Sequence record: MK509462 | Length of the DNA stretch: 64,000 nucleotides | DNA from: Shigella phage MK-13 | Direction: 5' to 3' (one strand) | Shown: one piece after another, positions 1 through 64,000 of the stretch | How positions within the stretch are numbered: position 1 is the stretch's first letter | Layout: the number at the start of each line of letters is the position of its first letter | The notes under the pieces: model-generated | The model's database searches: none | What the model was told of the DNA's origin: nothing | What the model saw: the letters and a program-made list of their open reading frames with translations, nothing else | Program-made: the position numbers and the translations under genes

Positions 1-764
1 CCGCTATTCAAGAAACCGAAAACGCTGCCAACGTCGAGCGCCTGCGTCTGGTTGAAGCTCATCAGTCTGAGATTGCTCAGCTGAAAGAGTCTCACTTGAT
101 GGAGATCGCAACCAAAGTTGACAGCTTCCTGAACGCTGTTGTAGAAGAGTGGGCTAACACCAACGCTCCTGCAATCGATGCTCAGATCAAGCGTGAAGCA
201 GCTGAAAACCTGCTGACTGGCCTGACTGGCGTTCTGAAAGAAGCTGGTATCAACTTTGCGACTGACGAAAACGGCCAGATCGCTGCGCTGACTGCCCGCC
301 TGACAGAAGCAGAACAACGCGCTGCGGCTGCTGAAAGCGAAAACCGTCAAATCAAAGAAGCCGCGAATGCGACTCTGCGCGACTCTGTGATCGCCCGTAT
401 CTGTGAAGGCATGGTCGACACCAAGAAAGCAACGGTTGTCAATCTGCTGGAAGCGGTGCAGTTCACCACCGAAAGCGAATTCGCTTCCCGCGTACACACC
501 TTCCGCAACCTGGTAGAAGGTAAGTCCGCGAAGAAAGAAGGCGATGACGATGACGACTTCCAGGATAAAGTCGGCGGCAAAGATGGCGACGACGACAACA
601 AAGGCGACAAAGACAAAGTCGACGAAGGCAAAAAGTCTAAGAAAGAAGGCGATGACGGCGACGATGATGGCAAAGACGATGAAGATGAAACAGACAAAGA
701 GCTGAAAGAATCTATCAAGCGTCAGTTGGCCGACTATAATCGTCGCTTCGGCATCAACGGCTAA
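1..764 (+). CDS. prohead core scaffold protein, gp22-like (5' partial; reading frame opens at nt 3)
   Basis: Open frame runs to window start; coiled-coil then acidic K/D/G/E low-complexity tail; sits immediately upstream of gp23 homolog as in T4. Confidence 0.6.
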   Translation, partial: AIQETENAANVERLRLVEAHQSEIAQLKESHLMEIATKVDSFLNAVVEEWANTNAPAIDAQIKREAAENLLTGLTGVLKEAGINFATDENGQIAALTARLTEAEQRAAAAESENRQIKEAANATLRDSVIARICEGMVDTKKATVVNLLEAVQFTTESEFASRVHTFRNLVEGKSAKKEGDDDDDFQDKVGGKDGDDDNKGDKDKVDEGKKSKKEGDDGDDDGKDDEDETDKELKESIKRQLADYNRRFGING

Positions 765-846
765 TTTTAGCAGCCACAGCCCTCGAAAGGGGGCTTGATT
801 TTGAACTACTAAGTAATTTCAACTTAACTGAATATCAATGTAAGGA

Positions 847-2178
847 ATGACCATCATGGCTAAGAAACTTGTTACTGAACAAATGCGCGAGCAGTGGCTG
901 CCAGTTCTTCAGAAAGAATCTGAAAGTATCCAGCCGCTTTCTGCCGAAAACGTTGCTGTCCGCCTGCTGCAAAACCAGGCTGAGTGGAACGCCAAAAACC
1001 TGGGCGAATCTGACGCTCCTGGTTCTGTGAACAACTCTGTGGGCAAATGGCAGCCAGTCCTGATCGACATGGCAAAACGTCTGGCTCCGATCAACATCGC
1101 GATGGACTTCTTCGGCGTACAGCCGCTGTCTGGTCCTGACGGTCAGATCTTTGCTCTGCGTGCTCGCCAGGGCGTCGGCGACTCATCCAACACCCAACAG
1201 TCCCGTAAAGAACTGTTCATGCAGGAAGCTGATTCCGGCTACTCTGGTGACGGTACTGTACAGGCTGGCGATCCATCTGGCTTTACTCAGGCCGAGATCG
1301 AAGGTTCCGGCGCTGGCGTGACCACCATCGGTAAAGGCATGCCAACCACCGACGCTGAACTGCTGGGCACCACCACCAACCCATGGGCGCGTGTTGGTAT
1401 CACCGTTCAGAAAGCAACCGTGACTGCGAAGTCTCGTGGCCTGTACGCTGACTACAGCCATGAACTGCGCCAGGACATGATGGCGATCCACGGCGAAGAC
1501 GTTGACAGCATCCTGTCCGACGTGATGGTAACTGAAATTCAGGCGGAAATGAACCGTGAGTTCATCCGTACCATGAACTTCAGTGCAGTACGCTTCAAAA
1601 AATTCGGCGCAAACGGCGTTGTAGACATCTCCACCGACATCTCCGGTCGTTGGGCGCTGGAAAAATGGAAGTACATGACTTTCATGCTGGAAGTTGAAGC
1701 GAACGGCATCGGTGTTGACACCCGTCGTGGTAAAGGCAACCGTGTTCTGTGTTCTCCGAACGTAGCATCCGCTCTGGCAATGTCCGGCATGCTGGATTAC
1801 GCTCCGGCGCTGCAGGAAAACACCAAGCTGGCGATCGACCCAACTGGCCAGACCTTCGCTGGTGTTCTGTCTAACGGTATGCGTGTCTACATCGACCCGT
1901 ATGCAGTAGCAGAGTACATCACCCTGGCATACAAAGGCGCGACCGCGCTGGATGCTGGTATCTTCTTCGCGCCGTATGTGCCGCTGGAAATGTACCGCAC
2001 CCAGGGTGAAACCACCTTCAGCCCACGTATGGCGTTCAAAACTCGTTACGGCATCTGCGCGAACCCATTCGTACAGATCCCAGCGAACCAGGACCCACAG
2101 GTTTACGTGACTGCCGATGGTATCGCTCAGGACAGCAACCCTTACTTCCGTAAAGGTCTGATCAAAGGTCTGTTCTAA
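847..2178 (+). CDS. major capsid protein, T4 gp23-like
   Basis: N-terminus MTI..., blocks FFGVQPLSGPDGQIFALRA and NPW...KSRGL...ELRQD...EIQAEMNRE match T4 gp23; highly biased codon usage; alternative start at 856 has better RBS spacing. Confidence 0.85.
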   Translation: MTIMAKKLVTEQMREQWLPVLQKESESIQPLSAENVAVRLLQNQAEWNAKNLGESDAPGSVNNSVGKWQPVLIDMAKRLAPINIAMDFFGVQPLSGPDGQIFALRARQGVGDSSNTQQSRKELFMQEADSGYSGDGTVQAGDPSGFTQAEIEGSGAGVTTIGKGMPTTDAELLGTTTNPWARVGITVQKATVTAKSRGLYADYSHELRQDMMAIHGEDVDSILSDVMVTEIQAEMNREFIRTMNFSAVRFKKFGANGVVDISTDISGRWALEKWKYMTFMLEVEANGIGVDTRRGKGNRVLCSPNVASALAMSGMLDYAPALQENTKLAIDPTGQTFAGVLSNGMRVYIDPYAVAEYITLAYKGATALDAGIFFAPYVPLEMYRTQGETTFSPRMAFKTRYGICANPFVQIPANQDPQVYVTADGIAQDSNPYFRKGLIKGLF

Positions 2179-2197
2179 TCTAACAGGCTGGTCCTAC

Positions 2198-2224
2198 AAA
2201 ACCCCGCTTCGGCGGGGTTTTTCA
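2198..2224 (+). terminator. rho-independent terminator after capsid gene
   Basis: GC hairpin aaaccccgcttcggcggggttt followed by T-run. Confidence 0.7.
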
Positions 2225-2270
2225 TTATGGGGATTCGCTATATGATGTGCCAAACTAATTGGAGGCCATC

Positions 2271-2498
2271 ATGAACGATAAAGAAATAGACATCCGTGCT
2301 ATAGAGCTACAGGGCGCGAAGAAATACATCATGGGACAGATTGAAGAAGCGGAAAAGGAGTTGAGGCGTTTGAAATCTGGTATCTTCAGCTCATTCATGA
2401 ATTCCAAATCGATATTGGCTGTAGAGGTCTACAAAGATACGATGAGTATTCTGCTAGACGACATCAACAAGAAGATCGCTAGACACATTCCGAGTTAA
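2271..2498 (+). CDS. hypothetical protein (75 aa)
   Basis: ORF with GGAGG RBS 6 nt upstream of ATG. Confidence 0.4.
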   Translation: MNDKEIDIRAIELQGAKKYIMGQIEEAEKELRRLKSGIFSSFMNSKSILAVEVYKDTMSILLDDINKKIARHIPS

Positions 2499-2590
2499 TT
2501 CCTTTATCGTGTCGATTTAATACCCGCGTTGTTCAATACACCTGCCTGTTGTATGCTTGTACAGTCAACCATACAACAGGAGTACAAATC

Positions 2591-2923
2591 ATGTCAAGTA
2601 ACCTCGTATCACCAACACAATCCGTGTCCCAAATTCTGGTCAATGCTCGTTCTCATAAAGAGCGTTTGTGCAACCTCCTCACCAATATCAGAAACATCCG
2701 TATCCAACTCGACGGTGATTACCCAACCGCTCAGAAAGGTGAAGATAAAGAAATGGCCGCGCCTGGTCTGGTCGGCTCGGTGATTGACGTCCAGTCTGAC
2801 CAGGACGATATTATCGACGCTATCTTTACCCATCTGGATGTAATCCATGAAAAACTAGGCACTTCATGTCATCCAGAATGTGAAGATGGGGTTGGTTCCC
2901 AGAATATGACTTTGGCTGGATAA
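2591..2923 (+). CDS. hypothetical protein (110 aa)
   Basis: ORF with AGGAG RBS; start chosen by RBS rather than first ATG. Confidence 0.4.
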   Translation: MSSNLVSPTQSVSQILVNARSHKERLCNLLTNIRNIRIQLDGDYPTAQKGEDKEMAAPGLVGSVIDVQSDQDDIIDAIFTHLDVIHEKLGTSCHPECEDGVGSQNMTLAG

Positions 2924-2983
2924 AGAGTTTCAAAGATTGCATGATGGTATTATTACCCTCTCTATTAATCGAGGAAATCACAA

Positions 2984-3183
2984 TGAGCCTGAAAGAAGAT
3001 TCTGTAAACACCACAGTCGCCAACTCCACCTTCCGTGAGTGGCACGACGTATTGTGCAAAGTCGCGAAAAGCCAGGGTGGTTCAGCCGCCGACGCCGACG
3101 CCTGGCGTGATGATTACGAAGCGGGCAAGACCCCTCGCCAGTCTTGGGAAGATGAATGGGGTTGGGAAGAACAAGAAGGATAA
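2984..3183 (+). CDS. hypothetical small acidic Trp-rich protein (66 aa)
   Basis: ORF with GAGGAA RBS. Confidence 0.3.
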
Positions 3184-3243
3184 CAGTTTTCAATAACGGG
3201 GTGAGAGGTATTATTGCCCCGTCTACTATCCGAGGGCTGTGCC

Positions 3244-3471
3244 ATGTACCTGAAAAAGATCGTGAAGAAGCCGAAAGGTGATGTTGTCGAAGTATGTCTC
3301 ATTGAGGCTTACGTTGACTCCTGGAACAACGAGCAGCGTTACTTCATGGTCGACACGATGGTGTATGTGCCAGCCTCTCACCTGAACCGTGATTTCATCA
3401 CAACCGAAAATGTCGTCCGCTGGGAGATTGCAACGCAGTCCGATATCGACGAACATCCCATTTTGAACTGA
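3244..3471 (+). CDS. hypothetical protein (75 aa)
   Basis: ORF with GAGGG RBS. Confidence 0.35.
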   Translation: MYLKKIVKKPKGDVVEVCLIEAYVDSWNNEQRYFMVDTMVYVPASHLNRDFITTENVVRWEIATQSDIDEHPILN

Positions 3472-3483
3472 AGGATCTATATC

Positions 3484-3927
3484 ATGTGTGATAAGAATTT
3501 CATTTTCATTAGTCCCGCCAAGAAACAGTTCTTCCGTAGCTCCGTTGGGGACAAGGTGGAAGGTTTCCGTAAACTCAAAGATTATCGCCTGGCATGCGGT
3601 GATGTTGATTTTCAGAGCTTCGACAATGATCGCCAGGATTTGAACGATGAGGGTTGGACAGAAGTTCCATCCCCACAGTTTATCGACGTCAAGCTGTACT
3701 ACATGAAGGACAGTGGGAAGTATTATTCAGAAGGTGTGATCAAAATCAACCGTGGGGAGGCCGAGGCCGAACCTGCTAAGTCCTGGATGGAGACTATGGA
3801 TAAAATCCGCTATCTGCTTGACTCAGGCAATTTGCCTGGTTTGGTTAAAGGTGCCCGGTACGAGGTCTTCGTGACCGGAGAAGGGCATCCAGGTGGGTAT
3901 CCGGCGGCATTCCACATTAACAACTGA
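3484..3927 (+). CDS. hypothetical protein (147 aa)
   Basis: ORF preceded by conserved aaggaNctatatcATG initiation context. Confidence 0.5.
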   Translation: MCDKNFIFISPAKKQFFRSSVGDKVEGFRKLKDYRLACGDVDFQSFDNDRQDLNDEGWTEVPSPQFIDVKLYYMKDSGKYYSEGVIKINRGEAEAEPAKSWMETMDKIRYLLDSGNLPGLVKGARYEVFVTGEGHPGGYPAAFHINN

Positions 3928-3934
3928 GGTCATC

Positions 3935-4171
3935 ATGAGAATCAAAAAGATCGGCGCAAGTCCTCTCACTGGGACAATCTTCCAGGGCACCCTGAACACC
4001 AAGACCAGCATGTGGATCGGTGAGAAGACTGATGTGACCGAAGACTGCGTGGCGGCCACGGCTGAACACATGCGACACATCAAGAAAGACTATTGCTTCC
4101 CAACGACGGATGGTAAGTTCTTGGTGCTGTCAGCTGAACTGCACGACACCCTTCCTGACCGTTTTAAATAA
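3935..4171 (+). CDS. hypothetical protein (78 aa)
   Basis: ORF with GAGG RBS. Confidence 0.4.
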   Translation: MRIKKIGASPLTGTIFQGTLNTKTSMWIGEKTDVTEDCVAATAEHMRHIKKDYCFPTTDGKFLVLSAELHDTLPDRFK

Positions 4172-4195
4172 ATTCAATAAAAAGTTGAATACGGG

Positions 4196-4224
4196 GTTTA
4201 CTTCTTCAATAAACCCCGTATACT
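4196..4224 (+). promoter_or_regulatory. T4-type early promoter (-35 GTTTAC, 17-nt spacer, -10 TATACT) embedded in stem-loop
   Basis: acggggTTTACttcttcaataaaccccgTATACT; hairpin spans the -35 (PeSL-like cassette). Confidence 0.5.
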
Positions 4225-4273
4225 TCATTCCATAAGCAGCACAACACTGACTCTGAAATGAAGGAAATACATC

Positions 4274-4540
4274 ATGGCACGTTCAATCCACGATTTTAAA
4301 GACTCTGATATCCTGGCTTTCATCATGGACGGTCGAATGGTAGTTGTAAACGATGGCGACGACCGCCACAATACCACTCTGGTGATGAACAACGAAGTTG
4401 TTTACAGCAACACCCGCGAAGGCATGATCAAGATGCTTCAAAACCCTCAGCGCTTCGGCAGCAAAATACACAAAGATTACAAAAGCCGCTGCCCGATGCT
4501 GGCTCAGCGCCTGATTTGGGCGATGCAAAGCGCCGCATAA
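4274..4540 (+). CDS. hypothetical protein (88 aa)
   Basis: ORF with AAGGAA RBS downstream of promoter cassette. Confidence 0.45.
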   Translation: MARSIHDFKDSDILAFIMDGRMVVVNDGDDRHNTTLVMNNEVVYSNTREGMIKMLQNPQRFGSKIHKDYKSRCPMLAQRLIWAMQSAA

Positions 4541-4545
4541 CAAAC

Positions 4546-4565
4546 AAGCCCCTCCGGGGGCTTCT
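4546..4565 (+). terminator. intergenic GC hairpin, probable terminator
   Basis: aagcccctccgggggctt followed by T-containing tract. Confidence 0.5.
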
Positions 4566-4595
4566 GTCTCCCATTTGAATTGAAGGAACTATATC

Positions 4596-4877
4596 ATGAC
4601 AACTAAAGCGCAATTGATCGAAGCCCTGAATGCTGGCGCTATCACCCACTCTCGTTACAAAGTAACATTGCAGCAATTTGTTGGTATGGCCGTCGGAAAT
4701 GCCAAATTCACCCCAATCTCTTCCCCTGAAAAATTTCCAGTTAAGGCCAGCCAGCCGAAGTTTTCGGTAGTTTGCCAGGGTGAAGAAATCACCGCTCTGT
4801 GGGAATATGATAACATGTATTTTGAATGTTCTGACGGCGTGTTAGCATACCATGTGGAAGGCGAGCATTTGTTCTAA
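4596..4877 (+). CDS. hypothetical protein (93 aa)
   Basis: ORF with conserved aaggaactatatcATG context. Confidence 0.45.
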   Translation: MTTKAQLIEALNAGAITHSRYKVTLQQFVGMAVGNAKFTPISSPEKFPVKASQPKFSVVCQGEEITALWEYDNMYFECSDGVLAYHVEGEHLF

Positions 4878-4936
4878 ACCTTTGAACGGGGTATGTTAAC
4901 CGCATACCCTATCCCCTACAAATAGAGGACTTTATC

Positions 4937-5257
4937 ATGGCTAACAGCATCCCAATTTTAGAAGCGGTCGTAAAAGAGAACCCTCGTGCGCGCAAATCGC
5001 GTCGTCGACTGGTCACCAAGCTGGACCTTCTGAAACAGAAGTTCGGCGACCACAGTGTGTTCGCTCGTATCCGTAATGCATTAAAGGAAGGAAGAACCGA
5101 GCTGGAGCTTTATCGCCCGAACGGTTCGACACGCGCGTATCAAACCACTGACGGCTTACTGGAACTGATCCGCCTGAGCGGGATGACAATCGAACCCCGT
5201 TCGTCAGGCACTCCTCTGTGCTCCCTGTATGTCATCGGCAATCTTGGGGCGCTGTGA
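4937..5257 (+). CDS. hypothetical protein (106 aa)
   Basis: ORF with GAGGA RBS after hairpin. Confidence 0.45.
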   Translation: MANSIPILEAVVKENPRARKSRRRLVTKLDLLKQKFGDHSVFARIRNALKEGRTELELYRPNGSTRAYQTTDGLLELIRLSGMTIEPRSSGTPLCSLYVIGNLGAL

Positions 5258-5262
5258 GTTCC

Positions 5263-5685
5263 ATGAAGAAATATATCGTACTCGTTACAGGTTCCCGCTC
5301 AATCACCGAGCGGGATAAGGTATTCGCCAAGCTGGACGAACTCCTCGATCCTCATGAAGTCTATACGTTGATCGAGGGTGAGGCCACGGGTGTCGACACG
5401 ATTTGCCGTGATTGGGCTGAAATCAATTATGTTCATACCACTCCTATGCCAATCCCTCCGAGCTATTATGAAAAGTATGGGAACGGGATGGGCAACAAAC
5501 GCAATCAGGACATGTTAGACAAGGCATTGGATCTCGCCAGGCAGACCAAGCTGGAAGTGTATCCGATTGCGATGTGGGATGGTTCGTCCACTGGCACCCT
5601 GGACATGATCAACCGTTGCAAGAAAGCTGGCCTCCCTGTGGACATCACACTGATGGGCAAGCCGAAGACCAAGCGCCTTTTGTAA
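5263..5685 (+). CDS. hypothetical protein, possible Rossmann-like (SLOG/LOG-like) fold
   Basis: N-terminal MKKYIVLVTGSRSI motif resembles Rossmann-type nucleotide-binding families; weak call. Confidence 0.35.
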   Translation: MKKYIVLVTGSRSITERDKVFAKLDELLDPHEVYTLIEGEATGVDTICRDWAEINYVHTTPMPIPPSYYEKYGNGMGNKRNQDMLDKALDLARQTKLEVYPIAMWDGSSTGTLDMINRCKKAGLPVDITLMGKPKTKRLL

Positions 5686-5726
5686 CATACCATAAATAAT
5701 TTGAGTTCACACAGCGGAGATACATC

Positions 5727-5894
5727 ATGTTTGTCGTCAATCTGTTCTGCTATATCTTCACGGCGTACTTCCTGGGAGCAGTAGGGTTCGAGACCTACAA
5801 TGACCTGAAGGAGGGCGAATACGCCGACTGGAAGGTCTATGCCAAGAAGTTCGCTCGGAAGTTCTGGTCCAACTTCGTTTACAAACTGCCATGA
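5727..5894 (+). CDS. hypothetical small hydrophobic protein (55 aa)
   Basis: ORF below 60 aa with GGAGA RBS, hydrophobic N-terminus. Confidence 0.3.
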   Translation: MFVVNLFCYIFTAYFLGAVGFETYNDLKEGEYADWKVYAKKFARKFWSNFVYKLP

Positions 5895-5931
5895 TCACCT
5901 AAATACCCCCATCATCCATGGGGGTATTTTC

Positions 5932-6661
5932 TATGAACGCACAGATCTATGACGCCCTTGAGCAGGGCAACGCATTTAACAATCCTCTCCCGTCCCTCAG
6001 CAGCACGTCTCAGGGTTTAATCACCAGCGGCAAGGCGACTACAGCTGCACTGGCAAACACCGGAAATACGCAAATCCAGGGCGCTCTGACGGCAGGCGGT
6101 CTAACCACGGCCAAGCTCAATGAAACGAACACGATGTTCACCTCTGCCAACACCAGCCTCACCACGCTGAACAACTATGGTGATCAGACTGTGAACGAAG
6201 CGTATTCCCGCATCGGGACTTCCGTGTCGTACAAATCTGGCCTGAAGTCAATCGAGCGCGAGCCGACCAACTGTGATCTGATCAATAATGCCTTCGGCGT
6301 CATACAGACTCTTGGGCGCCAGTGGATCGGCGCTATGGAGGGCGCTCTCAGCACTGTTACCGCCAAGATGGCCGAACTGGCTGAGTTAGTTGCGCAGGGT
6401 GTGAGCGCTGGCCTGGCAAAGATCCAGGCGCTGGCCGCCGAAGTTACCGGATATATCAACGATGCTATTGCTCAGGTGGCGCAAATCGGTCAGGATATCG
6501 CCAATGGTATTGCCTCAGAGTTGGCCCACATCCAAGACATGGTCAGCAAGTGTCTGAACTTCTCGTTCGCCAATGTACTGTCTGAGTGGGCTAAAGACCT
6601 GTGCGCTGGTGGTGTTATCAACAACATCGGTTCTGATAATCTGAAGAGCGCCCTGAAGTAA
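5932..6661 (+). CDS. hypothetical Ala/Thr/Gly-rich protein (243 aa)
   Basis: Long ORF; low-complexity T/A/G-rich N half, helical C half. Confidence 0.5.
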
Positions 6662-7312
6662 TCAGCGCTCCCGCGCCGGAAGAACTCCCACTGGTTCGAT
6701 ACCGTCCAACAGTAGGGAGTTCACCCCGACGTTGCTCAGCCTGATCCAGATCGTCCCCTCTGGCTTCACTTCGAAGATGTTCATCTCATTCCCAACAGCA
6801 TCGTTGTTGACAAACACACCCTGAGTTGCGATTCGTACTGGCTTGTCTGAGTCATTCATGATCTTGAACGTCACGATTATATCCGATGTTTCACTCAGTC
6901 GCCCAACCATGTGTTGCTTCAGTTTGGCGTAGAATGATGGATTAAAAGTGATGATGATGCTGTTGTTCTGAGAGTAATAAATACTTGCTGATAGGTATGG
7001 AATCTTCCCTTCATCGCCACGACGCAGGAGGGGAATCGTGGTCTTCCAGTATGGCTTGAGGGTGCTCGTGTTCTCCTCGAAGCAACCCAAAGGCACGAGC
7101 TTCTGGAAGGTCTGGAACTCTTGCACGATGATGTCCAGCATACCCTTGTTACAAGTAGGAACACTGGCCGACAACGTCACGGGCACGGTGCGTACTTCTG
7201 GGTTCCAGAGTTCGGAAACAGAAATTATTGGCGTGACAAAGATGCGACAGCTCGTAAGCAAGAGCATCGCGCATGCCAACAACAATCTACTGATCCCGCG
7301 CATCAGGGTCAC
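6662..7312 (-). CDS. putative lipoprotein
   Basis: N-terminus MTLMRGISRLLLACAMLLLTSC has signal-peptide shape with lipobox-like L-T-S-C; GTG start with GGAGA RBS (ATG alternative at 7303). Confidence 0.45.
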   Translation of the reverse strand: MTLMRGISRLLLACAMLLLTSCRIFVTPIISVSELWNPEVRTVPVTLSASVPTCNKGMLDIIVQEFQTFQKLVPLGCFEENTSTLKPYWKTTIPLLRRGDEGKIPYLSASIYYSQNNSIIITFNPSFYAKLKQHMVGRLSETSDIIVTFKIMNDSDKPVRIATQGVFVNNDAVGNEMNIFEVKPEGTIWIRLSNVGVNSLLLDGIEPVGVLPARER

Positions 7313-7341
7313 AAAATATCTCCACAGCAAAAGGTGCTATT

Positions 7342-7842
7342 ATGTCCGACGTACAATTCAAGAACGAAAACCCTAATTTCGCGGCGTCCGATAAGTGGCG
7401 TCTGACTATCGGAGACCTTGTACTCCTAACCCGTAACATCCACGACTTCAGTATACCAGGAGTGTACTCTGAAGGCATCGATGGTCCGTCTCCTGGCGAC
7501 GTACTGGTTTCTATCCCTTCAGAACGTTTAACCTATGATCCCGTCGTATTTACTTTCGTTATAGACGAGGACTGGAAATCATGGTTACAGATCCACCAAT
7601 GGATCACCAGCAACGTCGGCAAGGATTTGGCTGTCTCCAAGGACATTACCATTGAATTACTGGATAACCTCAACCGACCGATTGGCCTCACTCTCGTGCT
7701 GGAGGAAGCCCGTCCGACTGCTCTGGACAACGTACTGGTGGATGTGGACGCGGCTGTACCTCAGCTGGTGACGACAGTGACGTTCAAGTTCCAGCAGCTG
7801 GTCCCACTATCTGGTGGGAAGGTGATTGATTCTAATCCATGA
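7342..7842 (+). CDS. hypothetical protein (166 aa), weak resemblance to tail-tube/gp19-like fold
   Basis: Some sequence pattern similarity to T4 gp19 family by eye; not decisive. Confidence 0.4.
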   Translation: MSDVQFKNENPNFAASDKWRLTIGDLVLLTRNIHDFSIPGVYSEGIDGPSPGDVLVSIPSERLTYDPVVFTFVIDEDWKSWLQIHQWITSNVGKDLAVSKDITIELLDNLNRPIGLTLVLEEARPTALDNVLVDVDAAVPQLVTTVTFKFQQLVPLSGGKVIDSNP

Positions 7843-7884
7843 AATACGGTATAATTCTATGACATTGACAAGCTGGGATATTTT

Positions 7885-8337
7885 ATGAAAGAACAACTAC
7901 AGACAATGGCAACCGAGGACATCATGAACGAACTGGAGCCGCTGATTACAGTGGACCCAGAAGACATGAACCTTGACCAGATCTCACTGAAAATCGGGCG
8001 CTCTTGGATGGCCGTACAACGGCATTATCTGCGTGAGGGGCGTTATCTTGAATTCCTCAACGGGCGCTTCCGCCAGATCGATCTCTATCTGCGCCGCTAC
8101 TACGCAGGGGAGTTACCCCCGAACATCTACGCAGAGCGCCCCCTGAAGGTTCGCCCCCTGAAGTCTGACCTGGACACATGGGTCAAAGCCGACGATGACT
8201 ATGTAGAACTGTCTGTTCTGTTACAAGAACAAAAAGCAAAAGTCAAGTTCATCGAGACTTGTTTGGATCGCCTGAACAAGCTGGGATACGAAGTGAAGAA
8301 TGCCATCGATTGGCGAAAATATATGGATGGTTCCTGA
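7885..8337 (+). CDS. uvsY: recombination mediator UvsY-like
   Basis: Size and C-terminal block TCLDRLNKLGYEVKNAIDWRKY resemble T4 UvsY; adjacent to uvsW. Confidence 0.6.
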   Translation: MKEQLQTMATEDIMNELEPLITVDPEDMNLDQISLKIGRSWMAVQRHYLREGRYLEFLNGRFRQIDLYLRRYYAGELPPNIYAERPLKVRPLKSDLDTWVKADDDYVELSVLLQEQKAKVKFIETCLDRLNKLGYEVKNAIDWRKYMDGS

Positions 8338-9083
8338 TGGCATCTCTCCAAGCCCTGCGCAAGCTGAACGACTTCGAAAATCGTCATTACACATTCCAGC
8401 AGTACGAACTTCCTCATAAGGAACTGGAGTGTGTGACGACGGAGAACGGTCGTCATTATGTGTCACCAACTGGTGTCAAGCTGACGTCTGTAACGACGAT
8501 GCTGGGGCGTACTGGTGATCATGAATGGCTTGAGGCTTGGAGGGAGAAGCTGGGTGCAGAGGCCGCCGACCTTGAGACCATGCGTTGCGCTGACCGAGGG
8601 GAGAAGCTGCACCTCGCATGTGAACTGTATTTGAAGAACCGCCCAATGAAAGAAGTGTTGGAAGCGGCTGGCGAATACATGTTCATGTTCAAGCAGCTGT
8701 TCCCCTATCTGAACAAGATGACAAAGATCTATGCTCAGGAGATCCCGTTATATAGCGAGGTGCTTGGTCTCGCAGGTCGAGTGGACCTTATCGGGGTTTA
8801 TGAGGGTAAGCCTGCTATCATCGACTTCAAGACATCGAACACCATGAAGACGCGGGGAATGATCGAGGACTACAGTATCCAGCTGTGCTTGTACTCTGTT
8901 ATGTTCCAGCAGATGTTCGGTGTCAAGATCACCCGCCTCATCAATGTGATTGCCAACGAGTCATCGTTGACGCCAACCATCATAGAGTTCAACCGCGATG
9001 ACATACTGACGAAGATGTTTGAGCGTGTTCGTCTGTACCATCGCATGGATAAAGAACAGAACGGAGTCTGGCCGGATCGCTAA
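8337..9083 (+). CDS. PD-(D/E)XK superfamily nuclease (YqaJ/Cas4-like exonuclease fold, no Fe-S cysteines)
   Basis: Motif GRVDLIG...IIDFKTS (D...D-x-K) typical of PD-(D/E)XK nucleases; start overlaps uvsY stop (ATGA). Confidence 0.5.
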   Translation: MASLQALRKLNDFENRHYTFQQYELPHKELECVTTENGRHYVSPTGVKLTSVTTMLGRTGDHEWLEAWREKLGAEAADLETMRCADRGEKLHLACELYLKNRPMKEVLEAAGEYMFMFKQLFPYLNKMTKIYAQEIPLYSEVLGLAGRVDLIGVYEGKPAIIDFKTSNTMKTRGMIEDYSIQLCLYSVMFQQMFGVKITRLINVIANESSLTPTIIEFNRDDILTKMFERVRLYHRMDKEQNGVWPDR

Positions 9084-9111
9084 ATACCCCATATATCTTG
9101 GGAGATTTTGT

Positions 9112-10620
9112 ATGGCAGACATTCAGATTGTTAAGGTTAACGAAGTCCGCATGCGTTGCATCGCAGATCTTTCTATCAGGGAAGAGCTGAATGACTACTT
9201 CAAATTCGAAGACCCGAACTTCGTTCCCAACCCCTTCTCTAAATGGGACGGGGTTGTTCGCTTGTTCACCAAGTCATCCGGTCTGATTGATATCGGCCTA
9301 CTGTTTGAGGTGTTCAAGTTCTGCAAGAACAACAAATACACCATTGAACTGGATCCGGCTCTGAAGTACATTCAGGACATCCCAGATCAAGAAATCCATG
9401 ACTTCATCGACAGTCTCCATCCAAAGATCCGCACCGAAAATCACGAATACATCGATGCTGAGACCCGCGACTATCAGTACGACACCATCGCCAAGGCTAT
9501 GCGTCAAACCAGATGCGTCTGTGAACTGGCTACGAGTGCTGGTAAGTCCTTTATTCTGTATGTCATGGCGCGGTACTACAGGCAGCGCAGAGAAGCTCTC
9601 GAAAGTCCTCTGAAGACGCTTATCGTGGTGCCGTCGATTCACCTGGTCACTCAGCTGTACGACAACTTTGAAGAGTACGCACACGGCAGCGATTGGAAGC
9701 CCGTTGCCAACACTCAGTTGATCTTTGAGGGCGCGACAAAGGAAATCAGCAAACCAATCGTCATCAGTACATGGCAGGGCATTCAAGACCAGCCGAAAGA
9801 ATGGTTCCACCAGTTCGGTGACATCGTGGTGGATGAAGTGCACACCTCCAAGTCTGAGAAACTGTCCTACATCCTCAACAACTGCATCTACGCCGACCAG
9901 CGCCTGGGGGTTACAGGTACGCTGTCGAACACCAAAGTTGCCGGGCTTCAGGTGGTGGCTCACTTCGGGGCGTACCATAAGATCATCACGGCTCGCGACC
10001 TTATCAATCTCGGGTACGCCACTGACATCAAAGTGAAGATGATTCAGCTGAAGCACACTCCGGCGGATGCTGTTGGTCTGGACGGGGATTATACCAAGGA
10101 AATAGAATACCTTATTACACACCAGTCCCGCAACGAACTGATCGCCAAGATGGCACTGAATCTGAAAGGGAACGTGGCCATCATGTTCGAGCGTATTGAC
10201 GCCCACATGATGGTTGTGTACGATATGCTGAGCGCAGTCAAGCCCAACGTGTTTGTCATCAACGGGGAAGTGAAGATCGAAGACCGCCGCCGCATACAGA
10301 AAGCGATGGAGGATGGAGAGGATATCACGTTGTTGGCTTCATACGGGACAATGCAACAGGGTGTGTCAATCAAGAAGCTACACCACCTTGTACTGGCGCA
10401 CCCGAGCAAGTCATATATCCGCGTCATACAGACATTGGGTCGTCTGATGCGTCAGCACTCCTCCAAGGACGTCGCGTGGATATGGGACTTAGTGGATGAT
10501 GTGTCGTACAACGCCAGCACGAACCACGCTATCAGGCACTCTCATGAGCGATACAAGTTCTACCTGACAGAGCGCCACCCTGTGGAGTTCATGAAGGTGG
10601 CGCTGGGTAATCACGACTGA
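9112..10620 (+). CDS. uvsW: UvsW SF2 DNA helicase
   Basis: Colinear similarity to T4 UvsW: N-terminal domain, Walker A ATSAGKS, DEVH box, VTGTLS, helicase C motifs. Confidence 0.9.
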   Translation: MADIQIVKVNEVRMRCIADLSIREELNDYFKFEDPNFVPNPFSKWDGVVRLFTKSSGLIDIGLLFEVFKFCKNNKYTIELDPALKYIQDIPDQEIHDFIDSLHPKIRTENHEYIDAETRDYQYDTIAKAMRQTRCVCELATSAGKSFILYVMARYYRQRREALESPLKTLIVVPSIHLVTQLYDNFEEYAHGSDWKPVANTQLIFEGATKEISKPIVISTWQGIQDQPKEWFHQFGDIVVDEVHTSKSEKLSYILNNCIYADQRLGVTGTLSNTKVAGLQVVAHFGAYHKIITARDLINLGYATDIKVKMIQLKHTPADAVGLDGDYTKEIEYLITHQSRNELIAKMALNLKGNVAIMFERIDAHMMVVYDMLSAVKPNVFVINGEVKIEDRRRIQKAMEDGEDITLLASYGTMQQGVSIKKLHHLVLAHPSKSYIRVIQTLGRLMRQHSSKDVAWIWDLVDDVSYNASTNHAIRHSHERYKFYLTERHPVEFMKVALGNHD

Positions 10621-10988
10621 TCTTGATTCACATAGGCGGGGGTGGCCTCGCCTTCATCAGATACTGCGCCGAACAATTTGTCCAGAGAAACCAGACATTG
10701 TGCGTTCAGGTGTTCACTGATAGTGTCCTTCAGCATTTGTTCGCTGCCCAATTTGAATGGCAGAACCTTCGCTTCGACGCCGTTTTCAAACGTCACCACA
10801 CCGACATACAGACCAACTTTCAGGCCTGCCATCAAACCCAGAGGGACAAATCGCGGCTCCGATGGTAAGTTCTTGTCTGACGCCAGCTGCGCCAGATAAA
10901 CTGGGGTGCCTGTGACAAATTGCCCTGCGGTGAGGATGGCGTCTGGCTTACTGCATCCGACCGCATATAATCCTACGAACTGTTTCAT
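10611..10988 (-). CDS. hypothetical protein (125 aa)
   Basis: Minus-strand ORF with GAGAG RBS, convergent with uvsW. Confidence 0.4.
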   Translation of the reverse strand: MKQFVGLYAVGCSKPDAILTAGQFVTGTPVYLAQLASDKNLPSEPRFVPLGLMAGLKVGLYVGVVTFENGVEAKVLPFKLGSEQMLKDTISEHLNAQCLVSLDKLFGAVSDEGEATPAYVNQDQS

Positions 10989-11328
10989 ATATTACTCTCG
11001 TGTGTTGGTTAACATGACATACATATTATTTCGCGTGCATGTTTAGACCAAATAAATTAATTTTGCTGTTGAATAAAAATTGCTTTCCTGTTGAACAAAT
11101 GGCGCGGTATTATACGAGTTGTGAGTGTTAACGAACAACGAGTATTTGTTTTATGAGCGAAGCGAATAGGATTAATAAAGGTTATTATCTTTAATAAAGT
11201 CCATAAATGCCGAAGGCATTTATTAATAACGCGTAGCGCAATTTGCCACTTGTTCTATAAGCACAACACAGCGATACTAGATTGCGTCAAACATGACTTG
11301 AACCCCACTATATTTTGAGGATACATAA

Positions 11329-11997
11329 ATGCAAGAGATCACTCTCTCCGAACGTACACTCCAGTTGCTGGCCAACTTTGAGACCATCAACCCATCTATC
11401 GTTCTGACACCGGGTAAGATGCTGCGCAGCATTAACGATTCGTCTACTGTTATCGCCGTGGCACAGATCGAAGAAGACTTCCCGTTTGAGTTCCCTATCC
11501 TGGACCTGACCAAACTTCTGGCCATCCAGCGCCTGCCTTCCTTCAAAGGCGGTAAAGCCGAATTCCATCAGGACTACATCCTGTTGAAAGGCGAAAGCTC
11601 TCAGCTGCAATTCTGGCGTTCTGCTAAAGAACTCACTGTTGTTCCGGCTGACACCATTGAACTGCCGTCTGTCGACTTTGAAGCGATCATCACTCCAGAG
11701 AAGATGAAAGAACTGACCCGCGCCTGTTCTACCCTCGGTCACAAGACTGTGCGCCTGGTTGCTCAGGGTGGCAAAACTCGTCTGGTTGCAACCACCACTA
11801 CCCTGGATAACTCCAACAACTACACCGTTGAGCTGGGTGAAACCGCGCTGCCGGACTTCGTCATGCCACTGGACGTTGCCAACCTGAAGATGATCGAAGG
11901 CAACTACACTCTGCGTGCCTGCGCTGAGCTGCAGATGGTGAACTTCCAATCATCCGACGCGACGATCAATTACTTCGTCGGCGCACAGATTGAGTAA
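11329..11997 (+). CDS. sliding clamp, gp45-like
   Basis: Length and sequence pattern match T4 gp45; precedes gp44/gp62 as in T4. Confidence 0.9.
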   Translation: MQEITLSERTLQLLANFETINPSIVLTPGKMLRSINDSSTVIAVAQIEEDFPFEFPILDLTKLLAIQRLPSFKGGKAEFHQDYILLKGESSQLQFWRSAKELTVVPADTIELPSVDFEAIITPEKMKELTRACSTLGHKTVRLVAQGGKTRLVATTTTLDNSNNYTVELGETALPDFVMPLDVANLKMIEGNYTLRACAELQMVNFQSSDATINYFVGAQIE

Positions 11998-12078
11998 TCA
12001 ATCTCCAGCCTGATGCTATAATGTGTGGGCGGGGGCGTTCCCCGCCTATTTGAAATGATTCTTCTACACGAGGCTGAA

Positions 12079-13068
12079 ATGTCTAATATCACTATCGTTT
12101 CCGACCAGTACGCATGGGAAAACAAGTACCGCCCTGACAACCTGGACGAGATCATCATCCCTCAAGACGTCCGCGCTAAAATCCATGGCTACATTACCAG
12201 TGGCAACGGTAACATCCCGTCTATGCTGTTCTACTCCCCTCAGCCTGGTACTGGCAAGACTACCTCTGCCCTGGCCGTGTGTAATGAAATCGGCTGTAAG
12301 CAACCACTGATGATCAACGCATCCCTGGACAACAGCATCGACGTTATCCGTGACCGCGTGATTCAGTACTCTACTGGTGTGAGTGTATTCGGTGGCCGCA
12401 AAGTCGTTATCCTCGACGAAGTAGAGCGTCTGTCTATGGCGGCACAGGAGTCGCTGAAGGGTATTGTGGAGAAGGTCTCCAAGAACTGTTCATTCATCCT
12501 GACCACCAACGCCAAGCAACGTGTGAACGAACCTCTGCGCTCTCGTTGCCGTGAAATCGACTTTATCTGGAATGAGACCGAGGCTGATGAGGTAAAACTT
12601 CAGTTCATGCGCCGCTGTGCTGAAATCCTTCGCAGCGAAGGTGTTGAGTATGACCCTCCTGTGTTGGCTGCTATTGTCAAACGTCATTTCCCCGATAACC
12701 GCCGCATCATGGGTGCCCTACAGGATAACGTCACCACCTACGGCAAGATCGATGAACGCGCCCTCGCCGTATTGAAATCTGCCGACATGGGTGTGTTGGT
12801 TGATATGCTGAAAGGCAATGACTGGGCTGGCATGAAGCAGTGGGTGACTGACAACCAGAACTACATCACCGAAGACTTCTATTCCCGCTTCTTCCAGTTC
12901 TGTGTACCACAGGATAAAGAGAAGCCGATGCTGGTTCAGAATGAGTCTATCCCTGATCTGGTATGCGTATGTGGTCAGTCTCAGATTGAACACCGTCAGG
13001 TCGGCGATGTCTGGCTGCATGCTGTGTTTTTCCTGACCAACGTCATGCTCAACATCAAGTGGAAGTGA
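12079..13068 (+). CDS. clamp loader large subunit, gp44-like (AAA+)
   Basis: Walker A PQPGTGKTT, DEVE box, SRC motif; T4 gp44-like N-terminus. Confidence 0.9.
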   Translation: MSNITIVSDQYAWENKYRPDNLDEIIIPQDVRAKIHGYITSGNGNIPSMLFYSPQPGTGKTTSALAVCNEIGCKQPLMINASLDNSIDVIRDRVIQYSTGVSVFGGRKVVILDEVERLSMAAQESLKGIVEKVSKNCSFILTTNAKQRVNEPLRSRCREIDFIWNETEADEVKLQFMRRCAEILRSEGVEYDPPVLAAIVKRHFPDNRRIMGALQDNVTTYGKIDERALAVLKSADMGVLVDMLKGNDWAGMKQWVTDNQNYITEDFYSRFFQFCVPQDKEKPMLVQNESIPDLVCVCGQSQIEHRQVGDVWLHAVFFLTNVMLNIKWK

Positions 13069-13072
13069 TACT

Positions 13073-13495
13073 ATGGCCGCCCCTGGATTGTTCGATTACC
13101 TGGCTGCTCTGAACAGCAGCAAAGAAAACCTTCTGCAGTCTGATGACCCAGAAGTGTTGAAAGGATTCGACCCGTTTATGACGCGGCGTGGTTTAGCTCA
13201 GAGCAAAGACACTCTGGTGACTGCACAGCAGATGAACAAGCTGCATGCCGTTACTCCATGGATGCAATGGTCATATGCCTTTCACACCATTCCGGCGCGG
13301 AAACGCTACGACAAATGGTCTAAGAAAGGTCCGATTGATCCTGACGTGAAGTTGCTCTCCGAGTACTTCTACATCAGCATGGAGAAGGCATCCGAGTACG
13401 TCCGTTTCTTGCCGAAGGAAGTCCTGGCCGAGATACGCGAGAAGATGGGACGTACTGAGCTGAACGCCAAAGCGAAACCGCGCAAGGCTAAGTAG
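13073..13495 (+). CDS. clamp loader small subunit, gp62-like
   Basis: Position after gp44 and block ARKRYDKWSKK resembling T4 gp62 RGKRYGKWAKL. Confidence 0.75.
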   Translation: MAAPGLFDYLAALNSSKENLLQSDDPEVLKGFDPFMTRRGLAQSKDTLVTAQQMNKLHAVTPWMQWSYAFHTIPARKRYDKWSKKGPIDPDVKLLSEYFYISMEKASEYVRFLPKEVLAEIREKMGRTELNAKAKPRKAK

Positions 13496-13524
13496 TTCAA
13501 ACTATTGTAAAAGGGGAATGAGTC

Positions 13525-13989
13525 ATGGCGCGCAATACGCTAGACATATTGAACATTTCAGCCGTCAACGATGAGGCCAGCATCGTTGATTGTATGGTTG
13601 AAGTTCAATTGAACCAAGATCGGCCAGGAATATTCCTGGGGATCAAGGAAACACTGAGCCGAATTGGGGTAAACACGCGCCAAGAGCCGAATACTCTGTA
13701 TCAGACTTGTCATATTCTTCACAAGTATGGCAAGTATTATATCGTCCACTTCAAGCATCTGTTTATGCTGGACGGGCATTACAACGGGTTTAACCGCGAA
13801 GATGTCCTGAGGATGAACCGCATCATCAAGCTGCTCGAGCAGTGGAATATGGTGAAGGTCATTCATCCCGAGCAGGTCACCGAAGCCGCCGATATGTCAC
13901 GCATTAAAGTGGTTAAACACGATCAGGTTCCTGAATGGAAGCTGGTTCCAAAATACATTATCCGGCCTACAAAGGCCAAAAGCGAATAA
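13525..13989 (+). CDS. regA: translational repressor RegA
   Basis: Strong similarity to T4 RegA (LYQTCHILHKYGKYYIVHFKHLF...EWKLVPKYIIRP). Confidence 0.85.
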   Translation: MARNTLDILNISAVNDEASIVDCMVEVQLNQDRPGIFLGIKETLSRIGVNTRQEPNTLYQTCHILHKYGKYYIVHFKHLFMLDGHYNGFNREDVLRMNRIIKLLEQWNMVKVIHPEQVTEAADMSRIKVVKHDQVPEWKLVPKYIIRPTKAKSE

Positions 13990-14005
13990 CTGGAGTCGCT
14001 AAATC

Positions 14006-14875
14006 ATGACAACTACATTTTCTAAGAACGTGAATCTGAATCTGGCTTTCGGTAATGCAAAGGGCGATGTCACATCGCCCGACTTTGGTAAGATCCGCAA
14101 TCAGGCGAAACTGGTGCTGGAAGAGACCCGTGAACTGTTGGAGGCGGCGTACTACGATTGCGATGTGAAACTGGATCTGGTGCTCACACCTAAACAAGAA
14201 CCTTACCAGACCAGAACCATTCAGGAAATCCTGAAGGATATCATGGACGCCCAGGGTGATATCACCACTGTCAACGACGGTGTGGCTCATATTGCTGGTT
14301 TCGACGGTGACGAATGCTTACAGCGCGTGTATGCCTCTAACATGAGCAAGTTCATTCGTAATGAAGGTGAAGTTGTGCCTGCACTGGATTACTACTACAA
14401 CAAAGGCTTCCCACGCGAAAGTCTGCGCATCGAAGGGGAATTCCCCCAGGCGTGCATCAAAGTGGTAGACACCATCACCGTCGACGGCAAAGAGTACCCG
14501 GCTGGTAAGTTCCTGAAGAACATGGCAACCTTCAAAGAGCCGGACTTCAGTGATATGCTGACCACCGAGCCTAAGCGCCAGATCACCGAAATCATTCTGA
14601 CGGGCACGGCTACCCCAGGTCGACTCGGATGCAACGAACACGCTGGTGTTGCCTTCGCTCCGTTCGACTTTGTTGACGAGATCGTGGGATACACCAAGAT
14701 GGGCTTCCAGGCGTTCTCTGGCGAAACAGTCGAGAGTTATATTCCCGTGTTTGTTTTCAATGAAGACAACTTCCCAACTCTACCGTTGATCTGGGGTGAA
14801 TGGAAAGCCAACGTCCGTATCTATGTGGCCAGCCCAGTGCAATCATCTATCACCCAGCTGACCCGTATCGATTAA
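14006..14875 (+). CDS. hypothetical protein; N-terminus possibly MazG/gp56-like all-alpha NTP pyrophosphatase
   Basis: LVLEETRELLEAAYYD resembles the EExxE metal-binding helix of MazG-type enzymes; rest unassigned. Confidence 0.3.
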   Translation: MTTTFSKNVNLNLAFGNAKGDVTSPDFGKIRNQAKLVLEETRELLEAAYYDCDVKLDLVLTPKQEPYQTRTIQEILKDIMDAQGDITTVNDGVAHIAGFDGDECLQRVYASNMSKFIRNEGEVVPALDYYYNKGFPRESLRIEGEFPQACIKVVDTITVDGKEYPAGKFLKNMATFKEPDFSDMLTTEPKRQITEIILTGTATPGRLGCNEHAGVAFAPFDFVDEIVGYTKMGFQAFSGETVESYIPVFVFNEDNFPTLPLIWGEWKANVRIYVASPVQSSITQLTRID

Positions 14876-14944
14876 GATATACAGTTATTCACTAAACAAC
14901 AGAGGCTATAATGGCCTCTGTTTTTCGTATTCTAAGAGGATACC

Positions 14945-16165
14945 ATGAAAGATAAAGCCCTGGACGTCCCGTACTGCGGTGTCCGTGAAGAAAAGATAAA
15001 GTCGGCCAAACCGGTTCTCAGTCCGACCCATACCCGCCTTTCTTACGAATGGATGAGCGAGCGCTATAAGATCCACGTCAAGAAGGACGTCCAGCGTCTT
15101 CCTGCTCCTTGGACGAATAATCCTATACTACGGCAGGTCAAGTTCTGTAACGTCCGGAGAGAGCACGACAGGCAGTCTCTTAACCTGATCAACAACATCG
15201 TCAACAACGATGCTCTGGGTATGGCAGACAAGATGTTTAACTGCGTGCTGTTCCGCATGTTCAACCTCTGGGATCCGATCCAGGCTATCGGCGGCGCGAT
15301 GGCGATCAAAGAATTCGCCAAGATCAACCTTGACGCAACCCGCGAACGACTTCAGAAGTTCGAGGCCGACGGCGGCAAGGTGTTCACCAATGCCTTCAAC
15401 ACAGGCGGCCTGAAGCAATGCCTGGCTTTCCCTGAGCTGGTTGTCAACCACAAAGAGCAGCGCTTCGGTGGGATGATGGTGAACCTGATCTGTAAGGACG
15501 GTTCGACCCAGAACATGGATTATAAGGAAGCCAAGGCTATTGCTGAAGCAGAGCCGGACTTCTACACCATAGAAGGCTGGGAGCCGTACATGCCAATGCG
15601 TGTCATCCGTTCCCTGAAGGCATTCGTCAACAAGTATCCAAATTACTTCCATGACCTACTGCGCCTTGGTACTCCTCTGGAAGTATACCAGCGCATGTAC
15701 GACGACATCGAAGGTCTTGGTCCATTCCTGGCCTATCAGATCTGGGTTGATTTCACGTACATGCCTGGTTATCCGTTCAGTGAGAACCACTTCACGATCG
15801 CCGGACCGGGCTGTCGCGCAGGTATTGATCTGCTGTTCCTGAACAAGGACGGCATGACTCACGAAGAATGCATATTCTGGCTACGGGATAATCAGGACGC
15901 AGTATACTCCCAATATGGGTATGTTCGCGAGCAATTCTGGTCGGCCGAAGAGCCTGTAGACCAATGCATGAACGTTATGCAGCTGGAGAACATGTTCTGT
16001 GAACTGAGCAAGTACACTCGCTGTGTTGAGGCGGTTGGGCGCGGTGAAAAACCTCGGGGCAAGGTCAGCTATGACGGCGGTGGGGAATACAAAAAGCGCT
16101 GTGATGAAGTCGTGCTCAAACGTGGTTCCGTCAATTTGCTGGACCGTTTGAAGAAACCTGAATAA
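14945..16165 (+). CDS. hypothetical protein (406 aa)
   Basis: Long ORF with AGAGGA RBS; no motif recognised. Confidence 0.6.
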   Translation: MKDKALDVPYCGVREEKIKSAKPVLSPTHTRLSYEWMSERYKIHVKKDVQRLPAPWTNNPILRQVKFCNVRREHDRQSLNLINNIVNNDALGMADKMFNCVLFRMFNLWDPIQAIGGAMAIKEFAKINLDATRERLQKFEADGGKVFTNAFNTGGLKQCLAFPELVVNHKEQRFGGMMVNLICKDGSTQNMDYKEAKAIAEAEPDFYTIEGWEPYMPMRVIRSLKAFVNKYPNYFHDLLRLGTPLEVYQRMYDDIEGLGPFLAYQIWVDFTYMPGYPFSENHFTIAGPGCRAGIDLLFLNKDGMTHEECIFWLRDNQDAVYSQYGYVREQFWSAEEPVDQCMNVMQLENMFCELSKYTRCVEAVGRGEKPRGKVSYDGGGEYKKRCDEVVLKRGSVNLLDRLKKPE

Positions 16166-16280
16166 AGATTCCCTTTACTTCATTCTTCAATAACTTTTTT
16201 CAACGTATTATTGACCTCACTTAAACGAAGCGCCCTGGCAAACGGGGCGCACATTTGAACTGAAACAGGAAGACTACATC

Positions 16281-18299
16281 ATGTCAGAATTTAAGCCCTT
16301 CGCAGTAGCCGTAAACAATAATGTGCTGGCCATGTCAGCAACTGGTCTGTTCATGACCAACATCGATAAAGATGCTCTGTGGGATCTGTACCTGAACTCT
16401 TTCCCTGCTGGCACCAACCCGCTCTACCGTGAGCGCACCGAGCACGACTGCACCTGCTGTAAACAATTCATCCGTAACATCGGCGGTGTGGTGACCATCG
16501 ACGCCGACCTGAACGTGATCTCTATCTGGGATAACATTCAGCTGGGTAACGAATACGACGTTGTCGCTGCGGCGCTGTCTGCGTATGTCAAGCAACACGC
16601 AATCGTCGACGTGTACTTCAACGATACCAAGAAAGTCGGTGTTGAGTCGAATCACGAAATGAAAGACGGTAATGTCCGCACCTACAACCACTTCCACACC
16701 GACCTGCTGCCCAGCTATGTTCTGCGGGCTGATGCCATCGCTTCTAAGAAGGGTGAAATCCGCCAGGCGATTGAAGTGTTTGAGCGCGGCCTGCGTGAAC
16801 TGTCTCTGGAATCGGCCGAAATCGTTCTGGAACTGATTGATCAGAATTCTCTGTATCGTGGTGAAGAGCACAAAGCTGCTGTGCAGGCGTTCGTGACGAG
16901 CAAGACCATGTACGAACAAACTGCAGAAGAGAAACGCGCTCTGTGGGCTTGGCGTACTGGCTACCGTGCAAACGGACACACCCCTCACGGCATCCGCAAT
17001 ACCGTGATTGGCTCTCTGTTGGTAGACCTCAATGAAGGTCGGGATCTGGAAACCGCCGTGAAGTCCTTTGAAGCCAAAGTCGCTCCGACGAACTACAAGC
17101 GCCCAACCGCGCTGGTCACGAAGTCCATGATTGAAAACGCGCAGAAAGAAGTCGAAGCGCTGGGTCTGACTGATTCACTGGGTCGCCGTTATGCCGTGTA
17201 TGACGATCTGACCATCAACAACGTTTTGTTTGCCGACCTGGCAGCACAGAAGAAGATGGACCCGTTTGCTCAGCTGGCGTCTGAAGTGAAGACTCCGACC
17301 AAGTCCCTGGACAAGGTTGAAGAGATCACCATCGACGACTTCCTGACCAACGTGTTGCCAAAGGCGCATTCCCTGGAAGTGCTGGTTGAGAACTCTCACA
17401 CTGGCAACCTGATGTCCCTGATCGCCCCGGCTACGGTGGGTGCTCCTAACCTGTTCAAGTGGAACAACGGCTTCAGCTGGTCATACAATGGCGAAGTGGC
17501 CGACTCCATCAAAGAGCGCGTGAAGACAGCAGGCGGCAACGTCGACAGCTTCCTCCGTGTGTCGCTGGCGTGGCATAACAACGACGACCTGGATCTGAGC
17601 CTGAACGATCCTCTTCACAACCACGTGTATTTCAACAACCGTCGTTCGGCAACTGGTGCAACCCTGGACATCGACATGAACGGTATGGACGGTATTGACC
17701 CGAACCGCCGTCCGGTGGAGAACATCTTCTTCAGCGATGAACGCAAGCTGCGTGACGGGAACTATGAGTTCTATGTCACCAACTACAGCAAGCGCGAAAC
17801 CTGCGATGTGGGCTTCGAAATCGAAGTTGAATACAAAGGCCAGACCAAGCGCTTCTCGCATCCTGGTCTGGGTAACAAAGACCGCACGTTGGCTGTTGTG
17901 GTTCAGGTACGCGCTGGTCAGGTGGTCGACATCAGTTCTACCCTGAAAGACGACGCTCGCTCTCAGGAAATCTGGGGCATCAAGACCTCCGTCTTCCAGA
18001 AGGTACAGCTGGTTCTGAACTCACCAAACCATTGGGACGGCGAGCAGACGGGCAACAAGCACGTGTTCTTCATCCTGGAAGGTTGTGCTAACCCTGTCGG
18101 CACCCGTGGCTTCTACAACGAATATCTGAAGCCGGAACTTGATAAACACCGCAAGGTTTTTGAAATGTTAGGTGGTAAGATTAAAGTACAGCCAAGCACT
18201 GAGCAGCTGTCCGGTCTGGGCTTCTCTACCACCCAACGCAACCACGTGTTCGTGAAGGTGAGCGGCTCGTTCAACCGCACTGTGAAAGTTGTGTTCTAA
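16281..18299 (+). CDS. hypothetical large protein (672 aa) with N-terminal Cys cluster
   Basis: Long ORF with AGGAAG RBS; HDCTCCKQF motif; no catalytic family recognised. Confidence 0.6.
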   Translation: MSEFKPFAVAVNNNVLAMSATGLFMTNIDKDALWDLYLNSFPAGTNPLYRERTEHDCTCCKQFIRNIGGVVTIDADLNVISIWDNIQLGNEYDVVAAALSAYVKQHAIVDVYFNDTKKVGVESNHEMKDGNVRTYNHFHTDLLPSYVLRADAIASKKGEIRQAIEVFERGLRELSLESAEIVLELIDQNSLYRGEEHKAAVQAFVTSKTMYEQTAEEKRALWAWRTGYRANGHTPHGIRNTVIGSLLVDLNEGRDLETAVKSFEAKVAPTNYKRPTALVTKSMIENAQKEVEALGLTDSLGRRYAVYDDLTINNVLFADLAAQKKMDPFAQLASEVKTPTKSLDKVEEITIDDFLTNVLPKAHSLEVLVENSHTGNLMSLIAPATVGAPNLFKWNNGFSWSYNGEVADSIKERVKTAGGNVDSFLRVSLAWHNNDDLDLSLNDPLHNHVYFNNRRSATGATLDIDMNGMDGIDPNRRPVENIFFSDERKLRDGNYEFYVTNYSKRETCDVGFEIEVEYKGQTKRFSHPGLGNKDRTLAVVVQVRAGQVVDISSTLKDDARSQEIWGIKTSVFQKVQLVLNSPNHWDGEQTGNKHVFFILEGCANPVGTRGFYNEYLKPELDKHRKVFEMLGGKIKVQPSTEQLSGLGFSTTQRNHVFVKVSGSFNRTVKVVF

Positions 18300-18343
18300 A
18301 CCTGATTTGAAATTGTAACCCATTCATCATTGAGGATAGTAAA

Positions 18344-18715
18344 ATGTTTGATAAAGCAACCCGTCTGAAACTGCGCTTCGAATCCAACAAAGGTCTGCTG
18401 TCTGTTGAGCAGGTCTGGGATCTGAGCCTGACTGCCCTGAACGAAATGGCGAAAAGCCTGAGCCGTCAGGTGAAGGCAGCGGAAACCGATGAAGAAGATT
18501 TCATCGGCACCAAAAGCAACGTTGACTCCGAACTGCAGCTGCGCTTCGACGTTGTCAAGCACATCATCGGCGTTAAGCTGAAAGAGCGTGACGACAGCAA
18601 AGACGCGGCAGAGCGTAAGGCGAACAACCAGGTTATCCTGGAGCTGATCCAGCGTAAGAAACAGCAGGAGCTGGAAGGCAAATCTGTTGAAGAACTGGAA
18701 GCGCTGCTGAAATAA
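18344..18715 (+). CDS. hypothetical charged helical protein (123 aa)
   Basis: ORF with GAGGA RBS, followed by terminator. Confidence 0.5.
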   Translation: MFDKATRLKLRFESNKGLLSVEQVWDLSLTALNEMAKSLSRQVKAAETDEEDFIGTKSNVDSELQLRFDVVKHIIGVKLKERDDSKDAAERKANNQVILELIQRKKQQELEGKSVEELEALLK

Positions 18716-18730
18716 CCTGTCGGCCTGAGC

Positions 18731-18757
18731 AACCCCGCCATGTGCGGGGTTTCTTTT
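18731..18757 (+). terminator. rho-independent terminator
   Basis: aaccccgccatgtgcggggtt followed by T-run. Confidence 0.7.
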
Positions 18758-18768
18758 GGACAAAGAAT

Positions 18769-19170
18769 ATGAAACCTGTCATCTGTGATTACTGCGGCCT
18801 CCCAGCCGAATTCGTCGGTGGTGACGTCCTCCACCCTCATCGCCCTGACCTCCGCAATCTGAAGTTCTGGGTATGCACTCCATGTGGCGCTCGCGTCGGT
18901 TGCCATGCCCATGGCGACGGTAGACAACCTCTGGGAAGGATGGCGAATGCCGCTCTCCGTGCCGAGAAGCGAAAAGCCCATAGATCGTTTGACCCATTGT
19001 GGAAAAGCGGAGAGAGGAGCAGGAGCGACGCTTACAGTTGGCTGGCGCATAAGCTGGGGATCAAGAAGCGTGATTGCCATATCGGCTTGTTCGATATCGA
19101 CATGTGCCGTAAAGTAGTTGTTGTATGCAACCAATTACGGGAAACACAGAATGGCAACCATCAATCGTAA
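18769..19170 (+). CDS. zinc-finger protein (Cys/His-rich, 133 aa)
   Basis: CDYC...C..CGARVGCH Cys/His cluster. Confidence 0.5.
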   Translation: MKPVICDYCGLPAEFVGGDVLHPHRPDLRNLKFWVCTPCGARVGCHAHGDGRQPLGRMANAALRAEKRKAHRSFDPLWKSGERSRSDAYSWLAHKLGIKKRDCHIGLFDIDMCRKVVVVCNQLRETQNGNHQS

Positions 19171-19945
19171 TGAACCCAAAGGTGTTGAGCTGAAGGGTAA
19201 ATCTGTTCGCGAAGGTCTGAAGCTGTCTCCAGACCTCCTGAAGTCCCACATTGCTGAAGTCATCTATGAAGACCGTGAAGTCGGTGGTCATCGTGTCATC
19301 ACCTGCCATTTCAAGATGGACAACGGCTTTGTCGTCTTTGGTAAGAATAGCTCTACTTCCATCGACCCTGCCAACTTTGATGAAGAGTTGGGCAAGAAGC
19401 TGGCCTATGACAAGACTTTCTCCCAGTTGTGGGAACTGGAAGCCTACCGCGCCGTTGTGGAGAAGCAGATGTTGGAGGTGGCTACCGCCGATGCGAAGAT
19501 AGACATTTTCCAGTACATCTTCGAAAGGGGGAAGATAAACCAGATGGCTGGTATGGCATTCTTGAAAGGTCATAGCCAGTCTTTCGTGTTCCATCATCCA
19601 CGAGACCCAAGTCGCGGATTCGGTGCTGAATTTATTCATACCGACAACGAACTTCACAATGACCAACACAACAGCAAAGTCCAGGCCAGAGTGGAAACAT
19701 ATTTGCGTTCACACATGCGGCCTGATGAACTGTATTCTGAACTCGTTGTTCGCCTGGCCAAGACTTGCACGGCGGCTTACAAGGGTGGGATCTACTTTAA
19801 TGCCACCACTTGGGATAAGATGAGCGCCGAAGAGCAGAAAGGCTGCTGTGAAGACATTAGGCGGCTCTTGCTGGCTCCGGCGGATTATATCCCAACCGAC
19901 CAGAAGGACGCGCTGTTCAAGGCCATCGTCGATTCCTACAAATAA
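19151..19945 (+). CDS. hypothetical protein (264 aa)
   Basis: ORF overlapping upstream gene end; no motif recognised. Confidence 0.5.
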   Translation: MATINRNEPKGVELKGKSVREGLKLSPDLLKSHIAEVIYEDREVGGHRVITCHFKMDNGFVVFGKNSSTSIDPANFDEELGKKLAYDKTFSQLWELEAYRAVVEKQMLEVATADAKIDIFQYIFERGKINQMAGMAFLKGHSQSFVFHHPRDPSRGFGAEFIHTDNELHNDQHNSKVQARVETYLRSHMRPDELYSELVVRLAKTCTAAYKGGIYFNATTWDKMSAEEQKGCCEDIRRLLLAPADYIPTDQKDALFKAIVDSYK

Positions 19946-20055
19946 CTGAATTATCAAACTCCTTCAATATCAATGACGCCCAGTATATTTGCTGGGTGTT
20001 TCAATTTGTGCATCACAGTATAATACGGCTGTACAATACACCATGAGGCTACATT

Positions 20056-20910
20056 ATGTTTCGTTTGAAATTGAACGACCAAGATGTGTTCTACAAACAC
20101 TTCACCTTCCCAGGTGGTGAGGAACATATCAAGATCCAAAAGTCTGGTATCCCTATCGGCCACGTCCAGAACGTGGCGATTGATGCTCACATCAAATCAT
20201 CAGCCGACTTCGTTGAGCTGGCACTGCTGGTTAACGCCGTGCGCGGCCTGGGTAACGTGGACCGTCTGACGACCTTCCATGCGTATATCCCTTACTTCCC
20301 GTATGCTCGCCAGGACCGCCATTGCGACTTCGGCGAGCCTCTGTCCGTGAAGTGGGCGGCTGAGTTCATCAATAGCATGAACTTTGACCGCGTGGCGATC
20401 AAAGACCCTCACAGCCATGTTGTGTCTTCTCTTATCAACAACGTCCATGTGGTCCCGCAAGATTACATCGTGCGGCAGTATCTGGGCTGGTTCATCCGTG
20501 GGAACAACGCTGTGTTGGTAGCCCCTGACGGCGGCGCGGCTAAGAAGACCGAAGCCCTCAGCCTGTCTCTGGATGGCGTTCCTGTTGTCTACGGACACAA
20601 GAACCGTGACGCCAAGACTGGTGAGATCATTGGGGTGAGTATTACAACCCCTGAACTGATCAAAGACCGTTATCTGGTGGTGGTCGATGATATCTGCGAC
20701 GGTGGGCGCACGTTCGTTGAGTTAGGCAAAGAGCTTCAGAAGCACAAGCCCAAACACATGACGCTCTTCGTTACCCATGGCATCTTCAGCAAAGGGCTTT
20801 CCGTGTTCGACGGGATCTACGATGCTGTGTATGCCGACACTGTCTGGTGGGAGAATATCACCGCCGACGGTCTTCCTTTCAAAACTGAAAATACAGGACG
20901 TGTAAAATGA
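20056..20910 (+). CDS. ribose-phosphate pyrophosphokinase (Prs)-like; candidate ADP-ribose pyrophosphokinase
   Basis: Prs signature YFPYARQDR and PRPP-binding loop VVVDDICDGGRT. Confidence 0.85.
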   Translation: MFRLKLNDQDVFYKHFTFPGGEEHIKIQKSGIPIGHVQNVAIDAHIKSSADFVELALLVNAVRGLGNVDRLTTFHAYIPYFPYARQDRHCDFGEPLSVKWAAEFINSMNFDRVAIKDPHSHVVSSLINNVHVVPQDYIVRQYLGWFIRGNNAVLVAPDGGAAKKTEALSLSLDGVPVVYGHKNRDAKTGEIIGVSITTPELIKDRYLVVVDDICDGGRTFVELGKELQKHKPKHMTLFVTHGIFSKGLSVFDGIYDAVYADTVWWENITADGLPFKTENTGRVK

Positions 20911-22571
20911 GCATGCGCCACTTAGACCCAATCCATGCAATCGACTTCTACAAATCAGGGCACATCTATCAGTTCCCTGAAGGCAGCGAGCTGGTGTTCT
21001 CCAACGGAACTCCGCGCTCCAACAAACTGTTCAACTCTCACCTGCCGAAGAACGGCGTGGTGGTCTGGGGCATCCAGGGTTTCATGACTTGGTTCCATGA
21101 ACTGTTTGACGAAGCATTCTTCCAGCGCCCGAAGGCCAAGGTGTTGAAGAAGTATGCCCGTCGCATGAACAAAGTCCTGGGTCCAGGCCGCGTCGGCACA
21201 GAGCATATTGAAGCCCTGCATGACCTCGGCTACCTGCCTATCGAAGTCCGCGCGCTGCCTGAAGGCACCATGTGCCCGTATGGCGTTCCGGTGTATGTGA
21301 TGTTCAACACCCTGCCGGAGTTCTACTGGCTGACCAACTATCTGGAGACTGTGTTCAGCTCTGAGATCTGGAAGCCGATGACGAACGCCACTATCGCTCT
21401 GCATTACAAGGCACTGATGGTGAAAGCTGCCCTCGCTACAGGCGTGTCACCGGACCATTGGTTCATCGACTACCAAGGCCACGACTTCTCCTTCCGTGGC
21501 ATGAGCGGGTGGCATGACGCGGCGTCTTCCGGTTCCGGTCATCTGGTGTTCTTCAAAGGCACCGATACCAACCCTGCCCTGGACTTCGTTGAAGAGTATT
21601 ATGGCGCAGACATCGACGAAGACTATGTCGTTGCTGGCTCCGTTGCGGCTACAGAACACGCCGTGATGTGTATGGGTACGAAGGATGGTGAATTCGAAAC
21701 CTTCCGCCGCCTGGTGCAGGACGTGTATCCTGATGGCATCGTCAGCATCGTGTCTGATGCGTGGGATTACTGGCAGGTCATCGACGACTATCTCCCTCGC
21801 CTGAAAGATATTATCATGGCGCGTAACGGTAAAGTCGTGATCCGCCCTGACTCGGGCGACCCAGTTCATATCGTCGGCGGCTACCGCATTGAGGGGTTCA
21901 AAGACCGCGCCACGCTGAACATCAGCGGCGTGTCTAGCAGCACTGAAGTCATTCACATCGAAGAGACGAACACCTATCACCTGATCACAGGCGAAGGCAC
22001 GATCAACTCTCTGATGGCAGACGACCGTAATATCATCAGCCGTTCTGAAGCAGTCGGCTCTATCCAGCGACTGTGGGAGATCTTTGGCGGTACTCAAACT
22101 GAAACTGGCCACTTCCTGTTGGACGAACACATCGGTCTGATCTACGGTGACTCCATCACCCTGGCGCGTGAAGACCAGATCTTTAGCCGTCTGGCTGGCC
22201 GGAACTTCGCTTCCATCAACGTGGTGTTCGGTATCGGTTCCTACACCTACCAGATGAACACCCGTGACAGTACTGGCACGGCGGTGAAAGCAACGGCTGG
22301 TAAGGTGAACGGTGAATTCCGTGAGATCTTCAAAGAGCCGAAGACCGACAAAGGCGGGACTAAAAAGTCTGCGCGTGGTTTCCTTAAAGTCATTAAAGAC
22401 TCTCAGGGTAAACTAGTGTTGGTTGACGGTATCACCTTTGATCAGGTGCAAGACGCCGACAACCAGCACCAGCTGGTGTATCGTGATGGCAAGTTCTTCA
22501 ACACTCAAACTCTGGAAGATGCGCGTGTCCGCGCCGCTCCTCTGGTAGCAGAACTGGCATCACAAATCTGA
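20907..22571 (+). CDS. nicotinamide phosphoribosyltransferase (Nampt/NadV)-like; candidate nicotinamide ADP-ribose transferase
   Basis: N-terminal DFYKSGHIYQFP matches Nampt DSYKVTHYKQYP block; length 554 aa; start overlaps Prs stop (ATGA). Confidence 0.85.
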   Translation: MSMRHLDPIHAIDFYKSGHIYQFPEGSELVFSNGTPRSNKLFNSHLPKNGVVVWGIQGFMTWFHELFDEAFFQRPKAKVLKKYARRMNKVLGPGRVGTEHIEALHDLGYLPIEVRALPEGTMCPYGVPVYVMFNTLPEFYWLTNYLETVFSSEIWKPMTNATIALHYKALMVKAALATGVSPDHWFIDYQGHDFSFRGMSGWHDAASSGSGHLVFFKGTDTNPALDFVEEYYGADIDEDYVVAGSVAATEHAVMCMGTKDGEFETFRRLVQDVYPDGIVSIVSDAWDYWQVIDDYLPRLKDIIMARNGKVVIRPDSGDPVHIVGGYRIEGFKDRATLNISGVSSSTEVIHIEETNTYHLITGEGTINSLMADDRNIISRSEAVGSIQRLWEIFGGTQTETGHFLLDEHIGLIYGDSITLAREDQIFSRLAGRNFASINVVFGIGSYTYQMNTRDSTGTAVKATAGKVNGEFREIFKEPKTDKGGTKKSARGFLKVIKDSQGKLVLVDGITFDQVQDADNQHQLVYRDGKFFNTQTLEDARVRAAPLVAELASQI

Positions 22572-22613
22572 TAACCGAAGGGGAGGAAACTCCCCTGTTT
22601 TGAGGGAAACCTG

Positions 22614-22973
22614 ATGTCTGTGAAGATGAAAGGTGTCGAGTTCAATGCGTACTACCACGATGATGAATATTGGGTGAACGGCGCTTGGCACGACGATCAT
22701 TGCATCAAAGTCAATGGTGAATATCGCGAAGATGTAGACGCAGATATCCCCGATGACGCCGATGTGGTTATTGAATCCGGCGTGGTCTATGTTCCTGTGA
22801 ATGGCGAAAGCGGGGTGGAAGAAAAAGACATCTCACTCGTCACCCATTTCAAGAACTGGCGCAAACAGAAGAATTTCTCCTTCATTGTCGTGACGGTGGA
22901 GAAGAACAAGGTCGCCGATGTTCGCCAAGCCCTGCGGTCGATCCCTGGTGTCACCGAAGTCAAAGGTGGCTGA
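22614..22973 (+). CDS. hypothetical acidic protein (119 aa)
   Basis: ORF with GAGGGAAA RBS. Confidence 0.45.
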   Translation: MSVKMKGVEFNAYYHDDEYWVNGAWHDDHCIKVNGEYREDVDADIPDDADVVIESGVVYVPVNGESGVEEKDISLVTHFKNWRKQKNFSFIVVTVEKNKVADVRQALRSIPGVTEVKGG

Positions 22974-22975
22974 CA

Positions 22976-23145
22976 TGGCCAAACCATTTGAACGTGCGGG
23001 CGTCGACAACCTCGACCGCCGCTTTAGCCCATCGGAAACGCTGATGAGTCAGATTGAACTCAATCGCGATTTCCTGGAACACATGCTGGTCAAGCCGGAA
23101 GGTGAGGCCGAAGACAACCCTGAAGAAGGCAATAACGATGATTGA
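22976..23145 (+). CDS. hypothetical small acidic protein (56 aa)
   Basis: Short ORF tightly packed between neighbours. Confidence 0.3.
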
Positions 23146-25339
23146 ATCATTAGAATTTAAGAATGCGGTTGAGACTGCTGCCCCGTCCAACCATGTAATC
23201 GTTGTGGACATCTCTTATTCGATGTACCGTGCGCTCCCTGAAGTCCGTAAGCATCTGAAGGAGAACCTGCCTTCTCTGGTGAAACCGGAAGACACTGTGA
23301 GTGTTCTGTATTTCTCCTCCAAAGGCGACTTTGGCACAGTGTTTGCTGGTCGTCAAATCAGCGCGGCTTCCGACCTGAGTGAGATGAACAAACTGATCGA
23401 CCGCTTCCTACAACCGTCCGGATGCACCGGATTCGTGGAACCTCTGGGTCTGGCTGTAGACACCGCTCGTAGTCTGAAGAAGCCTGGTTATGTCAACAAC
23501 CTGGCATTCATGACCGACGGCTATGACAACTGCTGGCGCTCCAATGAAATCCTGGCCGTCGCCGAAACCCTGCCATTTGCTTTCGATAACATTACATTTA
23601 TCGAATACGGCTGGTACTGTAACCGCGAACTGCTGGCTCTGATGTCTGAGCGCTCCGGTGCGACCCACGTGTTTGCCGAAGGTCAGGTTGAGTATCAGGC
23701 CGAGCTGGAAACCGTGCTGAAGTCTTCAGTGCCGAAGGTGGTTGTTGATGTGCCTCTGCTATACACCCACGCCATCTATGTTGAAAACGGCGTGGCAACT
23801 GTTCTGGCAGTACAGGCAGACTCAGAGCATCCCGTTGGCCACGTGAGCATCCCTGAGAGCGTCACGAAGCTGTGGGTCGTCAATCCTAACATGATCGACC
23901 AGCTTGATGCGCTGGCGGACATCCAGGCGGCATACGTGCTGGCGTTCTATGGCGTACACATCATGGACGCCGATTTGGTATGGGCTGCCCTGAAGAAAAC
24001 GGGTGACGTTCGCTTCATCAAACAGTACAGCAACTGCTTCACCAAGCAGGACTACTCCAACATCAAGATCGATCTGGTTCAGGCTATTGTTGACGACCAG
24101 CTGCGCGGCGTTGACGGTATTGACTATGACCTGGTTCCAGCTGAAGATGCGACGACCGTCGTTGACGTGCTGACGTATCTGGCTGAAGCTGGCGTGTGTG
24201 TTGCTACCAAACATCCTATGTTCTCCTACAAGAGCATCGGTCGCGGTACGGCTCAGAAACTGGACGATACCGAAGACAAGCTGGCAGAACAGATCGCGAA
24301 CGCCGAGTCCAAAGAAGAGCGCAAAGCCCTGGCTCTCAAGCTGGCCGAGCACGAAGAGTGGAACCCGACGTTCGAACCTAACAACGATCTGGGTGTTGTG
24401 CCAATCAGCGATTTGGTCTATAACTCCGAACGCCCTAATATCAGTGTACGCACTGTCCAGCACGGCACTGTGGCGATTCCGGAGTTCGTGCAGAAGAAGT
24501 TCGGTCTGCCTGAAGAACTGGATACTTTCCAATGGCGCAACTACACCATCGTCAAAGACGGCATCATCAACGTGAAGACTCTGCCGTTCAGGGCTGATGT
24601 TGAAGTTGTAACCAATCTGTGCCAGATGGGCGTCCATGTGTTCGGTGGTCCGGAAGTGTTTGTCCTGAACCTGGAAAGCGTACCGCTGGTCAACCGCGCC
24701 ATGGTCAAGAACATCAGTGCTGCTCAGTTCTTTGCGGATAATGTCCGTCTGGAAGCCCTGAAAGGCAAGCAGAAGGTGCTGAAGTTCTTCCGTGATGAAC
24801 TGGTTGGCAAAGGTAACGCCAAAGGCCTGGCAGTACAGTACGGTGCTGAGGCGGCCGAGTTCCTGTCCTTCTACGGCATCCGTGATTACGGCTTCTCACC
24901 GAAGACCGAACTGAAGGACTCCACGGATGTCTACATGAGCCGTGAGCTGAACGTTAAGATCGCTGGAGCGTCTTCTCTGCCTAGCATCGCGGCAGTACAG
25001 AAGAAGATTGCCGAGAACAAGAAACTCAATGCGGGTGACTTGTTCATCGCCAATGCTCTGAAGGAATACGAAGCATTCGTGAAGTCTCCTGCGATCACTG
25101 CCGTGCCTGAAGCCGTACAGAAACAGCTGATCGAAAACTGGATCGACGCTGCTGCCAAGGCGGCCATCACTGAAGTCCGCGCCCTGAACAAGACGCTGTC
25201 TAAAGTGGTGTATGGTATCGTTGCTGGTCACGGCTGGTTCACCGACCTCGACCTGGAAGAGTCCACCATGGAAGTTGAAGTGGATGGTGTGAAGTACAAG
25301 GTCACTGCCGAACTGGCAGAGAAAGAGATCAAAATCTAA
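23138..25339 (+). CDS. von Willebrand factor A (vWA) domain protein (733 aa)
   Basis: MIDAS-like VVVDISYSM (D-x-S-x-S) near N-terminus followed by TDG...D elements; long C-terminal extension of unknown function. Confidence 0.65.
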   Translation: MIESLEFKNAVETAAPSNHVIVVDISYSMYRALPEVRKHLKENLPSLVKPEDTVSVLYFSSKGDFGTVFAGRQISAASDLSEMNKLIDRFLQPSGCTGFVEPLGLAVDTARSLKKPGYVNNLAFMTDGYDNCWRSNEILAVAETLPFAFDNITFIEYGWYCNRELLALMSERSGATHVFAEGQVEYQAELETVLKSSVPKVVVDVPLLYTHAIYVENGVATVLAVQADSEHPVGHVSIPESVTKLWVVNPNMIDQLDALADIQAAYVLAFYGVHIMDADLVWAALKKTGDVRFIKQYSNCFTKQDYSNIKIDLVQAIVDDQLRGVDGIDYDLVPAEDATTVVDVLTYLAEAGVCVATKHPMFSYKSIGRGTAQKLDDTEDKLAEQIANAESKEERKALALKLAEHEEWNPTFEPNNDLGVVPISDLVYNSERPNISVRTVQHGTVAIPEFVQKKFGLPEELDTFQWRNYTIVKDGIINVKTLPFRADVEVVTNLCQMGVHVFGGPEVFVLNLESVPLVNRAMVKNISAAQFFADNVRLEALKGKQKVLKFFRDELVGKGNAKGLAVQYGAEAAEFLSFYGIRDYGFSPKTELKDSTDVYMSRELNVKIAGASSLPSIAAVQKKIAENKKLNAGDLFIANALKEYEAFVKSPAITAVPEAVQKQLIENWIDAAAKAAITEVRALNKTLSKVVYGIVAGHGWFTDLDLEESTMEVEVDGVKYKVTAELAEKEIKI

Positions 25340-25381
25340 TCCAACGGGCGGGGCAACCCGCCTTTCTTTGGGAGAAGTAGC

Positions 25382-25708
25382 ATGAGCAGTAAACCAACAT
25401 ATGTTGAAGTCATGCGTCATCTGGCTCAGTACGCCACTGACAATCTGAACTTAGATGCAGACGAGGTGAAATACCCAAACGTCAAGAAAATGATTGACGG
25501 TGAAGTTGCCACAGACGATGCGTTGGATAAGTTTGCAGGCCTCCGCACCAAGAAGGATCTCGGCGGTGATGAACTGGACGCTATCGAAATTGTAATGGAC
25601 CTCGAAGAAGAGTTTCAGGTCGAAATCGACGACGGTTGGCTGGGTAGTAAAGGCGATGACCCGACCATGGGTGAACTCGCTGAACTCGTGGTTGCCCTGC
25701 GCAAATAA
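25382..25708 (+). CDS. acyl carrier protein-like protein lacking the phosphopantetheine-attachment serine
   Basis: DLGGDELDAIEIVMDLEEEFQVEI aligns with ACP helix II [24 protein letters not shown] but has Glu where the modified Ser should be. Confidence 0.7.
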   Translation: MSSKPTYVEVMRHLAQYATDNLNLDADEVKYPNVKKMIDGEVATDDALDKFAGLRTKKDLGGDELDAIEIVMDLEEEFQVEIDDGWLGSKGDDPTMGELAELVVALRK

Positions 25709-25714
25709 CAGAAG

Positions 25715-25739
25715 TCCCCAACGTTTGTTGGGGATTTTT
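25715..25739 (+). terminator. rho-independent terminator
   Basis: tccccaacgtttgttgggga followed by T-run. Confidence 0.7.
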
Positions 25740-25749
25740 ACTTTTAGGG

Positions 25750-25779
25750 GTTTACTTCCTCTAAGGAATATCCTATTAT
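25750..25779 (+). promoter_or_regulatory. T4-type early promoter (-35 GTTTAC, -10 TATTAT)
   Basis: GTTTAC, 18-nt spacer, TATTAT directly after terminator. Confidence 0.45.
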
Positions 25780-25831
25780 TCAATAACTGGCGAACGATGG
25801 GGTTCACCAGGTTGAAAGGTAAGATTATATC

Positions 25832-26071
25832 ATGAAGAACAAAATGGTCGAAACTTCAGTAGAGATTGATCGCAATTGGGGCTTGCTCCGCGCTAAAGGG
25901 TTCCGCCGTGTGTATGCGACCAAAGAGGTATATGCCCAGCGCCGTGACGTTATCATCAGCAAGAAGGGCAAAGAGTGGGTTGCTGAAGAAGTCGATGTTG
26001 AGACAGGCGTCGTCGGCAAGGTGAAAGCCAAGGCCGCGATCCTCTTCGCTCTTCTGAAGCACATCAGCTAA
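25832..26071 (+). CDS. hypothetical protein (79 aa)
   Basis: ORF with conserved aaggtaagattatatcATG context. Confidence 0.4.
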   Translation: MKNKMVETSVEIDRNWGLLRAKGFRRVYATKEVYAQRRDVIISKKGKEWVAEEVDVETGVVGKVKAKAAILFALLKHIS

Positions 26072-26083
26072 TTCTATAAACTC

Positions 26084-26133
26084 CGGCGGGGTATGATTAC
26101 CCCGTCTATTTGAAATGCAGGAACTATATCATG
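26084..26133 (+). repeat. intergenic hairpin cassette copy 1 (near-identical copy at 26643..26692)
   Basis: cggcggggtatgattaccccg...atttgaaa...tatatcATG; about 40 of 50 positions shared with copy 2. Confidence 0.7.
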
Positions 26134-26637
26134 ACCGATCAACAAATTCAAGATTTATTTTACCTCGCCCATGATAAGTCCCACATCATGCGCCCCGGTA
26201 CTGTTTCCCCTGCCGTCCGTGATCTGGTGCAAGAATTACGCGAACCACAGACGACCACACTTTATCGCGGGCTGCCTAAGGAGGACGTTGCGCGTTTAGA
26301 GATGTTGTTTGAACGAGGCGACATGTTCCAGACATGGGATTCTTGTCTTAGCTTCAGTGAACTGAAGCATGTGGCCAAACAATTTTCTAAATCGTACGGA
26401 ACCAAAGCTGTTGCCCGCATTTGTTACAAACATCGAAACGGACTCCCGGAGGGGCTTAATGTCTATGGTTCTCTAGAAAAATTTGTGAACAAAGGCGATG
26501 AATCAGAAATGGATATGCTGGACTTGGCGTCCATGGAGAAAGAATGGATATTCTGCCAGCCTCGCGTCATACCAGTTTCAAGAAAAATGGCAACAGACGG
26601 GACGATGGTTTTTACCGTATCACTTGTTACCCTATAA
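26131..26637 (+). CDS. hypothetical protein (168 aa), flanked by direct-repeat cassettes
   Basis: Start placed at ATG after conserved ctatatc context; bracketed by the 26084 and 26643 repeats. Confidence 0.5.
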   Translation: MTDQQIQDLFYLAHDKSHIMRPGTVSPAVRDLVQELREPQTTTLYRGLPKEDVARLEMLFERGDMFQTWDSCLSFSELKHVAKQFSKSYGTKAVARICYKHRNGLPEGLNVYGSLEKFVNKGDESEMDMLDLASMEKEWIFCQPRVIPVSRKMATDGTMVFTVSLVTL

Positions 26638-26642
26638 ACCCA

Positions 26643-26692
26643 CGGCGGGGTATGATTACCCCGCCCATTTGAAACCAAGAGACTATATCATG
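26643..26692 (+). repeat. intergenic hairpin cassette copy 2
   Basis: See copy 1. Confidence 0.7.
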
Positions 26693-27064
26693 AAAAAGTT
26701 AATCCTCGCTGTTGCCCTGCTGGGTGCTTCCTTTGCTGCTGTTTCCGCCCCTCCTGTCATCACCGGAGTGTCTACCAACGGCGTTTATGCTTTCAAGGCG
26801 TATGGCCAAGACCTCGTTCTGTATAAGAACGGGAAGATGATTGAGCGCTGTGTAGCGGATGGTGTAAACCGTGGGATCGACAATCAGGGCAGTCCGTTCA
26901 TCCTGGACTTCTATGCCTGCTCCAACGGGACGAAGACCTTTGGTGTCAAGACCTTCGGCAACGTCGCCGACGGCGGCTGGGGCTTCATGATCGAAACCCG
27001 CAACCGCCGCCCGGTCACGACCATTGAAGAAGAGTTCTTGATCTCTGTCGGGGGCACGTTATGA
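26690..27064 (+). CDS. putative secreted protein (signal peptide, 124 aa)
   Basis: N-terminus MKKLILAVALLGASFAAVSA is a classical Sec signal peptide. Confidence 0.5.
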   Translation: MKKLILAVALLGASFAAVSAPPVITGVSTNGVYAFKAYGQDLVLYKNGKMIERCVADGVNRGIDNQGSPFILDFYACSNGTKTFGVKTFGNVADGGWGFMIETRNRRPVTTIEEEFLISVGGTL

Positions 27065-27348
27065 CACCATCAGAGAGAAGTTCTATCAAGGAGATGATCA
27101 GAGACAAGGCGTGTGTTGGCCATACTCAGTCAGAGAACATCTTGCGCCTGATGGAGGTCAAGAATCATATCGACAATGGCCGATTCCAATCAGCGTTGTA
27201 TGGTATGCTGGAGTTTATATCGCGGTCATCTGATCTTGGCACGGTCCGATATCTTGACGATCTGACCAAGCTGCTGAACACGGGCGGGGAAACTTTCGAC
27301 ACCGCTCGTATCCTGATTGACGGTGGACCTGAAGAAGACGAGGTGTGA
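27061..27348 (+). CDS. hypothetical protein (95 aa)
   Basis: ORF overlapping upstream stop (ATGA). Confidence 0.45.
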   Translation: MTPSERSSIKEMIRDKACVGHTQSENILRLMEVKNHIDNGRFQSALYGMLEFISRSSDLGTVRYLDDLTKLLNTGGETFDTARILIDGGPEEDEV

Positions 27349-27458
27349 TGGTGGACATTGAATTTTGGGGTTGGCTTATTGGATGTTCATTGGGCGTCTT
27401 GCTCGTTTTGTTGTGTGAATATCTCGGAGCCGTACTGTGTAAGACATTTCACGCCTAA
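27348..27458 (+). CDS. hypothetical small membrane peptide (36 aa)
   Basis: Sub-threshold ORF, start overlaps upstream stop; single hydrophobic helix GWLIGCSLGVLLVLL. Confidence 0.3.
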   Translation: MVDIEFWGWLIGCSLGVLLVLLCEYLGAVLCKTFHA

Positions 27459-27491
27459 CTAAGGGATAATCCATATCCCGAGGTGAATCTC

Positions 27492-27941
27492 ATGTTCATG
27501 TCTTCCTTCATAGACTGGTTGAACATTATCAACGGCCTGAGGATTCCTGTCGGAAACCTCGGGCTTTCTCGTTCTTCTATGCCACAGATCGACGATGACA
27601 AGCAGCAGGCGTTCCATGACTACCTGGAGGAACTTGGCATCACCATCGACGCTGGCCAGGTTCCTATCAAATCCCTCCGTCTCACCCAGAACGAAATCAA
27701 CAAGATGAAGGTCTGGAAGATCATGAAGAACATCAGAAACAAGAAGCCCATGGGTCGGGTTTGGGTGTCTTCTGATAACTATGTGGTCGACGGCTCGCAC
27801 CGCTATGTCGCCGCCCTGAACATGGATGACCGTCAGCGCATCAAGGTCTACAAAGTGGACATGCCAGCGATGGAGTTCGTCAAGGTCGCCAAGCAGTTCA
27901 AGGGTGTGAAGTTCAGAACCGTGTCTGACGCTCGCTTCTGA
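27492..27941 (+). CDS. ParB/sulfiredoxin-like nuclease-domain protein
   Basis: VVDGSHRYVAA resembles ParB N-terminal-domain GxxR-type motif; GAGG RBS. Confidence 0.45.
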   Translation: MFMSSFIDWLNIINGLRIPVGNLGLSRSSMPQIDDDKQQAFHDYLEELGITIDAGQVPIKSLRLTQNEINKMKVWKIMKNIRNKKPMGRVWVSSDNYVVDGSHRYVAALNMDDRQRIKVYKVDMPAMEFVKVAKQFKGVKFRTVSDARF

Positions 27942-27963
27942 ATACGATAGTTTATTGAAACCC

Positions 27964-27992
27964 TTTACTCAACATGGTGATCCGCCTATCAT
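27964..27992 (+). promoter_or_regulatory. T4-type early promoter (-35 TTTACT, 17 nt, -10 TATCAT)
   Basis: cccTTTACTcaacatggtgatccgccTATCAT. Confidence 0.4.
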
Positions 27993-28020
27993 TTCATCCA
28001 ATGAAATAAGGAGAATCACC

Positions 28021-28707
28021 ATGAAACGTTTAATCCTCGGGGTCGTGCTGGCTGGTCTGGCATTACCCGCCGTCGCCAAGCTGAACTCCACAGGTGACAA
28101 ACTGTGGTCTGATCTTTCCTACTGTGCTGGGTTCTCCCAGGCAGTCGCCATCGACAAGTCTGGTTCCATAGAGAACTTTGCTGAACTCTGGAACACAGGC
28201 AACGTCTCCACTGCAGTTGTTAACGCTGGGATTGAGTTCAACCGTTACAAACAGGGAGCCTATAACCTCAAGGGCTACCTCAATGACGACGAATTTAATC
28301 GAGGCGGCATGGAGGCTGGCGATCTTATCATGACTGGGCGTATGGGCACCCAAGGCCGAATGACAGTCAGACAGTGCCGTTCTCTCCCTTCTCCGGCATT
28401 ACAGAAGGGTGTGCAGATAGGCCGCCGCCACCTGAACCTCATCAACGATGGCAATCAGTGCATCAAAGTATTCGAATACAGCGCTACGCAGACCTCTGAT
28501 CGAGTCCTGAAGAAGGAATGGCGCACCCGCGCCCTCGACCTCAGGGCATGGTTGGTGGAGAACGATTATTACTTTGAAGACAGGGTTCAGAACGGCCTGA
28601 AAGACCTGGCCACGAATCTGAGCGTGAACCTTGATGATCCTCGCATGTCGCGCGAACTCCAGCAGACTCGTGTTGACTGCGACAATATGATGAAGGAGAA
28701 CGAGTGA
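28021..28707 (+). CDS. putative secreted protein (signal peptide, 228 aa)
   Basis: MKRLILGVVLAGLALPAVA signal peptide; AAGGAG RBS. Confidence 0.55.
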   Translation: MKRLILGVVLAGLALPAVAKLNSTGDKLWSDLSYCAGFSQAVAIDKSGSIENFAELWNTGNVSTAVVNAGIEFNRYKQGAYNLKGYLNDDEFNRGGMEAGDLIMTGRMGTQGRMTVRQCRSLPSPALQKGVQIGRRHLNLINDGNQCIKVFEYSATQTSDRVLKKEWRTRALDLRAWLVENDYYFEDRVQNGLKDLATNLSVNLDDPRMSRELQQTRVDCDNMMKENE

Positions 28708-29021
28708 TGAAAGGTAAAATCCTACTCCTGCTGTTACTGATGGCCGGGTGTGTAAACGCCACACCACCGTCTAAACTGAATACCTGCGCCGCCTGGATGG
28801 AGACGTATCAGCAATTCCATCCGGACGACAAAGATACATCTATCCTCCTGTCTGACTTCGAGGGAGAGCTGAAGCGCCTTGATCTGTTCAGTGTTGATCA
28901 GATAGAGAATGCGCTGGACCTACCAATGATGATGTCTGCGGCCGAAAACAGCCCACAAACGAAGAAAGACCTGATGTATTGTCGGGGGATTGCCCAGGAC
29001 TTTGTCGGATTTCAAAAATAA
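28707..29021 (+). CDS. putative lipoprotein (104 aa)
   Basis: MKGKILLLLLLMAGC: signal peptide with lipobox L-M-A-G-C. Confidence 0.5.
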   Translation: MKGKILLLLLLMAGCVNATPPSKLNTCAAWMETYQQFHPDDKDTSILLSDFEGELKRLDLFSVDQIENALDLPMMMSAAENSPQTKKDLMYCRGIAQDFVGFQK

Positions 29022-29072
29022 GTTTCGGGTTAAAATTTAGCCCTACATTGTGAACTGAAGGAATACACTGTG

Positions 29073-29978
29073 ATGCTCCTGACCAAATCAATCGCTGCGG
29101 CGATTATCGAAAAGAATAAGGCTTTTGCCCCCAACACAGCCAAAGTTATGTTGGTACACGAAGACGCTCGCGTGATCTTCGCCGAGAAGTTCGAGATGGG
29201 TGCGAAGTTCTGGTATGCCGACAACTTGCGTGAGAGCAAACTTCAGGGCATCATCCACAAACTGACTCTGGTCGCCAAGCGTAATGACCAGGGTGACTGG
29301 GTCGGTGTTTCTGACTTCAGTACGAAGATCACCCCAAAGGCTCCACTTTCTCGTCAAGAGCGCATTCTGGAAGCCCAGGAAAAGCTGCGTGCGGCTCGGA
29401 GTACCCCAAAGGCGAAGCCAGATGCAAGCCCGGTCATAACTCCTGCCACCAAACTGCCTCCGGTGAGTGACAAGTCCGTCGAGCAATATGCGGAGAAGCG
29501 CAACGGCAACGGGATGTCTGTATCCAAGATGTCTAAGACTGTTGAGCCATTTAAGACGAATCCGGCAGTTGAAGTTGTGTCCGCAGTAACTGAAGTTGTC
29601 AGTAAAATTCGCGAAGACATGATCGCCCTGGGTGCATTGGACGATCCCTCTGAATTTATCTCCCTGCGTGAACTCGAGCCACCCACCCGCCGCCGTATTG
29701 CCAATGAGATGTTTGTGTCGTTCAGGTCGGATGGCAAGATCATCCTGTGTAAAGCCTTGCGTGACATCATTCCGTGGACCACGTTGAACATGATGGTGAC
29801 ACGCGACTTCAAGCGCTTCGGTATTATGCAAGGCAAGGACTACAACGTCAACCAGAGCGGGACTTATGTCAATCGCGCCATGTGCTCTAAGCTGTCATTC
29901 CCTGAAGATACCGGAACGATCCGCGTCGTTCTGAACTGGGATGACAAGCTGAACATGTATGTTGGCGATTTCCAATAA
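29073..29978 (+). CDS. hypothetical protein (301 aa)
   Basis: Long ORF with conserved gaaggaatacac context; opposite-strand ORF rejected. Confidence 0.5.
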   Translation: MLLTKSIAAAIIEKNKAFAPNTAKVMLVHEDARVIFAEKFEMGAKFWYADNLRESKLQGIIHKLTLVAKRNDQGDWVGVSDFSTKITPKAPLSRQERILEAQEKLRAARSTPKAKPDASPVITPATKLPPVSDKSVEQYAEKRNGNGMSVSKMSKTVEPFKTNPAVEVVSAVTEVVSKIREDMIALGALDDPSEFISLRELEPPTRRRIANEMFVSFRSDGKIILCKALRDIIPWTTLNMMVTRDFKRFGIMQGKDYNVNQSGTYVNRAMCSKLSFPEDTGTIRVVLNWDDKLNMYVGDFQ

Positions 29979-30036
29979 ATCAATAACCTCGGGCGGCTAT
30001 CATAAAGTCGCTCCCTTTCATTTGAGAGACTATATC

Positions 30037-30699
30037 ATGGAAAAACTTTATTCTATTATCGTCGGTCCTGATCCTGACGGATTATTCTTCGCCCCGTTGT
30101 CTTATATTGCCCACGCCCGTATCGGCAGCCATTACGCATATTGCACACGTGGCCACGACGGTTCCAATGTCCTCCATTATAGCCGTTTTAACGATTTCCT
30201 GGCACTTCAACCAGAAGATGTTGTGTTGGCGCGTCGCGTGTTCATCGACTTCAACGCGATGCACAACAACGAAATCGACGCTCGCTATCATGCCATGCGT
30301 TCTATGGAAGGGGGAGACTGCATTTATCGCATCGACCATTTCGGCAAGTATGTTGAATCCATTGATTGGTTTATCTCTGATAAAGTGATGGGTGAAAGAA
30401 TCGTCACGACACCATGGGCGCATGCAGACCAACTTCGGGTGTCTACCGATGCGTACAAAGAAGTCGACAATCTGTGCAACAAGTTCCGCATCTCCGTGAC
30501 CTGTAATCAAGACCTGGGCGAAGAGATCCAATGGACAGCTGAGTCTCCTCATTTCAGCGACCTGGTGATGACGGCCGAAACCCGTTCCCGCGCTGTCGTT
30601 CAGTTGGTTCTGTGGGCATTCTACCAGCGCACCCCATTCTCCTACATGGGGCAGAAAGCTATTGACGAACTCCTGAAGTCTCACGCGGTGGAGGTATAA
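30037..30699 (+). CDS. hypothetical protein (220 aa)
   Basis: Conserved agagactatatcATG initiation context. Confidence 0.5.
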   Translation: MEKLYSIIVGPDPDGLFFAPLSYIAHARIGSHYAYCTRGHDGSNVLHYSRFNDFLALQPEDVVLARRVFIDFNAMHNNEIDARYHAMRSMEGGDCIYRIDHFGKYVESIDWFISDKVMGERIVTTPWAHADQLRVSTDAYKEVDNLCNKFRISVTCNQDLGEEIQWTAESPHFSDLVMTAETRSRAVVQLVLWAFYQRTPFSYMGQKAIDELLKSHAVEV

Positions 30700-30700
30700 C

Positions 30701-30985
30701 ATGGCTGGCGTATGGTGTGATGTCTTGCTGGTTCGTTACAGTGTAAATGGGTGCGCCCAAGTGTGTTCTGCTTTCTATCCGGTCCCATTCTCTTCTGGTG
30801 GCCTGACGGTTCAGCGAGTTCTCGACGTTGAGGCAGAACTGAACAAACGATCTTGGGGTGTGCGTGATGTGCAAGTCCTGGGGTACGATCTTCTGAACGA
30901 AATGTTGATCGATGAAGATCGTGTAGAAACGATTATTTCCCGGGCAGACATGGCATCATTCATCTCCAAAGGAAACACCCAATAA
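30701..30985 (+). CDS. hypothetical protein (94 aa)
   Basis: GGAGG RBS; adjacent to upstream stop. Confidence 0.45.
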   Translation: MAGVWCDVLLVRYSVNGCAQVCSAFYPVPFSSGGLTVQRVLDVEAELNKRSWGVRDVQVLGYDLLNEMLIDEDRVETIISRADMASFISKGNTQ

Positions 30986-31075
30986 TTCCGCTTTATTCAA
31001 TAAAATTTGTTAGTTAAACTGTAGTCCTCTTGTAGTGAACATGAAAGTAAACATTAACCCAACGGAGAAATCCAG

Positions 31076-31354
31076 ATGAATCGTACTGAATTTGTTGCCC
31101 ACATTGCTTCGACCCAGAACATCACCAAAGGCGAAGCGGAGAAAGTAGTGGCATCCTTTATCGACGGCGTTAAAACTGCAGTTGCTGCAGGTGCGTCTGT
31201 ACAGCTGGTCGGCTTCGGCGCGTTCGAAGTGAAGCACCAGGAAGCTCGTGAAGGTCGTAACCCTCTGAACGGCCAGACCATTCAGATCGAAGCGAAAAAC
31301 GTTGTGAAATTCAAAGTGGGCGAAGGTCTGAAGAACGCTGCCAACGGCAAGTAA
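31076..31354 (+). CDS. HU/IHF-family DNA-binding protein
   Basis: Near full-length match to bacterial HU: MNRTEF...VQLVGFGAFEVKHQEAREGRNPLNGQTIQIEA. Confidence 0.85.
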   Translation: MNRTEFVAHIASTQNITKGEAEKVVASFIDGVKTAVAAGASVQLVGFGAFEVKHQEAREGRNPLNGQTIQIEAKNVVKFKVGEGLKNAANGK

Positions 31355-31406
31355 TTCTATCTGACGCGCGGCCTGGCTCTGCGACGCAGGGCATGGCAAA
31401 AGAGAA

Positions 31407-31434
31407 AGCCGGAGCATTGTACTCCGGCTTTTTC
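31407..31434 (+). terminator. rho-independent terminator after HU gene
   Basis: agccggagcattgtactccggctt followed by TTTT. Confidence 0.7.
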
Positions 31435-31483
31435 GTTCCTGGGAATCGGTTAAACTAAAGGCGAATCCTATAGGAGGAAGAAA

Positions 31484-33202
31484 GTGACAGCATTCAACCA
31501 ATATACCAAGGCGCTTGATGGCGTCGGACCAGTTAGCATAGACCGCATCAAGTCTCTTGCCACTGAGTTCTTCCCATACGACACCGCCAACCCAGGACAG
31601 ATGGAGTGCATCGTTGAAGCCGTTGATGCCCTTGTGAATAAGAAATTCAAACACGTGATCATCGAGGCTCCGACTGGTGTGGGCAAATCCCTCATTGGCA
31701 CTACCATCCATAACGTGCTTCGCCATCTGGTTCTTGAGCGCAACCCATATGGTCAGTTCCGCACGTCTATCACAACACCGACCAAAGGGTTACAAGATCA
31801 GTATGCGGCTGAAAGGGCAGTGGCGATAGACATCCTGAAGGGCAAGAAGAACTATCGTTGTCATATCAGCCCTGACCTGTATTACAATGCTATCCAGTGC
31901 CGTATGGCATGCCGAGATGGCCACTGTAATAAAAATCGTTGCCCATATGTTCAGGCTCGTCGTCTTTGGACGGACATCTCTTCTCTGCGCTGCACCAACG
32001 CCGCCATGATGGTGGAGATGTGCACGACGATCTGTATGAAGCCCGAAAACCGCGCCGATATGCTGATCCTTGACGAGTGCCATAAAATGCCCTCTACGCT
32101 CCTAGAGCACACGATCATGGAATACAGCATAAAGGCTGTGGAAGGGTTGCTTACGATCCCCGAGGGAGTGCCTATCGTGGAACTCATCAAGGATATCATC
32201 ATCCGCACAGAGAACTATGAATTGGGCAAGCTGTATTCCCTGTCTGGTGAGATGCATGCGATATTTGACGACCTGCATGACAAGGTTGAAGCCCTGCTGG
32301 AAACCCTTGAGGAACTGGTAGAGGACGAGCGCCTGACTGAAGCCCAGGTGATGAAGTTGTCGGACATCATTGACACCCTTCACAACCTCAGCGACTACTG
32401 TGGGATCATGGGGCAGACCAACGCCAGCACCTTCATCGTGCAGGAGAAGGACAAGGGCATGATTCAGTTCAAGCCTGTCATCGCATCTGATGTATCCCAG
32501 TTCGGCCTGTTCCGCAAGGGTGACTACCACGTTCACATGTCGGCGACCATTTGTGGGATTGACTCGTACGCTCGGTCACTGGGTATCCGTGAGGGCGAGT
32601 ACCACAAGATTCAGATCGGAAACCCTATCCCGATTGAGAACCGGAAAGTCAACTACATGCCCATCATGAAGATGACGGCGAACATGGGTGACTATGAGAT
32701 GAAGAAGCTGGCCGAATACGTGGATGAAATCATCGCATTCCACCCTGGGCAGTCTGGCATCATTCACACAGTAAGTTATGACCGCGCCCTGGCTCTACAG
32801 AAGTTCAGTAAGTACCGGAATATGATTCACGTTCCTCGTACTCGTAAGGCTCTAATGGACATCATGGAACACGCGTTCCGGACCAAGAAGCCTTGTGTCA
32901 TCGCCAGTCCGGCTATGGAAGAGGGGTATGACTTCAAAGGCGATTACAGCCGATTTCAGATCTTGATCAAGGTTCCATACGATTACCTTGGTGATCCTCT
33001 GGTGGCTCACGTCAACAGTGTAGACCCATCGGCGTACTTCAGGATGGCGGTACTGCGTATCGTTCAGATGTGCGGGCGTTCGGTCAGGGGCGTGAATGAC
33101 TGGGCTGCGACATACATCCTTGATTCTTCTTTTGAATCACTGATGATGCGCAACCCAGAGTTCTTCCCCGCTTGGTTTACTGATGCCGTGTTCGAGGTTT
33201 AG
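31484..33202 (+). CDS. DinG/XPD-like SF2 helicase with Cys-rich (Fe-S-type) insertion
   Basis: Walker A APTGVGKS, DECH box, eight Cys between them; GTG start with TAGGAGG RBS. Confidence 0.7.
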   Translation: MTAFNQYTKALDGVGPVSIDRIKSLATEFFPYDTANPGQMECIVEAVDALVNKKFKHVIIEAPTGVGKSLIGTTIHNVLRHLVLERNPYGQFRTSITTPTKGLQDQYAAERAVAIDILKGKKNYRCHISPDLYYNAIQCRMACRDGHCNKNRCPYVQARRLWTDISSLRCTNAAMMVEMCTTICMKPENRADMLILDECHKMPSTLLEHTIMEYSIKAVEGLLTIPEGVPIVELIKDIIIRTENYELGKLYSLSGEMHAIFDDLHDKVEALLETLEELVEDERLTEAQVMKLSDIIDTLHNLSDYCGIMGQTNASTFIVQEKDKGMIQFKPVIASDVSQFGLFRKGDYHVHMSATICGIDSYARSLGIREGEYHKIQIGNPIPIENRKVNYMPIMKMTANMGDYEMKKLAEYVDEIIAFHPGQSGIIHTVSYDRALALQKFSKYRNMIHVPRTRKALMDIMEHAFRTKKPCVIASPAMEEGYDFKGDYSRFQILIKVPYDYLGDPLVAHVNSVDPSAYFRMAVLRIVQMCGRSVRGVNDWAATYILDSSFESLMMRNPEFFPAWFTDAVFEV

Positions 33203-33966
33203 TAACCAGCGATAAACGACAGATGGCATTTGACATTCGGCTCCAGGGAAGTAACAGAGACTGTCATGCTATCTGTGTCTTGACTGAAGTCAATGGTGGC
33301 GAGAGGTTTGGTCTGAACATGGTTGTAGACGCTGTAGAACAGATCCTCGCCACGATATCCTACTTTTCCGTCGGTGTCCTGCCAATGACCCAGTGTCTCA
33401 TCGTAGACATGCACTCTGAACTCGATCATATGGAAGAGCGCCTTGGGGATGTCCTTGAGTACGCTGGTGCCAACCACAGGGATCTCAATGGAAGAGTCAT
33501 TGGAGTTCCCTTCATAGACCGAAGCCCATGCAAAGGTAGGATCACCCCCAGCAACCGGGGTACGCTTCCAGTATTGGAATTCGGGGTTGCCTGAAGCGTT
33601 CTTCTGAAGTAGAATGACCTCACCACCCGTGAAGTTCGCGGTGTCGATGTCGCCTCGCTCAAGTTCATCTGCCGGAGACCCAATAAATTTCCAGCCTTCG
33701 CGATCCAGTAAAGACTTATAATAGTCAGTGAACACGTTGCTGTCTTCTGCAGCGTTGATGGCATCTTTGAGGCCTTGGCCTGTTACCATCTCGTTGAGCT
33801 TCAACCACATGTTCTTGACGGCAGACGCTGCTGCGACTTGCCCAACAGTCCCACCTGCAGCATAATCATAGATGATATCTTCTGACTTGATAGCATCATT
33901 GATAGAAAGGAGCAATTGCTCAATCTGCGGGGCGGTGAGACTGAAACGATATGCGCGGGGTGCCAT
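33199..33966 (-). CDS. hypothetical late protein (255 aa), probably virion-associated
   Basis: Minus-strand ORF with GAGGAA RBS and an exact TATAAATA late-promoter motif about 35 nt upstream. Confidence 0.5.
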   Translation of the reverse strand: MAPRAYRFSLTAPQIEQLLLSINDAIKSEDIIYDYAAGGTVGQVAAASAVKNMWLKLNEMVTGQGLKDAINAAEDSNVFTDYYKSLLDREGWKFIGSPADELERGDIDTANFTGGEVILLQKNASGNPEFQYWKRTPVAGGDPTFAWASVYEGNSNDSSIEIPVVGTSVLKDIPKALFHMIEFRVHVYDETLGHWQDTDGKVGYRGEDLFYSVYNHVQTKPLATIDFSQDTDSMTVSVTSLEPNVKCHLSFIAGY

Positions 33967-34001
33967 AGTTTCATTCCTCTTTCTATAAAACCAGTTTGGG
34001 A

Positions 34002-34009
34002 TATTTATA
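34002..34009 (-). promoter_or_regulatory. T4-type late promoter motif TATAAATA (minus strand)
   Basis: Exact TATAAATA on minus strand upstream of 33966 start. Confidence 0.5.
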
Positions 34010-34011
34010 TC

Positions 34012-34539
34012 ATGATAGAAATTTATTCTGACGGGGGTTCTAACCCGAAGACCAACCAGGCCGCAGGATGGGCATTTGTCATCAGGCCAATATCGGGTAT
34101 GCAATGGAAGGTGTTCTTCGGTCACCTGCCTCCCCCGTCCACCAACAACATCGCCGAGTTGTTGGGTGTGACCAACGCATTGAAGCTGCTGTGGGCATTC
34201 TCAGGAAAGGGTGAGCGCAGAATACCAAAGGCAACAATTTGGTCTGACAGTCAATACACCATCAAGAGCGTCACCGAATGGCGAGCGAAGTGGGAGTATC
34301 AGGGTTTCCCAGACAAGAACGTTGAACTCATCAAAGATCTGTTCAGAATCTATGATCTCGTTTGTTCAATTTGTGAAGTTGAACTAAAATGGGTTAAGGG
34401 TCATGCGGGGCACGAAGGTAACGAACTTGCCGATGACTGGGCCACAGCAGCCAAAAACGACAGCAACTTCCTGATTGAGAATGACAAGATCTCAGTGAAG
34501 AAGGTTGTTGGATCTTTTGATGAATTTATCGGTATCTGA
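34012..34539 (+). CDS. rnhA: ribonuclease HI
   Basis: DGG...TNNIAEL...SDSQY...KWVKGHAGHEGNELADDWA matches RNase HI DEDD active-site pattern. Confidence 0.85.
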   Translation: MIEIYSDGGSNPKTNQAAGWAFVIRPISGMQWKVFFGHLPPPSTNNIAELLGVTNALKLLWAFSGKGERRIPKATIWSDSQYTIKSVTEWRAKWEYQGFPDKNVELIKDLFRIYDLVCSICEVELKWVKGHAGHEGNELADDWATAAKNDSNFLIENDKISVKKVVGSFDEFIGI

Positions 34540-34550
34540 GGGTTCCCACA

Positions 34551-35279
34551 ATGGGTATGAATTATGTTGATCGTGGCGAGAATGTCGTCAAATATTTCAC
34601 GGACGAAGATAACGAGCGTGTCATCAGTATCCTTCGTGATTGGATCCCTGCTCGTAAGAAGGCTCTGGCTGAAGGCACCAGGCTTCCAAAGATCCCCAAC
34701 TATGTTGCTCTACAGGTCCAGCGCATCATCACCAAGATGAGCACCCGCTACAACTATCGCGACTATCCCTTCCGTGAAGACATGGTCTCTGAAGCAATCG
34801 TCAACATCCTGCGTTACCTCCACACCTTTGACGTCGACCACATTGGAAAGAAAGGGAAGATCAACTTCTTCTCTTGGGTGACCATGTGTGCGGATCGCTC
34901 ATTTGCTCGTAAACTGAATATCGAAGAAGAACATACGTACATCAAATTGCGCTCATTTGAAGAGGCGGGTGGGTTCGCAGGCCTAGCAGACGATCCCGAC
35001 TTCCAACAAGAGATCTTTGTTGACGCGACAGGGATTGGTATGGACTTCCGTGAACGTATCGGCAACTTTGAGAACAAAAAGGACGCTCAAAGGCAGAAGG
35101 AGCGAGAGAAGGTGGAGGCAGCTCGTCTCGCAGAATCGAATAAAAAGATTGCGAAAGGCATACTTCAATACATGGCGCAGGCTAAGAATACGGTAACAGC
35201 GCAGGCCGAAGACAATTCAGATCAGGACTTCGGCAAAACCCAATTCGATTTGGACGAAACCGAAGGAGAAACAGAATAA
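34551..35279 (+). CDS. late-transcription sigma factor, gp55-like
   Basis: Central region resembles T4 gp55 (ILRDW...NILRYLHTFD vs IIDW...IKGLHNFD); precedes gp47/gp46 as in T4. Confidence 0.7.
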   Translation: MGMNYVDRGENVVKYFTDEDNERVISILRDWIPARKKALAEGTRLPKIPNYVALQVQRIITKMSTRYNYRDYPFREDMVSEAIVNILRYLHTFDVDHIGKKGKINFFSWVTMCADRSFARKLNIEEEHTYIKLRSFEEAGGFAGLADDPDFQQEIFVDATGIGMDFRERIGNFENKKDAQRQKEREKVEAARLAESNKKIAKGILQYMAQAKNTVTAQAEDNSDQDFGKTQFDLDETEGETE

Positions 35280-36394
35280 TGGCGATTGCTAAAATCGGCG
35301 ATCTGCATATCGGGAGCCGTAATGGTTCCCGTTACGTTCGCGACTTCATCAAGAACTACCTCATCAATTATTTCATCCCTGAACTTGTCGCCTCCGACAT
35401 CCATGAGGTGTGGCAGTTTGGTGACACATTTGATGTCCGCAAATTCATGTACGGTCGTGACAAGGACTGGTTGAAAGATGAGCTGACTCCGGCGCTGAAA
35501 GAGGCTGGTATCAAGTGGAATGGCATTGTTGGCAACCACGACATCACCCTGGAAGAGTCCAACCGCATCAACTGGCCATCCTACCTGAACGAACTCGACC
35601 CAGATGTGTACTGCTACTACAGCGAACCGACCGAAGTGATGATCGAGGGTGTCAAGACTCTGCTCCTACCGTGGATCAATAAGGAAAACTACGATGCATC
35701 TATTGCGGCGATACACGCTACGGACGCCAAGTACTGTTTTGCGCATCTGGAGTTGGCGGGGTTCAAAATGTACCAGTCCTCTACTTGTGATCACGGTCAG
35801 ATCGACGTTGCGCTCCTTTCCAAGTTTGACAGGGTCGACACGGGGCATTTCCATACCCGTTCGATGGAAGGTAACATTCAGTATCTTGGGACTCCGTATC
35901 ACCTGAATTGGGAAGACTACAAAGACGGCACCAACCGTGGCTTCTATGTGGACGACATGCGCGGCGGAGAGGTATTCATCCCCAACAGCGAGCACCAGAC
36001 GTTGTTCCGCTATGTGGAGTATGACTACACCAAGCTGTCCTCAGACGATGAGGGTAACTGGATCGACCCGGAATGGCTGAACACAGGCTTGGGTATTGAA
36101 GGACAGATCGTTAAGGTAATCGTACAGAACCGCGACAATGCTAAGCATTATGAAAAGTTCTGTGATGCCATGAAGCGCTGCAAGTGCATTGACTACAACT
36201 TCATCGACCGGACTATCACCGTGGCGGCTGAGAAGGTTGAGGTCACCGAAGAGATGGTGGCAACCGATGCAGTGGAAGTCCTGAAGAAGGATATCCGCGC
36301 CGGGAACAACATCCAGCGCCCTGAAAACGTCTGTAAACTTGCAGAGCACTTCTACAATGCTGCCCAACAACGCCTGAACAAACTGGACGCATAA
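35279..36394 (+). CDS. recombination nuclease subunit gp47-like (Mre11 family)
   Basis: Phosphoesterase motifs GDLH, GDTFD, GNHD, H..H; T4 gp47-like. Confidence 0.85.
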   Translation: MAIAKIGDLHIGSRNGSRYVRDFIKNYLINYFIPELVASDIHEVWQFGDTFDVRKFMYGRDKDWLKDELTPALKEAGIKWNGIVGNHDITLEESNRINWPSYLNELDPDVYCYYSEPTEVMIEGVKTLLLPWINKENYDASIAAIHATDAKYCFAHLELAGFKMYQSSTCDHGQIDVALLSKFDRVDTGHFHTRSMEGNIQYLGTPYHLNWEDYKDGTNRGFYVDDMRGGEVFIPNSEHQTLFRYVEYDYTKLSSDDEGNWIDPEWLNTGLGIEGQIVKVIVQNRDNAKHYEKFCDAMKRCKCIDYNFIDRTITVAAEKVEVTEEMVATDAVEVLKKDIRAGNNIQRPENVCKLAEHFYNAAQQRLNKLDA

Positions 36395-36395
36395 C

Positions 36396-38732
36396 ATGAC
36401 TCAGAGCACAGATATCCTGGCCAAATTTGGCAATCTTTTGAAGGAAGCCGACACTCCGGTTGAGGTCGAAGTCCCATTTGAAGTGCGTGACAACATTACG
36501 CACAAACTGACCTTCCGCAAAGGCCGTGCCAAGAACTTCCGCTCCATCGGTAATCAGTTCATGGAGATTGATTACCAGCGCAACCCGGCTACCCTCGTCA
36601 CGTCTGACGATAACGGCGCGGGTAAATCCACGATGCTGGTGTGGCTGCTGTTCTTCGTACTGTACAACGACACGTACAGCAAGAAGGAGAAGAAGGCAGG
36701 CCTGGTAAACTCACAGAGCCGCAAGGAATGTGTGGGTGAGGTGGAGTTTGCCTGCCGTGGTAGCGAATGGAAGGTTCGCCGTGGCATTAAACCTGACTTT
36801 GTTGAAGTCTACCAGATGGTGGACGGCAAGTGGTTGCAGATCGATAACGAAGCAGCCAAAGCCGACATGAACAAGTACATCGTGAACCTCATCGGCGTGG
36901 ACCAGAAGATGTTTGAGAACTCTCTGGTGCTGGGCAAAGAGAAGTTCATTCCGTTCACGGAGATGTACACCGCCGACCGCCGCGCCATGGTGGAGACTAT
37001 CTGGGACTTGGGCTTCTTCAGCCTGATGAACGAAGATGTCAAGGCGTCCATCAAGAAAGCGAACGAAAAGCTGGACACGATCGCGAATGAATGTGCGTTG
37101 AAGGTTGTTGACCACACCAACAAGAAGACGCAGCTGCAGCAGATAGAGCAATCCAATGCCCTTATCCAACAGCAGTCGGCCGATATCCTTGTACAGCAAC
37201 AGGAAGCCCTGGTATCGCTGGACGCTGACATTGCCGCGCAGAATGAGGAGCGCACCCGTCTCACTGCCGTGGAATTCGAAGCCACTCAGGAAATGAAGAC
37301 GGTGGAAAGCCGCCTGCATGACGAATCCATGGTGGAGATCGAGGCTGTCAAGAAAGACTTTGAAGCCAAGATCCAGGCGGTGAAGGATGCCGCTCAGGAA
37401 AAGGCCGATGATTATGAGCGCATCGAAGTGTCTACTGCGGAGCATGATCTTCAGGTCTTGCGTGACCGCGCCTTTACGGTGGCCGAAAGCAAGAACACCC
37501 TGCTCACCGAGCGCAACGCCAACCTGGACACCCTGAACGCTGCTATCCAGCGCCGCCAACAGGGTGAGAACTTCCGTATCCGTTTCCAAACAGAAATGGA
37601 TGGTCATCAAGCGGCCATCAAGCGCTTCCACGATATGGGGACTTGCCCAACATGCACCCAGCTGGTGTCCGACGATACCAAAGCGCGCATTGAGAGCGAG
37701 TACAGCCCTCAGATACAGGAACTGCAGGCGAAGTTGGATCAGCTGGATAAGGTCACTGCCGATGTCACAACCCTGATTGATGGTCACAAGGCTCAGGACG
37801 ACAAGCTGGTTGCTGACATTGCTGTGTTGGATGCCGAACTGGATGCAATGCGCAAGCAGGCCGACGAAATCGTTGACAACATCAAGCAGCTGCACCGTGA
37901 CATTCAGGGCTTCCATGAAGCGGCCACGATTGAGTGTAATTCGCTGAACCGTGAATGCCAACAGAAGATCCTTGACATCCGCAAGGCGTTGAACGTTCGT
38001 TTTGAAGATATCACTGCGTCGCTGCAACAGACGCGAGAGAATGCCGTCAGCGGGATTAAAGCCGTCGATGATAAGATCGCCGAGCTGAAAGCCCGTCGTG
38101 CTCCTCTCGTGGCGTCCATTGCCGATCTGGAGCGTAAACTGGCTGTAAAGCCGACGCCTACCGCCGACCTGGAGAACTCTATCGCTGCGTTGGAAGGTGA
38201 ACTGGAGGCTCTGTATGAACTCCGTGAAGATGCAGATGAGGAACTCCAGGATCTACAGCACCTGTTATTCTTCCTGAAGGATGACCAGACCAAGGCGCGC
38301 ATCATCGCCCTGTACTTGCCATTCCTCAATAGCAAGATCAACGAGTATCTTGAAGCCCTCAACATGTTCTTGGACATCGTTGTTGACGATACCTTTGAGA
38401 TCACGATGAGCGCAGCAGGCCGCAAGGGGCAGAGCATCTTCTCCCTGTCTACTGGCCAACGCAGCCGCCTGAACCTGGCTGTGACACTGGCTCTGCGCGA
38501 CGTGGCTAACCTCAAGGCATCGGTGCAATGTAACCTGTTTGTCCTGGACGAAATCCTTGAGAACATGAGCGAGCGCGGGGTGCAGGAATCGGTTGAGATG
38601 CTGAAGCATAAGTTCGGCGGGAACAACCTGTTTGTCATCAGTCAGCGTGAGCAGGAGTTCCAAGAGTACTTCCCTCACAACATCCGCTATGGCCTGCGCA
38701 ACGGCCTGACCGAAGTTATCAAGAAGGATTGA
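36396..38732 (+). CDS. recombination ATPase subunit gp46-like (Rad50/SbcC family)
   Basis: Walker A DNGAGKST, long coiled coil with CPTC zinc hook, C-terminal signature and D-loop (LFVLDE). Confidence 0.9.
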   Translation: MTQSTDILAKFGNLLKEADTPVEVEVPFEVRDNITHKLTFRKGRAKNFRSIGNQFMEIDYQRNPATLVTSDDNGAGKSTMLVWLLFFVLYNDTYSKKEKKAGLVNSQSRKECVGEVEFACRGSEWKVRRGIKPDFVEVYQMVDGKWLQIDNEAAKADMNKYIVNLIGVDQKMFENSLVLGKEKFIPFTEMYTADRRAMVETIWDLGFFSLMNEDVKASIKKANEKLDTIANECALKVVDHTNKKTQLQQIEQSNALIQQQSADILVQQQEALVSLDADIAAQNEERTRLTAVEFEATQEMKTVESRLHDESMVEIEAVKKDFEAKIQAVKDAAQEKADDYERIEVSTAEHDLQVLRDRAFTVAESKNTLLTERNANLDTLNAAIQRRQQGENFRIRFQTEMDGHQAAIKRFHDMGTCPTCTQLVSDDTKARIESEYSPQIQELQAKLDQLDKVTADVTTLIDGHKAQDDKLVADIAVLDAELDAMRKQADEIVDNIKQLHRDIQGFHEAATIECNSLNRECQQKILDIRKALNVRFEDITASLQQTRENAVSGIKAVDDKIAELKARRAPLVASIADLERKLAVKPTPTADLENSIAALEGELEALYELREDADEELQDLQHLLFFLKDDQTKARIIALYLPFLNSKINEYLEALNMFLDIVVDDTFEITMSAAGRKGQSIFSLSTGQRSRLNLAVTLALRDVANLKASVQCNLFVLDEILENMSERGVQESVEMLKHKFGGNNLFVISQREQEFQEYFPHNIRYGLRNGLTEVIKKD

Positions 38733-38734
38733 TC

Positions 38735-39043
38735 ATGGGTAGTCTGATCCGTGTTTCAAAGAAATCCAAGGGCGCTGAAAAGCGCCTGTACAAAGCCGTC
38801 CGGTTGATGATTCTCTACAAATACATTGCTGAGAATCAGTGCTGGCGCAAGAAGACACGTGTCCGTTATGAGGTCGCGCAGTATAATATGAAACAACGTG
38901 TGATCCGTCTGGCGTTGAAGATCGCGGGGAATTACAGTTATTGGACATGTGATGCCGTGGGCAGCCGCAAGGCCATTGACCTCATACATGGCCGGAATCT
39001 GTCCTTCTTGATCAGTCTGTCTAACCATGAGGATATGTCATGA
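38735..39043 (+). CDS. hypothetical protein (102 aa)
   Basis: ORF with GAAGGA RBS directly after gp46. Confidence 0.4.
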   Translation: MGSLIRVSKKSKGAEKRLYKAVRLMILYKYIAENQCWRKKTRVRYEVAQYNMKQRVIRLALKIAGNYSYWTCDAVGSRKAIDLIHGRNLSFLISLSNHEDMS

Positions 39044-39201
39044 CTAATGTTCTGATTGCCACCGTTTTTCTAATTGCTTCTATAACCACGTTCATCTTAG
39101 GTTACAGGCGTGTATTTCAGGCCGATATTATCACTGGCCTGATGTATATCGCGCTGGGTTCATTTCTGGCGTTCGGCTTCTCTGGGTTTACGTTAGAATG
39201 A
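39040..39201 (+). CDS. hypothetical small membrane protein (53 aa)
   Basis: Sub-threshold ORF with ATGA overlaps at both ends; two hydrophobic segments. Confidence 0.35.
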   Translation: MTNVLIATVFLIASITTFILGYRRVFQADIITGLMYIALGSFLAFGFSGFTLE

Positions 39202-39527
39202 AAGTCGTCCACTTCAAGAAGGAGCCATACGACATCTACATTGGTCGTCCGGGCAAATGGGGGAACCCGTTCGAGGTCAGAGACCACGGGCGGGGCAACT
39301 GCGTAGAGTTGTTTGAGGACGACCTGTATGCGCGCCTGATTGAAGGAAATATCACCGAGGATGAACTCCTTGAGCTTGATGGGAAGATCCTGGGGTGCTG
39401 GTGTAAGCCGCGCCCCTGCCATGGAGATGTTTACGTCAAAGTCATCGGGCGTATTAAACTATTCCGCAAGCTGGGTAAATCCTTTACTGAACACCTGAGA
39501 CAAACATATGTCAGAAAACAAAGATGA
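39198..39527 (+). CDS. DUF4326-like protein
   Basis: YDIYIGRPGKWGNPF ... LGCWCKPRPCHGDV matches the DUF4326 signature as recalled. Confidence 0.55.
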   Translation: MKVVHFKKEPYDIYIGRPGKWGNPFEVRDHGRGNCVELFEDDLYARLIEGNITEDELLELDGKILGCWCKPRPCHGDVYVKVIGRIKLFRKLGKSFTEHLRQTYVRKQR

Positions 39528-39792
39528 AATTCAGGAATCCTGTGACATTGCTGTGGAGATATGGAACCGCCGGAACCCGCATTACCAGGTGACAGTCACG
39601 CCAAATCGCTACCTTGAGCAGGGCGGTTTGATTGTTGTTGATGCTGTGCTTGCGTTCAACAAGTACACCGACATGCAGATCTTGGACGGCAACTTCACCG
39701 TCGCGACCAAGACGGCTTGGGATGACCCGATGGAGTTCGTCTACGGCTGGCTAGAGTGTATCGAGGAATCCTACCACCTCATCTACGAATAA
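39508..39792 (+). CDS. hypothetical protein (94 aa)
   Basis: ORF overlapping upstream gene end. Confidence 0.4.
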   Translation: MSENKDEIQESCDIAVEIWNRRNPHYQVTVTPNRYLEQGGLIVVDAVLAFNKYTDMQILDGNFTVATKTAWDDPMEFVYGWLECIEESYHLIYE

Positions 39793-39891
39793 GGGTGAAG
39801 GGCACTAAATACCACGTGCCCTTTATCTTTTAACCCCTGTCAGGAGGCTCAAGCGAGCTGCAAGTCGACAATCCACATAAGGAACGCCATC

Positions 39892-40506
39892 ATGACGATG
39901 ACAACGTTGAAGGCCATGGCCTTGTCCGTGACCTTTACCATTGCCAGCGGGAATGTGCACGCTTCCCAAAATACAAGTCAATGTGTTTATGATTTCTCTG
40001 AGCAACAACTTAATACGCTGGCAACTGCCTATCACATAGGCAAGACACAAGATCTTGGTTACACCCTGGCTGCCATATCTTGGCGAGAGAGCCGTGCTGG
40101 TGAAGATGTAGTGTCAATGCGCTACGGTCTCAAGGCGGCCAACATGGGAGCCTTTCAGAACAAGGTGAAGACAGTTGGCGATCGCGAAGGTTGTAAGAAT
40201 CGCAAGTGCTATGCCAATGTCGCCATCAAGTTGTTGACCGACCAAGAATATGCCGCGCAAGCCGCCCTCGATGAGATGCAGTTCTGGCTGACCTATCACA
40301 AGCAGAATGTACGCAAATCCCTCTCCTCTTACAATGCTGGCTTCGCCCGTAATCCCGCATCGAACGCTTATGCCGCTGACGTCGTGAAGAAAGCTAAATA
40401 TCTTCAGAAATGTGTGTCCTTCAAAGGCCGGACCATCTCCGAGGTAGATCCTCGGGTGATCGCCATGAACAAGCGCACGATAGAGAAACTGAAGAGGACA
40501 AGATAA
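39892..40506 (+). CDS. putative secreted protein (signal peptide, 204 aa)
   Basis: N-terminal signal peptide ...ASGNVHA; AAGGAA RBS. Confidence 0.5.
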   Translation: MTMTTLKAMALSVTFTIASGNVHASQNTSQCVYDFSEQQLNTLATAYHIGKTQDLGYTLAAISWRESRAGEDVVSMRYGLKAANMGAFQNKVKTVGDREGCKNRKCYANVAIKLLTDQEYAAQAALDEMQFWLTYHKQNVRKSLSSYNAGFARNPASNAYAADVVKKAKYLQKCVSFKGRTISEVDPRVIAMNKRTIEKLKRTR

Positions 40507-41144
40507 TGAACATCACTCCATCTCAGACCGGATATGAACATATCTTGGTCTTCATCGCTCTACAGGGCGCGAAGGAAGGCATCATCGTATCCGAGTACTC
40601 GGGGACTGTGCGCCTTGCCGATTACGTCGCACCCGAGGCATTCATTAAGAAGTGCATTGATGCATGGTGCCTCTATGCCCTCGGCACGTATCCTGCTCCT
40701 CCTGAGGGCGAGCTGTTGTTTACTGTACCGACTCCGGCTGCTGGCGATACGGACGCGATCTTTGCCGATATGCTGGCCAAGGGGTATCTGGTGTATGACA
40801 TCACTCACGATGTCTACTCCTTCACCTCGCTGAACACCGTGTTTGGATTCACCATCACATCTGAAGCCAACATCCCTGACTGGGGCATCTTGGCGTGGGG
40901 TGTTGACGGTCTGGGTGCAACCTACGCATCGTCTGACGTCGGTGCGGTTCTGATTGATGAGGGTGTCACCATGGAGCAGTACCTTGCCCAGTTCCCTCAG
41001 CACAATATCACAGGCAGCGACATCATTTTAGTTCAGCCTGGTGCTATCGCTCTCCCCCGTTTGGTGGATGGATGGAAGCCTCAGCTGAAGGATATCATCG
41101 CCGGGATCAGATTCCATATTCCTGTGGTGAACCCAACGCCGTAA
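40506..41144 (+). CDS. hypothetical protein (212 aa)
   Basis: ATGA-overlapped start; opposite-strand ORF rejected. Confidence 0.5.
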   Translation: MNITPSQTGYEHILVFIALQGAKEGIIVSEYSGTVRLADYVAPEAFIKKCIDAWCLYALGTYPAPPEGELLFTVPTPAAGDTDAIFADMLAKGYLVYDITHDVYSFTSLNTVFGFTITSEANIPDWGILAWGVDGLGATYASSDVGAVLIDEGVTMEQYLAQFPQHNITGSDIILVQPGAIALPRLVDGWKPQLKDIIAGIRFHIPVVNPTP

Positions 41145-41156
41145 AAATAATTCAAT

Positions 41157-41177
41157 AAAAGGGGCTTTCGCCCCTTT
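41157..41177 (+). terminator. terminator hairpin of promoter cassette
   Basis: aaaaggggctttcgccccttt. Confidence 0.6.
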
Positions 41178-41203
41178 ACTTCTTCAATATCCTTCCCTAT
41201 ACT
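41175..41203 (+). promoter_or_regulatory. T4-type early promoter (-35 TTTACT, 17 nt, -10 TATACT)
   Basis: Same cassette as 4196..4224; downstream leader is near-identical. Confidence 0.5.
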
Positions 41204-41251
41204 TCATTCCATAAGCAGTACGACACCAACTTGAAACGAAGGAACTATATC

Positions 41252-41623
41252 ATGAACGCGATCAAAACAGATTTCACCAAACCAGAAATGTCTATCCTTG
41301 AATCCCTTGGCTTCGGCGTTGTAACCCTCGAAGGTCAGATTGTTGACCGTGGTTTGGTAGACAACGTTGAAATGGGTATCACGACAAACGGTGATCGCGA
41401 CGCTACGATGAAAGCGGTCCACGCAAAATTCCTGGCTGAAGGTTGGAATTTCAAAAATTCCCCAGTGAATGGTTTGCCAGTTGACCACATGCACCACACG
41501 ATCTTCCTGAAAGATGGGTTCCAGATTGGATTCTACTCCATGGACGCCATCGTCAAATCCGGTAAAGAACTGATCGAGTCTAAAGATCACTACCTTTCCG
41601 TAAGTAAATCCACCTGGGCATGA
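41252..41623 (+). CDS. hypothetical protein (123 aa)
   Basis: Conserved aaggaactatatcATG context. Confidence 0.45.
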   Translation: MNAIKTDFTKPEMSILESLGFGVVTLEGQIVDRGLVDNVEMGITTNGDRDATMKAVHAKFLAEGWNFKNSPVNGLPVDHMHHTIFLKDGFQIGFYSMDAIVKSGKELIESKDHYLSVSKSTWA

Positions 41624-41700
41624 TCTGACAAGAGAGCTTCGGCTCTCTTTTGGTTTCGCTAATTAGAAGAAACCGCCATAATTCCATCAGGAGATACAAA

Positions 41701-43746
41701 ATGTCAAAGCCAAATTTCCTTCAGTTCATGCAGGAAAAGGATCAGTTGGACGAAGCGTTCAACTCCGCTCCGTATGAGCTGACCATGGGCAAGAAGAACG
41801 CAGGCGATGTGTTCTTCACCTTCATCGACGAAGATGAAAAGGAATACCGCATTCAGTTCTATACCCCTCAGGGGCTGGGCAAGAACGTTCGTCAGGTATT
41901 CATCGGCCAGAAGCGCGGCTCTGTCTATCCTGATGCCATCGCTCGCTTCAAGAACCCAATGCGCGTTATTGCTTCCATGATCGAAGCGACCAAGCAGTTC
42001 CTGGCGACCCCTCTTGGCAAGACTATCGATGGCTATGCTGTCAACTTCTCTAAGAAAGCGCTGGAACGCGGGATGACACTGATTCCTAAGATCATCCGCC
42101 AGTCCGGCCTGAAGCAGAAACTCAATGTCATGGACCTGACCTACGCGCCTGTCCCTGACCGTGGTTATGTGTGGCTGGTTCGTAAGGGTAAAGATCCGGC
42201 TCAGGTATTCGACGGTCCGAAGATGCAGGGCATCACTTGGGATGATCCAGACAAGGTTGGTGACGTTCCGGTTCAGAACAACACCCCTGATGTGGGGACT
42301 TCGTCAAACAACCCCGACTGGAACATTTCCGTCATGGCGAAATCCAACGGTATCTTCAGTTCTGTTGTGAAGGTAGTCGGTGCCAACGACGTGACTCTGA
42401 GTTCCAACGATCTGGCCATCATGGTCAAAGACGGCGCAATGGCGAAGATTGCTCGCACCCAAACCATCGCTCAGGTGACTGTGTTCAACAAAGAGTATGT
42501 TGGTCGTGGTGAAGTAGATCGCAAACTCATGGCGGCTTCTGACCGTCAGGGCATGGGTTGGGAACTGAAGTCTGGTGGTAAGATTGTGGCTTATGTTGAA
42601 TTTGGCGTTGGGGCTATACAGTCCAATCCCGACTATGAAGATAAAGGACAATGGAAATACGACAACCGCAATCAGCGCGGTAAACAACCTCAGATGGTGT
42701 ATTCTATCACAAAAGGTCGAAACACTTATTCGGCCATGCTATCTGCTCATTCTTCTGAACCAGGCACGTATGTACTTCATGGCAGCGATGGCAAATCATT
42801 TCGTGGGCCATCTGCCGATCTGATTATTGGGCAAGCTCGTTTGCCGTCTCCCCCTATTGATATGTACAACCAGTTCACACGCGATTCCAAAGAATTCTGG
42901 GCACAGATCGACATCACCGAAGGCGTGAAAGTTCCCAGCAATGGTGAGGTCATCACCAAAACCAAATCCACCTTCACCATACGTTGGAACATGGGATTTC
43001 CTCCATCAGGGCCATACGCTGGGGCAGTGCTAGAAACAACGGTACTGCGGGTGCGTGAAAATGACTACGTGATAAGCAACATTGCGTCCACTAAAAACAA
43101 AACTCTGAATGATTTGAAGTCATATGACTACAGAGGAGATATTAACTCTTTGTTGAAAGAAGAGGGCGAGCGTTATTCTTTGGCCAACTCCCAATTGTCT
43201 ACACTGACTTCTATTTCCTATAACCCAAATAAACTGGGATATGACCTTGTTTCTGTAGGGAGTTACGGGGAAGTCAGGTTCAATGGTCAAGACATCGGCC
43301 TCCCTAGTAATCGGCAGGTTGTGATCAACGCCGTAATGAAGATGAACAATGAATACGAGAAGACTGGCGGTGGTAAGAAGACTGGTGTTGACCTGGCAAC
43401 ATACGCAGGCTCCATCCGCGACAACGCTCCAAAAGGCCGCGACCTGGATTGGCAGATCTATGCAAGCCGCGATGGCCAGACCCTGAACGTGGACTGGGAT
43501 ATCACCTTCCGCCGCAACACAACTGAAGGTGCATATCGCGAGTTCAAAGCTCAGATTGACCGCGCCAACCAGTACCTGCAGACTCTGTACCAGGATGCGA
43601 AGTCCAAGGGTTACAACCCGACTGAACCAAACCTGATGACTCTGGCTCGCGCCCAGCAGTCTGACCAGTGGGCGAAAGACGACGGGGAGAGCGCATACAG
43701 TGAGTATGAGCAGTCCCTGGGCGGCAACATGCAGATTAAAATCTGA
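41701..43746 (+). CDS. large hypothetical protein (681 aa) with capsid-targeting-like N-terminus
   Basis: N-terminus MSKPNFLQFMQE resembles T4 capsid targeting sequence MKTYQEFIAE; located just upstream of internal-head-protein genes. Confidence 0.55.
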   Translation: MSKPNFLQFMQEKDQLDEAFNSAPYELTMGKKNAGDVFFTFIDEDEKEYRIQFYTPQGLGKNVRQVFIGQKRGSVYPDAIARFKNPMRVIASMIEATKQFLATPLGKTIDGYAVNFSKKALERGMTLIPKIIRQSGLKQKLNVMDLTYAPVPDRGYVWLVRKGKDPAQVFDGPKMQGITWDDPDKVGDVPVQNNTPDVGTSSNNPDWNISVMAKSNGIFSSVVKVVGANDVTLSSNDLAIMVKDGAMAKIARTQTIAQVTVFNKEYVGRGEVDRKLMAASDRQGMGWELKSGGKIVAYVEFGVGAIQSNPDYEDKGQWKYDNRNQRGKQPQMVYSITKGRNTYSAMLSAHSSEPGTYVLHGSDGKSFRGPSADLIIGQARLPSPPIDMYNQFTRDSKEFWAQIDITEGVKVPSNGEVITKTKSTFTIRWNMGFPPSGPYAGAVLETTVLRVRENDYVISNIASTKNKTLNDLKSYDYRGDINSLLKEEGERYSLANSQLSTLTSISYNPNKLGYDLVSVGSYGEVRFNGQDIGLPSNRQVVINAVMKMNNEYEKTGGGKKTGVDLATYAGSIRDNAPKGRDLDWQIYASRDGQTLNVDWDITFRRNTTEGAYREFKAQIDRANQYLQTLYQDAKSKGYNPTEPNLMTLARAQQSDQWAKDDGESAYSEYEQSLGGNMQIKI

Positions 43747-43770
43747 TCATCTAAAGCCCCTTCGGGGGCT

Positions 43771-43778
43771 TATAAATA
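43771..43778 (+). promoter_or_regulatory. T4-type late promoter motif TATAAATA
   Basis: Exact TATAAATA 26 nt upstream of internal head protein gene start, after a terminator hairpin. Confidence 0.55.
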
Positions 43779-43803
43779 ACTGAAATCCCCGAGGAGATTC
43801 AAG

Positions 43804-44373
43804 ATGAAACCGTTCCTTCAATACTTTAAAGAACAAGCTGCTCAGCCTCAGACCCATGCTGGTGTCCAGGGCAAAAGCGTATCCATCACCAAGCAAGCTG
43901 ACGGCACTCAGTGGTGCTCCGGTGCTACCGTGACCCAGATCACTCCTGACAATCAGGCGGATGTCTACAACCTGGAGTTAACCAACGGCAACACCATCAA
44001 GGTGAAGCTGACCCCAGACCAGACTCACGGTATCTCCCAAGGTCAGGAAGTCGTTGCTGTCCATGACGGCTTCGAATTCTTCTTTGGCAAGTCTGCCGAC
44101 AAAGGCCAGGTGACCGAAGCCTACGCTCAGGAACTGGCGAACATGGACAAGATGATCGGTAAAGCACTGGGTGTTGGCAAGTCTCGCAAGAGTGGTCGCA
44201 CTGAGTTCGAATACTCTGGCATCCCTGGCATCGGCAAGGCGATCACCGTGAACTTCGGTGGTGAAGATGACCCGTATGTGATCGTCACCTGCAACGGCAA
44301 GGAGCAGGATATCAGCAAGGGTAAAAACCTGGCTGCTGACATTGCCAAGTTCCTCGGCGTTAAGCCTGTGTAG
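43804..44373 (+). CDS. internal head protein-like (capsid targeting sequence)
   Basis: N-terminus MKPFLQYFKE fits CTS and prohead-protease L/I-x-E cleavage pattern; late promoter upstream. Confidence 0.6.
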   Translation: MKPFLQYFKEQAAQPQTHAGVQGKSVSITKQADGTQWCSGATVTQITPDNQADVYNLELTNGNTIKVKLTPDQTHGISQGQEVVAVHDGFEFFFGKSADKGQVTEAYAQELANMDKMIGKALGVGKSRKSGRTEFEYSGIPGIGKAITVNFGGEDDPYVIVTCNGKEQDISKGKNLAADIAKFLGVKPV

Positions 44374-44381
44374 GGGGATGT

Positions 44382-44864
44382 ATGAAAGGGTTCCAGGACT
44401 TCCTAACGGAGGTCAAGCAAGTTGGTTGGCGTTTAGTCAAGACTGAATGGACTTGTTCCCTTGTGTACGACAGCAAAGGTCCGAGCTATTCAATCTATCA
44501 AGGCAAGACTCCTGGTACGTTCTACGGGCACAAGTCCCCTAGTGGTTCGACCATCAAAGGTGAGCCACAGGAATTGGCCGAGAAGCTGAAGCTGCCCCCT
44601 ATCCCAGACGATCTACTCAAAGCATTCCTGGAGGGGGTTAAGAATCTAAAGACCGAAGGCGTGGATCACCGGGCGCTGGGGAAGCGCGGCCAGTATGACA
44701 TCACCGATGTTGGCCGCCCAACCAAAGGCGAACTGATCGACTACTACAACCGCAACGGCGACAAGCGACAAGGGAAAGTGAAGTCTGTGAACGCACAAGA
44801 CGTCATGACCCTGACAGACACCGACACGGGTGAAACCGTCAAGATGACTCTGGTCAAGCCATAA
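44382..44864 (+). CDS. internal head protein-like (capsid targeting sequence)
   Basis: N-terminus MKGFQDFLTEV, near-identical pattern to T4 IP N-terminus MKTYQEFIAEA. Confidence 0.6.
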   Translation: MKGFQDFLTEVKQVGWRLVKTEWTCSLVYDSKGPSYSIYQGKTPGTFYGHKSPSGSTIKGEPQELAEKLKLPPIPDDLLKAFLEGVKNLKTEGVDHRALGKRGQYDITDVGRPTKGELIDYYNRNGDKRQGKVKSVNAQDVMTLTDTDTGETVKMTLVKP

Positions 44865-44867
44865 AAG

Positions 44868-44889
44868 AAACCCCGCTTTTGCGGGGTTT
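44868..44889. terminator. bidirectional terminator between convergent genes
   Basis: aaaccccgcttttgcggggttt flanked by A-run and T-run. Confidence 0.7.
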
Positions 44890-44891
44890 TG

Positions 44892-45497
44892 TTATTTCAC
44901 ATACATACTGACTTGTACTTTCTTACCTTTTTCGTTTTTGACGTCCATCAGTTTGGATGCACCATTCAGTTTCATGACGGTTCCGCGTTCTTTGCCGCCA
45001 TTCGGTAACTCGTATTCAATATCTTCCCCAGGAGATGGCATACCCGCATGAGGTCCCATAACCATGGCGATCTTATAACGAGCCAAGCCGGGGCGACCGC
45101 CTTTATACGCATACCAACCACCTTCGGTCATTTCTTTCCATTGCTTGTTACCGTCAATGGAGATAAAGGAATTGCCCATACCTGATTTGACATCCAACAA
45201 GTCAATATATTTGCCTGATTTGTTGTACTTGACAGCGGTGTCAGTATCAACCTTGTCAATCATCTGGGCACTGGCAAACTGCCCATCTTTCAATCCAGAT
45301 GCTGAGATGATGTCTTTAGCACCCGTCAGGATTATCTTGCGACCGTCAGGGGTTTCAAAGGTGGCTTTGTCGCCACTAACACTAACTCGCAAGAAAGTGC
45401 CGATATTGTCTTCGGTGGATTTGCCGATCTTGTCTGCCTTGATATGAACAGACATCGGCGGCACGGCTTCGGTCAGAAAGTCTTGAAAAGTTTTCAT
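44892..45497 (-). CDS. internal head protein-like (capsid targeting sequence)
   Basis: N-terminus MKTFQDFLTEA closely matches T4 IP CTS MKTYQEFIAEA. Confidence 0.6.
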   Translation of the reverse strand: MKTFQDFLTEAVPPMSVHIKADKIGKSTEDNIGTFLRVSVSGDKATFETPDGRKIILTGAKDIISASGLKDGQFASAQMIDKVDTDTAVKYNKSGKYIDLLDVKSGMGNSFISIDGNKQWKEMTEGGWYAYKGGRPGLARYKIAMVMGPHAGMPSPGEDIEYELPNGGKERGTVMKLNGASKLMDVKNEKGKKVQVSMYVK

Positions 45498-45586
45498 TTT
45501 CGTTCTCCAGTTATATTATTCTATATAGTACCTCATGGACCCATTAACACTAAATACTAGATGGTTCACAATACAGGAAACAAATC

Positions 45587-45940
45587 ATGGTTAACGCGAG
45601 TATTTTCATCAACCGTGGACTGCTTGCTATAGCCCACTCTCATGCCCTGCACTTCGTTACAACGTCCTACGCCAAGCACAAGGCGCTCGGGGAGTTCTAC
45701 GGGGAACTGGAGGACTTGCTGGACACGTTTACCGAAGCATACATCGGTGCGGGTGGCCAGTACGTTCCGTCGTTTGAGAACATCAAGCTCTATAACCCAG
45801 ACCCTATCTCCTATGTCAACAGCGTGGTGATAGACGTCGATGGCATCTACAGGCAGTGCGACTCCCACCTTCAGAACACGCTTGATGAAATCAAGACGCT
45901 GTGCTATCAGACGATCTACAAACTGAAGCAGCTGTCGTAA
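45587..45940 (+). CDS. hypothetical protein (117 aa)
   Basis: ORF with AGGAAA RBS. Confidence 0.45.
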   Translation: MVNASIFINRGLLAIAHSHALHFVTTSYAKHKALGEFYGELEDLLDTFTEAYIGAGGQYVPSFENIKLYNPDPISYVNSVVIDVDGIYRQCDSHLQNTLDEIKTLCYQTIYKLKQLS

Positions 45941-46002
45941 GTCAATACGAAATAAAGGCATATAATTTTGCTCATTATTCACCGAAAGGAAAGGAAAGGA
46001 CA

Positions 46003-46614
46003 ATGAGCAAAATCTTTACCCCGACACATCGTGAAGGATGTGAGATCGCGGCCAACTACCTGCGCGGTCGCATGAACTGCGGCGCTGTCTTCATCGAGCC
46101 AAATTCGTTTGACAACAAAGAATCACCTGATGCCATCGGGTTTCGTTCAGGCGGGTGCTCTGTCCTGATGGAAGTGAAGGTGTCCCGCGCCGACTTTCTC
46201 ACTGACAAGAAGAAGCCCCATCGGATGGACCCCACAACAGGGATGGGTGCATACCGCTTTTATGTCTGCCCTCAGGATGTGATCAGGGTTGAAGACCTGC
46301 CACCAAAGTGGGGGTTGTTCTACTTCACACCCCGCAAGTCCCTGATGCCAGTTCATGTGCCAGACATGCAGTACTCTTCATTGTCATCACCAGAGCATTA
46401 TCAGAAGTATCTTGATGAACAGATCAAGAGAGGAAGAACCGTTACCCGGCATATGCGCAGCTACATGGATCTCCTGGACGGCTTCGCCCACTTTGAGCGC
46501 AACACTGCCGGGGAGCAGAATATCCTGTATGGGGCTTGGCGCCAACTGTGTATAGCTCAAAGTCGTGGTGTAGACTATACTGTGACCGAAGTGTTCCAGA
46601 GGCCAGCGATTTAA
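46003..46614 (+). CDS. hypothetical protein, possible PD-(D/E)XK-like nuclease fold
   Basis: DAIGFRSGGCSVLMEVKVSRADF gives a D...E-x-K arrangement; weak. Confidence 0.4.
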   Translation: MSKIFTPTHREGCEIAANYLRGRMNCGAVFIEPNSFDNKESPDAIGFRSGGCSVLMEVKVSRADFLTDKKKPHRMDPTTGMGAYRFYVCPQDVIRVEDLPPKWGLFYFTPRKSLMPVHVPDMQYSSLSSPEHYQKYLDEQIKRGRTVTRHMRSYMDLLDGFAHFERNTAGEQNILYGAWRQLCIAQSRGVDYTVTEVFQRPAI

Positions 46615-46623
46615 GAGGTCATT

Positions 46624-46908
46624 ATGTCATTAGAAGCATACAACAGAGAGTTTTCAGAAATCAACTATGGTCTAATGTTCGCCAGAGAAAAACGATTTAT
46701 CCAGGCAAGTGAATATTTGGAAAGACATGGGATGGTTTCTGAGTACAAAAATAAATTGAATATGAAAGCCGCTATGGCTTCTGTGGAACTTGGCGCTGAT
46801 TGTGCTGAAGCCCAATCGTATTCCCGTCAAACTGATTACGACCAGGACATGGTGGAAGAGTATAAATCTATCCTTTTCCGTACCGGGTGGATAAATGAAA
46901 TTTCTTGA
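46624..46908 (+). CDS. hypothetical protein (94 aa)
   Basis: ORF with AAGAGG RBS. Confidence 0.4.
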   Translation: MSLEAYNREFSEINYGLMFAREKRFIQASEYLERHGMVSEYKNKLNMKAAMASVELGADCAEAQSYSRQTDYDQDMVEEYKSILFRTGWINEIS

Positions 46909-47953
46909 CGAGCAATTTATCAACAACGTGTCGCCCCGCCTTGACAAGTTCAAGTGGGAGCGCGTTGGTACTGTCGCAAACTTCCGTTGTCCCCTGTGTG
47001 GTGACTCCACGAAGTCTGCTAACAAGCGCCGTGGATACTTCTTCTATGATCGGGATCATGACTGCTTCCGGTTCAAGTGCCACAACTGCAACCAGATGAA
47101 TGGCTGGTCATTTGAGTTCTGGCTGAAGAAGTTCGACGAACGCCTCTCATCCGAGTACAACATGGAGAAGTTCCGTCTGCTGGGTGATACGTCGGGCAGA
47201 CCACTTCCTTCCCTGAAGCCGTTGCCGAAGCTGACACAGACCGCCCGTATTGGCTCAGTGGCGGCAAAACGCGACGAGAGCCTCCTCGGCAATATGCTCC
47301 GGCTTGATCTACTACCGCCTGACCATAAGGCTCGACAGTACGTACAGTGGCGAGGGCTGCCGGAGAGCACTTGGTCCTTACTGTACTACACACAGCGCTT
47401 TCGTGAAGACCTGAAGCTGTTTGAAACAGACCCCGAAAAGCAACTGAAGATCCCTGATGACGAACGGCTGGTGATTCCATTCTGGACGCAAGACGGGCGG
47501 ATGAAGGTCGTTCAGGGGCGTGCATTCGACAAGAACGCGACCCTGCGATACGCGACAGTCAAGCCCAAGGACGAGGACACCAAAGTCTATGGGGAAGACC
47601 GGGTGAACATTCACAAGACCAAGCTGGTGGTGGAAGGTCCGATTGATAGCCTCTTCCTGCCGAATTGTATGGCGTCAGCAGATGCCGACTTGTTGAGCGT
47701 GAAGGGCGACATCTATATCCCTGATAATCAGTACCGGAACCCGCAGGTCTGTGATGGTATTCAGAAGATGATAGATAAAGGTGTCAAGGTCGTGCTGTTC
47801 CCACCGGACGTTCCGTGGAAGGATATCAACGACATGGTCATGCCATCAAAGGGCAACATGCCGATACAAGACCTCCTGAAGCTGATCGCCAAGAACGTCT
47901 ACCAGGGTATGGCCGCTTCATTGCAATTCGCTGAACTGAGGAAAGTGAAATGA
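46895..47953 (+). CDS. DNA primase, gp61-like
   Basis: Zinc ribbon FRCPLCGDS...CHNC and TOPRIM VVEGPIDSLF match T4 gp61. Confidence 0.9.
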   Translation: MKFLDEQFINNVSPRLDKFKWERVGTVANFRCPLCGDSTKSANKRRGYFFYDRDHDCFRFKCHNCNQMNGWSFEFWLKKFDERLSSEYNMEKFRLLGDTSGRPLPSLKPLPKLTQTARIGSVAAKRDESLLGNMLRLDLLPPDHKARQYVQWRGLPESTWSLLYYTQRFREDLKLFETDPEKQLKIPDDERLVIPFWTQDGRMKVVQGRAFDKNATLRYATVKPKDEDTKVYGEDRVNIHKTKLVVEGPIDSLFLPNCMASADADLLSVKGDIYIPDNQYRNPQVCDGIQKMIDKGVKVVLFPPDVPWKDINDMVMPSKGNMPIQDLLKLIAKNVYQGMAASLQFAELRKVK

Positions 47954-48156
47954 CGTTAGAAGAACTGAACAAACTGGACGACGGGGAGATCGTGCGGGGA
48001 TACTTGAAATCTCGTGAGGGGTATGTCCTATCTGGGGAAGAGTCCCCGAGTTTCATCCACGGCTGGAAGAATGGCCAGGTGGACTTCCATGGGGTTCCTA
48101 TCAGTGCTGAGCAGGCCGAATTGGCTCGCGAGTTTGTAAGAGTTCGCCCGAGCTAA
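47950..48156 (+). CDS. hypothetical protein (68 aa)
   Basis: ATGA-overlapped ORF with GAGGAAA RBS. Confidence 0.4.
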   Translation: MTLEELNKLDDGEIVRGYLKSREGYVLSGEESPSFIHGWKNGQVDFHGVPISAEQAELAREFVRVRPS

Positions 48157-48249
48157 AACTTTTTACTTCACATCACCTCCCTCCAGGCCTCGTCGAATGA
48201 GGCCTTTTAAAATACTTCAAAATTATTTTAAAAATTTATTGAAAAAGAC

Positions 48250-48278
48250 TTTACTCTTCAATAATGATGCACTATTAT
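48250..48278 (+). promoter_or_regulatory. T4-type early promoter (-35 TTTACT, 17 nt, -10 TATTAT) with AT-rich upstream element
   Basis: ctTTACTcttcaataatgatgcacTATTAT preceded by a 40-nt A/T tract. Confidence 0.5.
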
Positions 48279-48351
48279 AGTTCACATAGGGCGGCAACAC
48301 ACCGCCGAATGAAAAGTGAAACGAACCAACTACATTATGAGGAATTACATC

Positions 48352-48840
48352 ATGGCTACTACCAAAACTCTGATCACCAACGGCACCATCTCTTTCGAAC
48401 TGAACACCGAAGTTGCTAAAGTTGAAATGTTCCGCATCGCTCAGGCAGCTGGCTTCACTGGTGGCAAAACTTCCTTCATGAACCTGCTGAACGGCAAAGT
48501 AAAAGCGACCAACGGCTTCACCCTGGTAGAGCAGGTTGTGGTTGACAAAGCTGTGGTTGCTAAGACCGCCGACAAAGTTGGCATGCTGAAAGACCTGGGT
48601 CACGACATCCACGTTGTCGAAGCGAACACCGAAACTTACGGCACCATCGTAGTCGGTAAAGGTCGCATCCAGCTGAACCCACTGAACAACGGTTCCTTCT
48701 CTGTGATGGTCTTCCCTAAGAAAGGCTACGCAAACGAAGACATCGTGAAAGCGGCTGGTGGTGAAGCAAAAGCTCAGTACGTCAAAATGGGTAAACTGGC
48801 CGCCAAAGACGTTCAGACCCTAGTGAGCAAACTGGCTTAA
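48352..48840 (+). CDS. hypothetical protein (162 aa), probably abundantly expressed
   Basis: Strongly biased codon choice similar to capsid gene; strong promoter and terminator flank it. Confidence 0.55.
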   Translation: MATTKTLITNGTISFELNTEVAKVEMFRIAQAAGFTGGKTSFMNLLNGKVKATNGFTLVEQVVVDKAVVAKTADKVGMLKDLGHDIHVVEANTETYGTIVVGKGRIQLNPLNNGSFSVMVFPKKGYANEDIVKAAGGEAKAQYVKMGKLAAKDVQTLVSKLA

Positions 48841-48894
48841 TCGAAAGGGGGAGGAAACTCCCCTCCTTATTCAGATTTTTGGTGGGAGACCATT

Positions 48895-49083
48895 ATGTCC
48901 CGCGCTGTCATCCAAGCCTCTTCAGGCGCTCTCTGGGTTGCCGACCGCATTCCGAACAAAGTCTTCCCTCAGTTCCAAGAGGAACTCGAGCAGGCGATGC
49001 TGGCAGTCCTTGAAAAATACGGGTACGACGTCGAAGTTCGTACGTCCTTCAGAGAAGTTATGCCAGTGGTGGTAACAAGATGA
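48895..49083 (+). CDS. hypothetical protein (62 aa)
   Basis: ORF with GGTGGGAGA RBS. Confidence 0.35.
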   Translation: MSRAVIQASSGALWVADRIPNKVFPQFQEELEQAMLAVLEKYGYDVEVRTSFREVMPVVVTR

Positions 49084-49415
49084 AACTAACAAAACAAGAG
49101 GCTTTGGCCATAACAGAGCCAGGTAAACCAGAAGGCACTCCAAAGAATAACTTGGAATTGTCAAGATTGGCTCTGTATGAACTCAAAATTTCTTTGGGCC
49201 AGGTGGACTGGGAAATACTCAGAAACATAGAAGGCGCAGACATCAAAATGTGTCGTAAGTCGTTTTTGATGACCTACCATCAGTATGAGAAACTTTGGTC
49301 GGCGAAAATCATCGGGTGGGATTCATTAGAAGGGCGTGGCAAATCGGCTCCGGAAGCGTACATCAGTTTGCGCAAGAAGGTGGAATTTATGGCAACGCTG
49401 CTCAAAGAAATGTAG
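49080..49415 (+). CDS. hypothetical protein (111 aa)
   Basis: ATGA-overlapped ORF. Confidence 0.4.
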   Translation: MKLTKQEALAITEPGKPEGTPKNNLELSRLALYELKISLGQVDWEILRNIEGADIKMCRKSFLMTYHQYEKLWSAKIIGWDSLEGRGKSAPEAYISLRKKVEFMATLLKEM

Positions 49416-49483
49416 TACACACTCCCTCAAGTAGTTCACTTTCACTTTAAATACCTTCGCATTCATTGCGGAGGTATTTTCTT

Positions 49484-50278
49484 ATGGCCATTCTAAAACT
49501 TGGCAACCGTGGCACTGAAGTGAAGGCACTTCAGCAGAGCCTCAACAAAATCGGCTTCACCCTCGTCGCTGACGGCATCTTTGGTAAGGCAACAGAGAAC
49601 GCTGTCAAGACTGTTCAGGCGGGTGCGGGGCTTGTCATTGATGGTATTGTGGGTCCAAAGACCTCCTATGCTATTCGCAACGCCGGAGACGCCCATCAGG
49701 ATCACCTGACTGAGGCTGACCTTATCGACGCGGCCAACCAGCTGGGAGTTGACCTCGCCTCTGTGAAGGCAGTCAATCAGGTTGAATCCCGTGGCACTGG
49801 CTTCACCAAGTCTGGTAAGATCAAGACGTTGTTTGAGCGTCACATCATGTACAAGAAGATGATGGCGAAGTTCGGGCAGGCTCGGGCGAATGCTGCTGGT
49901 CAGATGTATCCAACCCTTGTCAGTCCAGTGGCAGGCGGGTACACGGGCGGCGACGCGGAGTTGGATCGACTTCACGCAGCCATCAACATCGATGAGGATT
50001 GTGCGTACGAGAGCGCTTCATACGGCCTCTTCCAGATCATGGGCTTCAACTGCCAGGTCTGTGGGTACGCCAACGCCAAGGAGATGTTCAATGACTTCCT
50101 GACGGGCGAACGTGCTCATCTGATGGCATTCGTGAAGTTCATCAAGGCCGATGCCAAGCTCTGGCAGGCTCTGAAGGACAAGAACTGGGCTGAGTTTGCG
50201 CGGCGCTATAATGGTCCGGCGTATGCCAAGAACCAGTACGACACGAAGCTCGCTGCTGCATACAAGAGTTTCAGTTAA
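49484..50278 (+). CDS. endolysin: peptidoglycan-binding domain plus N-acetylmuramidase-type catalytic domain
   Basis: N-terminal PG-binding repeat pattern (ALQ..L...GF....DGIFG..T..AV..FQ) and C-terminal ESASYGLFQIMGFN muramidase-like block. Confidence 0.7.
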   Translation: MAILKLGNRGTEVKALQQSLNKIGFTLVADGIFGKATENAVKTVQAGAGLVIDGIVGPKTSYAIRNAGDAHQDHLTEADLIDAANQLGVDLASVKAVNQVESRGTGFTKSGKIKTLFERHIMYKKMMAKFGQARANAAGQMYPTLVSPVAGGYTGGDAELDRLHAAINIDEDCAYESASYGLFQIMGFNCQVCGYANAKEMFNDFLTGERAHLMAFVKFIKADAKLWQALKDKNWAEFARRYNGPAYAKNQYDTKLAAAYKSFS

Positions 50279-50282
50279 CTCA

Positions 50283-50306
50283 AAGGCCGGAAACGGCCTT
50301 TTTCTT
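50283..50306 (+). terminator. rho-independent terminator after endolysin
   Basis: aaaggccggaaacggccttttt. Confidence 0.7.
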
Positions 50307-50382
50307 TATCCACCCCTCGGGTATGCTGGGTGTGTCGCCTTAATTAAAGGTGATGACACCCCTGAGATATAGGAAGGTTCCC

Positions 50383-51225
50383 ATGCAATCTGCCACCAAA
50401 GTTGTAAGTATGAAGCCAGCGGGCAAGACCAAGTCAGCACGTAAGAAAGAGACTGTTCAGAAAGAAGATGACTGGATGAAGTTCTCCAAAGGTGACTTCA
50501 GAATCGCTCCGTTCAATGGCCTCTCAGAGAATCAGAACCTCGCATATCAATCTGCTCTTGAAGAAAACCTCACCATCGCGATCGGTCCTGCTGGTACAGG
50601 TAAATCGTACTGTGGTGCCTCAGCCGCCGCCAAGCTCCTGATCGATAAAGTTGTCAGCAAGATCGTCATCACGCGCTCTCCGCTGCCAACAGGCCAGACA
50701 GCAGGCTTCCGTCCTGGTGACACGTACGAAAAGCTCATGCCATACCTGATGCCCCTGATTCAGACGTTGAAGAAGGTGCTGAAGACCGACACAGGGAGCG
50801 ACGGTTTCTTCAACTATCTGTGGGAGAAGCGGATCATCGAGATCCAGGATCTGGAGACCATCAAGGGGATGACCTTTGACGACACCTTCTTGATCATCGA
50901 AGAAGCCCAAGAATGCGATATGGAGCAGCTGAAGAACCTGCTGACTCGCGCATCTGATTCAACCTACATCTTTGTCAACGGTGATATCAAACAGTCCAAC
51001 AAGCGCCTGCGTGATAGCGCCCTGGAAAGGTACGTCGGTTCCTTCCGCGACTTCAACGCCAAGCTGGAGGCCGGAACTCTGAAGATCGATGGTGTTGGTG
51101 TCGGTGATGAATATCCTGAATGGGTTCAGCCGTTCAGCATCATCGAATTCAACAAGACCGACCGCAACGGGCGCGGGGACTTCACCCGCCTGATGCTGGA
51201 AGTCAACGATCTGTACGACATTTAA
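50383..51225 (+). CDS. phoH: PhoH-like ATPase
   Basis: Walker A GPAGTGKS and PhoH-family architecture; AGGAAGG RBS. Confidence 0.8.
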   Translation: MQSATKVVSMKPAGKTKSARKKETVQKEDDWMKFSKGDFRIAPFNGLSENQNLAYQSALEENLTIAIGPAGTGKSYCGASAAAKLLIDKVVSKIVITRSPLPTGQTAGFRPGDTYEKLMPYLMPLIQTLKKVLKTDTGSDGFFNYLWEKRIIEIQDLETIKGMTFDDTFLIIEEAQECDMEQLKNLLTRASDSTYIFVNGDIKQSNKRLRDSALERYVGSFRDFNAKLEAGTLKIDGVGVGDEYPEWVQPFSIIEFNKTDRNGRGDFTRLMLEVNDLYDI

Positions 51226-51310
51226 GTAACTCACCAACACTCCCCGCCGCCTTCAATCTACGAGGGCGGCGTATAATAAAACCTGCTTATAACACAAACC
51301 GAGGATCGCT

Positions 51311-53590
51311 ATGATTAACGTCATTAAGCGGGACGGATCTTCTGTCCCCTTTGATATTGAGAAACTACACGCAGTCGTAGACCGCGCATGTGACGGCCTG
51401 ACTGGTGTATCAATGTCAGAGGTAATCGCTGCATCGAAGATTCAGTTCACCGACAACATGAGAACAGATCGCATTCAGGATATCCTCATCCAGGCTGCGG
51501 CTTCACTGATCTCTGTAGACAAACCCAATTACCAGTATGTGGCTGCTCGTCTGAAGTCATATGATCTGCGCAAGGCTGTCTATGGCCAGTACAAGCCGCC
51601 TCACCTGCTGGATATCTTCGTCAAGAACATCAAACAGCGCGTGTACGATCGTGAGTTCCTTGATCTCTACACGACCGAAGAGTTCAACGAGCTGAACGAT
51701 GTCATTAACCACAAACGCGATAAGAACTTCACGTGGGCGGCCATGGGCCAGCTGACAGAGAAGTATCTGCTGCGCGACCGTTCCAAGAAAGACAGCAAGA
51801 TCTTCTACGAAACCCCACAGGTCATGTACATGGGCATCGCCATGGCGTTGTTCTCTAACTGGGACAAAGACAGCCGCCTGGAGATGGTGAAGAAGTTCTA
51901 TGAATATGCCAGCACAGGCAAGTTCAGTCTTCCCACCCCGATTATGGCAGGTGTTCGTACTCCTACCCGTCAGTTCAGTTCCTGTGTCCTGATCAAAACT
52001 GGTGACACCCTGGACTCTATCAACGCAACGGCCAAGACCATCGTTGACTATGTGTCCAAACGTGCGGGTATCGGCTTTGACGTCGGGGCTATCCGTGGGA
52101 TTGGCAGTCCTATTCGCGGTGGAGAGATGGTTCACACAGGCCTGATCCCATTCATCAAGTATCTCACTGGGGCGCTCAAGTCGTGCTCCCAGGGCGGCAT
52201 TCGTGGTGGTGCGGCGACAGCGTACATCCCTCTGTGGCATTACCAGTTCGATGACGTCGTTGTACTGAAGAACAACCGTGGCACTGAAGAAAACCGCGAA
52301 CGCCGTATCGACTACGGTATTCAGATCAACCGCGTGATGTTTGAGCGCCTGGTTGCCAAGCAGCCTCTGTATCTGTTCGACCCGAAAGACAACCGCGAAA
52401 TGTACGAAGCATACTTCGCTGACGTTGACAAGTTCCGTACTCTGTATGAGAACATGATCAAGGCCGCCGATGCAGGCCTGGTTCGTTCTAAGAAGCTGCA
52501 GGCCGAAGAAGTGTTCCAGATGCTGTTAGACCAGCGTTCAGACACAGGCCGCATCTACATCGCATTCGTCGATCACATGAATGAATACAGCCCATTCAAC
52601 CTCGACACCATCTACAGCTCCAACCTGTGTCTTGAAATCGCCCTGCCGACCCGTGAGTTCGAGCAGTACAACGATGAAAACGGACGCGTGGCTCTGTGTA
52701 CCCTGGCTTCCTTTAACCTGACGGCGTTCGAAGACCCGACCGAAATGGAAGACGTGGCGTTCGTGTTGGTGTCTGCGCTGGACATGCTGCTTGAATATCA
52801 GGACTATCCAGCGATTCAGGCTCGCAAGGCTGTTGAAGACTATCGTCCTCTGGGTGTTGGTATCGTGAACGTGGCTCACTTCCTGGCCAAGAACTTCACG
52901 GGCTACGGCTCACCAGCTGGTCTTGAGATGTTGGATGCGTGGATGGCACACCTTCACTTCTATCTGGTCAAGGCTTCCAACCGTCTGGCTATGAAGTTCG
53001 GCGCTTGCAAACGTGGAACCATCCATGGTATGGGTCAGGTCACCGCCGATCTTCAGCCGCTTCCGCTTGACATCCTGCCAAATGGTAAGAAGCCGGAAGG
53101 CATGGCATATGGGCTGGACTGGGATGACCTGAAGGATGACCTGAAGACCTATGGTATCCGCAATGCCACCCTGCTGGCAGTAGCCCCTACCGAAAGCTCC
53201 TCACAAGTCCTCAACGCAACGAACGGCATTGAGCCACCGAAGGGCTTGGTAAGCATTAAGGGCAGCAAGGACGGCACGTACAAACAGGTTGTTCCGGATG
53301 TAGAGACCCTTGGACCGCTGTATGACCTCAAGTGGGACCTGGACTGCATCGAGTACCTGAAGACTGCTGCTGTCATCCAGCGCTGGGTTGACCAGTCCAT
53401 CAGTACCAACACGTGGTATGACCCAGAGAAGTACCCAGATGGCAAGATCCCTCGCGCCAAGATGATGCAGGATATCCTGTCCTTCTATATGTGGGGTGGT
53501 AAGACTCTGTATTACAACACGAACAAGGACGCCAAGGAAGACGAAGAGTTGAAACAGGCTGAGGAAATTTGTGACACCTGTGTTGTCTGA
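51311..53590 (+). CDS. nrdA: ribonucleotide reductase class Ia large subunit NrdA
   Basis: ATP-cone N-terminus VIKRDGS..PFD..K; full-length match to NrdA including C-terminal Cys pair. Confidence 0.95.
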   Translation: MINVIKRDGSSVPFDIEKLHAVVDRACDGLTGVSMSEVIAASKIQFTDNMRTDRIQDILIQAAASLISVDKPNYQYVAARLKSYDLRKAVYGQYKPPHLLDIFVKNIKQRVYDREFLDLYTTEEFNELNDVINHKRDKNFTWAAMGQLTEKYLLRDRSKKDSKIFYETPQVMYMGIAMALFSNWDKDSRLEMVKKFYEYASTGKFSLPTPIMAGVRTPTRQFSSCVLIKTGDTLDSINATAKTIVDYVSKRAGIGFDVGAIRGIGSPIRGGEMVHTGLIPFIKYLTGALKSCSQGGIRGGAATAYIPLWHYQFDDVVVLKNNRGTEENRERRIDYGIQINRVMFERLVAKQPLYLFDPKDNREMYEAYFADVDKFRTLYENMIKAADAGLVRSKKLQAEEVFQMLLDQRSDTGRIYIAFVDHMNEYSPFNLDTIYSSNLCLEIALPTREFEQYNDENGRVALCTLASFNLTAFEDPTEMEDVAFVLVSALDMLLEYQDYPAIQARKAVEDYRPLGVGIVNVAHFLAKNFTGYGSPAGLEMLDAWMAHLHFYLVKASNRLAMKFGACKRGTIHGMGQVTADLQPLPLDILPNGKKPEGMAYGLDWDDLKDDLKTYGIRNATLLAVAPTESSSQVLNATNGIEPPKGLVSIKGSKDGTYKQVVPDVETLGPLYDLKWDLDCIEYLKTAAVIQRWVDQSISTNTWYDPEKYPDGKIPRAKMMQDILSFYMWGGKTLYYNTNKDAKEDEELKQAEEICDTCVV

Positions 53591-53659
53591 GTTGGTCTAA
53601 ACCTGCTACCGTTATATCATCAGGGGTGAGAGATCACCCCTATTCATCAGGAAAGAAAC

Positions 53660-54763
53660 ATGAGCGAACAGAAACAATTCTCCGTATTCGACCCAAGCTC
53701 GAACAACACTGGTCTGCCGTTCTTCGGTGACCCAGTGAGCATCCAGCGCTATGATATTGTGGCCTGGCCATTCGTACAGAAGTGGTATGAGAAAGGTCTC
53801 AGCCAGTTCTGGCGTCCTGAAGAGGTGGACATCACCAAGGACAAGGCCGACTATGCAACCCTCACACCTGCTGAAAAGCGCATCTATGAGAGCAACCTGA
53901 AGCGCCAGACCATGCTGGATTCTATTCAGGGTGCGGCTCCGTTCGAGGCGTTTGGTCCGTGGGCGTCTACCCCTGAAATGCAGTTCGCCGTCCTTGAGTG
54001 GACACGCCAGGAAGCCATTCACTCTCTGTCGTACACCCACATCCTGCGCAACACTGTGAACGATCCTGGCATCGTGTTTGACCACGTGTTGGACGTTGCA
54101 GAGATCGTGGATTGCGCGCATCAGATTAGTACTCACTATGACGATATGGTTCGTTACAGTGGCATGCGTATGGCTGGTCGCGCCTTTACCCGTGAAGACA
54201 TTATGAATGCCAAACGTGCATTCTGGCGTGCTCTGTTTGCTGCCAACACACTGGAAGGTATCCGCTTCTACGTGTCCTTTGCATGCTCTTGGGCGTTCAC
54301 ACAGTTCCAGAAGAAGATGGAAGGCAATGCTAAAATCATTCGCCAGATCGCCCGTGATGAGCAAGATCACCTGATCCTGACCCAGACTCTGCTGAACCGC
54401 CTGCCTGGTATGGACCCTGACTTCGAAATCATCCGTGAGGAACTGCGCGGTGAGATGACCCAGATGTTCTTGGACGTGGGCAATCAGGAGAAGCAATGGG
54501 CTGACTATCTGTTCCAGGACGGCTCTATGCTTGGTCTGAACGCGAAGATCCTACACCATATGGTAGACTGGTTGCTCACCCACCGCATGGGTGCTATCGG
54601 ACACCCATATCCTGGGGAACCACGTAAGGAATGCCCAGTGCCATGGATCAACGAGTGGCTAAATAATAAGACAATGCAGTACGCGTTGCAGGAAGCTGAA
54701 GCTCCTGATTATCTGATGGGTGTACTGACTGGTTCAGTATCCGACGGCCTCAAATTCGCTTAA
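53660..54763 (+). CDS. nrdB: ribonucleotide reductase small subunit NrdB
   Basis: Diiron/tyrosyl-radical R2 pattern; immediately after nrdA. Confidence 0.9.
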   Translation: MSEQKQFSVFDPSSNNTGLPFFGDPVSIQRYDIVAWPFVQKWYEKGLSQFWRPEEVDITKDKADYATLTPAEKRIYESNLKRQTMLDSIQGAAPFEAFGPWASTPEMQFAVLEWTRQEAIHSLSYTHILRNTVNDPGIVFDHVLDVAEIVDCAHQISTHYDDMVRYSGMRMAGRAFTREDIMNAKRAFWRALFAANTLEGIRFYVSFACSWAFTQFQKKMEGNAKIIRQIARDEQDHLILTQTLLNRLPGMDPDFEIIREELRGEMTQMFLDVGNQEKQWADYLFQDGSMLGLNAKILHHMVDWLLTHRMGAIGHPYPGEPRKECPVPWINEWLNNKTMQYALQEAEAPDYLMGVLTGSVSDGLKFA

Positions 54764-54772
54764 AGGTGAGAA

Positions 54773-54997
54773 ATGATTACGATCTATTCCAAACAAGGTT
54801 GCGCTCAGTGTGTAACAGCCGAAAATCTGTGCAAGATGAAAGGGCTGGAACACAAGATCCTCAAGCTGGACAAAGACTACCAGCTGGAAGAACTTCAGAA
54901 GTTGACTGGTAAACAGCGCATGTCTATGCCTGTTATCGTCCTCGCTGACCAGACCGTGACCGACGTTAGTGGACTCGCCGCCAGCCTCAAACGCTGA
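54773..54997 (+). CDS. glutaredoxin/NrdH-like redoxin
   Basis: CAQC active-site motif near N-terminus, about 74 aa, follows nrdB. Confidence 0.65.
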   Translation: MITIYSKQGCAQCVTAENLCKMKGLEHKILKLDKDYQLEELQKLTGKQRMSMPVIVLADQTVTDVSGLAASLKR

Positions 54998-55003
54998 TCT
55001 GTC

Positions 55004-55026
55004 AAAGCCCCTTTATTAGGGGCTTT
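55004..55026 (+). terminator. terminator hairpin of promoter cassette
   Basis: aaagcccctttattaggggcttt. Confidence 0.6.
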
Positions 55027-55050
55027 ACTTTTCAAAACAATTTTTATAGT
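55024..55050 (+). promoter_or_regulatory. possible early promoter (-35 TTTACT, -10 TATAGT, short 15-nt spacer)
   Basis: gcTTTACTtttcaaaacaattttTATAGT. Confidence 0.3.
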
Positions 55051-55098
55051 ATTCTAGGCCGCGGCAACAATGCCGCATTTGACCAGAAGGACTATATC

Positions 55099-55485
55099 AT
55101 GGATCTACACTCCCGTAGTATGTTAGACGCCACCACCGCTTTCCCTATCCAAGGCCTGGCTTTGTCTTTACCATTTAAACAATATGTGCCATATATGTTT
55201 ACAGTTATCGGGGAAGAGTATCCCCGCTCTATCATCAGAGCGTTGCGTGATGCTCTTCATGGGGGCGCAGCGTTATCCAAGGAGACTATGCGCTCGAAGA
55301 ACGTTATGGTAATTGATCCCGAATGTTTGTCTGAAGACCAAAAATTATACAAAGAGTTTCAAGGTAATGCTCAACATGCGGAATTTCTGTATCAATCTGA
55401 ACGCCTCACGTTCAGAAAGGACAACCAACTCTTGTACGTGATCGACCGTGGCACAAACTTGCCGTTGGCTCTCTATATTCAATAA
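55099..55485 (+). CDS. hypothetical protein (128 aa)
   Basis: Conserved aaggactatatcATG context. Confidence 0.45.
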   Translation: MDLHSRSMLDATTAFPIQGLALSLPFKQYVPYMFTVIGEEYPRSIIRALRDALHGGAALSKETMRSKNVMVIDPECLSEDQKLYKEFQGNAQHAEFLYQSERLTFRKDNQLLYVIDRGTNLPLALYIQ

Positions 55486-55500
55486 AATACAGTAAATTCA

Positions 55501-55521
55501 AAGCCCTCACTGAGGGCTTTA
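55501..55521 (+). terminator. terminator hairpin of promoter cassette
   Basis: aagccctcactgagggcttt. Confidence 0.6.
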
Positions 55522-55546
55522 CTTTTGAAACGCCCTCCCCTATACT
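55518..55546 (+). promoter_or_regulatory. T4-type early promoter (-35 TTTACT, 17 nt, -10 TATACT)
   Basis: gcTTTACTtttgaaacgccctccccTATACT. Confidence 0.5.
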
Positions 55547-55596
55547 TCCCAGTAATTCATTGGCATTCGCCACAAATTGAAAGCGGGAACTATATC

Positions 55597-55836
55597 ATGA
55601 CCGACTCCGAAGTCTACGACGCCTCAATGAAATACCACGCCATGACAGCCAAACGCGGCTGTGCTGCTGACAAGGTCTATTGGATAGGTGAACTCAGAAC
55701 CCTCCGCGCCGTGGTCAACCACGAAATCATTATGAATCGCGGCAACAACGGTCAAGGTAAAGACCGGGAAGAATTGAAGGTTGCTCGTGAACGCCTTCGC
55801 TTTGGTCTGACCAAAGCCCTTGAATATGTGAAATAA
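55597..55836 (+). CDS. hypothetical protein (79 aa)
   Basis: Conserved gggaactatatcATG context. Confidence 0.4.
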   Translation: MTDSEVYDASMKYHAMTAKRGCAADKVYWIGELRTLRAVVNHEIIMNRGNNGQGKDREELKVARERLRFGLTKALEYVK

Positions 55837-55847
55837 GGAACTATATC

Positions 55848-56309
55848 ATGACAAACAAAGTACTCACCAACCCACTGCACAACTTCGGTTACATTCAACT
55901 CCCTCTGGTGATCGACACCCTGTACGCCGACGACAAAGAAGAGATCTGCTGGTCACCCGCTGCACTGATTGAACGCGAAATCTTCAAGTCTGTTGTTGAT
56001 GTTATGTTCCGTATCGGTCGCAATGGACCTCTGGTCTACCTCGGCAAAGTAACTGAACTGAAGACAAGCCACAGTGAACGCTTCCTGCGTATTGATACCA
56101 CAGGGTGCTATCAGCAGGACTTCAACACACTGCGTAACTATGTACTGATCAACCGTCCGGTCAGCCAGCACCGCCCGTACCTGACGTCAATGCACATCGA
56201 CAATTTCATCACCGACGTACACCTCCGCGCCGAAACCCTCCATGAAGAGGAAACAGGCCGAGCTATCGACACAGTCTTAAATATGGTTGTGATCACCCTG
56301 GCGGAGTAG
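55848..56309 (+). CDS. hypothetical protein (153 aa)
   Basis: Conserved aaggaactatatcATG context. Confidence 0.45.
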   Translation: MTNKVLTNPLHNFGYIQLPLVIDTLYADDKEEICWSPAALIEREIFKSVVDVMFRIGRNGPLVYLGKVTELKTSHSERFLRIDTTGCYQQDFNTLRNYVLINRPVSQHRPYLTSMHIDNFITDVHLRAETLHEEETGRAIDTVLNMVVITLAE

Positions 56310-56314
56310 ACCTC

Positions 56315-56665
56315 ATGCAAGATTACAAAGAGTTGAGAATGCAGCTGGCAGTCCCCATACCAGACAAAGGTTTATACCAGAACCTGCAACATCTGATGTC
56401 TGAAGGGCACATGCTACCATTGCGGTCTGAGGATGGATCTCAGATCGGTTATGCCACCAGTTGCGTGGTCTACGACAAACCAGGAGACGAAGAGCGTGGG
56501 AAGGTCAGTGTCGGTTCCAGATTTGTGTTGAACAAGAAGCTGGAGGGATCAGTGGTTGACGTCAGACCGATGATTATCCTCTACCACTTCAACGGTAAAG
56601 AGATGTTCAGGTTATTGAGCCACTTTATGCTGGTCGTGGCTCCGGCATTCAGGACGAAATTCTAA
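56315..56665 (+). CDS. hypothetical protein (116 aa)
   Basis: ORF closely following upstream gene. Confidence 0.45.
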   Translation: MQDYKELRMQLAVPIPDKGLYQNLQHLMSEGHMLPLRSEDGSQIGYATSCVVYDKPGDEERGKVSVGSRFVLNKKLEGSVVDVRPMIILYHFNGKEMFRLLSHFMLVVAPAFRTKF

Positions 56666-57042
56666 TTCGTCCTTTTCAACCACACGGTGTCTGTTATTGG
56701 ATCTGGATTGTTGACCACATAGAATGTGATGGTCACACCCAGAGAATGGTAATCCTCTGACAGACTCACCGTGACTTCTTCTACCTCGGCTCGCCGTTCA
56801 TACAGAGCAATAGCATCTTCAACTTTGTTCTTCACATCTACCTGAATCGTTGGGGTGGTGTTCTCTCCAAGGAGATTATACAGCCCTGCGCCGATCCCAG
56901 GATAAGTGGGCCAGTCACCGACTGAAGACATGACGATATTCCGCACAGATTGCAAGACAGCGTATACGCCTGATTTCATGGTGACATCTTTGGTCACCGG
57001 GTGCATGCCGAACTTCAGATCGACATCTTTGTACTCTTTCAT
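56662..57042 (-). CDS. baseplate wedge protein, gp25/GPW-like
   Basis: Size and pattern (PGIGAGLYNLLGE..., ...YVVNNPDPI...) resemble T4 gp25; adjacent to gp5 homolog. Confidence 0.7.
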   Translation of the reverse strand: MKEYKDVDLKFGMHPVTKDVTMKSGVYAVLQSVRNIVMSSVGDWPTYPGIGAGLYNLLGENTTPTIQVDVKNKVEDAIALYERRAEVEEVTVSLSEDYHSLGVTITFYVVNNPDPITDTVWLKRTN

Positions 57043-57115
57043 TTCGCGATCCTCTCAGGATGCCTATAAGGAGCAGAGAGGCATGCTGCCCCTCTGCCAC
57101 TAAACTTATACCAAC

Positions 57116-58726
57116 TTACTCTTCGGTGCCGAAATTACCACCATTGTCTTTTAATTCTGCCTTGATATCAATCTCACCTGGTCCCGTAGGGGATGCAGGG
57201 GTTGCACCTGACAGAGAAGAAGCGCGACCAGCACCTTCGGCATATATGATGTTACCATTAATCGTCTGAGCAACCGTCAGTTTGTCGGCGATGATCTCTG
57301 TTGCCAGAATCTTAGGAACCTTCAACGTCCCGCCGACCTCCAGAGTCTCGCAGATGATGCGCAGAATATTCTGTGCTTGCAACTCAGCCAGGTCACTGAA
57401 TTTCATCAGCGCTGTACCCGCAACCACGTTGGAGTAGTTGTTGGAGTGAAGGTGATAGACCTCGCCAGTCTTGCGCTGCACTTCAGTTCCTTTGACCGTC
57501 AGGTTGTGGTCCCCGCCGACATAATAGCGCTTGTCAAACATGGTCAGGTCATAATGATCCTTCACTGACTTGTTGACGACGTCGCCGTTCGGGAGCATCT
57601 GTTTGTAGGAGCCGGACATGTGCATCCAATGAAGACGCTCACCACCAGGAGTGTCGTCCACCTCCATTATGTGACCTGCTCGGGATGCCATGACGTTGTT
57701 GTACGGGTACTTGGAGCCACCCGCTGCCGGAACCATAGTTTCGCCCGTGTTATCAATATCCTGTACGCGCCCTGTAGGAGCCGGAGTTGCCTGCTCTTTT
57801 GGGGTACGATCAGGGATAGGCTCAGACCATTTCCCGTTCTGTTGTGCTGGGGCGGCTGAAGCTGTATTCGCCGGACCAGGCCAGCGGTAGCCCAGGACTG
57901 ACGAACGGCTGAATCGGCTGACCTTCACTGAATCGGATTGGTTGCCACCGATACACCAGACATAGTTTGCATCGAACTTCTGTACAAACGCCACGTGTCC
58001 AAATGTAGGGTTGTTACCGCGCCGGAAGACTACGATAGCACCATATTGTGGCGCTGACAGTGCACTACCCCATGTAAGGTAAGATCGGGCAAGAGCGGAG
58101 CGCGTAGACGTGTATCCAGCCTGCAACATAACCCAGCCCACGAACGCCGCACACCACGACACTTCATCTTCAGAAGCACCAAGGGAGGTTGTCTTGTGAT
58201 ATTCTATAATGCGCGGGTTGTTGTTGAACTTTCCGGCGTACTCCTTGACACCCAGCTCACCACGAGCGATGGTCATCCATTTTTCAGGATCATACCCACC
58301 AACAGGTGGTTGTGGATCTGGTTGTGGTTCGTCTTCTTGTTTCACAGGAACGTCAGTGACGGCGTTGTACGCCTGACGTTCTACCGATTGAACGACCTGT
58401 CCGAGAGCCAGCGGGTTCGTGTCAGCTCCATCAGTGGGACTTGCCCCAGGCCAAGTCCAAGTGATACGCAGGTTCTGGTATGCTTCGTCAAGGGCGAACC
58501 CCATAACCTCAGTGCCAGGAATGATACCCGTTGGAGACCAACCTAAACCAGCAGAGGAGGCGTTTGAAGCAGGCATCAGTACCTTCGCCCATGGGAGTTT
58601 GTCCGTAGGCAGGAGGACGGTGTCATCAGTGTGGACGCCATAGATGCGGACGGCGACGCGCCCGTTTTGGTCTGGATCGTTGACATCTTCAACGGTGCCA
58701 TAAAACCATCTCATATTGTCTAACAT
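57116..58726 (-). CDS. baseplate central spike gp5-like with CHAP-type peptidoglycan hydrolase domain
   Basis: N-terminus MLDNMRWFYGTVEDVNDP matches T4 gp5 OB-fold start; central WCAAFVGWV...GHVAFV resembles CHAP Cys/His peptidase rather than T4 lysozyme. Confidence 0.7.
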   Translation of the reverse strand: MLDNMRWFYGTVEDVNDPDQNGRVAVRIYGVHTDDTVLLPTDKLPWAKVLMPASNASSAGLGWSPTGIIPGTEVMGFALDEAYQNLRITWTWPGASPTDGADTNPLALGQVVQSVERQAYNAVTDVPVKQEDEPQPDPQPPVGGYDPEKWMTIARGELGVKEYAGKFNNNPRIIEYHKTTSLGASEDEVSWCAAFVGWVMLQAGYTSTRSALARSYLTWGSALSAPQYGAIVVFRRGNNPTFGHVAFVQKFDANYVWCIGGNQSDSVKVSRFSRSSVLGYRWPGPANTASAAPAQQNGKWSEPIPDRTPKEQATPAPTGRVQDIDNTGETMVPAAGGSKYPYNNVMASRAGHIMEVDDTPGGERLHWMHMSGSYKQMLPNGDVVNKSVKDHYDLTMFDKRYYVGGDHNLTVKGTEVQRKTGEVYHLHSNNYSNVVAGTALMKFSDLAELQAQNILRIICETLEVGGTLKVPKILATEIIADKLTVAQTINGNIIYAEGAGRASSLSGATPASPTGPGEIDIKAELKDNGGNFGTEE

Positions 58727-59069
58727 ATTGAGTTCCGGTTGTCAAACAAGGATTTGAAGGTATTTATGCGCAGCGGATTTTGCCTTATATACTATAGGAA
58801 GCTCTGCTTCCGTTCATTTTATTTGTTATTCGATCCTATTCGCTTCGCTCATCACACCGCCTTATGCAGGCAGCACCATTCCAATGCCATGGAGGCATAA
58901 GAGCGAGGCAATAACTGTACACCTCAGAACACTCCTTGAAAAATGGTATTTTACTGACAATCTGATTCAAAATAGACGATCCCCAACAAATGACTCAGGA
59001 ACAAGCCCATTATAACAATTTCAGGTAAAGAGAGCACGCGTTAACCTGTTTTACAGTTAAGCCAATAAA

Positions 59070-59089
59070 AATCCCGCCGAAGCGGGATT
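59070..59089 (-). terminator. rho-independent terminator (minus strand)
   Basis: aatcccgccgaagcgggatt with A-run upstream on + strand, i.e. T-run downstream on minus strand. Confidence 0.6.
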
Positions 59090-59236
59090 ACTGTTTCTTA
59101 GACAACCTGACCTTGAGGGCTTCGGTTAACAAGTCAAGATGCCACGGCATCGACTCGTTGATTTCAAATATGCTATAGCCGTGTAACTTCAATTCATCAC
59201 ACATCACGAAGTAGGATAGTAAATCAGTTTCAAACA

Positions 59237-60043
59237 TTAGATGAAAATTTCATTAATGCTATTGAATTCGATCTTGTGTTCCTTACCACACTTCGGACAC
59301 TTGATTGAACTCTTGTAGTGGATGCGCGGTATTTTGTGGAAGAAGTTCTTCGTAATGCTGTCGATGACATCTGATTCGATGTTATCCTTCACCCACCCAA
59401 CAAACGCTTCTTTCACACGGCGGCGCTCGGTGGCCTCTTCCGGAGTGATCCCGATTTCTTCAGGATTCTCAACCTTCCACACCTGACCGTCATCGTCGTA
59501 CAGACAGTCGATAAAGGTGGCCAGCATCATCTCAACACTTGCAGCATCAGACAGCGCCGTAGCGTCTGAGAAGGAAGGTTGGCGCATCTTGAGGTGATAT
59601 CCGCCTGGCAGGTCAAACGTCTCCTGGAAGCCGTCCTGTGCAATGCATTTTACATTGTTCAGCGGGATAGGCAGAGTCAGTTCCTGCTCACAGGGAACCA
59701 TCTGGCGCTTTTCTTGGCCATCTCCCAGATCGATCGTTTCTTCAACCTGATTATTGCACTTGTAGCGAATCTTCATCAATTCGCCGATGGCGATCATGCG
59801 CATACGGATGAACACTTCCTCAACAACACCGATTGGCAGTTTGCTGAAAGGCGCACCTGCATTCACACACTCGCTGAAGAGGCTCTCCATCATGGCCGCG
59901 CGTTCTTCAATCGGCGTTTGCGGATCTGACACCTGAAGTAATAAAGTTTGTTGCCCCGCAGTAAAGGCGCGATATTTGATCACAGTAGGCCAAAAGTCGC
60001 TTTTATATGTCTTTTCTGTTCTGGGCAATGATGGCAAATTCAT
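59237..60043 (-). CDS. hypothetical protein with C-terminal zinc ribbon (268 aa), possibly baseplate-associated
   Basis: GGAG RBS; CPKCGKEH near C-terminus; upstream of gp5 on same strand. Confidence 0.5.
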   Translation of the reverse strand: MNLPSLPRTEKTYKSDFWPTVIKYRAFTAGQQTLLLQVSDPQTPIEERAAMMESLFSECVNAGAPFSKLPIGVVEEVFIRMRMIAIGELMKIRYKCNNQVEETIDLGDGQEKRQMVPCEQELTLPIPLNNVKCIAQDGFQETFDLPGGYHLKMRQPSFSDATALSDAASVEMMLATFIDCLYDDDGQVWKVENPEEIGITPEEATERRRVKEAFVGWVKDNIESDVIDSITKNFFHKIPRIHYKSSIKCPKCGKEHKIEFNSINEIFI

Positions 60044-60092
60044 AATGTATCTCCACGGTATATTGTAAGAGTAATTATAACGAGGAATGAAA

Positions 60093-60617
60093 ATGCGCGG
60101 ATTTTGTTTTAGTGAAATAGGCAAAGAATTGTCTATACAATATCCCGATCCCAACACAGACTTCTTTATCTTCCTGTCCGATTATGCCAAGAAAGAGAAT
60201 ATTCTCCAGGTGGCAATGAAGCACGAAGATTATAAGTTCTGTCGTCTGGGCGTCAAGGATTTATTGTCGTATGGCCTACAGGTGGTCATCGTAGACCCGT
60301 GCTACAGCCCTATCGACGATGAAGAAGTGTTGCCTGTCTATGTCCACCGCAATATTGACACCCTTGACAAAAATTATCCCGATTGTATTGTTATCGGTGA
60401 ACTCATCTCTTATTATCATCGTGGGCGAAAGCTGGAACAGATTAAAAGTTATTTTCAAGAGGGGGTTGGTCAATATAAGATGAATGCCCTCAGTAGTGGA
60501 TGGAGGGTGCTGTCTTCAGCAGGTGGTGCCGACTATATTAAGATGCGTGTCTACCAATATGTTGTGGAGCGCGATTATGAACTGGAGAAAAGTAATGCAA
60601 AACGAAAAACCCGTTGA
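60093..60617 (+). CDS. hypothetical protein (174 aa)
   Basis: GAGGAA RBS; second ATG chosen by spacing. Confidence 0.45.
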   Translation: MRGFCFSEIGKELSIQYPDPNTDFFIFLSDYAKKENILQVAMKHEDYKFCRLGVKDLLSYGLQVVIVDPCYSPIDDEEVLPVYVHRNIDTLDKNYPDCIVIGELISYYHRGRKLEQIKSYFQEGVGQYKMNALSSGWRVLSSAGGADYIKMRVYQYVVERDYELEKSNAKRKTR

Positions 60618-61086
60618 ACGTGCTCCGATTGAGGAAGTACAACAACACGTCCTGGACCTTATGAAACACACAGTTTCTGATGCCGAAGGTAAAGTGCCGG
60701 ATGAGTTCATCGGTGCGTTCGATCAGGTGGCTTTCGATACCGAGGGAGTTCCTTTGATCCAGACGATCGCTGGTATGGTGTTGTTTGACCCGACAGCAGC
60801 AGAAAACGGCGCTATCGTCTACTCAGCCAACATCGGCGTTGACGGTGAATCCCTGTCGCTGGAAGTCAGCAACATCGCCAAGTACCTGATGAAATGCGGG
60901 TATGATCTGCAGGTTGTGTCGGCTCATTATATCGATCCTCAGGGGCAGATCTCTTATGGTGATGAGGCTCGCAAAGTGAAACGCCACATCGACACTACCG
61001 TGATCCTGCAGAGTATCCAACAGATGCAGAAGAACCTGGACCACCCTGGTCTGATCCTGCCTGATAGCAAAATCATCACCCGTTAA
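60595..61086 (+). CDS. hypothetical protein (163 aa)
   Basis: GGAG RBS; overlaps upstream gene end. Confidence 0.45.
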   Translation: MQNEKPVERAPIEEVQQHVLDLMKHTVSDAEGKVPDEFIGAFDQVAFDTEGVPLIQTIAGMVLFDPTAAENGAIVYSANIGVDGESLSLEVSNIAKYLMKCGYDLQVVSAHYIDPQGQISYGDEARKVKRHIDTTVILQSIQQMQKNLDHPGLILPDSKIITR

Positions 61087-61094
61087 CCCGGCGT

Positions 61095-61136
61095 AAATAG
61101 CCCATACACCAATGAAACTTCGTTATGGGCTATTTA
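61095..61136 (+). promoter_or_regulatory. perfect 12-bp inverted repeat hairpin directly upstream of resolvase gene
   Basis: aatagcccata ... tatgggctatt with 16-nt loop, ending 2 nt before ATG. Confidence 0.4.
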
Positions 61137-61137
61137 C

Positions 61138-61728
61138 ATGAAATATTGCGGAATCGACTACTCCTATGGTTGCCCATCCCTGTGCTTCTGGGATGACAAA
61201 GACCCTCTTGATTTTGATCATCTGCGCTTCTACGCATATTATACTGTGGAGAAGTACTGCACTCAGATTCGCCAGAACATCCTCATCATGAAGCAGCCGA
61301 AGTGGGAGACCCCAGAAGAGCGCTTCTATAACATCTGTAAATGGGCTGAGGCTGTCCTGTTGACCGAGAAGCCGGATGCGATCACTCTTGAAGGGTATGC
61401 CATGGGCAACTCTAAGAACTCCAACAACATCTGCCAGACCGCAGAGAATACCTCTCTGTTGAAGCAAGCCCTGCGCCGTAACAATTTCGACTTCCAGATC
61501 GTGACGCCATCCCATGTGAAGAAGATGTTCACCGACAAGGGCAACGCGGATAAACACGCCATGATCGCTCACTTCGAGTCGCTGTTCAATGTTAATATGC
61601 GCGGTATAATGGACATGTTGGAAGTTAAGGATCCCAAGCCAATCGATGACCTCGTGGATTCGTTTGCGATAATGGCTTGTGGCTCTTACTTCATTGAGAA
61701 TAATCCAGACTTCAACAGAGGTGTATAA
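61138..61728 (+). CDS. RuvC-like Holliday junction resolvase
   Basis: MKYCGIDYS (GID), ITLEGYA (E), DLVDSFAIMACG (D..D) fit RuvC-fold catalytic residues. Confidence 0.6.
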   Translation: MKYCGIDYSYGCPSLCFWDDKDPLDFDHLRFYAYYTVEKYCTQIRQNILIMKQPKWETPEERFYNICKWAEAVLLTEKPDAITLEGYAMGNSKNSNNICQTAENTSLLKQALRRNNFDFQIVTPSHVKKMFTDKGNADKHAMIAHFESLFNVNMRGIMDMLEVKDPKPIDDLVDSFAIMACGSYFIENNPDFNRGV

Positions 61729-62039
61729 TGGTCGATTACTGGTTGTTGGCGAACTTCCTGACGTTCGCTTTGTTGTTAGTGGTTGTCTTGGTCTGGGTGA
61801 AGTCGTTCTTCACTCTGGTTCATGCGTATGTGTACCAGATCAACTTCTACACACTGTCACCACATCGTGACACGAACGTTCGTGCCGATCAACAGGCCGA
61901 GGCTATCCTCTCATATCAGTTCATTCAGATCCGTGACAAAATGATTAAACGCATTGTGTTTTCTACAGTGTTGCTGCTGGTTATCATTATGGTTCGTTTT
62001 GTGCTGACAACTGTGGGGGTGTTCCATGCCGCTGTATGA
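61728..62039 (+). CDS. hypothetical membrane protein (103 aa)
   Basis: Two hydrophobic segments; AGAGG RBS; ATGA overlap. Confidence 0.45.
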   Translation: MVDYWLLANFLTFALLLVVVLVWVKSFFTLVHAYVYQINFYTLSPHRDTNVRADQQAEAILSYQFIQIRDKMIKRIVFSTVLLLVIIMVRFVLTTVGVFHAAV

Positions 62040-62271
62040 TTATCAATGCAAGGGCTGTGGTAACGCGTTGACACTGCGTAAATCTATTGCAGATCGCCAT
62101 GAGCCTGAATCCAACCCCTGCACTGAGTGCGGAGGGGAGATTAAAATGGTGGTGGGTGCTCCCAAGATTGTCTCTGGGGTGAAGGGACCACAATCGGCTC
62201 CAGACGGCTTCAAGGACGTCTTGCGCACGATAAAGAAGGGTTCGGGCAAGGGGAACACGATCGATGTCTGA
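62026..62271 (+). CDS. FmdB-family zinc-ribbon protein
   Basis: MPLYDYQCKGCG...CTECGG pattern. Confidence 0.6.
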   Translation: MPLYDYQCKGCGNALTLRKSIADRHEPESNPCTECGGEIKMVVGAPKIVSGVKGPQSAPDGFKDVLRTIKKGSGKGNTIDV

Positions 62272-62509
62272 CGAAAAACTACCAGCGCTTGTAATGACAC
62301 CAGAATCATTTTCTGAAATTGTCCTACTGCGCGCCGCCCAAACCAAGGATAGTATCCTTGAGACTCTGGCTGCTGTCTGTGAAGAGAACGACATAGACGA
62401 AACCAAAGTCAGAAAGATGATTACAGCACCATTGTTGTCGCGACTGACAGCTGAGTGCTCCGATGCGCGCCTGATCAAAGACACGCTGAAGTCCAAGAAA
62501 TTAGTGTAG
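62264..62509 (+). CDS. hypothetical protein (81 aa)
   Basis: ORF overlapping upstream stop. Confidence 0.4.
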   Translation: MSDEKLPALVMTPESFSEIVLLRAAQTKDSILETLAAVCEENDIDETKVRKMITAPLLSRLTAECSDARLIKDTLKSKKLV

Positions 62510-62516
62510 GTTTATT

Positions 62517-62756
62517 ATGAGCAAAGAATCAATTTACAGCGCAATGAAAGCTGCCGAGTTTCTTCCTGGCGCAATGCGCTGGCGAGTGGGTAGCCTGAAC
62601 GAGCATGCCGACCAGACGGATCGTATTCGTTACGTTACCCCTGATGGTCGCTCATATGTCGTTGAGTACCATACCCACGAGGAAGGCAAGAAGACGTTTT
62701 CGGACGTGTTCGACATTATTGAAATTGACCCAGCAAATCAAGTGCTTAAAGGTTAA
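62517..62756 (+). CDS. hypothetical protein (79 aa)
   Basis: ORF with short intergenic spacing. Confidence 0.4.
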   Translation: MSKESIYSAMKAAEFLPGAMRWRVGSLNEHADQTDRIRYVTPDGRSYVVEYHTHEEGKKTFSDVFDIIEIDPANQVLKG

Positions 62757-62854
62757 ATCAATGTAGTATCGGGGTATAATTACCCCGCTTGTAACAAAAC
62801 TGAAAATACATGTAACAGAATAGCCCTGAGGGGCGGAAACAGAGGAATTAAGAA

Positions 62855-63886
62855 ATGGGTAATTTATTCGATCGTCTGAAAGCGTCCCGTGGCCAGCAAG
62901 CTGACGCAATGCAGGCGCGTCTTGCACAGCAAGGCCAGAAGTCCGGCTTCCAGAAGGATCCTCGCATCTGGAAATGGACTTGGAACAAAGATGGCATCTC
63001 CGAGAACACCATCCGCTTCCTACCAGTCCCACTGGTAGACATCAAGGCACAGGAAGAAGGAACGATCGATAAAGATCAGATCCTGACCCCTTGCGCCATG
63101 ATCATGAAGCATCAGTTCCAGGGACCTGGTGGTTGGTACATTGAGAACTCACCTCAGACGTTCGGCAACGACGATCCGGTGCGCGACCATGACCGTCCGC
63201 TGTGGGCGCAACAGAAAGAAACGAACGACGAAAAGCTGAAGGACATCCTGAAGAAACGTCTGCCTGACACCAAATACTACGCCAACATCCTGGTGATCAA
63301 CGATGTCAACGTACCGGAAAACAACGGCAAGGTCTTCCTGCTGGAGTTTGGTAACGCCATCAAGAAAATCCTGGATCAGGCGCAGAATCCTAAGTTCCCA
63401 ACCGACCCTAAATTCGATCCGTTCGATCTGTGGGAAGGTGCCAACCTGAACCTGAAGCTCTTTGGTGAGCAGAAGAAGTTTGGGAACTGGGAAGGTCTGG
63501 TGGCCAACTTCTCCAACGTCAGTTGGGCTGCTCCGGCTCCACTGAGCGACGACGAAGCCTACATGGAAGACGTGTGGTCTCGTGAACACAGCCTGTTTGA
63601 ATTCTTCAATCCGGCTAACTTCAAAGACTACGACTCTCTGGAAAAGCGTCTGCGTAAAGTTCTGGCAATCCCTGATGGCCAGCCTCTGGTTGAAGGTGGT
63701 GCGGCCACGATGGCACATGCCCCTAACACCCAGACTGCTCACCAGCAGCCAACTGCTCAAGACAGCCTGAAACAACAGCAGGCCGCGCCGTCACAGACTC
63801 AGACTCAAATTCAGTCTCAGCCTACACCGGATGCCAAGAACACGGCTTCCATTGACGACTTCGAGCAGTATCTCAAGTCTAACTAA
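62855..63886 (+). CDS. single-stranded DNA-binding protein, gp32-like
   Basis: IRFLPV, WY, ANILVINDVNVPENNGKVFLLEFG, WEGANLNLK match T4 gp32; acidic low-complexity C-terminus. Confidence 0.9.
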   Translation: MGNLFDRLKASRGQQADAMQARLAQQGQKSGFQKDPRIWKWTWNKDGISENTIRFLPVPLVDIKAQEEGTIDKDQILTPCAMIMKHQFQGPGGWYIENSPQTFGNDDPVRDHDRPLWAQQKETNDEKLKDILKKRLPDTKYYANILVINDVNVPENNGKVFLLEFGNAIKKILDQAQNPKFPTDPKFDPFDLWEGANLNLKLFGEQKKFGNWEGLVANFSNVSWAAPAPLSDDEAYMEDVWSREHSLFEFFNPANFKDYDSLEKRLRKVLAIPDGQPLVEGGAATMAHAPNTQTAHQQPTAQDSLKQQQAAPSQTQTQIQSQPTPDAKNTASIDDFEQYLKSN

Positions 63887-63891
63887 TGAAC

Positions 63892-63916
63892 AAGCCCTCT
63901 TCGGAGGGCTTTTTAT
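63892..63916. terminator. terminator hairpin between convergent genes
   Basis: aagccctcttcggagggctt followed by T-run. Confidence 0.65.
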
Positions 63917-64000
63917 TTGCCCATCACGTCTTGCAATATCCCCAACAGGTTTGTCTTCTCCGCCGCCGTCAGGTTATCGTTGCCCATGATGTCACGAGAG
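63913..64000 (-). CDS. hypothetical protein (3' end only; gene continues beyond window)
   Basis: Minus-strand open frame entering from window end, stop at 63913..63915. Confidence 0.3.
   Translation of the reverse strand, partial: SRDIMGNDNLTAAEKTNLLGILQDVMGK

What the first reader, a model, noticed from the sequence alone, without database searches (positions are those of the whole stretch)
20056..22571. Overlapping Prs-like + Nampt-like pair with no NMN adenylyltransferase: candidate NARP1-type NAD+ reconstitution module
Seen in sequence: a 284-aa Prs homolog (YFPYARQDR, VVVDDICDGGRT) and a 554-aa Nampt homolog (DFYKSGHIYQFP) overlap by 4 nt (ATGA), so they are translationally coupled. No HxGH NMNAT or Nudix motif was found in the neighbouring ORFs. 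Established knowledge: phages encode either NadV+NMNAT salvage or a two-enzyme pathway in which a Prs homolog pyrophosphorylates ADP-ribose and a Nampt homolog joins it to nicotinamide, rebuilding NAD+ after depletion by Thoeris, DSR, SIR2-HerA or SEFIR defenses. Inference: the gene pair architecture fits the second route better than classical salvage. The acidic small ORFs and vWA protein downstream may be co-regulated.
Basis: partly seen in the sequence, partly recalled or inferred. Interest (0 to 1): 0.8.

Follow-up and report, generated by a model that had tools for sequence, protein, structure and literature searches.

The report
Known phage NAD+ rebuilding gene pair
This is a real, intact copy of NARP1, a two-enzyme phage pathway that rebuilds NAD+ after bacterial defences destroy it, and near-identical copies from sister phages are already listed in the paper that discovered the pathway, so it is correct but not new.

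Summary
Two + strand genes, 20056-20910 (284 aa, Prs-like) and 20907-22571 (554 aa, Nampt-like), overlap in ATGA. No NMNAT, Nudix, Macro or RyR gene occurs in the window or in the closest complete genome.

The window comes from an Agtrevirus phage (Ackermannviridae), 97.6% identical here to Shigella phage ChubbyThor.

The NARP1 reading is supported:
- The Nampt-like protein is 45-49% identical to characterised Namats and 28-29% to NMNAT-linked Nampts.
- Its best solved-structure match is the Namat crystal structure.
- It carries the Namat adenine-clamp helix (GSYTYQMNTRD).
- The Prs-like protein scores 274 bits on an Adps profile built without this phage family. Cellular Prs score 97-127 bits.
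- It keeps the catalytic lysine.

It is already known. Osterman et al. list the ChubbyThor and SKML-39 proteins as Adps homologues and Adps-associated Namats. A 2024 Ackermannviridae review links these genes to that pathway. No enzyme from this clade has been assayed.

The suggested co-regulation with the downstream acidic ORFs and vWA gene is not supported. A terminator-like hairpin follows Namat, and relatives that lost the pair keep the vWA gene.

The parts
19979..19996 (+). Hairpin (CCCAG-tatatttg-CTGGG, then TGTTTC) ending the upstream gene and marking the 5' boundary of the cassette
   Evidence: Read from the sequence. In Klebsiella phage phi1_146029 the upstream gene is different and a different hairpin (CCCCGC-cctgt-GCGGGG) sits at the same spot. 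That it is a terminator is inference.
19999..20025 (+). Conserved promoter-like block TTTCAATTTGTGCATCACAGTATAATA (TATAAT at 20019-20024)
   Evidence: Nearly invariant in ChubbyThor, May, phi1_146029 and RPN242, and it travels with the pair when the upstream context changes. The sigma-70 consensus scan did not flag it because the spacing to any -35-like hexamer is too short. It is not clearly recurrent in the window: 4 matches at up to 2 mismatches against 0.79 expected. Promoter function is inference.
20045..20048 (+). Shine-Dalgarno-like GAGG, 7 nt before the adps ATG
   Evidence: Read from the sequence.
20056..20910 (+). adps: ADP-ribose pyrophosphokinase (ADPR-PP synthetase), 284 aa, annotated in relatives as ribose-phosphate pyrophosphokinase
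   Evidence: It scores 274 bits on an Adps profile built from 11 non-Ackermannviridae members. Leave-one-out members score 137-264 and cellular Prs 97-127. The NJ tree places it with PVP-SE1 and phiR1-37 inside the Adps clade. Lys182 in GHKNRD aligns with the SPbetaL1 catalytic K162. The SKML-39 and ChubbyThor orthologues are in Osterman Supplementary Table 1.
20895..20910 (+). Coupling junction: AGGA (20895-20898), then ATGA (20907-20910) where the namat start overlaps the adps stop
   Evidence: The junction is identical in ChubbyThor, May and phi1_146029. A 4-nt overlap is also seen in mycobacteriophage Kingsolomon. Bas63 and ICP1 have short gaps instead. Translational coupling is inference.
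20907..22571 (+). namat: nicotinamide ADP-ribose transferase, 554 aa, annotated in relatives as nicotinamide phosphoribosyltransferase
   Evidence: It scores 456 bits to PDB 9w5x/9w5w (SPbetaL1 Namat) against about 174 bits to mammalian NAMPT. It is 49.0% identical to SPbetaL1 Namat, 45.2% to Bas63 Namat and 28-29% to NMNAT-linked Nampts. The AlphaFold2 model (pLDDT 92.8) matches the Namat crystal structure best, with target TM 0.94 and rmsd 2.2 A. Catalytic-core residues D13, Y15, F194, S195, R197, D220, H251, R313, D315 and G414-D415 are present.
21009..21056 (+). Selectivity-clamp loop (SCL), residues 35-50: TPRSNKLFNSHLPKNG, with K40-L41-F42
   Evidence: Aligned to SPbetaL1 R40 and to Bas63 K-W (PMC12774641). 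'K-L' occurs in 19 and 'R-L' in 48 of the SCLs the pattern found among the closest 120 homologues. Which residue stacks on adenine here is not determined.
21882..22055 (+). Lineage-variable insertion of about 58 aa (residues 326-383) after RPDSGDPVHIVGG
   Evidence: Absent from SPbetaL1, Staphylococcus, ICP1 and mycobacteriophage Namats, and longer in Bas63. The segment is of basal length (about 27 aa, no insert) in 49 of 110 homologues and 70 aa or more in 40 of 110. There is no detectable similarity to the Bas63 insert. It is predicted to be an ordered alpha/beta subdomain with block pLDDT 83-96. Its function is unknown.
22230..22268 (+). Selectivity-clamp helix (SCH), residues 442-454: GIGSYTYQMNTRD
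   Evidence: This is the Namat signature GS-X-phi-X-phi-X-phi-TRD (PMC12774641). All 120 closest homologues have GS[YF]TY.x.TRD, with position 7 being Y in 90, M in 13, F in 8, H in 8 and C in 1. True Nampts differ: H. ducreyi NadV GAQTYQRNTRD, Xanthomonas GGALLQKVDRD, T4-like phages GGGLLQ.
22579..22604 (+). Terminator-like hairpin AGGGGAG-gaaa-CUCCCCU followed by GUUUUGAG, 8 nt after the namat stop
   Evidence: The hairpin is the dominant element of the predicted fold of 22560-22615 (-17.3 kcal/mol in all; z-score only -1.6). The consensus scan did not flag it because the T-run is short. It is conserved in ChubbyThor and May, where the depositors annotated a terminator. A different GC hairpin plus TTT follows namat in phi1_146029. 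Function is inference.

Best explanation
The pair is a minimal two-gene NARP1 (NAD+ reconstitution pathway 1) cassette of an Agtrevirus (Ackermannviridae) phage. When a host defence such as type I Thoeris, DSR1/DSR2, SIR2-HerA, SEFIR or another SIR2/TIR NADase cleaves NAD+ into ADP-ribose and nicotinamide, the first enzyme (Adps, a diverged Prs) uses ATP to pyrophosphorylate the terminal ribose of ADP-ribose, giving ADPR-pyrophosphate. The second enzyme (Namat, a diverged Nampt with an adenine-binding clamp at the mouth of the active site) displaces the pyrophosphate with nicotinamide, giving NAD+ directly with no NMN intermediate and no NMNAT. The two genes are probably made from one short transcript with its own promoter-like block and terminator-like hairpin, and the ATGA overlap probably couples their translation. 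Shown here: the sequence, clade, motif, fold and genome-context membership. Taken from published work on orthologues (Bas63, SPbetaL1, Fado, DyoEdafos, Vibrio phage Gary): the chemistry and the anti-defence phenotype. Inferred: that this orthologue has the same activity, and the transcript structure. Because no Macro-domain phosphatase (Adpp) lies in the operon, it should not counter the aRES defence, which leaves ADPR-1''-phosphate.
For: (1) The window is 97.6% identical to Shigella phage ChubbyThor and 97.0% to Salmonella phage SKML-39, and the Namat is 99.8% identical to ChubbyThor's. (2) Osterman et al. (bioRxiv 10.1101/2024.02.11.579819) list SKML-39 JX181829_00048, with ChubbyThor OL615013_00159 as tree representative, in Supplementary Table 1 'Adps homologs' with 'Namat within 10 genes: Yes'. 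They list OL615013_00158 and JX181829_00049 as 'Adps-associated' in Supplementary Table 2. (3) Independent placement of Namat: 45-49% identity to the Adps-linked proteins against 28-29% to the NMNAT-linked ones. The tblastn distribution is bimodal, and every sampled upper-tier protein has a Prs-like neighbour, while two of the three sampled lower-tier loci (XacN1, Aes508) have an NMNAT or cytidyltransferase gene about 4.5 kb away. (4) It scores 456 bits to the Namat crystal-structure sequence against 358 to H. ducreyi NadV and 174 to human NAMPT. The fold search ranks Namat first. [quoted passage not shown] (6) Adps scores 274 bits on an Adps profile built without Ackermannviridae, against 97-127 for cellular Prs. 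It nests in the Adps clade, and the catalytic Lys is conserved. It falls below every curated NCBIfam Prs cut-off, for example 103.3 against 113 for TIGR01251. (7) There is no NMNAT, Nudix, NadR or PnuC in the window or in the relative's whole genome. (8) The pair is present or absent among close relatives, as expected of an accessory counter-defence cassette (8 of 14 Agtrevirus genomes in PMC10791037).
Against: No enzyme or phage of this clade has been assayed, so the activity is inferred from orthologues that are 29-49% identical. Two adenine-stacking positions deviate from the two characterised Namats. SCH position 7 is Met, where SPbetaL1 and Bas63 have Tyr. The SCL residue after Lys40 is Leu, where Bas63 has Trp. 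Both states are common among Adps-linked homologues, and published single-site clamp mutants lose only 1.3- to 1.7-fold activity. Identity of the Adps to SPbetaL1 Adps (29%) is not far above its identity to E. coli Prs (23%), so the separation rests on profile scores and tree position, not on raw identity. No Adps structure is available, so substrate-determining residues cannot be checked. The promoter and terminator are consensus-level inferences.
Confidence: 0.87

Rival explanations
1. Classical salvage as annotated in GenBank: the first enzyme is a true ribose-phosphate pyrophosphokinase making PRPP, the second a true Nampt making NMN, and host NadR or another NMN adenylyltransferase (or PncC plus NadD/NadE) completes NAD+ synthesis.
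For: Both proteins belong to the Prs and Nampt superfamilies, and relatives are annotated this way. SPbetaL1 Namat can still make NMN from PRPP in vitro when ADPR-PP is absent. The window's clamp has Met and Leu at two stacking positions.
Against: Both proteins fall in the Adps and Namat clades, not in the Prs clade or the NMNAT-linked Nampt clade. Curated Prs thresholds are not met. In Bas63 the pair still worked in a host lacking pncC and nadR, and purified SPbetaL1 Adps gave no Prs-type product. The published survey found no phage with both pathways, and true phage Nampts come with an NMNAT in 94% of cases. None is present here.
Confidence: 0.06
2. A relaxed-specificity variant: the Ackermannviridae Namat, with aliphatic or thioether residues (Leu41, Met450) in place of two aromatic clamp residues, uses both ADPR-PP and PRPP at comparable rates. 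The pair would then serve both as counter-defence and as a general NAD+/NMN booster.
For: The clamp deviations are real. Published double-clamp mutants lose ADPR-PP-driven synthesis but keep NMN synthesis.
Against: Position 3 (Tyr446), the equivalent of F392 in the most damaging published double mutant, is retained, as is Tyr448. Met at position 7 and Lys-Leu in the SCL recur in many Adps-linked homologues. Without a PRPP-making Prs or an NMNAT in the phage, the NMN route would bring little.
Confidence: 0.05
3. A nucleotide-supply function: the Prs-like enzyme boosts PRPP for purine and pyrimidine synthesis during replication, as proposed for Agtrevirus phages before NARP1 was described (PMC10791037).
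For: The authors of the Agtrevirus comparison suggested it. The window also encodes ribonucleotide reductase and other nucleotide-metabolism genes.
Against: It does not explain the strict pairing and overlap with a Namat. The protein is in the Adps clade, and the characterised Adps gave no Prs-type product. The pair is dispensable in 6 of 14 Agtrevirus genomes.
Confidence: 0.02

Closest known systems
NARP1 of Escherichia phage Bas63 (JohannRWettstein; genes 79-80) - Osterman et al., bioRxiv 10.1101/2024.02.11.579819 (later in Nature, doi 10.1038/s41586-024-07986-w)
   Same: It has the same gene order (adps then namat), a Gram-negative enterobacterial host, and no NMNAT. The Namat is 45.2% and the Adps 33.3% identical. 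The SCL has a similar length and pattern (TPRS-[ND]-K-x-FNS), and there is an insertion at the same site after RPDSGDPVHIV.
   Different: Bas63 has a 45-nt gap between the genes where the window has a 4-nt overlap. Its SCL stacking residue is Trp (Leu here) and its SCH position 7 is Tyr (Met here). Its insert is about 30 aa longer with no detectable similarity. Bas63 has been tested genetically and this clade has not.
NARP1 of Bacillus phage SPbetaL1 (Adps WIT26982.1; Namat crystal structures PDB 9w5x and 9w5w, PMC12774641)
   Same: It is the best sequence and fold match of the window's Namat (456 bits; target TM 0.94; 49% identity over the aligned core). All catalytic-core residues and the GS-aromatic-T-Y-Q-x-N-TRD helix are shared. 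The Adps catalytic Lys is shared (K162 there, K182 here).
   Different: SPbetaL1 Namat has no insertion, a shorter SCL with Arg40 stacking directly, and Tyr at SCH position 7. The Adps proteins are only 29% identical, and the phosphate-loop motif is DDLSSFGGTF there against DDICDGGRTF here.
NARP2 (Nampt/NadV + bifunctional NMNAT-Nudix NatV) of Vibrio phage KVP40 and T4-like or jumbo phages
   Same: It has the same Nampt superfamily fold and the same biological end, restoring NAD+ during infection.
   Different: It uses PRPP and needs an NMNAT. Its Nampts are only 28-29% identical to the window protein and have GGGLLQ in place of the aromatic clamp helix. An NMNAT gene lies nearby in XacN1 and Aes508 but is absent from this genome.
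NARP1-AP (Adps - Macro-domain phosphatase Adpp - Namat; Vibrio phage Gary) and NARP1 + RyDEP (mycobacteriophage DyoEdafos)
   Same: They share the core Adps and Namat.
   Different: The 4-nt overlap leaves no room for a third gene. No Macro or RyR domain was found in the window. Only a sub-threshold Macro-like protein (gp59) lies about 70 kb away in the relative ChubbyThor.
Cellular ribose-phosphate pyrophosphokinase (E. coli Prs) and cellular Nampt (H. ducreyi NadV PDB 9ke8; human NAMPT)
   Same: They have the same folds, and motifs such as PYARQDR, DD..D.GG.T and the Nampt catalytic core are shared.
   Different: The first protein is 23% identical to E. coli Prs and below all curated Prs cut-offs. 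It has DPHS where Prs has DLHA, and HKNRDxxTGEI where Prs has the DKRRPRANV flexible loop. The second protein differs from NadV at clamp positions 3 and 7 (Y and M here, Q and R in NadV).

Membership tests
NARP1 - Adps (ADPR-PP synthetase) | Prs-superfamily protein (Pribosyltran_N + Pribosyltran domains) | tested here: met
   Pfam PF13793 at 26.8 bits and PF00156 at 35.8 bits, both above cut-off. PHROG 619 at 302 bits.
NARP1 - Adps (ADPR-PP synthetase) | Falls in the Adps clade, separate from cellular Prs (the criterion of Osterman et al.) | tested here: met
   It scores 274 bits on a profile of 11 non-Ackermannviridae Adps. Leave-one-out members score 137-264 and E. coli, human and M. smegmatis Prs score 127, 111 and 97. 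The NJ tree nests it with PVP-SE1 and phiR1-37. It is below all NCBIfam Prs cut-offs. Near-identical orthologues are listed in the authors' Supplementary Table 1. My tree has only three cellular Prs and no bootstrap.
NARP1 - Adps (ADPR-PP synthetase) | A Namat homologue within ten genes | tested here: met
   It is directly adjacent and overlaps by 4 nt.
NARP1 - Adps (ADPR-PP synthetase) | Catalytic lysine equivalent to SPbetaL1 K162 (K162A abolishes activity) | tested here: met
   SPbetaL1 GHK(162)QRN aligns with window GHK(182)NRD.
NARP1 - Adps (ADPR-PP synthetase) | Pyrophosphorylates ADP-ribose with ATP and is inactive as a Prs | not testable with these tools
   This needs purified protein and LC-MS. 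No Adps structure exists to check substrate-site residues.
NARP1 - Namat (nicotinamide ADP-ribose transferase) | Nampt-like fold with an intact catalytic core (SPbetaL1 D13', Y15', F189, R192, D215, catalytic His, R306, D308, G360-D361) | tested here: met
   The window has D13, Y15, F194, R197, D220, H251, R313, D315 and G414-D415. Most are invariant in a 66-sequence alignment. The model matches 9w5x with target TM 0.94.
NARP1 - Namat (nicotinamide ADP-ribose transferase) | Belongs to the Adps-associated clade, not the Nmnat-associated Nampt clade | tested here: met
   It is 45-49% identical to six Adps-linked proteins and 28-29% to three proteins of the NMNAT-linked Nampt tier, two of which have an NMNAT gene nearby. 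ChubbyThor and SKML-39 are labelled 'Adps-associated' in Supplementary Table 2.
NARP1 - Namat (nicotinamide ADP-ribose transferase) | SCH signature GS-X-phi1-X-phi2-X-phi3-TRD with an aromatic residue at position 3 (SPbetaL1 F392) | tested here: met
   The window has G-S-Y446-T-Y448-Q-M450-N-T-R-D. Position 3 is Tyr, phi1 Thr, phi2 Gln and phi3 Asn, all as in the published consensus. True Nampts have Q, A or G at position 3.
NARP1 - Namat (nicotinamide ADP-ribose transferase) | Typical but not universal feature: an aromatic residue at SCH position 7 (SPbetaL1 Y396). [quoted passage not shown] | tested here: not met
   The window has Met450. Among the 120 closest homologues position 7 is Y in 90, M in 13, F in 8, H in 8 and C in 1, so Met is the second commonest state. 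Published single clamp mutants lose only 1.3- to 1.7-fold activity. I treat this as within-family variation and not as a failed defining feature.
NARP1 - Namat (nicotinamide ADP-ribose transferase) | The SCL loop supplies an adenine-stacking residue (third residue Arg, or the residue after Lys/Tyr) | tested here: inconclusive
   The window has S38-N39-K40-L41-F42. The third residue is Lys as in Bas63, but the next is Leu and not Trp, and Phe42 follows. 'K-L' is found in 19 of the SCLs the pattern matched among the closest 120 homologues. No ligand-bound model was available to say which residue contacts adenine.
NARP1 - Namat (nicotinamide ADP-ribose transferase) | Prefers ADPR-PP over PRPP and makes NAD+ directly | not testable with these tools
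   This needs a competition assay with the purified enzyme.
NARP1 (pathway) | Protects the phage from NAD+-depleting defences (SIR2-HerA, DSR1/2, Thoeris I, SEFIR) | not testable with these tools
   This needs deletion or knock-in phages and plaque and NAD+ assays. It has been shown for Bas63, Fado and SPbetaL1 only.
NARP2 (Nampt + NMNAT) | An NMNAT (KVP40 NatV-like) encoded in the same genome | tested here: not met
   No CTP_transf_like or NUDIX domain in the window. tblastn over the window plus the whole ChubbyThor genome gave a best E of 0.82 against a control of 3.7e-50. Nothing in the annotation.
NARP1-AP / NARP1 + RyDEP (extended operons) | A Macro-domain phosphatase (Adpp) or RyR-domain glycosidase (PF02026) in the NARP1 operon | tested here: not met
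   The genes overlap, and no Macro or RyR domain was found in any window ORF scanned. A distant gp59 in ChubbyThor has only a sub-threshold Macro hit, 16.7 bits against 22.
Canonical ribose-phosphate pyrophosphokinase (Prs) | Reaches the curated NCBIfam/TIGRFAM score cut-offs for Prs | tested here: not met
   TIGR01251 gives 103.3 bits against a cut-off of 113. All equivalog and subfamily models are far below cut-off, for example 81.7 against 297.

The most novel reading that the evidence does not exclude
The Ackermannviridae form could be a functionally distinct NARP1 variant. Its adenine clamp uses Leu41 and Met450 where the two characterised Namats use aromatic residues. It carries an ordered insertion subdomain of about 58 residues that has no counterpart in the solved structure. 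A remote Macro-like protein (gp59 in the relative ChubbyThor) might supply Adpp activity in trans. Together these could alter substrate range, for example by accepting PRPP or modified ADP-ribose species, or could extend protection to aRES-type defences without an operon-encoded phosphatase.
Probability: 0.08. Interest if true: 0.4.

Novelty: already known. Interest (0 to 1): 0.15.

Why it matters
The finding adds little that is new. It confirms that a tool-free reading of raw sequence can correctly recognise a recently described counter-defence pathway. It also shows that GenBank annotations of this pair ('ribose-phosphate pyrophosphokinase' and 'nicotinamide phosphoribosyltransferase') are functionally misleading. 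For phage therapy and biocontrol with Ackermannviridae phages (Salmonella, Shigella, E. coli, Klebsiella), whether a candidate carries an intact pair may predict its performance on hosts with NAD+-depleting defences. The pair is intact here, fused by a deletion in Ag3, reduced to a remnant in Dickeya phages and RPN242, and absent from A221. No enzyme of this clade has been assayed, so a direct test would extend the experimental coverage of NARP1 modestly.

Tried and rejected
(1) NMNAT, Nudix, NadR, PnuC, Macro or RyR genes in the window: none was found in any ORF scanned. None was found by tblastn or motif scans over the relative's whole genome either.

(2) A sigma-70 promoter upstream of adps: the consensus scan flagged nothing on the + strand there. 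The conserved TTTCAA-N14-TATAATA block is not convincingly recurrent in the window, with 4 matches against 0.79 expected and only one exact. I report it as promoter-like only.

(3) The consensus terminator scan did not flag the hairpin after namat. I keep it as terminator-like because of its fold, its conservation, and the depositors' annotation in phage May.

(4) A functional link to the downstream acidic ORFs, vWA protein and ACP-like protein: I rejected this as unsupported. The small ORFs differ or are missing in May and phi1_146029. vWA and ACP persist in RPN242, A221 and Dickeya phiD3, which lack a functional pair. No family or structure hit gives the acidic ORF a function.

(5) Met at clamp position 7 and the insertion as signs of something unusual: I rejected this after seeing both are common among homologues.

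(6) The motif as a false diagnostic because bacterial chromosomal homologues carry it: I rejected this, because those homologues also sit next to Adps-like genes.

(7) ChubbyThor gp59 as an Adpp: it has only a sub-threshold Macro hit and a weak PDB hit, so I left it as a lead.

(8) ORF 26110-26637 as an Alt-like ADP-ribosyltransferase: it has one PHROG hit to the C-terminal end of a long composite profile, no Pfam hit and no PDB hit, so this is unresolved.

(9) I did not run the representative-library HMMER search, metagenome scans or a second structure prediction. The question was already settled, and they would not separate Adps from Prs chemistry.

Full report
OBSERVATION. The window has two + strand ORFs exactly as described. 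ORF 20056-20910 (284 aa) contains YFPYARQDR and VVVDDICDGGRT. ORF 20907-22571 (554 aa) contains DFYKSGHIYQFP. The ATG of the second gene overlaps the TGA of the first (ATGA at 20907-20910). Pfam assigns Pribosyltran_N plus Pribosyltran to the first and NAPRTase to the second. PHROGs assigns them to the phage 'ribose-phosphate pyrophosphokinase' and 'nicotinamide phosphoribosyl transferase' families. A GAGG lies 7 nt before the first ATG and an AGGA 8 nt before the second.

WHERE THE WINDOW COMES FROM. The 2.5-kb pair is 97.6% identical to Shigella phage ChubbyThor and 97.0% to Salmonella phage SKML-39, both genus Agtrevirus, family Ackermannviridae. At the protein level the second gene is 99.8% identical to ChubbyThor's. 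The window is collinear with ChubbyThor.

IS THERE AN NMNAT? Pfam scans of the ten immediate neighbours and of 70 further selected window ORFs of 90 aa or more returned complete family lists (fewer than 25 families per batch). None contained CTP_transf_like, NUDIX, Macro, RyR, NadR-type or PnuC domains. To cover the rest of the genome I fetched all of ChubbyThor. I then searched the window and ChubbyThor with the NMNAT-Nudix proteins of Xanthomonas phage XacN1 and Aeromonas phage Aes508. The best tblastn E-value was 0.82, while the two queries hit each other at 3.7e-50. Regular-expression scans for the Nudix box and the NMNAT signature found nothing.

WHAT THE SECOND PROTEIN IS. Against solved structures, its best sequence match is PDB 9w5x/9w5w at 456 bits. 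Next comes H. ducreyi NadV (9ke8) at 358 bits, then mammalian NAMPT at about 174 bits. 9w5x and 9w5w are the crystal structures of SPbetaL1 Namat described in PMC12774641.

A tblastn search of 50,697 phage records gave 2,045 hits with a bimodal identity distribution, apart from the near-identical Ackermannviridae copies. A large tier sits at roughly 37-46% and a tail at 25-29%. I sampled both tiers. In the upper tier (Bas63, Staphylococcus phage Maine, ICP1, mycobacteriophage Kingsolomon, Bacteroides phage DAC15) a Prs-like gene lies immediately beside the Nampt homologue, or one small gene away. In the lower tier, XacN1 has a bifunctional NMNAT/ADPR-pyrophosphatase and Aes508 a 352-aa cytidyltransferase about 4.5 kb away. 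No NMNAT was seen within 6 kb in Matisse, the third lower-tier locus.

In a joint alignment the window protein is 49.0% identical to SPbetaL1 Namat and 45.2% to Bas63 Namat. It is 28.4-28.7% identical to the three lower-tier proteins.

An AlphaFold2 model built on 66 homologues is confident (mean pLDDT 92.8, pTM 0.92). Foldseek ranks the Namat crystal structures first (target TM 0.94, rmsd 2.2 A, 42% identity). H. ducreyi NadV follows (36% identity), then mammalian NAMPT (24%).

THE CLAMP TEST. PMC12774641 defines what separates Namat from Nampt. It is an adenine-binding 'selectivity clamp' made of a variable loop (SCL, beta1-beta2) and a conserved helix (SCH). The SCH has the signature GS-X-phi1-X-phi2-X-phi3-TRD. 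[quoted passage not shown]

The window has G444-S-Y446-T-Y448-Q-M450-N-T-R-D454. Position 3 is aromatic, and phi1, phi2 and phi3 are Thr, Gln and Asn, the commonest published states. Position 7 is Met.

As controls, the closest true Nampts have no aromatic residue at positions 3 and 7. H. ducreyi NadV has GAQTYQRNTRD, Xanthomonas Nampt has GGALLQKVDRD, and the T4-like phage Nampts have GGGLLQ.

Among the 120 closest database homologues, all have GS[YF]TY.x.TRD. Position 7 is Tyr in 90, Met in 13, Phe in 8, His in 8 and Cys in 1. The Met state also occurs outside the Ackermannviridae-like cluster.

In the SCL the window reads S38-N39-K40-L41-F42, and Bas63 reads S-D-K-W-F. According to the paper, when the third residue is Lys the next residue stacks on adenine. 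That residue is Trp in Bas63 and Leu here. 'K-L' is nevertheless the second commonest state (19 homologues), after 'R-L' (48).

I conclude that the clamp is of the Namat type and lies within the family's normal variation. The paper reports that single clamp substitutions cost only 1.3- to 1.7-fold activity. The catalytic-core residues (D13, Y15, F194, S195, R197, D220, H251, R313, D315, G414-D415) are all present.

THE INSERTION. Relative to SPbetaL1 Namat, the window protein has about 58 extra residues (326-383) after RPDSGDPVHIVGG. Bas63 has a longer insert at the same site, with no detectable similarity to this one. Among 110 homologues the segment is of basal length (about 27 aa, no insert) in 49 and 70 aa or more in 40. 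The model predicts an ordered small alpha/beta subdomain (strands 328-331, 348-351 and 356-359; helices 334-339, 366-371 and 379-383; block pLDDT 83-96). It is a common variable site, and its function is unknown.

WHAT THE FIRST PROTEIN IS. No Adps structure is in the PDB, and the best hit is M. smegmatis Prs at 68 bits. The protein falls below every curated NCBIfam Prs cut-off, for example TIGR01251 at 103.3 bits against 113.

I built a profile from 11 Adps-clade proteins, none from Ackermannviridae. They were Bas63, SPbetaL1, Staphylococcus phage Maine, ICP1, Kingsolomon, DAC15, phi92, PVP-SE1, phiR1-37, RP12 and A511, with sequences from Osterman Supplementary Table 1 and from fetched loci. 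The window protein scores 274 bits, above every leave-one-out score of the members themselves (137-264). E. coli Prs scores 127, human PRPS2 111 and M. smegmatis Prs 97 (the latter two were partial sequences). A neighbour-joining tree places the window protein with PVP-SE1 and phiR1-37 inside the Adps clade, apart from the three cellular Prs.

Pairwise identity is 44% to PVP-SE1, 39% to phi92, 33% to Bas63, 29% to SPbetaL1 and 23% to E. coli Prs. Several motifs are shared with Adps but not with Prs:
- DPHS, where Prs has DLHA.
- PDGGAAKK.
- HKNRDxxTGEI, where Prs has the flexible loop DKRRPRANV.
- DDICDGGRTF, where Prs has DDMIDTGGTL.

The lysine whose mutation inactivates SPbetaL1 Adps (K162) aligns with Lys182.

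WHAT IS ALREADY PUBLISHED. Osterman et al. (bioRxiv 10.1101/2024.02.11.579819) described NARP1. They found it in 859 phage genomes, 4.3% of those surveyed. Their Supplementary Table 1 ('Adps homologs') lists SKML-39 JX181829_00048 with ChubbyThor OL615013_00159 as its tree representative. It also lists other Ackermannviridae (Ag3, 0507-KN2-1, P46FS4, maane), all marked 'Namat within 10 genes: Yes'. Their Supplementary Table 2 lists OL615013_00158 and JX181829_00049 as 'Adps-associated'.

Sorensen et al. 2023 (PMC10791037) reported NAMPT and RPPK genes in 8 of 14 Agtrevirus genomes. The 2024 review of Ackermannviridae (PMC11721090) explicitly connects these genes with Osterman et al.'s counter-defence.

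The finding is therefore already known at the level of this very lineage. What has not been done is any experiment on an Ackermannviridae enzyme or phage. The tested systems are Bas63, SPbetaL1, Fado, DyoEdafos, Vibrio phage Gary and Paenibacillus foliorum.

HOW IT MOST LIKELY WORKS. By homology, Adps transfers pyrophosphate from ATP to the terminal ribose of ADP-ribose. Namat then replaces the pyrophosphate with nicotinamide to give NAD+ directly. ADP-ribose is scarce unless a defence NADase has fired, so the pathway is expected to be idle in undefended hosts.

This is the minimal two-gene form. Extended forms carry a Macro-domain ADPR-1''-phosphatase (NARP1-AP, which counters aRES) or a RyR-domain glycosidase (RyDEP, which feeds cyclic ADPR signals into the pathway). 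Neither is present here, so I predict no protection against aRES.

CASSETTE BOUNDARIES AND THE DOWNSTREAM GENES. Eight nucleotides after the namat stop lies a 7-bp GC-rich hairpin with a GAAA loop, followed by GUUUUGAG (22579-22604). It is the dominant element of the predicted fold of that stretch (-17.3 kcal/mol). The consensus scan missed it because the T-run is short. It is conserved in ChubbyThor and in Klebsiella phage May, whose depositors annotated a terminator at that spot. In Klebsiella phage phi1_146029 a different GC hairpin plus TTT follows namat.

Upstream, a hairpin (19979-19996) is followed by a nearly invariant block, TTTCAATTTGTGnATCnCAGTATAATAC (19999-20026). In phi1_146029 the upstream gene and the hairpin sequence differ, but the block is retained. 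This looks like a self-contained transcription unit, although promoter and terminator function are inferred.

The locus is variable within the family:
- RPN242 has deletions corresponding to window 20204-22031 and 22177-23133.
- A221 lacks the pair.
- Dickeya phiD3 keeps a 110-aa Namat remnant and no Adps.
- All three keep the vWA and ACP-like genes.
- The small ORFs between namat and the vWA gene differ between ChubbyThor, May and phi1_146029.

I therefore find no support for a functional or regulatory tie between the pair and the acidic ORFs or the vWA gene.

VERDICT. The finding is already known, and its interest is low. The residual uncertainty of about 13% is whether this untested orthologue has the same substrate preference as its characterised relatives.

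Noticed in passing
window ~20713-20720 and ~21585-21592; protein P0009 (Shigella phage Ag3): In Shigella phage Ag3 the pair is fused into one 547-aa ORF (Adps residues 1 to about 222 joined to Namat from about residue 224 to 554). The junction falls in an 8-bp repeat, TTCGTTGA, present in both genes (protein FVE/FVE). This looks like a microhomology deletion that should kill both enzymes. PHROG 12872 (547 positions) is built on this chimera, which explains why some relatives annotate the Prs-like gene as 'nicotinamide phosphoribosyl transferase'.
   Followed up: partly
L011 (Escherichia phage RPN242), L019 (Dickeya phage phiD3), L020 (Escherichia phage A221); window 20204-23133: The pair is an accessory, decaying locus in Ackermannviridae. 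RPN242 keeps the promoter-like block, the first ~148 bp of adps and a 145-bp internal namat fragment. Dickeya Limestonevirus phages keep only a 110-aa Namat remnant. A221 has nothing. The flanking 672-aa gene and the vWA gene are retained in all three.
   Followed up: yes
L012 6001-7467 (Fibrella aestuarina chromosome) and L013 6001-7515 (Chitinophaga caseinilytica chromosome): Bacteroidota chromosomes encode Namat-type proteins (about 50% identical to the window's, with the GS[YF]TYEYVTRD helix). A Prs-like gene lies beside them (Fibrella) or one gene away (Chitinophaga), and these score 260 and 242 bits on my Adps profile. They sit in operons headed by an NrtR-type Nudix regulator (ADP-ribose responsive), together with an ADP-ribosylglycohydrolase or a Tpt1/KptA RNA 2'-phosphotransferase. 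This suggests housekeeping recycling of ADP-ribose to NAD+ under ADP-ribose control. Osterman et al. raise this possibility in general terms.
   Followed up: partly
L014 45122-45736 (ChubbyThor gp59; outside the window): A 204-aa protein annotated 'putative ADP-ribose binding protein' has a sub-threshold Macro-domain hit (16.7 bits against 22) and a weak hit to a macro-type PDB entry (5m3i, E = 0.024). If it is an ADPR-1''-phosphatase, it could act as an Adpp in trans for the NARP1 pair encoded about 70 kb away.
   Followed up: partly
window 26110-26637 (+): A 175-aa ORF 3.5 kb downstream of the pair hits PHROG 832 'RNA polymerase ADP-ribosylase' (E = 1.8e-15), but only the C-terminal end of a 1480-position profile. 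It has no Pfam or PDB hit. It may be a remnant or a small Alt-like, NAD+-using ADP-ribosyltransferase.
   Followed up: partly
window 5218-5685 (+) and 39198-39527 (+): Two other small genes have domains I recall, from memory only, as being linked by comparative genomics to nucleotide or ADP-ribose-centred conflict systems: a YspA/cpYpsA-related SLOG domain (PF10686, E = 3e-11) and DUF4326 (PF14216, E = 6e-24). Their functions are unknown.
   Followed up: no
window 23054-25339 (+) and 25382-25708 (+): A large protein (about 730-760 aa) has a weak N-terminal vWA domain (22.2 bits, just under the 23.8 cut-off). It is followed by a 108-aa acyl-carrier-protein-like gene (PP-binding, 26.2 bits). This pair is conserved across Ackermannviridae whether or not NARP1 is present. 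Its function is unknown.
   Followed up: partly
window 96-27941 (ORF set of alignment A1): One ORF carries the helical domain of 5-hmdU DNA kinase (PF18723, E = 3e-81). This fits the known thymidine hypermodification pathway of Vi1-like (Ackermannviridae) phages.
   Followed up: no
L018 4533-5288 (Klebsiella phage phi1_146029); window 19118-19945: In Klebsiella-infecting relatives the gene order around the pair is rearranged, and a 251-aa gene downstream of namat is annotated 'anti-CRISPR protein'. It has the same length as the N4 gp49/Sf6 gp66-family gene (PF13876) that lies downstream of the vWA-side hairpin region upstream of adps in phage May and in the window. I did not test whether they are homologous or whether the anti-CRISPR label has any basis.
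   Followed up: no

Follow-up and report, generated by a model that had tools for sequence, protein, structure and literature searches.

A large vWA/MIDAS protein conserved in Ackermannviridae phages, including Shigella phage MK-13, is a candidate stand-alone, non-structural protein-binding factor

The window analyzed here, 64,000 nucleotides of the genome of Shigella phage MK-13 (MK509462), belongs to an Agtrevirus of the family Ackermannviridae, and the genome of Salmonella phage SKML-39 is nearly identical to it. Among its genes is one for a large cytoplasmic vWA/MIDAS protein (Table 1), which starts with ATG behind a Shine-Dalgarno sequence (GAAGG, ~8 nt upstream) and shares 98.3% DNA identity and 99.2% protein identity with its SKML-39 counterpart. 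The product carries a net charge of -28 (pI 5.0), a strong acidity that suits a protein-binding scaffold without being diagnostic of one. The overlap of the gene with the small upstream ORF p56 suggests translational coupling. p56, which contains no cysteines, is conserved beside the vWA gene in Ackermannviridae (208 records, 43-100% identity), is also present in Kuttervirus rabagast, was not found outside Ackermannviridae, and is a candidate lineage-specific partner of the vWA protein. On the other side, the hairpin behind the vWA stop codon is the top-scoring terminator-like site within positions 19000-27500, as judged by consensus match only; transcription through the vWA gene probably stops at this putative hairpin, the ACP gene then having a transcript of its own.

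Table 1. Features of the vWA locus and its surroundings, with positions in the 64,000-nt window and, for parts of the protein, residue numbers.
Feature	Position	Strand	Remarks
Prs	20056-20910	+	Pfam and PHROG assignment; NAD+ salvage, context only
Nampt	20907-22571	+	Pfam and PHROG assignment; NAD+ salvage, context only
p56, acidic small ORF	22975-23145	+	56 aa; stop overlaps vWA start by 8 nt
vWA gene	23138-25339	+	733 aa; stop codon 25337-25339; from ORF and translation
vWA (Rossmann-like) domain with complete MIDAS	23138-23722	+	residues 1-195
MIDAS D24/S26/S28	23207-23221	+	DxSxS part
MIDAS T97	23426-23428	+	
MIDAS D127	23516-23518	+	
Beta-sandwich (~196-249), then helical bundle (~250-320)	23723-24097	+	residues 196 to ~320
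Family-specific alpha/beta module	24098-25336	+	residues ~321-733
Conserved motifs			NCFTKQDYS 299-307; RPNIS 432-436; RNYTIVKDGI 467-476; GIRDYGFSPK 580-589
Conserved KIxGxSSLP block			residues 607-615; KIAGASSLP here, family consensus VKIKGLSSLP
Conserved WF and C-terminal EKEIKI			WF at residues 700-701
Intrinsic-terminator-like hairpin	25346-25363	+	GGGCGGG-GCAA-CCCGCCT and T-rich tail; 7 nt after vWA stop
ACP homologue	25382-25708	+	PP-binding and PHROG 4154; downstream of vWA gene
XPD/Rad3-like helicase (Helicase_C_2/DEAD)	31484-33202		6 kb downstream of vWA gene

A preliminary description of this locus had recognized an N-terminal vWA domain with a MIDAS, and both were borne out: the protein has the Rossmann-like alpha/beta fold of ~180-200 residues that is typical of vWA domains, and all five residues of the DxSxS ... 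T ... D motif are present. One letter of the motif had been misread, residues 21-29 being IVVDISYSM and not VVVDISYSM. T97 and D127 do not vary among 45 homologues, the most distant of them at 26% identity, and conservation of D24, S26 and S28 is 90% or higher. With the MK-13 protein alone, Pfam returned only a VWA_3 match below threshold (17.4 bits, cut-off 27); across the homologues, VWA_2 was matched in 41 of 45 at E values up to 10 (best 6e-07), 38 of the 45 reaching E <= 0.01, and the Pfam VWA family was matched in 26 of 45 (best 2.2e-10). A profile of the family compared with the PDB matched the vWA domain of ITIH1 (E = 2.7e-4).

Together with the beta-sandwich and helical bundle that follow in the same chain, the vWA domain gives residues 1 to ~320 the architecture of ArnB and Sec23/24. 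The closest known proteins, at a sequence identity of only 11-16%, are ArnB (a regulator of the Sulfolobus archaellum), its paralogue ArnE/VWA2, and 4fx5, a structural-genomics protein from Catenulispora acidiphila. The 380 aa of ArnB stop with the helical bundle; the phage protein runs on for ~410 residues, and, unlike ArnB, the phage gene is not linked to an ArnA-type zinc-finger/FHA partner, a kinase or a phosphatase. Neither a zinc finger nor an FHA domain was found in the vWA protein, and no zinc finger was found fused to it or in a partner; a zinc-finger gene (DUF3268) that lies 4 kb upstream has shrunk to a 23-aa remnant in Kuttervirus and is thus not conserved with the vWA gene. The Sec23/Sec24 core of COPII consists of the trunk vWA, beta-sandwich, helical and gelsolin domains; in Sec23/24 the trunk has no functional MIDAS, a zinc finger lies at the N-terminus and the gelsolin domain at the C-terminus. 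The phage C-terminal module resembles neither the zinc finger nor the gelsolin domain, and, in contrast to Sec23/Sec24, the phage protein has no membrane-coat context.

The part of the protein behind the vWA domain, ~500 residues, had been described as free of recognized motifs, which holds in that Pfam, NCBIfam and, for homology to defence systems, PADLOC gave no match beyond the vWA domain, but not for residues 196 to ~320, which form the ArnB-type beta-sandwich and helical bundle. For the C-terminal region, where structure prediction had been advised, a high-confidence model was obtained (pLDDT 91.7), and residues ~321-733 matched no solved fold. Weak Pfam signals for the C-terminus in 45 members (E <= 10) were not consistent with one another. 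Six polar residues (Q304, Y364, R432, N434, N468 and D474) are invariant in the family, and phage SP-15 encodes a 361-aa protein that matches the C-terminal module alone, so that this module can occur without the vWA domain.

The MK-13 protein belongs to PHROG 2426 (E = 0, 1216.8 bits, residues 1-733 aligned to profile positions 2-736 of 736). PHROG 2426/VOG3102 comprises the 'vWA-containing protein' of Vi01-like and some T4-like phages, of which the MK-13 protein is a full member that does not differ; the pVOG VOG3102 has been assigned to the gene in the rabagast annotation. Full-length homologues number 108 and representatives at E < 1e-30 number 1012 (metagenomic clusters at 50% identity, more than 1000), while full-length homologues occur in ~500 sequenced phages (502 records). 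The protein is common in large T4-like phages, and the family also occurs in jumbo phages and in a few bacterial ORFan islands; a PHROG scan of the neighbours of two chromosomal homologues gave no match. It is a core gene of Ackermannviridae: in the Sajous1 paper, the PHROG 2426 protein is one of the 85 proteins that form the core of 150 Vi01-like phages, and 'von Willebrand' appears once, in the core-gene table (PMC10892097). The earlier view of the stand-alone vWA protein as unusual thus does not hold for a core gene found in ~500 phages, and several GenBank records already label it 'vWA domain protein'. No experimentally characterized phage homologue was found in the literature.

No neighbour of the gene is shared by all lineages. 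Within 8-10 kb on either side in Straboviridae, Pootjesviridae, Takahashivirus and metagenomic big phages the sole shared gene is the vWA gene, and across at least eight divergent lineages it is likewise the only common gene of the neighbourhood. A conserved operon partner was sought at 20 loci by tblastn, phmmer and blastp of the neighbours and rejected, the only linked gene being the Ackermannviridae-specific p56. The vWA gene always lies among early/middle genes and on their strand, in blocks with nucleotide metabolism, ligase, clamp loader and small ORFans, for example.

Two observations bear on whether the protein is needed. The complete genome of the viable genome-reduced Kuttervirus mutant selz_8t2 (OL964747.1) lacks the whole block from p672 to the vWA gene, in agreement with the reported loss of a 'genes 2-7' fragment (PMC9825161), and keeps the ACP and helicase genes; this dispensability applies only to one laboratory host and to a background in which several genes are deleted. 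The vWA proteins of Agtrevirus and Kuttervirus are 82% identical, against 84% for the XPD-like replicative helicase and 59-61% for ACP, and the vWA protein is, on these comparisons, under strong purifying selection.

The surroundings in MK-13 could suggest that the protein serves the NAD or ACP genes, for instance by scaffolding that pathway. In MK-13 an unbroken head-to-tail series on the same strand, made up of Prs, Nampt, p119, p56 and vWA, stops at the terminator-like hairpin, and vWA-ACP adjacency is kept across Ackermannviridae, rabagast included. The preliminary description had accordingly spoken of a gene embedded in an NAD/ACP block and proposed looking for co-occurrence with the Prs/Nampt pair. 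The flanking genes are as it gave them, but the functional meaning does not follow: the Kuttervirus locus reads p672, p123, small ORF, vWA, ACP, with the vWA gene present and the pair missing, and Prs/Nampt is an insertion particular to the Agtrevirus/Limestonevirus branch. Nampt occurs in 2045 phage records (~85 of them close to the MK-13 Nampt), four times the 502 of the vWA gene and in largely different leading organism groups; a functional link to Prs/Nampt is largely refuted by this distribution and the Kuttervirus locus. Outside Ackermannviridae, moreover, no ACP or NAD gene adjoins a vWA homologue, and selz_8t2 retains ACP without the vWA gene, leaving a tie to either set of genes very improbable. 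Slighter still is the probability of a virion or assembly protein, or of a cobalt/magnesium chelatase subunit, as the automatic labels 'minor tail protein' (Roth88/Roth90) and 'magnesium chelatase' (SeF3a) would have it. In the available portion of the mass-spectrometry table of CsCl-purified Sajous1 virions the vWA protein is not listed, and the neighbouring ACP is there with 1 spectrum (PMC10892097). The Limestone-derived label 'unknown structural protein' sits on neighbours and not on the vWA gene, which itself lies in non-structural blocks and is missing from a viable mutant. The genome contains neither an AAA+ chelatase I/S subunit nor an H/N subunit. The two outcomes by which the preliminary description would have been refuted, a structural protein or a chelatase subunit with a conventional partner, therefore did not materialize.

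An AAA+ partner is the other conventional setting for such a protein. In prokaryotes, cytoplasmic vWA proteins that have a MIDAS are often paired with MoxR ATPases, and the phage protein might hijack a MoxR-class ATPase of the host (e.g., RavA) as its co-chaperone or adaptor, in the manner of ViaA, NorD or CbbO, delivering substrate for remodelling. MoxR-vWA pairs are described in jumbo phages (Iyer et al., PMC7824862), and on one jumbo-phage contig a homologue lies no more than 4 kb from AAA (PF00004) and ClpB-like genes. The absence of an adjacent AAA+ gene noted earlier was confirmed and now covers the whole window and the remainder of the SKML-39 genome: scanning for Walker-A motifs and then running Pfam gave no AAA+ protein of the MoxR, CobS or BchI class, and such a partner elsewhere in the genome was rejected. 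The window has a clamp loader, PhoH, an SMC-like recombination (SbcC-type) ATPase and helicases, and, with the rest of SKML-39 included, the scans returned only these types and kinases. Furthermore, ViaA, NorD, CbbO, CobT and BchD carry their vWA domain at the C-terminus and need an adjacent AAA+ ATPase, in contrast to the phage protein, in which the domain is N-terminal (1-195 of 733). No AAA+ neighbour is conserved in other lineages, and the hosts, which range from Bacillus to Rhizobium, do not share one conserved MoxR; we therefore regard the host adaptor as improbable. Even less likely is that the protein regulates the phage XPD/Rad3-like helicase as its p44/Ssl1-like subunit, by analogy with TFIIH. 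The helicase is encoded in the window itself, and Ackermannviridae and the Rhizobium Pootjesviridae have both genes, but the overlap ends there: by tblastn, co-occurrence fails in Straboviridae members, Vibrio and haloarchaeal viruses. Klebsiella phage records number ~160 for the vWA gene and 44 for the helicase, from which we infer that Slopekvirus and Pseudotevenvirus have no helicase; the helicase is also found in 77 Vibrio records and in haloarchaeal virus records, groups outside the leading organism counts for vWA. The selz_8t2 mutant uncouples the two genes, keeping the helicase and losing vWA. The C-terminus lacks zinc fingers and is not cysteine-rich, and the structural likeness extends to the generic vWA fold only. 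Ku70/80-like DNA-end binding was considered because Ku consists of a vWA domain, then a beta-rich core and a helical arm, and was rejected: the Ku match rests on the vWA domain only, residues 250-733 gave no Ku match, the protein is acidic, and the vWA-plus-Ku-beta-barrel-ring-and-arm arrangement of Ku70/Ku80 (and INTS13/14) is absent. Finally, the C-terminal module could be an enzyme, acting for example on a nucleotide or a cofactor or in protein modification, with the vWA/ArnB-like part only regulating or localizing it, which would make the protein mainly a catalyst and not an adaptor. The polar set that stays invariant amid divergent sequence, the confidently predicted compact fold and the free-standing module in SP-15 point this way, while no likeness to an enzyme fold or family and no recognizable nucleotide- or metal-binding motif was found in the module, and the metabolic neighbours are not conserved, so that we consider an enzymatic module unlikely.

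Collectively, the data lead us to favor, if only by a modest preference, a stand-alone, non-structural accessory factor that binds protein in a MIDAS-dependent manner. Such a protein would be cytoplasmic, would act on its own, and would probably be expressed early or in the middle period. Its N-terminal ~320 residues may serve as an ArnB/Sec23-24-type interaction platform, in which the intact MIDAS would most likely hold Mg2+ and capture an Asp or Glu carboxylate of a host or phage target, metal-dependent capture being suggested by the established biochemistry of vWA/MIDAS domains. The C-terminal module of ~410 residues with its invariant polar set presumably contributes a second binding activity or the effector function. 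Overall, the protein most likely matters under certain conditions only, for fitness in host takeover or counter-defence and not for core replication or assembly. Genes of counter-defence are usually patchy in occurrence and fast-evolving, and the near-universal deep conservation of the vWA gene in Ackermannviridae, atypical of them, speaks against a counter-defence role. More speculatively, the C-terminal ~410 residues could be a new fold with a new activity and the family of more than 1000 clusters a class of host-manipulation or counter-defence effectors that has gone unrecognized and works independently of AAA+, with the MIDAS platform seizing a conserved bacterial target; we hold this doubtful.

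Phages of the Ackermannviridae are widely used in the biocontrol of Salmonella, E. coli O157 and Dickeya, and the vWA protein is one of their larger conserved proteins. It is neither a structural protein nor a chelatase nor a MoxR cofactor, has no tie to the NAD genes, and lies next to the NAD and ACP genes only incidentally. As an annotation the gene is ordinary, and as a large orphan family it is moderately interesting: if the C-terminal module turned out to be a new fold or activity, it would be of general interest, and otherwise this would be an ordinary conserved hypothetical protein. Taken together, a MIDAS platform joined to a confidently folded module without structural precedent, in a gene that is dispensable in the laboratory and under strong purifying selection, makes the protein a tractable candidate for a host-interaction factor.

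The vWA gene of Shigella phage MK-13 lies in a stretch that belongs as a whole to Agtrevirus (Ackermannviridae). The gene shares 98.3% DNA identity and 99.2% protein identity with its counterpart in Salmonella phage SKML-39, and 94-96% DNA identity with phages Ag3, P46FS4, Gloob, and ChubbyThor. Its product is acidic (net charge -28, pI 5.0), and its sequence lacks an obvious signal peptide at the N-terminus and any obvious extended hydrophobic segment. The family is already catalogued as PHROG 2426 and pVOG VOG3102 and is labeled 'vWA domain protein' in several GenBank records. The finding is for that reason not new in itself, and a protein that the preliminary description called unusual is not so for the Ackermannviridae. 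It occurs in 502 records of sequenced phages, and PMC10892097 counts it among the 85 proteins in the core set of 150 Vi01-like phages.

Features in MK-13 and in comparison loci
Feature	Location	Strand	Remarks
5-hmdU DNA kinase helical-domain protein	14945-16165	+	406 aa; PF18723, E = 3e-81
p672	16281-18299	+	672 aa; PHROG 1735; conserved orphan
Variable segment	18742-22973	+	DUF3268 zinc-finger, gp49/66-like, Prs, Nampt, p119
Prs	20056-20910		upstream flank of vWA gene
Nampt	20907-22571		upstream flank of vWA gene
p56	22975-23145		56-aa acidic ORF; stop overlaps vWA start by 8 nt
vWA gene	23138-25339	+	intact ORF, 733 codons; ATG start with GAAGG upstream
Terminator-like hairpin	25346-25363		strong; follows vWA stop
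ACP homologue	25382-25708	+	downstream flank of vWA gene
XPD/Rad3/DinG-type helicase	31484-33202	+	Helicase_C_2
vWA homologue, Novimethylophilus kurashikiensis	L022 7140-9287		full length; 225-kb contig, 55% GC
vWA homologue, Achromobacter anxifer	L027 7104-9284		full length; 487-kb contig, 59% GC

The N-terminal vWA domain with a MIDAS-like motif proposed earlier is upheld, although residues 21-29 read IVVDISYSM and not VVVDISYSM. Across 45 aligned full-length homologues, with identities as low as 26%, T97 and D127 never vary and D24, S26, and S28 are each retained in at least 90%, which makes the MIDAS, a metal-binding motif, complete. The MK-13 sequence alone falls below the Pfam threshold (VWA_3, 17.4 bits against 27); VWA_2 is matched by 41 of the 45 homologues (E up to 10) and VWA by 26, and the family profile matches the vWA domains of ITIH1 (E = 2.7e-4) and TRAP, which settles the assignment. 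ArnB/Sec23-24-type proteins are built alike: a vWA domain splits a beta-sandwich, and a bundle of helices lies at the C-terminus, with sandwich and bundle serving in ArnB and Sec23/24 as extra protein-docking surfaces (PMC12852372). The modeled secondary structure agrees (short N-terminal strand, vWA to about residue 195, strands at 200-248, helices at 250-318), 248 residues match ArnE/VWA2 and 290-303 match Sec24, and residues 1 to about 320 are predicted on these grounds to form a module of this type with a functional-looking MIDAS.

The remainder had been described as about 500 residues with no recognized motif, which is correct insofar as Pfam, NCBIfam, and PADLOC gave no match for the C-terminal module across 45 members, even at E = 10, but overlooked that residues up to about 320 would belong to the N-terminal module. 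The structure prediction that had been suggested, run on residues 250-733, is confident (pLDDT 91.7, pTM 0.84), and a BFVD search with this model returned four family members and nothing else. One match, A0A127AX08 of the hypermodified-DNA Bacillus phage SP-15 (361 aa; Foldseek E = 9e-10, 12% identity), aligns with the C-terminal module only, suggesting either that the module can occur without a vWA domain or that the gene has been split. The module is well conserved, with motifs NCFTKQDYS, RPNIS, RNYTIVKDGI, GIRDYGFSPK, KIAGASSLP (family consensus VKIKGLSSLP), a WF pair, and a C-terminal EKEIKI; F301, Q304, Y364, R432, N434, N468, D474, G475, G569, W700, and F701 are invariant. The C-terminal 410 residues are predicted with confidence to form a module that has no structural precedent.

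A word-indexed search recovered 108 full-length homologues (670-775 aa). The exhaustive profile search recovered 3618 representatives at E < 1e-3, of which 1012 reach E < 1e-30, and almost all of the matches listed are full length. Carriers include Agtrevirus, Limestonevirus, Kuttervirus, Taipeivirus, and relatives in the Ackermannviridae; Pseudotevenvirus, Slopekvirus-type phages (about 175 kb), and Shewanella Thanatos in the Straboviridae; Rhizobium Pootjesviridae; and a Bacillus Takahashivirus, while metagenomic contigs with homologues bear hallmark genes of the T4 type (Gp23, gp13, gp15, and gp32 among them). GTDB species genomes yielded 12 loci, two of which come from isolate genomes and lie on large contigs (Achromobacter and Novimethylophilus; 60% identical to each other). 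Both are flanked by cellular genes (ABC/HlyD, MYG1, RCC1-like) and ORFans without matches in a PHROG scan. They may be islands or cryptic prophages, in which case they are the sole non-phage-like contexts among the loci seen.

Prs, Nampt, and ACP flank the gene as first described; the significance attached to this setting does not survive comparison. The Ackermannviridae conserve the order p672 - p123 - small ORF - vWA - ACP, and Kuttervirus rabagast has exactly this order without Prs and Nampt. The variable segment is absent from the Kuttervirus locus (L032 8605-8850), with the DUF3268 gene reduced in rabagast to a 23-aa remnant, and only about 85 of the 2045 phage records with Nampt are closely related to the MK-13 copy. 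Because of this gene order and the few close relatives, the segment is taken to have been inserted in the Agtrevirus/Limestonevirus branch alone, and the embedding of the vWA gene is a lineage accident. Escherichia phage RPN242 has a vWA gene about 90% DNA-identical, yet only a fragment-sized Nampt match (8% coverage), suggesting that the cassette was gained and decayed within the family. In every lineage the vWA gene is surrounded by non-structural, early/middle-type genes, and tblastn, phmmer, and blastp comparisons of neighbors across lineages found no other shared gene. The one truly linked neighbor is p56, at the same position in 208 Ackermannviridae records and not found beyond them. Kuttervirus-like sequence with p56 (43-75% identity) also occurs in OR844942.1 ('Enterococcus phage Efm 3-10', 111 kb) and MN871475.1 ('Pseudomonas phage Pa-sanjiao', 158 kb), whose names imply unrelated hosts and which are probably mislabeled or contaminated records. 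Nearby, the 406-aa kinase-domain protein, 'hypothetical' in some records, marks the thymidine-hypermodification pathway of ViI-like phages, and p672 (82% identical in Kuttervirus; no Pfam or NCBIfam match) is labeled 'putative DNA-directed RNA polymerase' in one record.

Several other roles were weighed. That the protein is a virion component or a chelatase subunit is extremely improbable. In PMC10892097, 'von Willebrand' occurs only in the core-protein list and not in the examined parts of the mass-spectrometry table of CsCl-purified Sajous1 virions, where ACP has a single spectrum, probably contamination. Iterative CRISPR deletion shrank the Kuttervirus selz genome, with 'genes 2-7' lost as a large fragment (PMC9825161). 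We searched the complete genome of the viable clone selz_8t2 (OL964747.1, 122,191 bp) with the MK-13 proteins: homologues of the 5-hmdU kinase, ACP, p79, and helicase are kept, and p123, the vWA gene, and all of p672 beyond its first 22 codons have no match anywhere, the deletion junction being internal to the record. Judged from this multi-gene deletion mutant, plaques can form on the laboratory Salmonella host without the vWA gene. A chelatase would have its conventional partner elsewhere in the genome; as first noted for the adjacent genes, no MoxR/CobS/BchI-class AAA+ protein is encoded in the window, whose P-loop proteins are a gp44-type clamp loader, PhoH, an SbcC-type SMC-like recombination ATPase, UvsW, and the XPD-like helicase, and a search of the other 95 kb of SKML-39 also gave none. 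Separately, a 451-kb metagenomic jumbo-phage contig (L002) encodes an AAA (PF00004) and a ClpB-like AAA_2 protein (6380-7933, 13965-15194) at most 4 kb from its vWA homologue, the sole locus seen with AAA+ genes nearby.

A co-chaperone of host MoxR is quite improbable, and an NAD/ACP-linked scaffold highly so given the rabagast locus. A p44/Ssl1-like regulator of the XPD-like helicase was rejected as very improbable, the two genes not being coupled: the helicase occurs in Ackermannviridae, Pootjesviridae, 77 Vibrio phage records, and haloarchaeal viruses, neither Vibrio phages nor haloarchaeal viruses figure among the organisms with the highest counts for the vWA gene, and Klebsiella phage records number 44 for the helicase versus about 160 for the vWA gene. 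Helicase homologues have a wide, patchy spread across Vibrio and Rhizobium phages, haloarchaeal tailed viruses, and Lak megaphages. A C-terminal enzyme with a regulatory vWA domain is unlikely.

We favor, at somewhat better than even confidence, a stand-alone, cytoplasmic, non-structural accessory factor combining a MIDAS platform with a C-terminal effector or binding module. Characterized MIDAS-containing vWA domains bind Mg2+, its coordination completed by a carboxylate of the partner protein. By analogy, the N-terminal platform would bind Mg2+ with an Asp or Glu of a partner, and the C-terminal module, which has an invariant polar constellation and can occur by itself in SP-15, would likely be an effector or second binding site. 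Between genera, vWA (82% protein identity) matches the helicase (84%) in conservation and far exceeds ACP, which at 59-61% between Agtrevirus and Kuttervirus diverges much more rapidly than the genes around it (about 82-89%). Together, laboratory dispensability and the strong purifying selection on the gene suggest a conditional role, which may be host takeover or counter-defence. Neither the ArnB/Sec23-24-type N-terminal third, nor the C-terminal module without structural precedent, nor a family of >1000 clusters at 50% identity without a conserved partner was found in the literature searched. Taken together, we read the protein as an adaptor of the vWA/MIDAS kind that has a novel module fused to it and lacks an AAA+ partner, not a surprise but a reasonable experimental target.

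Follow-up and report, generated by a model that had tools for sequence, protein, structure and literature searches.

An acyl carrier protein homologue without the phosphopantetheine attachment serine in Shigella phage MK-13 and related Ackermannviridae

Introduction

Bacterial acyl carrier protein (ACP) ranks among the best-connected interaction hubs of the cell: it serves the synthesis of fatty acids, lipid A, biotin and lipoate and also contacts SpoT, IscS and MukB; we know of no virus that targets this hub. The stretch of Shigella phage MK-13 DNA analysed here (64,000 nucleotides of sequence record MK509462, referred to below as the window) contains a gene for a small protein that resembles ACP but has glutamate at the position of the serine to which the 4'-phosphopantetheine (4'-PP) arm is attached. 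The locus raises two questions: whether such a pseudo-ACP can be a carrier at all and, if it is not, with what it might interact in the infected cell.

Results and discussion

The gene and its ACP ancestry

All positions are those of the window, and all the features described lie on its plus strand. The pseudo-ACP coding sequence runs from an ATG start at 25382 to 25708 and specifies 108 amino acids, exactly as a first-pass annotation of the DNA had stated; its assignment is based on the open reading frame together with matches to PF00550 and PHROG 4154 and an AF2 model. The product is strongly acidic, with 26 Asp and Glu residues against 12 Lys and Arg, a pI of 4.2 and a net charge of about -14.

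The protein is truly homologous to ACP and shares its fold. The sequence similarity far exceeds what chance would give: the match to Pfam PF00550 (PP-binding) reaches 26.2 bits, where the gathering threshold is 20.8 (E 1e-5), and the match to PHROG 4154 'acyl carrier protein' is at 6.7e-55. HMMER aligned it with Bacillus subtilis ACP (E 7e-6), and comparison with Escherichia coli ACP by hhalign gave a probability of 96.7% (P 3e-10) over 30 columns around helix II, with 57% identity. It is nevertheless not an equivalent of E. coli AcpP, since it reaches less than half of the NCBIfam equivalog cut-offs (32.9 bits against 70.45 for TIGR00517, and 33.1 against 71 for NF002148). Among sequences in the PDB the best match was again B. 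subtilis ACP, with 29.6 bits, ahead of E. coli AcpP with 25.2 bits, and because of this order a recent capture of the gene from host AcpP was rejected.

The structural comparisons agree. An AF2 model built from the 29 sequences of the family alone was unusable (pLDDT 45), whereas addition of distant relatives gave a four-helix ACP fold with pLDDT 84.8 and pTM 0.79, to be read with the caveat that the alignment behind it is rich in canonical ACPs. Nearly all of the top 50 PDB matches found for this model by Foldseek were ACPs or carrier domains, the best with target-normalised TM scores of 0.73-0.78 and a probability of about 1. An independent BFVD model of the orthologue from phage ViI likewise gave TM scores of 0.81-0.83 to the ACP fold. 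The ACP homology proposed in the first-pass annotation is therefore supported.

Loss of the attachment serine

Residues 59-78 of the protein (DLGGDELDAIEIVMDLEEEF) had been described as matching ACP helix II residue for residue. They do form a counterpart of that helix, with 14 of 20 residues identical to E. coli ACP and Glu64 facing its Ser36. The motif D63-E64-L65-D66 (25568-25579) is the counterpart of the ACP motif D-S-L-D, and in both the HMMER and the hhalign alignments it is Glu64 (codon GAA, 25571-25573) that occupies the 4'-PP attachment position, just as originally noted.

The search for homologues with the same change that had been suggested at the outset showed the substitution to be a property of the whole family. 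In 37 unique members, which diverge to about 35% identity, this position is Glu in 31 and Asp in six, and never Ser; all four codons GAA, GAG, GAT and GAC are used. A more distant member in the Serratia phage KNP4 (Miltonvirus) also has Glu. No alternative conserved serine was found in the 37 sequences, S89 being variable. Phosphopantetheinyl transferases (PPTases) place 4'-PP on a serine hydroxyl, and with this serine absent and no other to replace it, the protein cannot be a carrier at the canonical site, as had been predicted. The gene is nonetheless under purifying selection, with dN/dS of 0.045 in comparison with phage Maynard. In a wider survey 45 of 180 ACP-like domains had Asp or Glu at the serine site, but this tally is inflated, because the query profile itself carries Glu at that column, and should not be taken as a population frequency.

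It might still be argued that pseudo-ACP is a functional acyl or aminoacyl carrier that is loaded through an unconventional site or chemistry. It does pass the PF00550 threshold, the GenBank label on many records of the family is 'acyl carrier protein', and serine-bearing ACPs are encoded by other phages, among them ICP1, cyanophage MED4-213 and Brevundimonas phage Bajun. Against this stand the missing serine in all 37 members, the scores far below the ACP equivalog cut-offs, and the surroundings of the gene, for none of the approximately 15 neighbouring genes scanned (14.9-28.7 kb) encodes a PPTase, an acyltransferase or a Fab-type enzyme. The downstream genes between 26131 and 28704 have no Pfam matches. 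We regard the proposal of a functional carrier as close to refuted. The presence of a 5-hmdU kinase gene about 9 kb upstream, and of an ACP-fold protein in phage PhiW-14 as well, raised a possible link to thymidine hypermodification; this was set aside, because the chemistry of that pathway is not known to need a carrier protein, and because the serine is absent.

Pattern of conservation

Conservation in the family is distributed very unevenly. Helix II (residues 63-78, 25568-25615; residues 64-78 are helical in the model) is the most constrained helix, with a mean entropy of 0.82 bits. D63, L65, D66, I68, E69 and E75 are invariant in the family alignment, and D63, D66, E69, M72, E75, E76 and E77, which are invariant or nearly so, correspond to D35, D38, E41, M44 and E47-49 of AcpP. 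When the single MK-13 protein is considered, AcpP residues D35, L37, D38, E41, M44, E47, E48, E49 and F50 are all retained. Of these, D35, E41 and E47/E48 have been shown experimentally to be needed for docking to the holo-ACP synthase AcpS (bioRxiv 10.1101/2025.01.28.635281); their counterparts D63, E69 and E75/E76 bear out the earlier statement that the acidic recognition helix is kept. This retention is, however, weaker evidence for mimicry than it first appears, because in any ACP it is helix II that is conserved best, and detection of the homology depends on it.

The remainder of the protein departs from AcpP. An insertion of some 21-34 residues in loop I (approximately residues 22-55, 25445-25546), identified from the alignment, the model and the entropy profile, is variable in sequence (2.30 bits) and is modelled with two short helices, at residues 34-38 and 45-52 (pLDDT about 74). 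Helix III and loop 3, in contrast, are tightly conserved (residues 84-95, DGWLGSKGDDPT, 25631-25666; 0.79 bits for loop 3). Here the alignment shows that the acidic residues E57, E58 and E60 of AcpP helix III have been lost and that W86 and G88 are present instead; all 28 sequences of the core alignment share these two residues and D92, D93, P94 and T95 of the extra GDDPT loop, for none of which AcpP has an equivalent. Just ahead of helix II, R55 and K57 are also invariant. The loss of E57, E58 and E60 and the fixation of W86, G88, DDPT, R55 and K57 are a pointer to an interface of the protein's own rather than a copy of that of AcpP.

The same pattern bears on the suggestion that ACP ancestry is incidental and that the protein is a generic polyanionic binder, which might mimic nucleic acid, act as an acidic chaperone or buffer divalent metals. 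Metal-binding site A is an established part of ACP biochemistry, and the DELD cluster could simply strengthen it, since an additional carboxylate beside D63 and D66 would be expected to enlarge an acidic or metal-binding cluster. The high negative charge and low pI fit such a role, and acidic phage mimics are common, gp5.9 being one example (PMC7617805). Yet what is conserved is particular positions, not the overall composition: M72, L65, I68, W86, P94 and T95 are invariant, while the loop-I insertion, although equally acidic, varies freely. The fold search, moreover, returned ACPs and no DNA-mimic folds among its matches. We consider a generic polyanion very improbable.

Transcription signals and the upstream vWFA gene

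The first-pass annotation had described an isolated gene with its own ribosome-binding site and terminator, lying directly before a promoter. The signals themselves were readily recognised in the sequence. A Shine-Dalgarno sequence GGGAGA (25370-25375) is placed 6 nt 5' of the ATG, and the gene is followed by an intrinsic terminator (25715-25745) made up of a hairpin at 25715-25734 (TCCCCAAC-GTTT-GTTGGGGA) and the T run TTTTTACTTTT, which is kept in relatives of the Kuttervirus and Agtrevirus type and absent in Taipeivirus. Beyond it a sigma-70-like promoter, TTTACT-17-TATTAT (25751-25779, nine of 12 matches), serves the next gene (25832-26071). Both of its hexamers are unchanged in seven diverged relatives; it lies outside the pseudo-ACP unit and marks the 3' boundary of that unit.

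The gene is not isolated, however. Only 42 nt separate it from the stop codon, at 25339, of a gene encoding a 733-residue protein with an N-terminal vWA domain (vWFA gene, 23138-25339). No promoter was found in this gap, and pseudo-ACP would thus form the 3' end of the vWFA transcription unit and be expressed from its transcript. The gap contains a GC-rich hairpin followed by a weak T run (25346-25363), conserved with compensatory changes in eight relatives, which is probably a leaky terminator, an attenuator or an RNA-stabilising element. The two genes are probably co-transcribed, and this makes the vWFA protein a candidate partner.

The vWFA protein was assigned by its match to phrog_2426, by a Pfam VWA score of 22.2 bits, just below the gathering threshold, and by a complete MIDAS motif: D24-x-S26-x-S28 (23207-23221), T97 and D127 do not vary among 11 orthologues. 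A weak profile match to the vWA domain of TRAP runs through the MIDAS motifs. The remaining 550 or so residues are of unknown fold, and searches with the protein yielded no sequence homologue in the PDB and no NCBIfam match.

Because pseudo-ACP is found next to vWFA in every close relative, it was considered whether its partner could be a phage protein, especially vWFA, to which it would bind as a small acidic subunit or ligand, with the ACP fold as a repurposed scaffold and Glu/Asp64 completing the coordination of the MIDAS metal. Ligand Asp or Glu residues engage integrin I-domains, the MIDAS domain of midasin and CMG2 through coordination of the MIDAS metal, and ACP serves as a structural subunit in other complexes. 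The arrangement of the two genes is consistent with this idea: there is the short gap with its conserved hairpin, and pseudo-ACP lies directly behind vWFA in all eight close relatives examined, including metagenomic ones in which the ACP-like protein is only about 35-50% identical. The numbers of phage records are also nearly equal, 268 having a vWFA of at least 60% identity and 270 having pseudo-ACP. The proteins would suit each other as well, the MIDAS residues being invariant on one side and, on the other, residue 64 being always acidic and placed, according to the model, in the first turn of helix II at the most exposed point of the fold; the conserved W86, G88, DDPT, R55 and K57 would imply a dedicated interface. 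There is a precedent in the Plasmodium mACP, where the residue that replaces serine (Phe) lies in the interface with Isd11 (PMC8547962).

The phyletic distribution, on the other hand, speaks against an obligate pairing of the two genes. A further 234 or so phage genomes encode a full-length vWFA protein at no more than 46-49% identity with its MIDAS intact, and in those examined (Slopekvirus and the Shewanella phage Thanatos) no pseudo-ACP gene was found near it. Genome-wide tblastn searches with three queries did not detect the family in phages of Cronobacter, Citrobacter, Rhizobium or Bacillus. Within the Ackermannviridae, Aeromonas phage phiA8-29 has a vWFA protein with 68% identity and no ACP-like gene at this locus, and in Serratia phage KNP4 a distance of about 880 nt, occupied by other ORFs, lies between vWFA and the ACP-like gene. 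Since Ackermannviridae genomes are broadly syntenic, adjacency by itself carries little weight. Taken with these observations, a phage partner is unlikely, though it is the alternative that most needs to be weighed; if it were correct, the ACP fold would have been put to a new use, that of a structural ligand, perhaps for a MIDAS site.

A possible decoy of a host protein

The most likely explanation of these results is that pseudo-ACP is a non-carrier which acts by binding to another protein, and to this we assign a probability of about 0.8. The ACP fold would have been kept while the cofactor serine was permanently lost, and with it acyl carriage. The first-pass annotation had raised the idea of a decoy or inhibitor of host ACP partners. 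By analogy with what is known of ACP, it is tempting to suggest, at rather less than even odds, that pseudo-ACP is a decoy of a host protein that recognises ACP without its cofactor. The docking face would then be the one by which ACPs engage their partners: the N-terminal end of helix II, this acidic helix as a whole, and helix III with loop 3. The Glu or Asp that has replaced serine would sit at its centre. The likeliest target would be a host enzyme or complex to which helix II of ACP binds independently of the prosthetic group, and AcpS, the glycerol-3-phosphate acyltransferase PlsB and MukB are all candidates; pseudo-ACP might act towards it during infection as a non-modifiable, dead-end analogue of apo-ACP. 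The binding mode, the face used and the identity of the target set out here are those which we infer to be the most likely.

What is known of these host proteins gives some support. Apo-ACP strongly inhibits the growth of E. coli through glycerol-3-phosphate acyltransferase (Keating et al. 1995, as cited in PMC3896788), apo-AcpP binds MukB and stimulates its ATPase as well as holo-AcpP does (PMC8602292), and MukBEF is a documented target of phages (PMC7617805). SpoT, which the first-pass annotation had named, and IscS, in contrast, depend according to the literature on the Ser36/4'-PP form of ACP, which argues against a decoy for them and makes them unlikely targets. The abundance of host AcpP is a further consideration: at about 100 uM, which corresponds to 86-358 thousand copies in each cell (PMC8602292), it would oblige a simple competitor to be expressed at a very high level or to bind with much higher affinity. 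A block of AcpS would also act slowly, because the pool of holo-ACP is large. No resemblance to host AcpP was seen beyond what is generic to ACPs, the B. subtilis protein scoring higher. A link to a defence system was also considered and dropped, the PADLOC match being non-significant (E 0.009).

The carboxylate of Glu or Asp may in addition imitate the phosphate of the 4'-PP arm. A more specific version of the decoy proposal, in which the exchange of serine for a carboxylate is such a phosphate mimic and makes the protein a high-affinity dead-end ligand of a low-abundance client in the host, either AcpS or the AcpP site of MukB, seems to us decidedly unlikely. Were AcpS the target, apo-ACP would accumulate and phospholipid synthesis would be shut off; were it MukB, the host condensin would be disabled. 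Pseudo-ACP would then be without precedent among known viral proteins in hijacking the interaction hub around ACP. Any host target of this kind would represent a new mechanism of host takeover and would offer a scaffold for inhibitors of AcpS, PlsB or MukB.

Comparison with other ACPs

Pseudo-ACP shares with AcpP (PF00550, TIGR00517) the four-helix fold, a helix II with 57% identity over 30 residues and the strongly acidic character, and differs from it in having Glu or Asp for the attachment serine, hence no 4'-PP and no carrier function, as well as in the loop-I insertion, the GDDPT loop, the invariant R55 and K57 and the altered helix III. ACPs without phosphopantetheine are already known in Apicomplexa, and pseudo-ACP is a phage case with an acidic replacement. 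The Plasmodium falciparum mACP is an ACP homologue without phosphopantetheine (Ser to Phe) that acts as a binding subunit, and like pseudo-ACP it has lost the serine and kept the acidic contacts of helix II (PMC8547962). The apicomplexan replacement, though, is hydrophobic (Phe, or Cys or Gly in Toxoplasma), and the partner is the LYR protein Isd11 of Fe-S biogenesis, a type of partner known on the mACP side only. That lineage is eukaryotic and organellar, and the evidence of its relatedness to the phage protein is confined to shared ACP ancestry.

A second parallel is E. coli apo-ACP, which also lacks the prosthetic group and which, as related in PMC3896788, docks to and blocks glycerol-3-phosphate acyltransferase and stops growth. 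In the work cited there, however, apo-ACP is the host's own protein and is over-expressed artificially, whereas pseudo-ACP is a diverged homologue that is permanently unmodifiable. The serine-bearing ACPs of phages ICP1, MED4-213 and Bajun (phrog_5934) are similarly small ACP-fold phage proteins of unknown role, filed as auxiliary metabolic or host-takeover genes. Unlike pseudo-ACP they keep D-S-L-D and could be phosphopantetheinylated, and they have neither the loop-I insertion, nor the W/GDDPT signature, nor a vWFA neighbour.

Distribution and annotation

About 270 sequenced Ackermannviridae of enterobacteria carry pseudo-ACP as a core gene, in the genera Kuttervirus, Agtrevirus, Limestonevirus and Taipeivirus; the family is restricted to phages of Enterobacterales. 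Many of these phages are being developed as biocontrol agents against Salmonella, E. coli O157, Dickeya and Klebsiella. The database name 'acyl carrier protein' implies a metabolic function that the protein cannot have, and at the least 'ACP-like protein lacking the phosphopantetheine attachment serine' should take its place.

A literature search for ACPs of phages and for ACPs without the serine turned up no work on the function of this protein, and one on the transcriptomics of Ackermannviridae found nothing relevant. The sole proteomic mention found is that of gp186 of phage Sajous1, retrieved by a single spectrum in mass spectrometry of virions and discounted as a trace. A scan of viral contigs with P0045 gave no match. 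ACP-like genes without the serine do occur elsewhere: one phage-like contig, itself unrelated, has Glu at the site and Vibrio phage 277E43-1 has Asn, and if the phosphate-mimic proposal held, their occurrence would suggest a recurrent strategy.

Homology, predicted fold and sequence constraint

The ACP-like protein is encoded at 25382–25708 (+), has an ATG start and 108 residues, and, with 26 Asp+Glu, 12 Lys+Arg and a pI of 4.2, is strongly acidic. Its residues 59–78, DLGGDELDAIEIVMDLEEEF, share 14 of 20 identities with residues 31–50 of E. coli ACP, and Glu64, specified by the GAA codon at 25571–25573 (+), falls opposite Ser36, the bearer of phosphopantetheine, in independent aligners: phmmer, which matched the B. 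subtilis ACP (2x2b/1hy8/1f80; E about 8e-6), and hhalign, which aligned 30 columns with E. coli ACP at 57% identity (probability 96.7%, P 3e-10). The Pfam PP-binding profile gave 26.2 bits against a gathering threshold of 20.8, and membership of PHROG 4154, 'acyl carrier protein', extends over the whole protein (6.7e-55). On the strength of these alignments, the Pfam score and the PHROG membership, the resemblance to ACP is real and far from chance. The reading frame, the helix II match and the glutamate at the serine site, all noticed in the first-pass annotation, are thereby confirmed, and the profile searches place the protein among the ACPs rather than in a different four-helix family. It is an ACP homologue, but one that fails the defining test of a functional ACP: the attachment serine is missing and its score lies below the curated equivalog cut-off for ACP. 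Neither filing nor annotation as an ACP is appropriate. A cryptic carrier function is very improbable, and ranks last among the readings considered.

Structure prediction from an alignment of the family alone gave an unusable model (pLDDT 45). Addition of distant relatives (alignment A4, 111 sequences) raised this to pLDDT 84.8 and pTM 0.79, in a model biased towards the ACP fold by the predominance of canonical ACPs in the alignment, a bias mitigated by an independently made BFVD model of the ViI orthologue, which superposes at TM 0.81–0.83. The model comprises helix I (residues 7–21), a loop-I insertion with two short helices (34–38 and 45–52), helix II (64–78), helix III (84–89) and helix IV (96–107), and Glu64 opens helix II exactly at the position where Ser36 projects the prosthetic arm. 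Foldseek against the PDB returned almost only ACPs and carrier domains (probability about 1, best target-normalised TM 0.73–0.78), including ACPs in complex with AcpS, FabZ, LpxD, complex I and Nfs1-ISD11, so that prediction and superposition both uphold an ACP fold.

Weighted column entropy is lowest in the loop 3 motif GDDPT (0.79 bits) and in helix II (0.82 bits, the lowest of any helix), and reaches its maximum in the loop-I insertion (2.30 bits). AcpP residues D35, L37, D38, E41, M44, E47, E48, E49 and F50 are kept; R55, K57, W86, G88, D92, D93, P94 and T95 are new and invariant in the 28-sequence core alignment; and the acidic residues E57, E58 and E60 of AcpP helix III are lost. The canonical docking helix is thus kept inside a signature of the family's own, and the acidic recognition helix read from the sequence at first pass is indeed retained.

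Distribution of the family and substitution of the attachment serine

The phage of the window belongs to the Ackermannviridae, and its ACP-like region is 96–97% identical to those of Shigella phages ChubbyThor and Gloob. The protein was detected by tblastn in 270 phage records, many of them labelled 'acyl carrier protein'. Among the matches listed, the genomes are of Ackermannviridae type, about 150–160 kb, with overwhelmingly enterobacterial hosts (Salmonella, Escherichia, Shigella, Klebsiella, Dickeya, Enterobacter, Serratia and Yersinia), the one exception being a short, motif-only match in a Pseudomonas jumbo phage. A search of 5.8 billion sequences provided 28 cluster representatives, and seven full-length relatives of greater divergence (P0029–P0036) came from an exhaustive HMM search of 1.84 billion representatives. 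One metagenomic copy (P0028, on a 1568-bp ENA contig) is frameshifted past residue ~56, leaving 80 residues and no helix II, the result of a sequencing error or else of a rare natural knockout.

Homologues with the same Ser-to-Glu change do occur in other phages, as the first-pass annotation had proposed to check: the serine site is Glu in 31 of 37 unique family sequences and Asp in the other six, and never Ser. CBA120 reads GGDDLD, the relatives in Klebsiella and Serratia Taipeiviruses have an acidic residue, and Serratia phage KNP4 (Miltonvirus) has DLNFDELD in an ACP-like protein of normal length (90 residues). All four acidic codons (GAA, GAG, GAT and GAC) are in use, and therefore the site has changed repeatedly yet stayed acidic. 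Since no Ser codon can become a Glu codon in one step, the acidic state is old and selected, and no recent lesion; dN/dS between the gene in the window and that of Salmonella phage Maynard is 0.045 at dS 0.31.

D-S-L-D is kept in the ACP-like proteins of Vibrio phage ICP1, cyanophage MED4-213 and Brevundimonas phage Bajun. The genes in ICP1 (L021 2348–2668; 84 records) and the T4-like MED4-213 (L022 1342–1809) are annotated only as 'hypothetical protein'. Loss of the serine may nevertheless be recurrent among phage ACPs: Vibrio phage 277E43-1 (L052, OX241464.1 53589–54122) has NLGFDNLD, with Asn at the site and a long C-terminal extension, and P0045, at 6001–6297 of an unrelated phage-like contig (L005, with ThyX and HNH), has NLGADELD, with Glu. 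Cellular contigs also carry Ser-less ACP-like proteins, with DLGADDLD (P0135 on L008–L010; L024; the P0073 contig). P0135, with a relative encoded by a Planctomycetaceae MAG, may be exported, judging from its lipobox-like start MGVLLTGC; the P0073 gene lies directly 3' of three NuoL/M/N-type genes and an aminotransferase gene.

Functionally, the closest precedent comes from apicomplexan mitochondria, whose ACP has Phe (or Cys or Gly) in place of Ser and is a phosphopantetheine-less subunit of Isd11-Nfs1 (PMC8547962). That study found no proteins of this kind beyond the Apicomplexa and a single chromerid; in the present work, Ser-less ACP-like proteins turned up in phages, a phage-like contig and cellular contigs. 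In the literature on phage ACPs and Ser-less ACPs, no paper was found on serine substitution in these phages.

Possible host targets

The preferred reading, to which a probability of about 0.8 is given, is that of a non-carrier protein of ACP fold acting by protein binding through its helix II face; beyond the facts of sequence and structure, every step of the mechanism is a proposal. The leading candidate target, put forward tentatively, would be a host client of ACP that is independent of phosphopantetheine. In favour of such a decoy, apo-ACP potently inhibits growth of E. coli through glycerol-3-phosphate acyltransferase (Keating 1995, as reported in PMC3896788); docking to AcpS needs D35, E41 and E47/E48 (bioRxiv 10.1101/2025.01.28.635281), all of which have been kept; and apo- and holo-AcpP stimulate the MukB ATPase equally (PMC8602292), MukBEF being a known phage target since it is inhibited by T7 gp5.9 (PMC7617805). 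Against it, AcpP is present at ~100 uM, or 86–358 thousand copies per cell (PMC8602292), so a simple competitor would have to reach very high abundance or bind far more tightly, and B. subtilis ACP is at least as near to the protein as enterobacterial AcpP. PADLOC gave no defence-system link for the protein. SpoT, suggested at first pass, is an unlikely target because it does not bind apo-ACP (PMC3896788), and so is IscS, which requires Ser36 (PMC13343975).

The strict preference for a carboxylate over Ala, Thr or Asn at the serine site calls for an explanation. The carboxylate could mimic the phosphate of 4'-PP as gripped by Arg/Lys residues of a partner, in the way that Isd11 Arg6 grips it (PMC8547962), or it could serve as a metal ligand. 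A generic polyanionic or metal-related role of the protein is improbable. Proof of a host target would raise the interest of the protein from moderate to high.

Genomic context and the adjacent vWFA gene

The first-pass description of an isolated gene does not hold, as only 42 nt, with no promoter-like site, separate the ACP-like gene from the upstream vWFA gene (23138–25339, +), from whose transcript it is therefore expected to be read. The gap contains a GC-rich hairpin (25346–25363, +) with a weak T run, followed by the ribosome-binding site. In eight relatives the stem is kept through compensatory changes (GGGCGGGG/CCCGCC, GCCGGGG/CCCGGC, GGGGGC/GCCCCC) while the T tract degenerates. This pattern points less to a simple terminator than to a role at the RNA level, in attenuation, processing or stability, and read-through probably occurs via a leaky terminator or stabiliser hairpin. 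The gene does have its own ribosome-binding site and a clean terminator (25715–25745, +), and is directly followed, as first described, by the promoter of the next gene (TTTACT-17-TATTAT, 25751–25779, +), whose hexamers are invariant in seven relatives. Neither this promoter nor its flanking GG...TTCAATAAC varies between genera, and it leads into a series of small genes without a Pfam match (25832–28707). The order 58-aa ORF, vWFA, ACP-like gene, 79-aa ORF recurs in Maynard, CBA120, KpS110, IME250 and metagenomic relatives.

This arrangement raises the alternative that the target is a phage partner such as the vWFA protein. The N-terminal vWA domain of that protein has a complete MIDAS (D24, S26, S28, T97 and D127), invariant in 11 orthologues. 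In integrin I-domains, midasin and CMG2 the ligand completes the MIDAS with an exposed carboxylate. It is therefore suggestive that the product of an adjacent, probably co-transcribed gene invariably has Glu or Asp at its most exposed point. Moreover, 268 records have a vWFA protein of at least 60% identity, essentially equal to the 270 with the ACP-like gene. However, about 234 further genomes, including Slopekvirus and other Straboviridae, Shewanella phage Thanatos, and Rhizobium and Bacillus phages, have full-length vWFA orthologues with the MIDAS intact, and those examined have no ACP-like gene nearby; genome-wide tblastn of Cronobacter, Citrobacter, Rhizobium and Bacillus phages found none. 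It is likewise absent from this locus in Aeromonas phage phiA8-29, whose vWFA protein is 68% identical, and in KNP4 it lies ~880 nt from the vWFA gene. Many phages clearly have a working vWFA protein and no need of the ACP-like protein for it, so that the two may be paired but not obligately. As a target, a phage partner is judged less likely than a host client and likelier than a polyanion or metal role.

The remaining ~550 residues of the 733-residue vWFA protein matched nothing known in homology searches. Over its full length it is 46–49% identical between Ackermannviridae and T4-like Straboviridae (Slopekvirus, Shewanella Thanatos; L017–L020), with NCFTKQDYS, RPNIS and GIRDYGF among many invariant C-terminal motifs, and GenBank records name it inconsistently ('tail protein', 'minor tail protein', 'magnesium chelatase', 'vWFA').

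Just upstream of the pair lies a three-gene block (20056–22973, +) encoding Prs, a ribose-phosphate pyrophosphokinase (20056–20910, +), Nampt, a nicotinamide phosphoribosyltransferase (20907–22571, +; PF04095, 6.7e-32), and a 119-aa ORF. It is missing at the same position in Maynard and present in the metagenomic relative L007, which marks it as an accessory insertion; Prs and Nampt form an NAD+ salvage pair of a type described in phages as countering NAD+-depleting defences. Further upstream, a 5-hmdU DNA kinase (14945–16165, +; PF18723 HMUDK_hel, 3e-81) indicates a thymidine-hypermodification pathway of ViI type, and the next gene encodes a 672-aa protein, of the DUF8224 family in L007.
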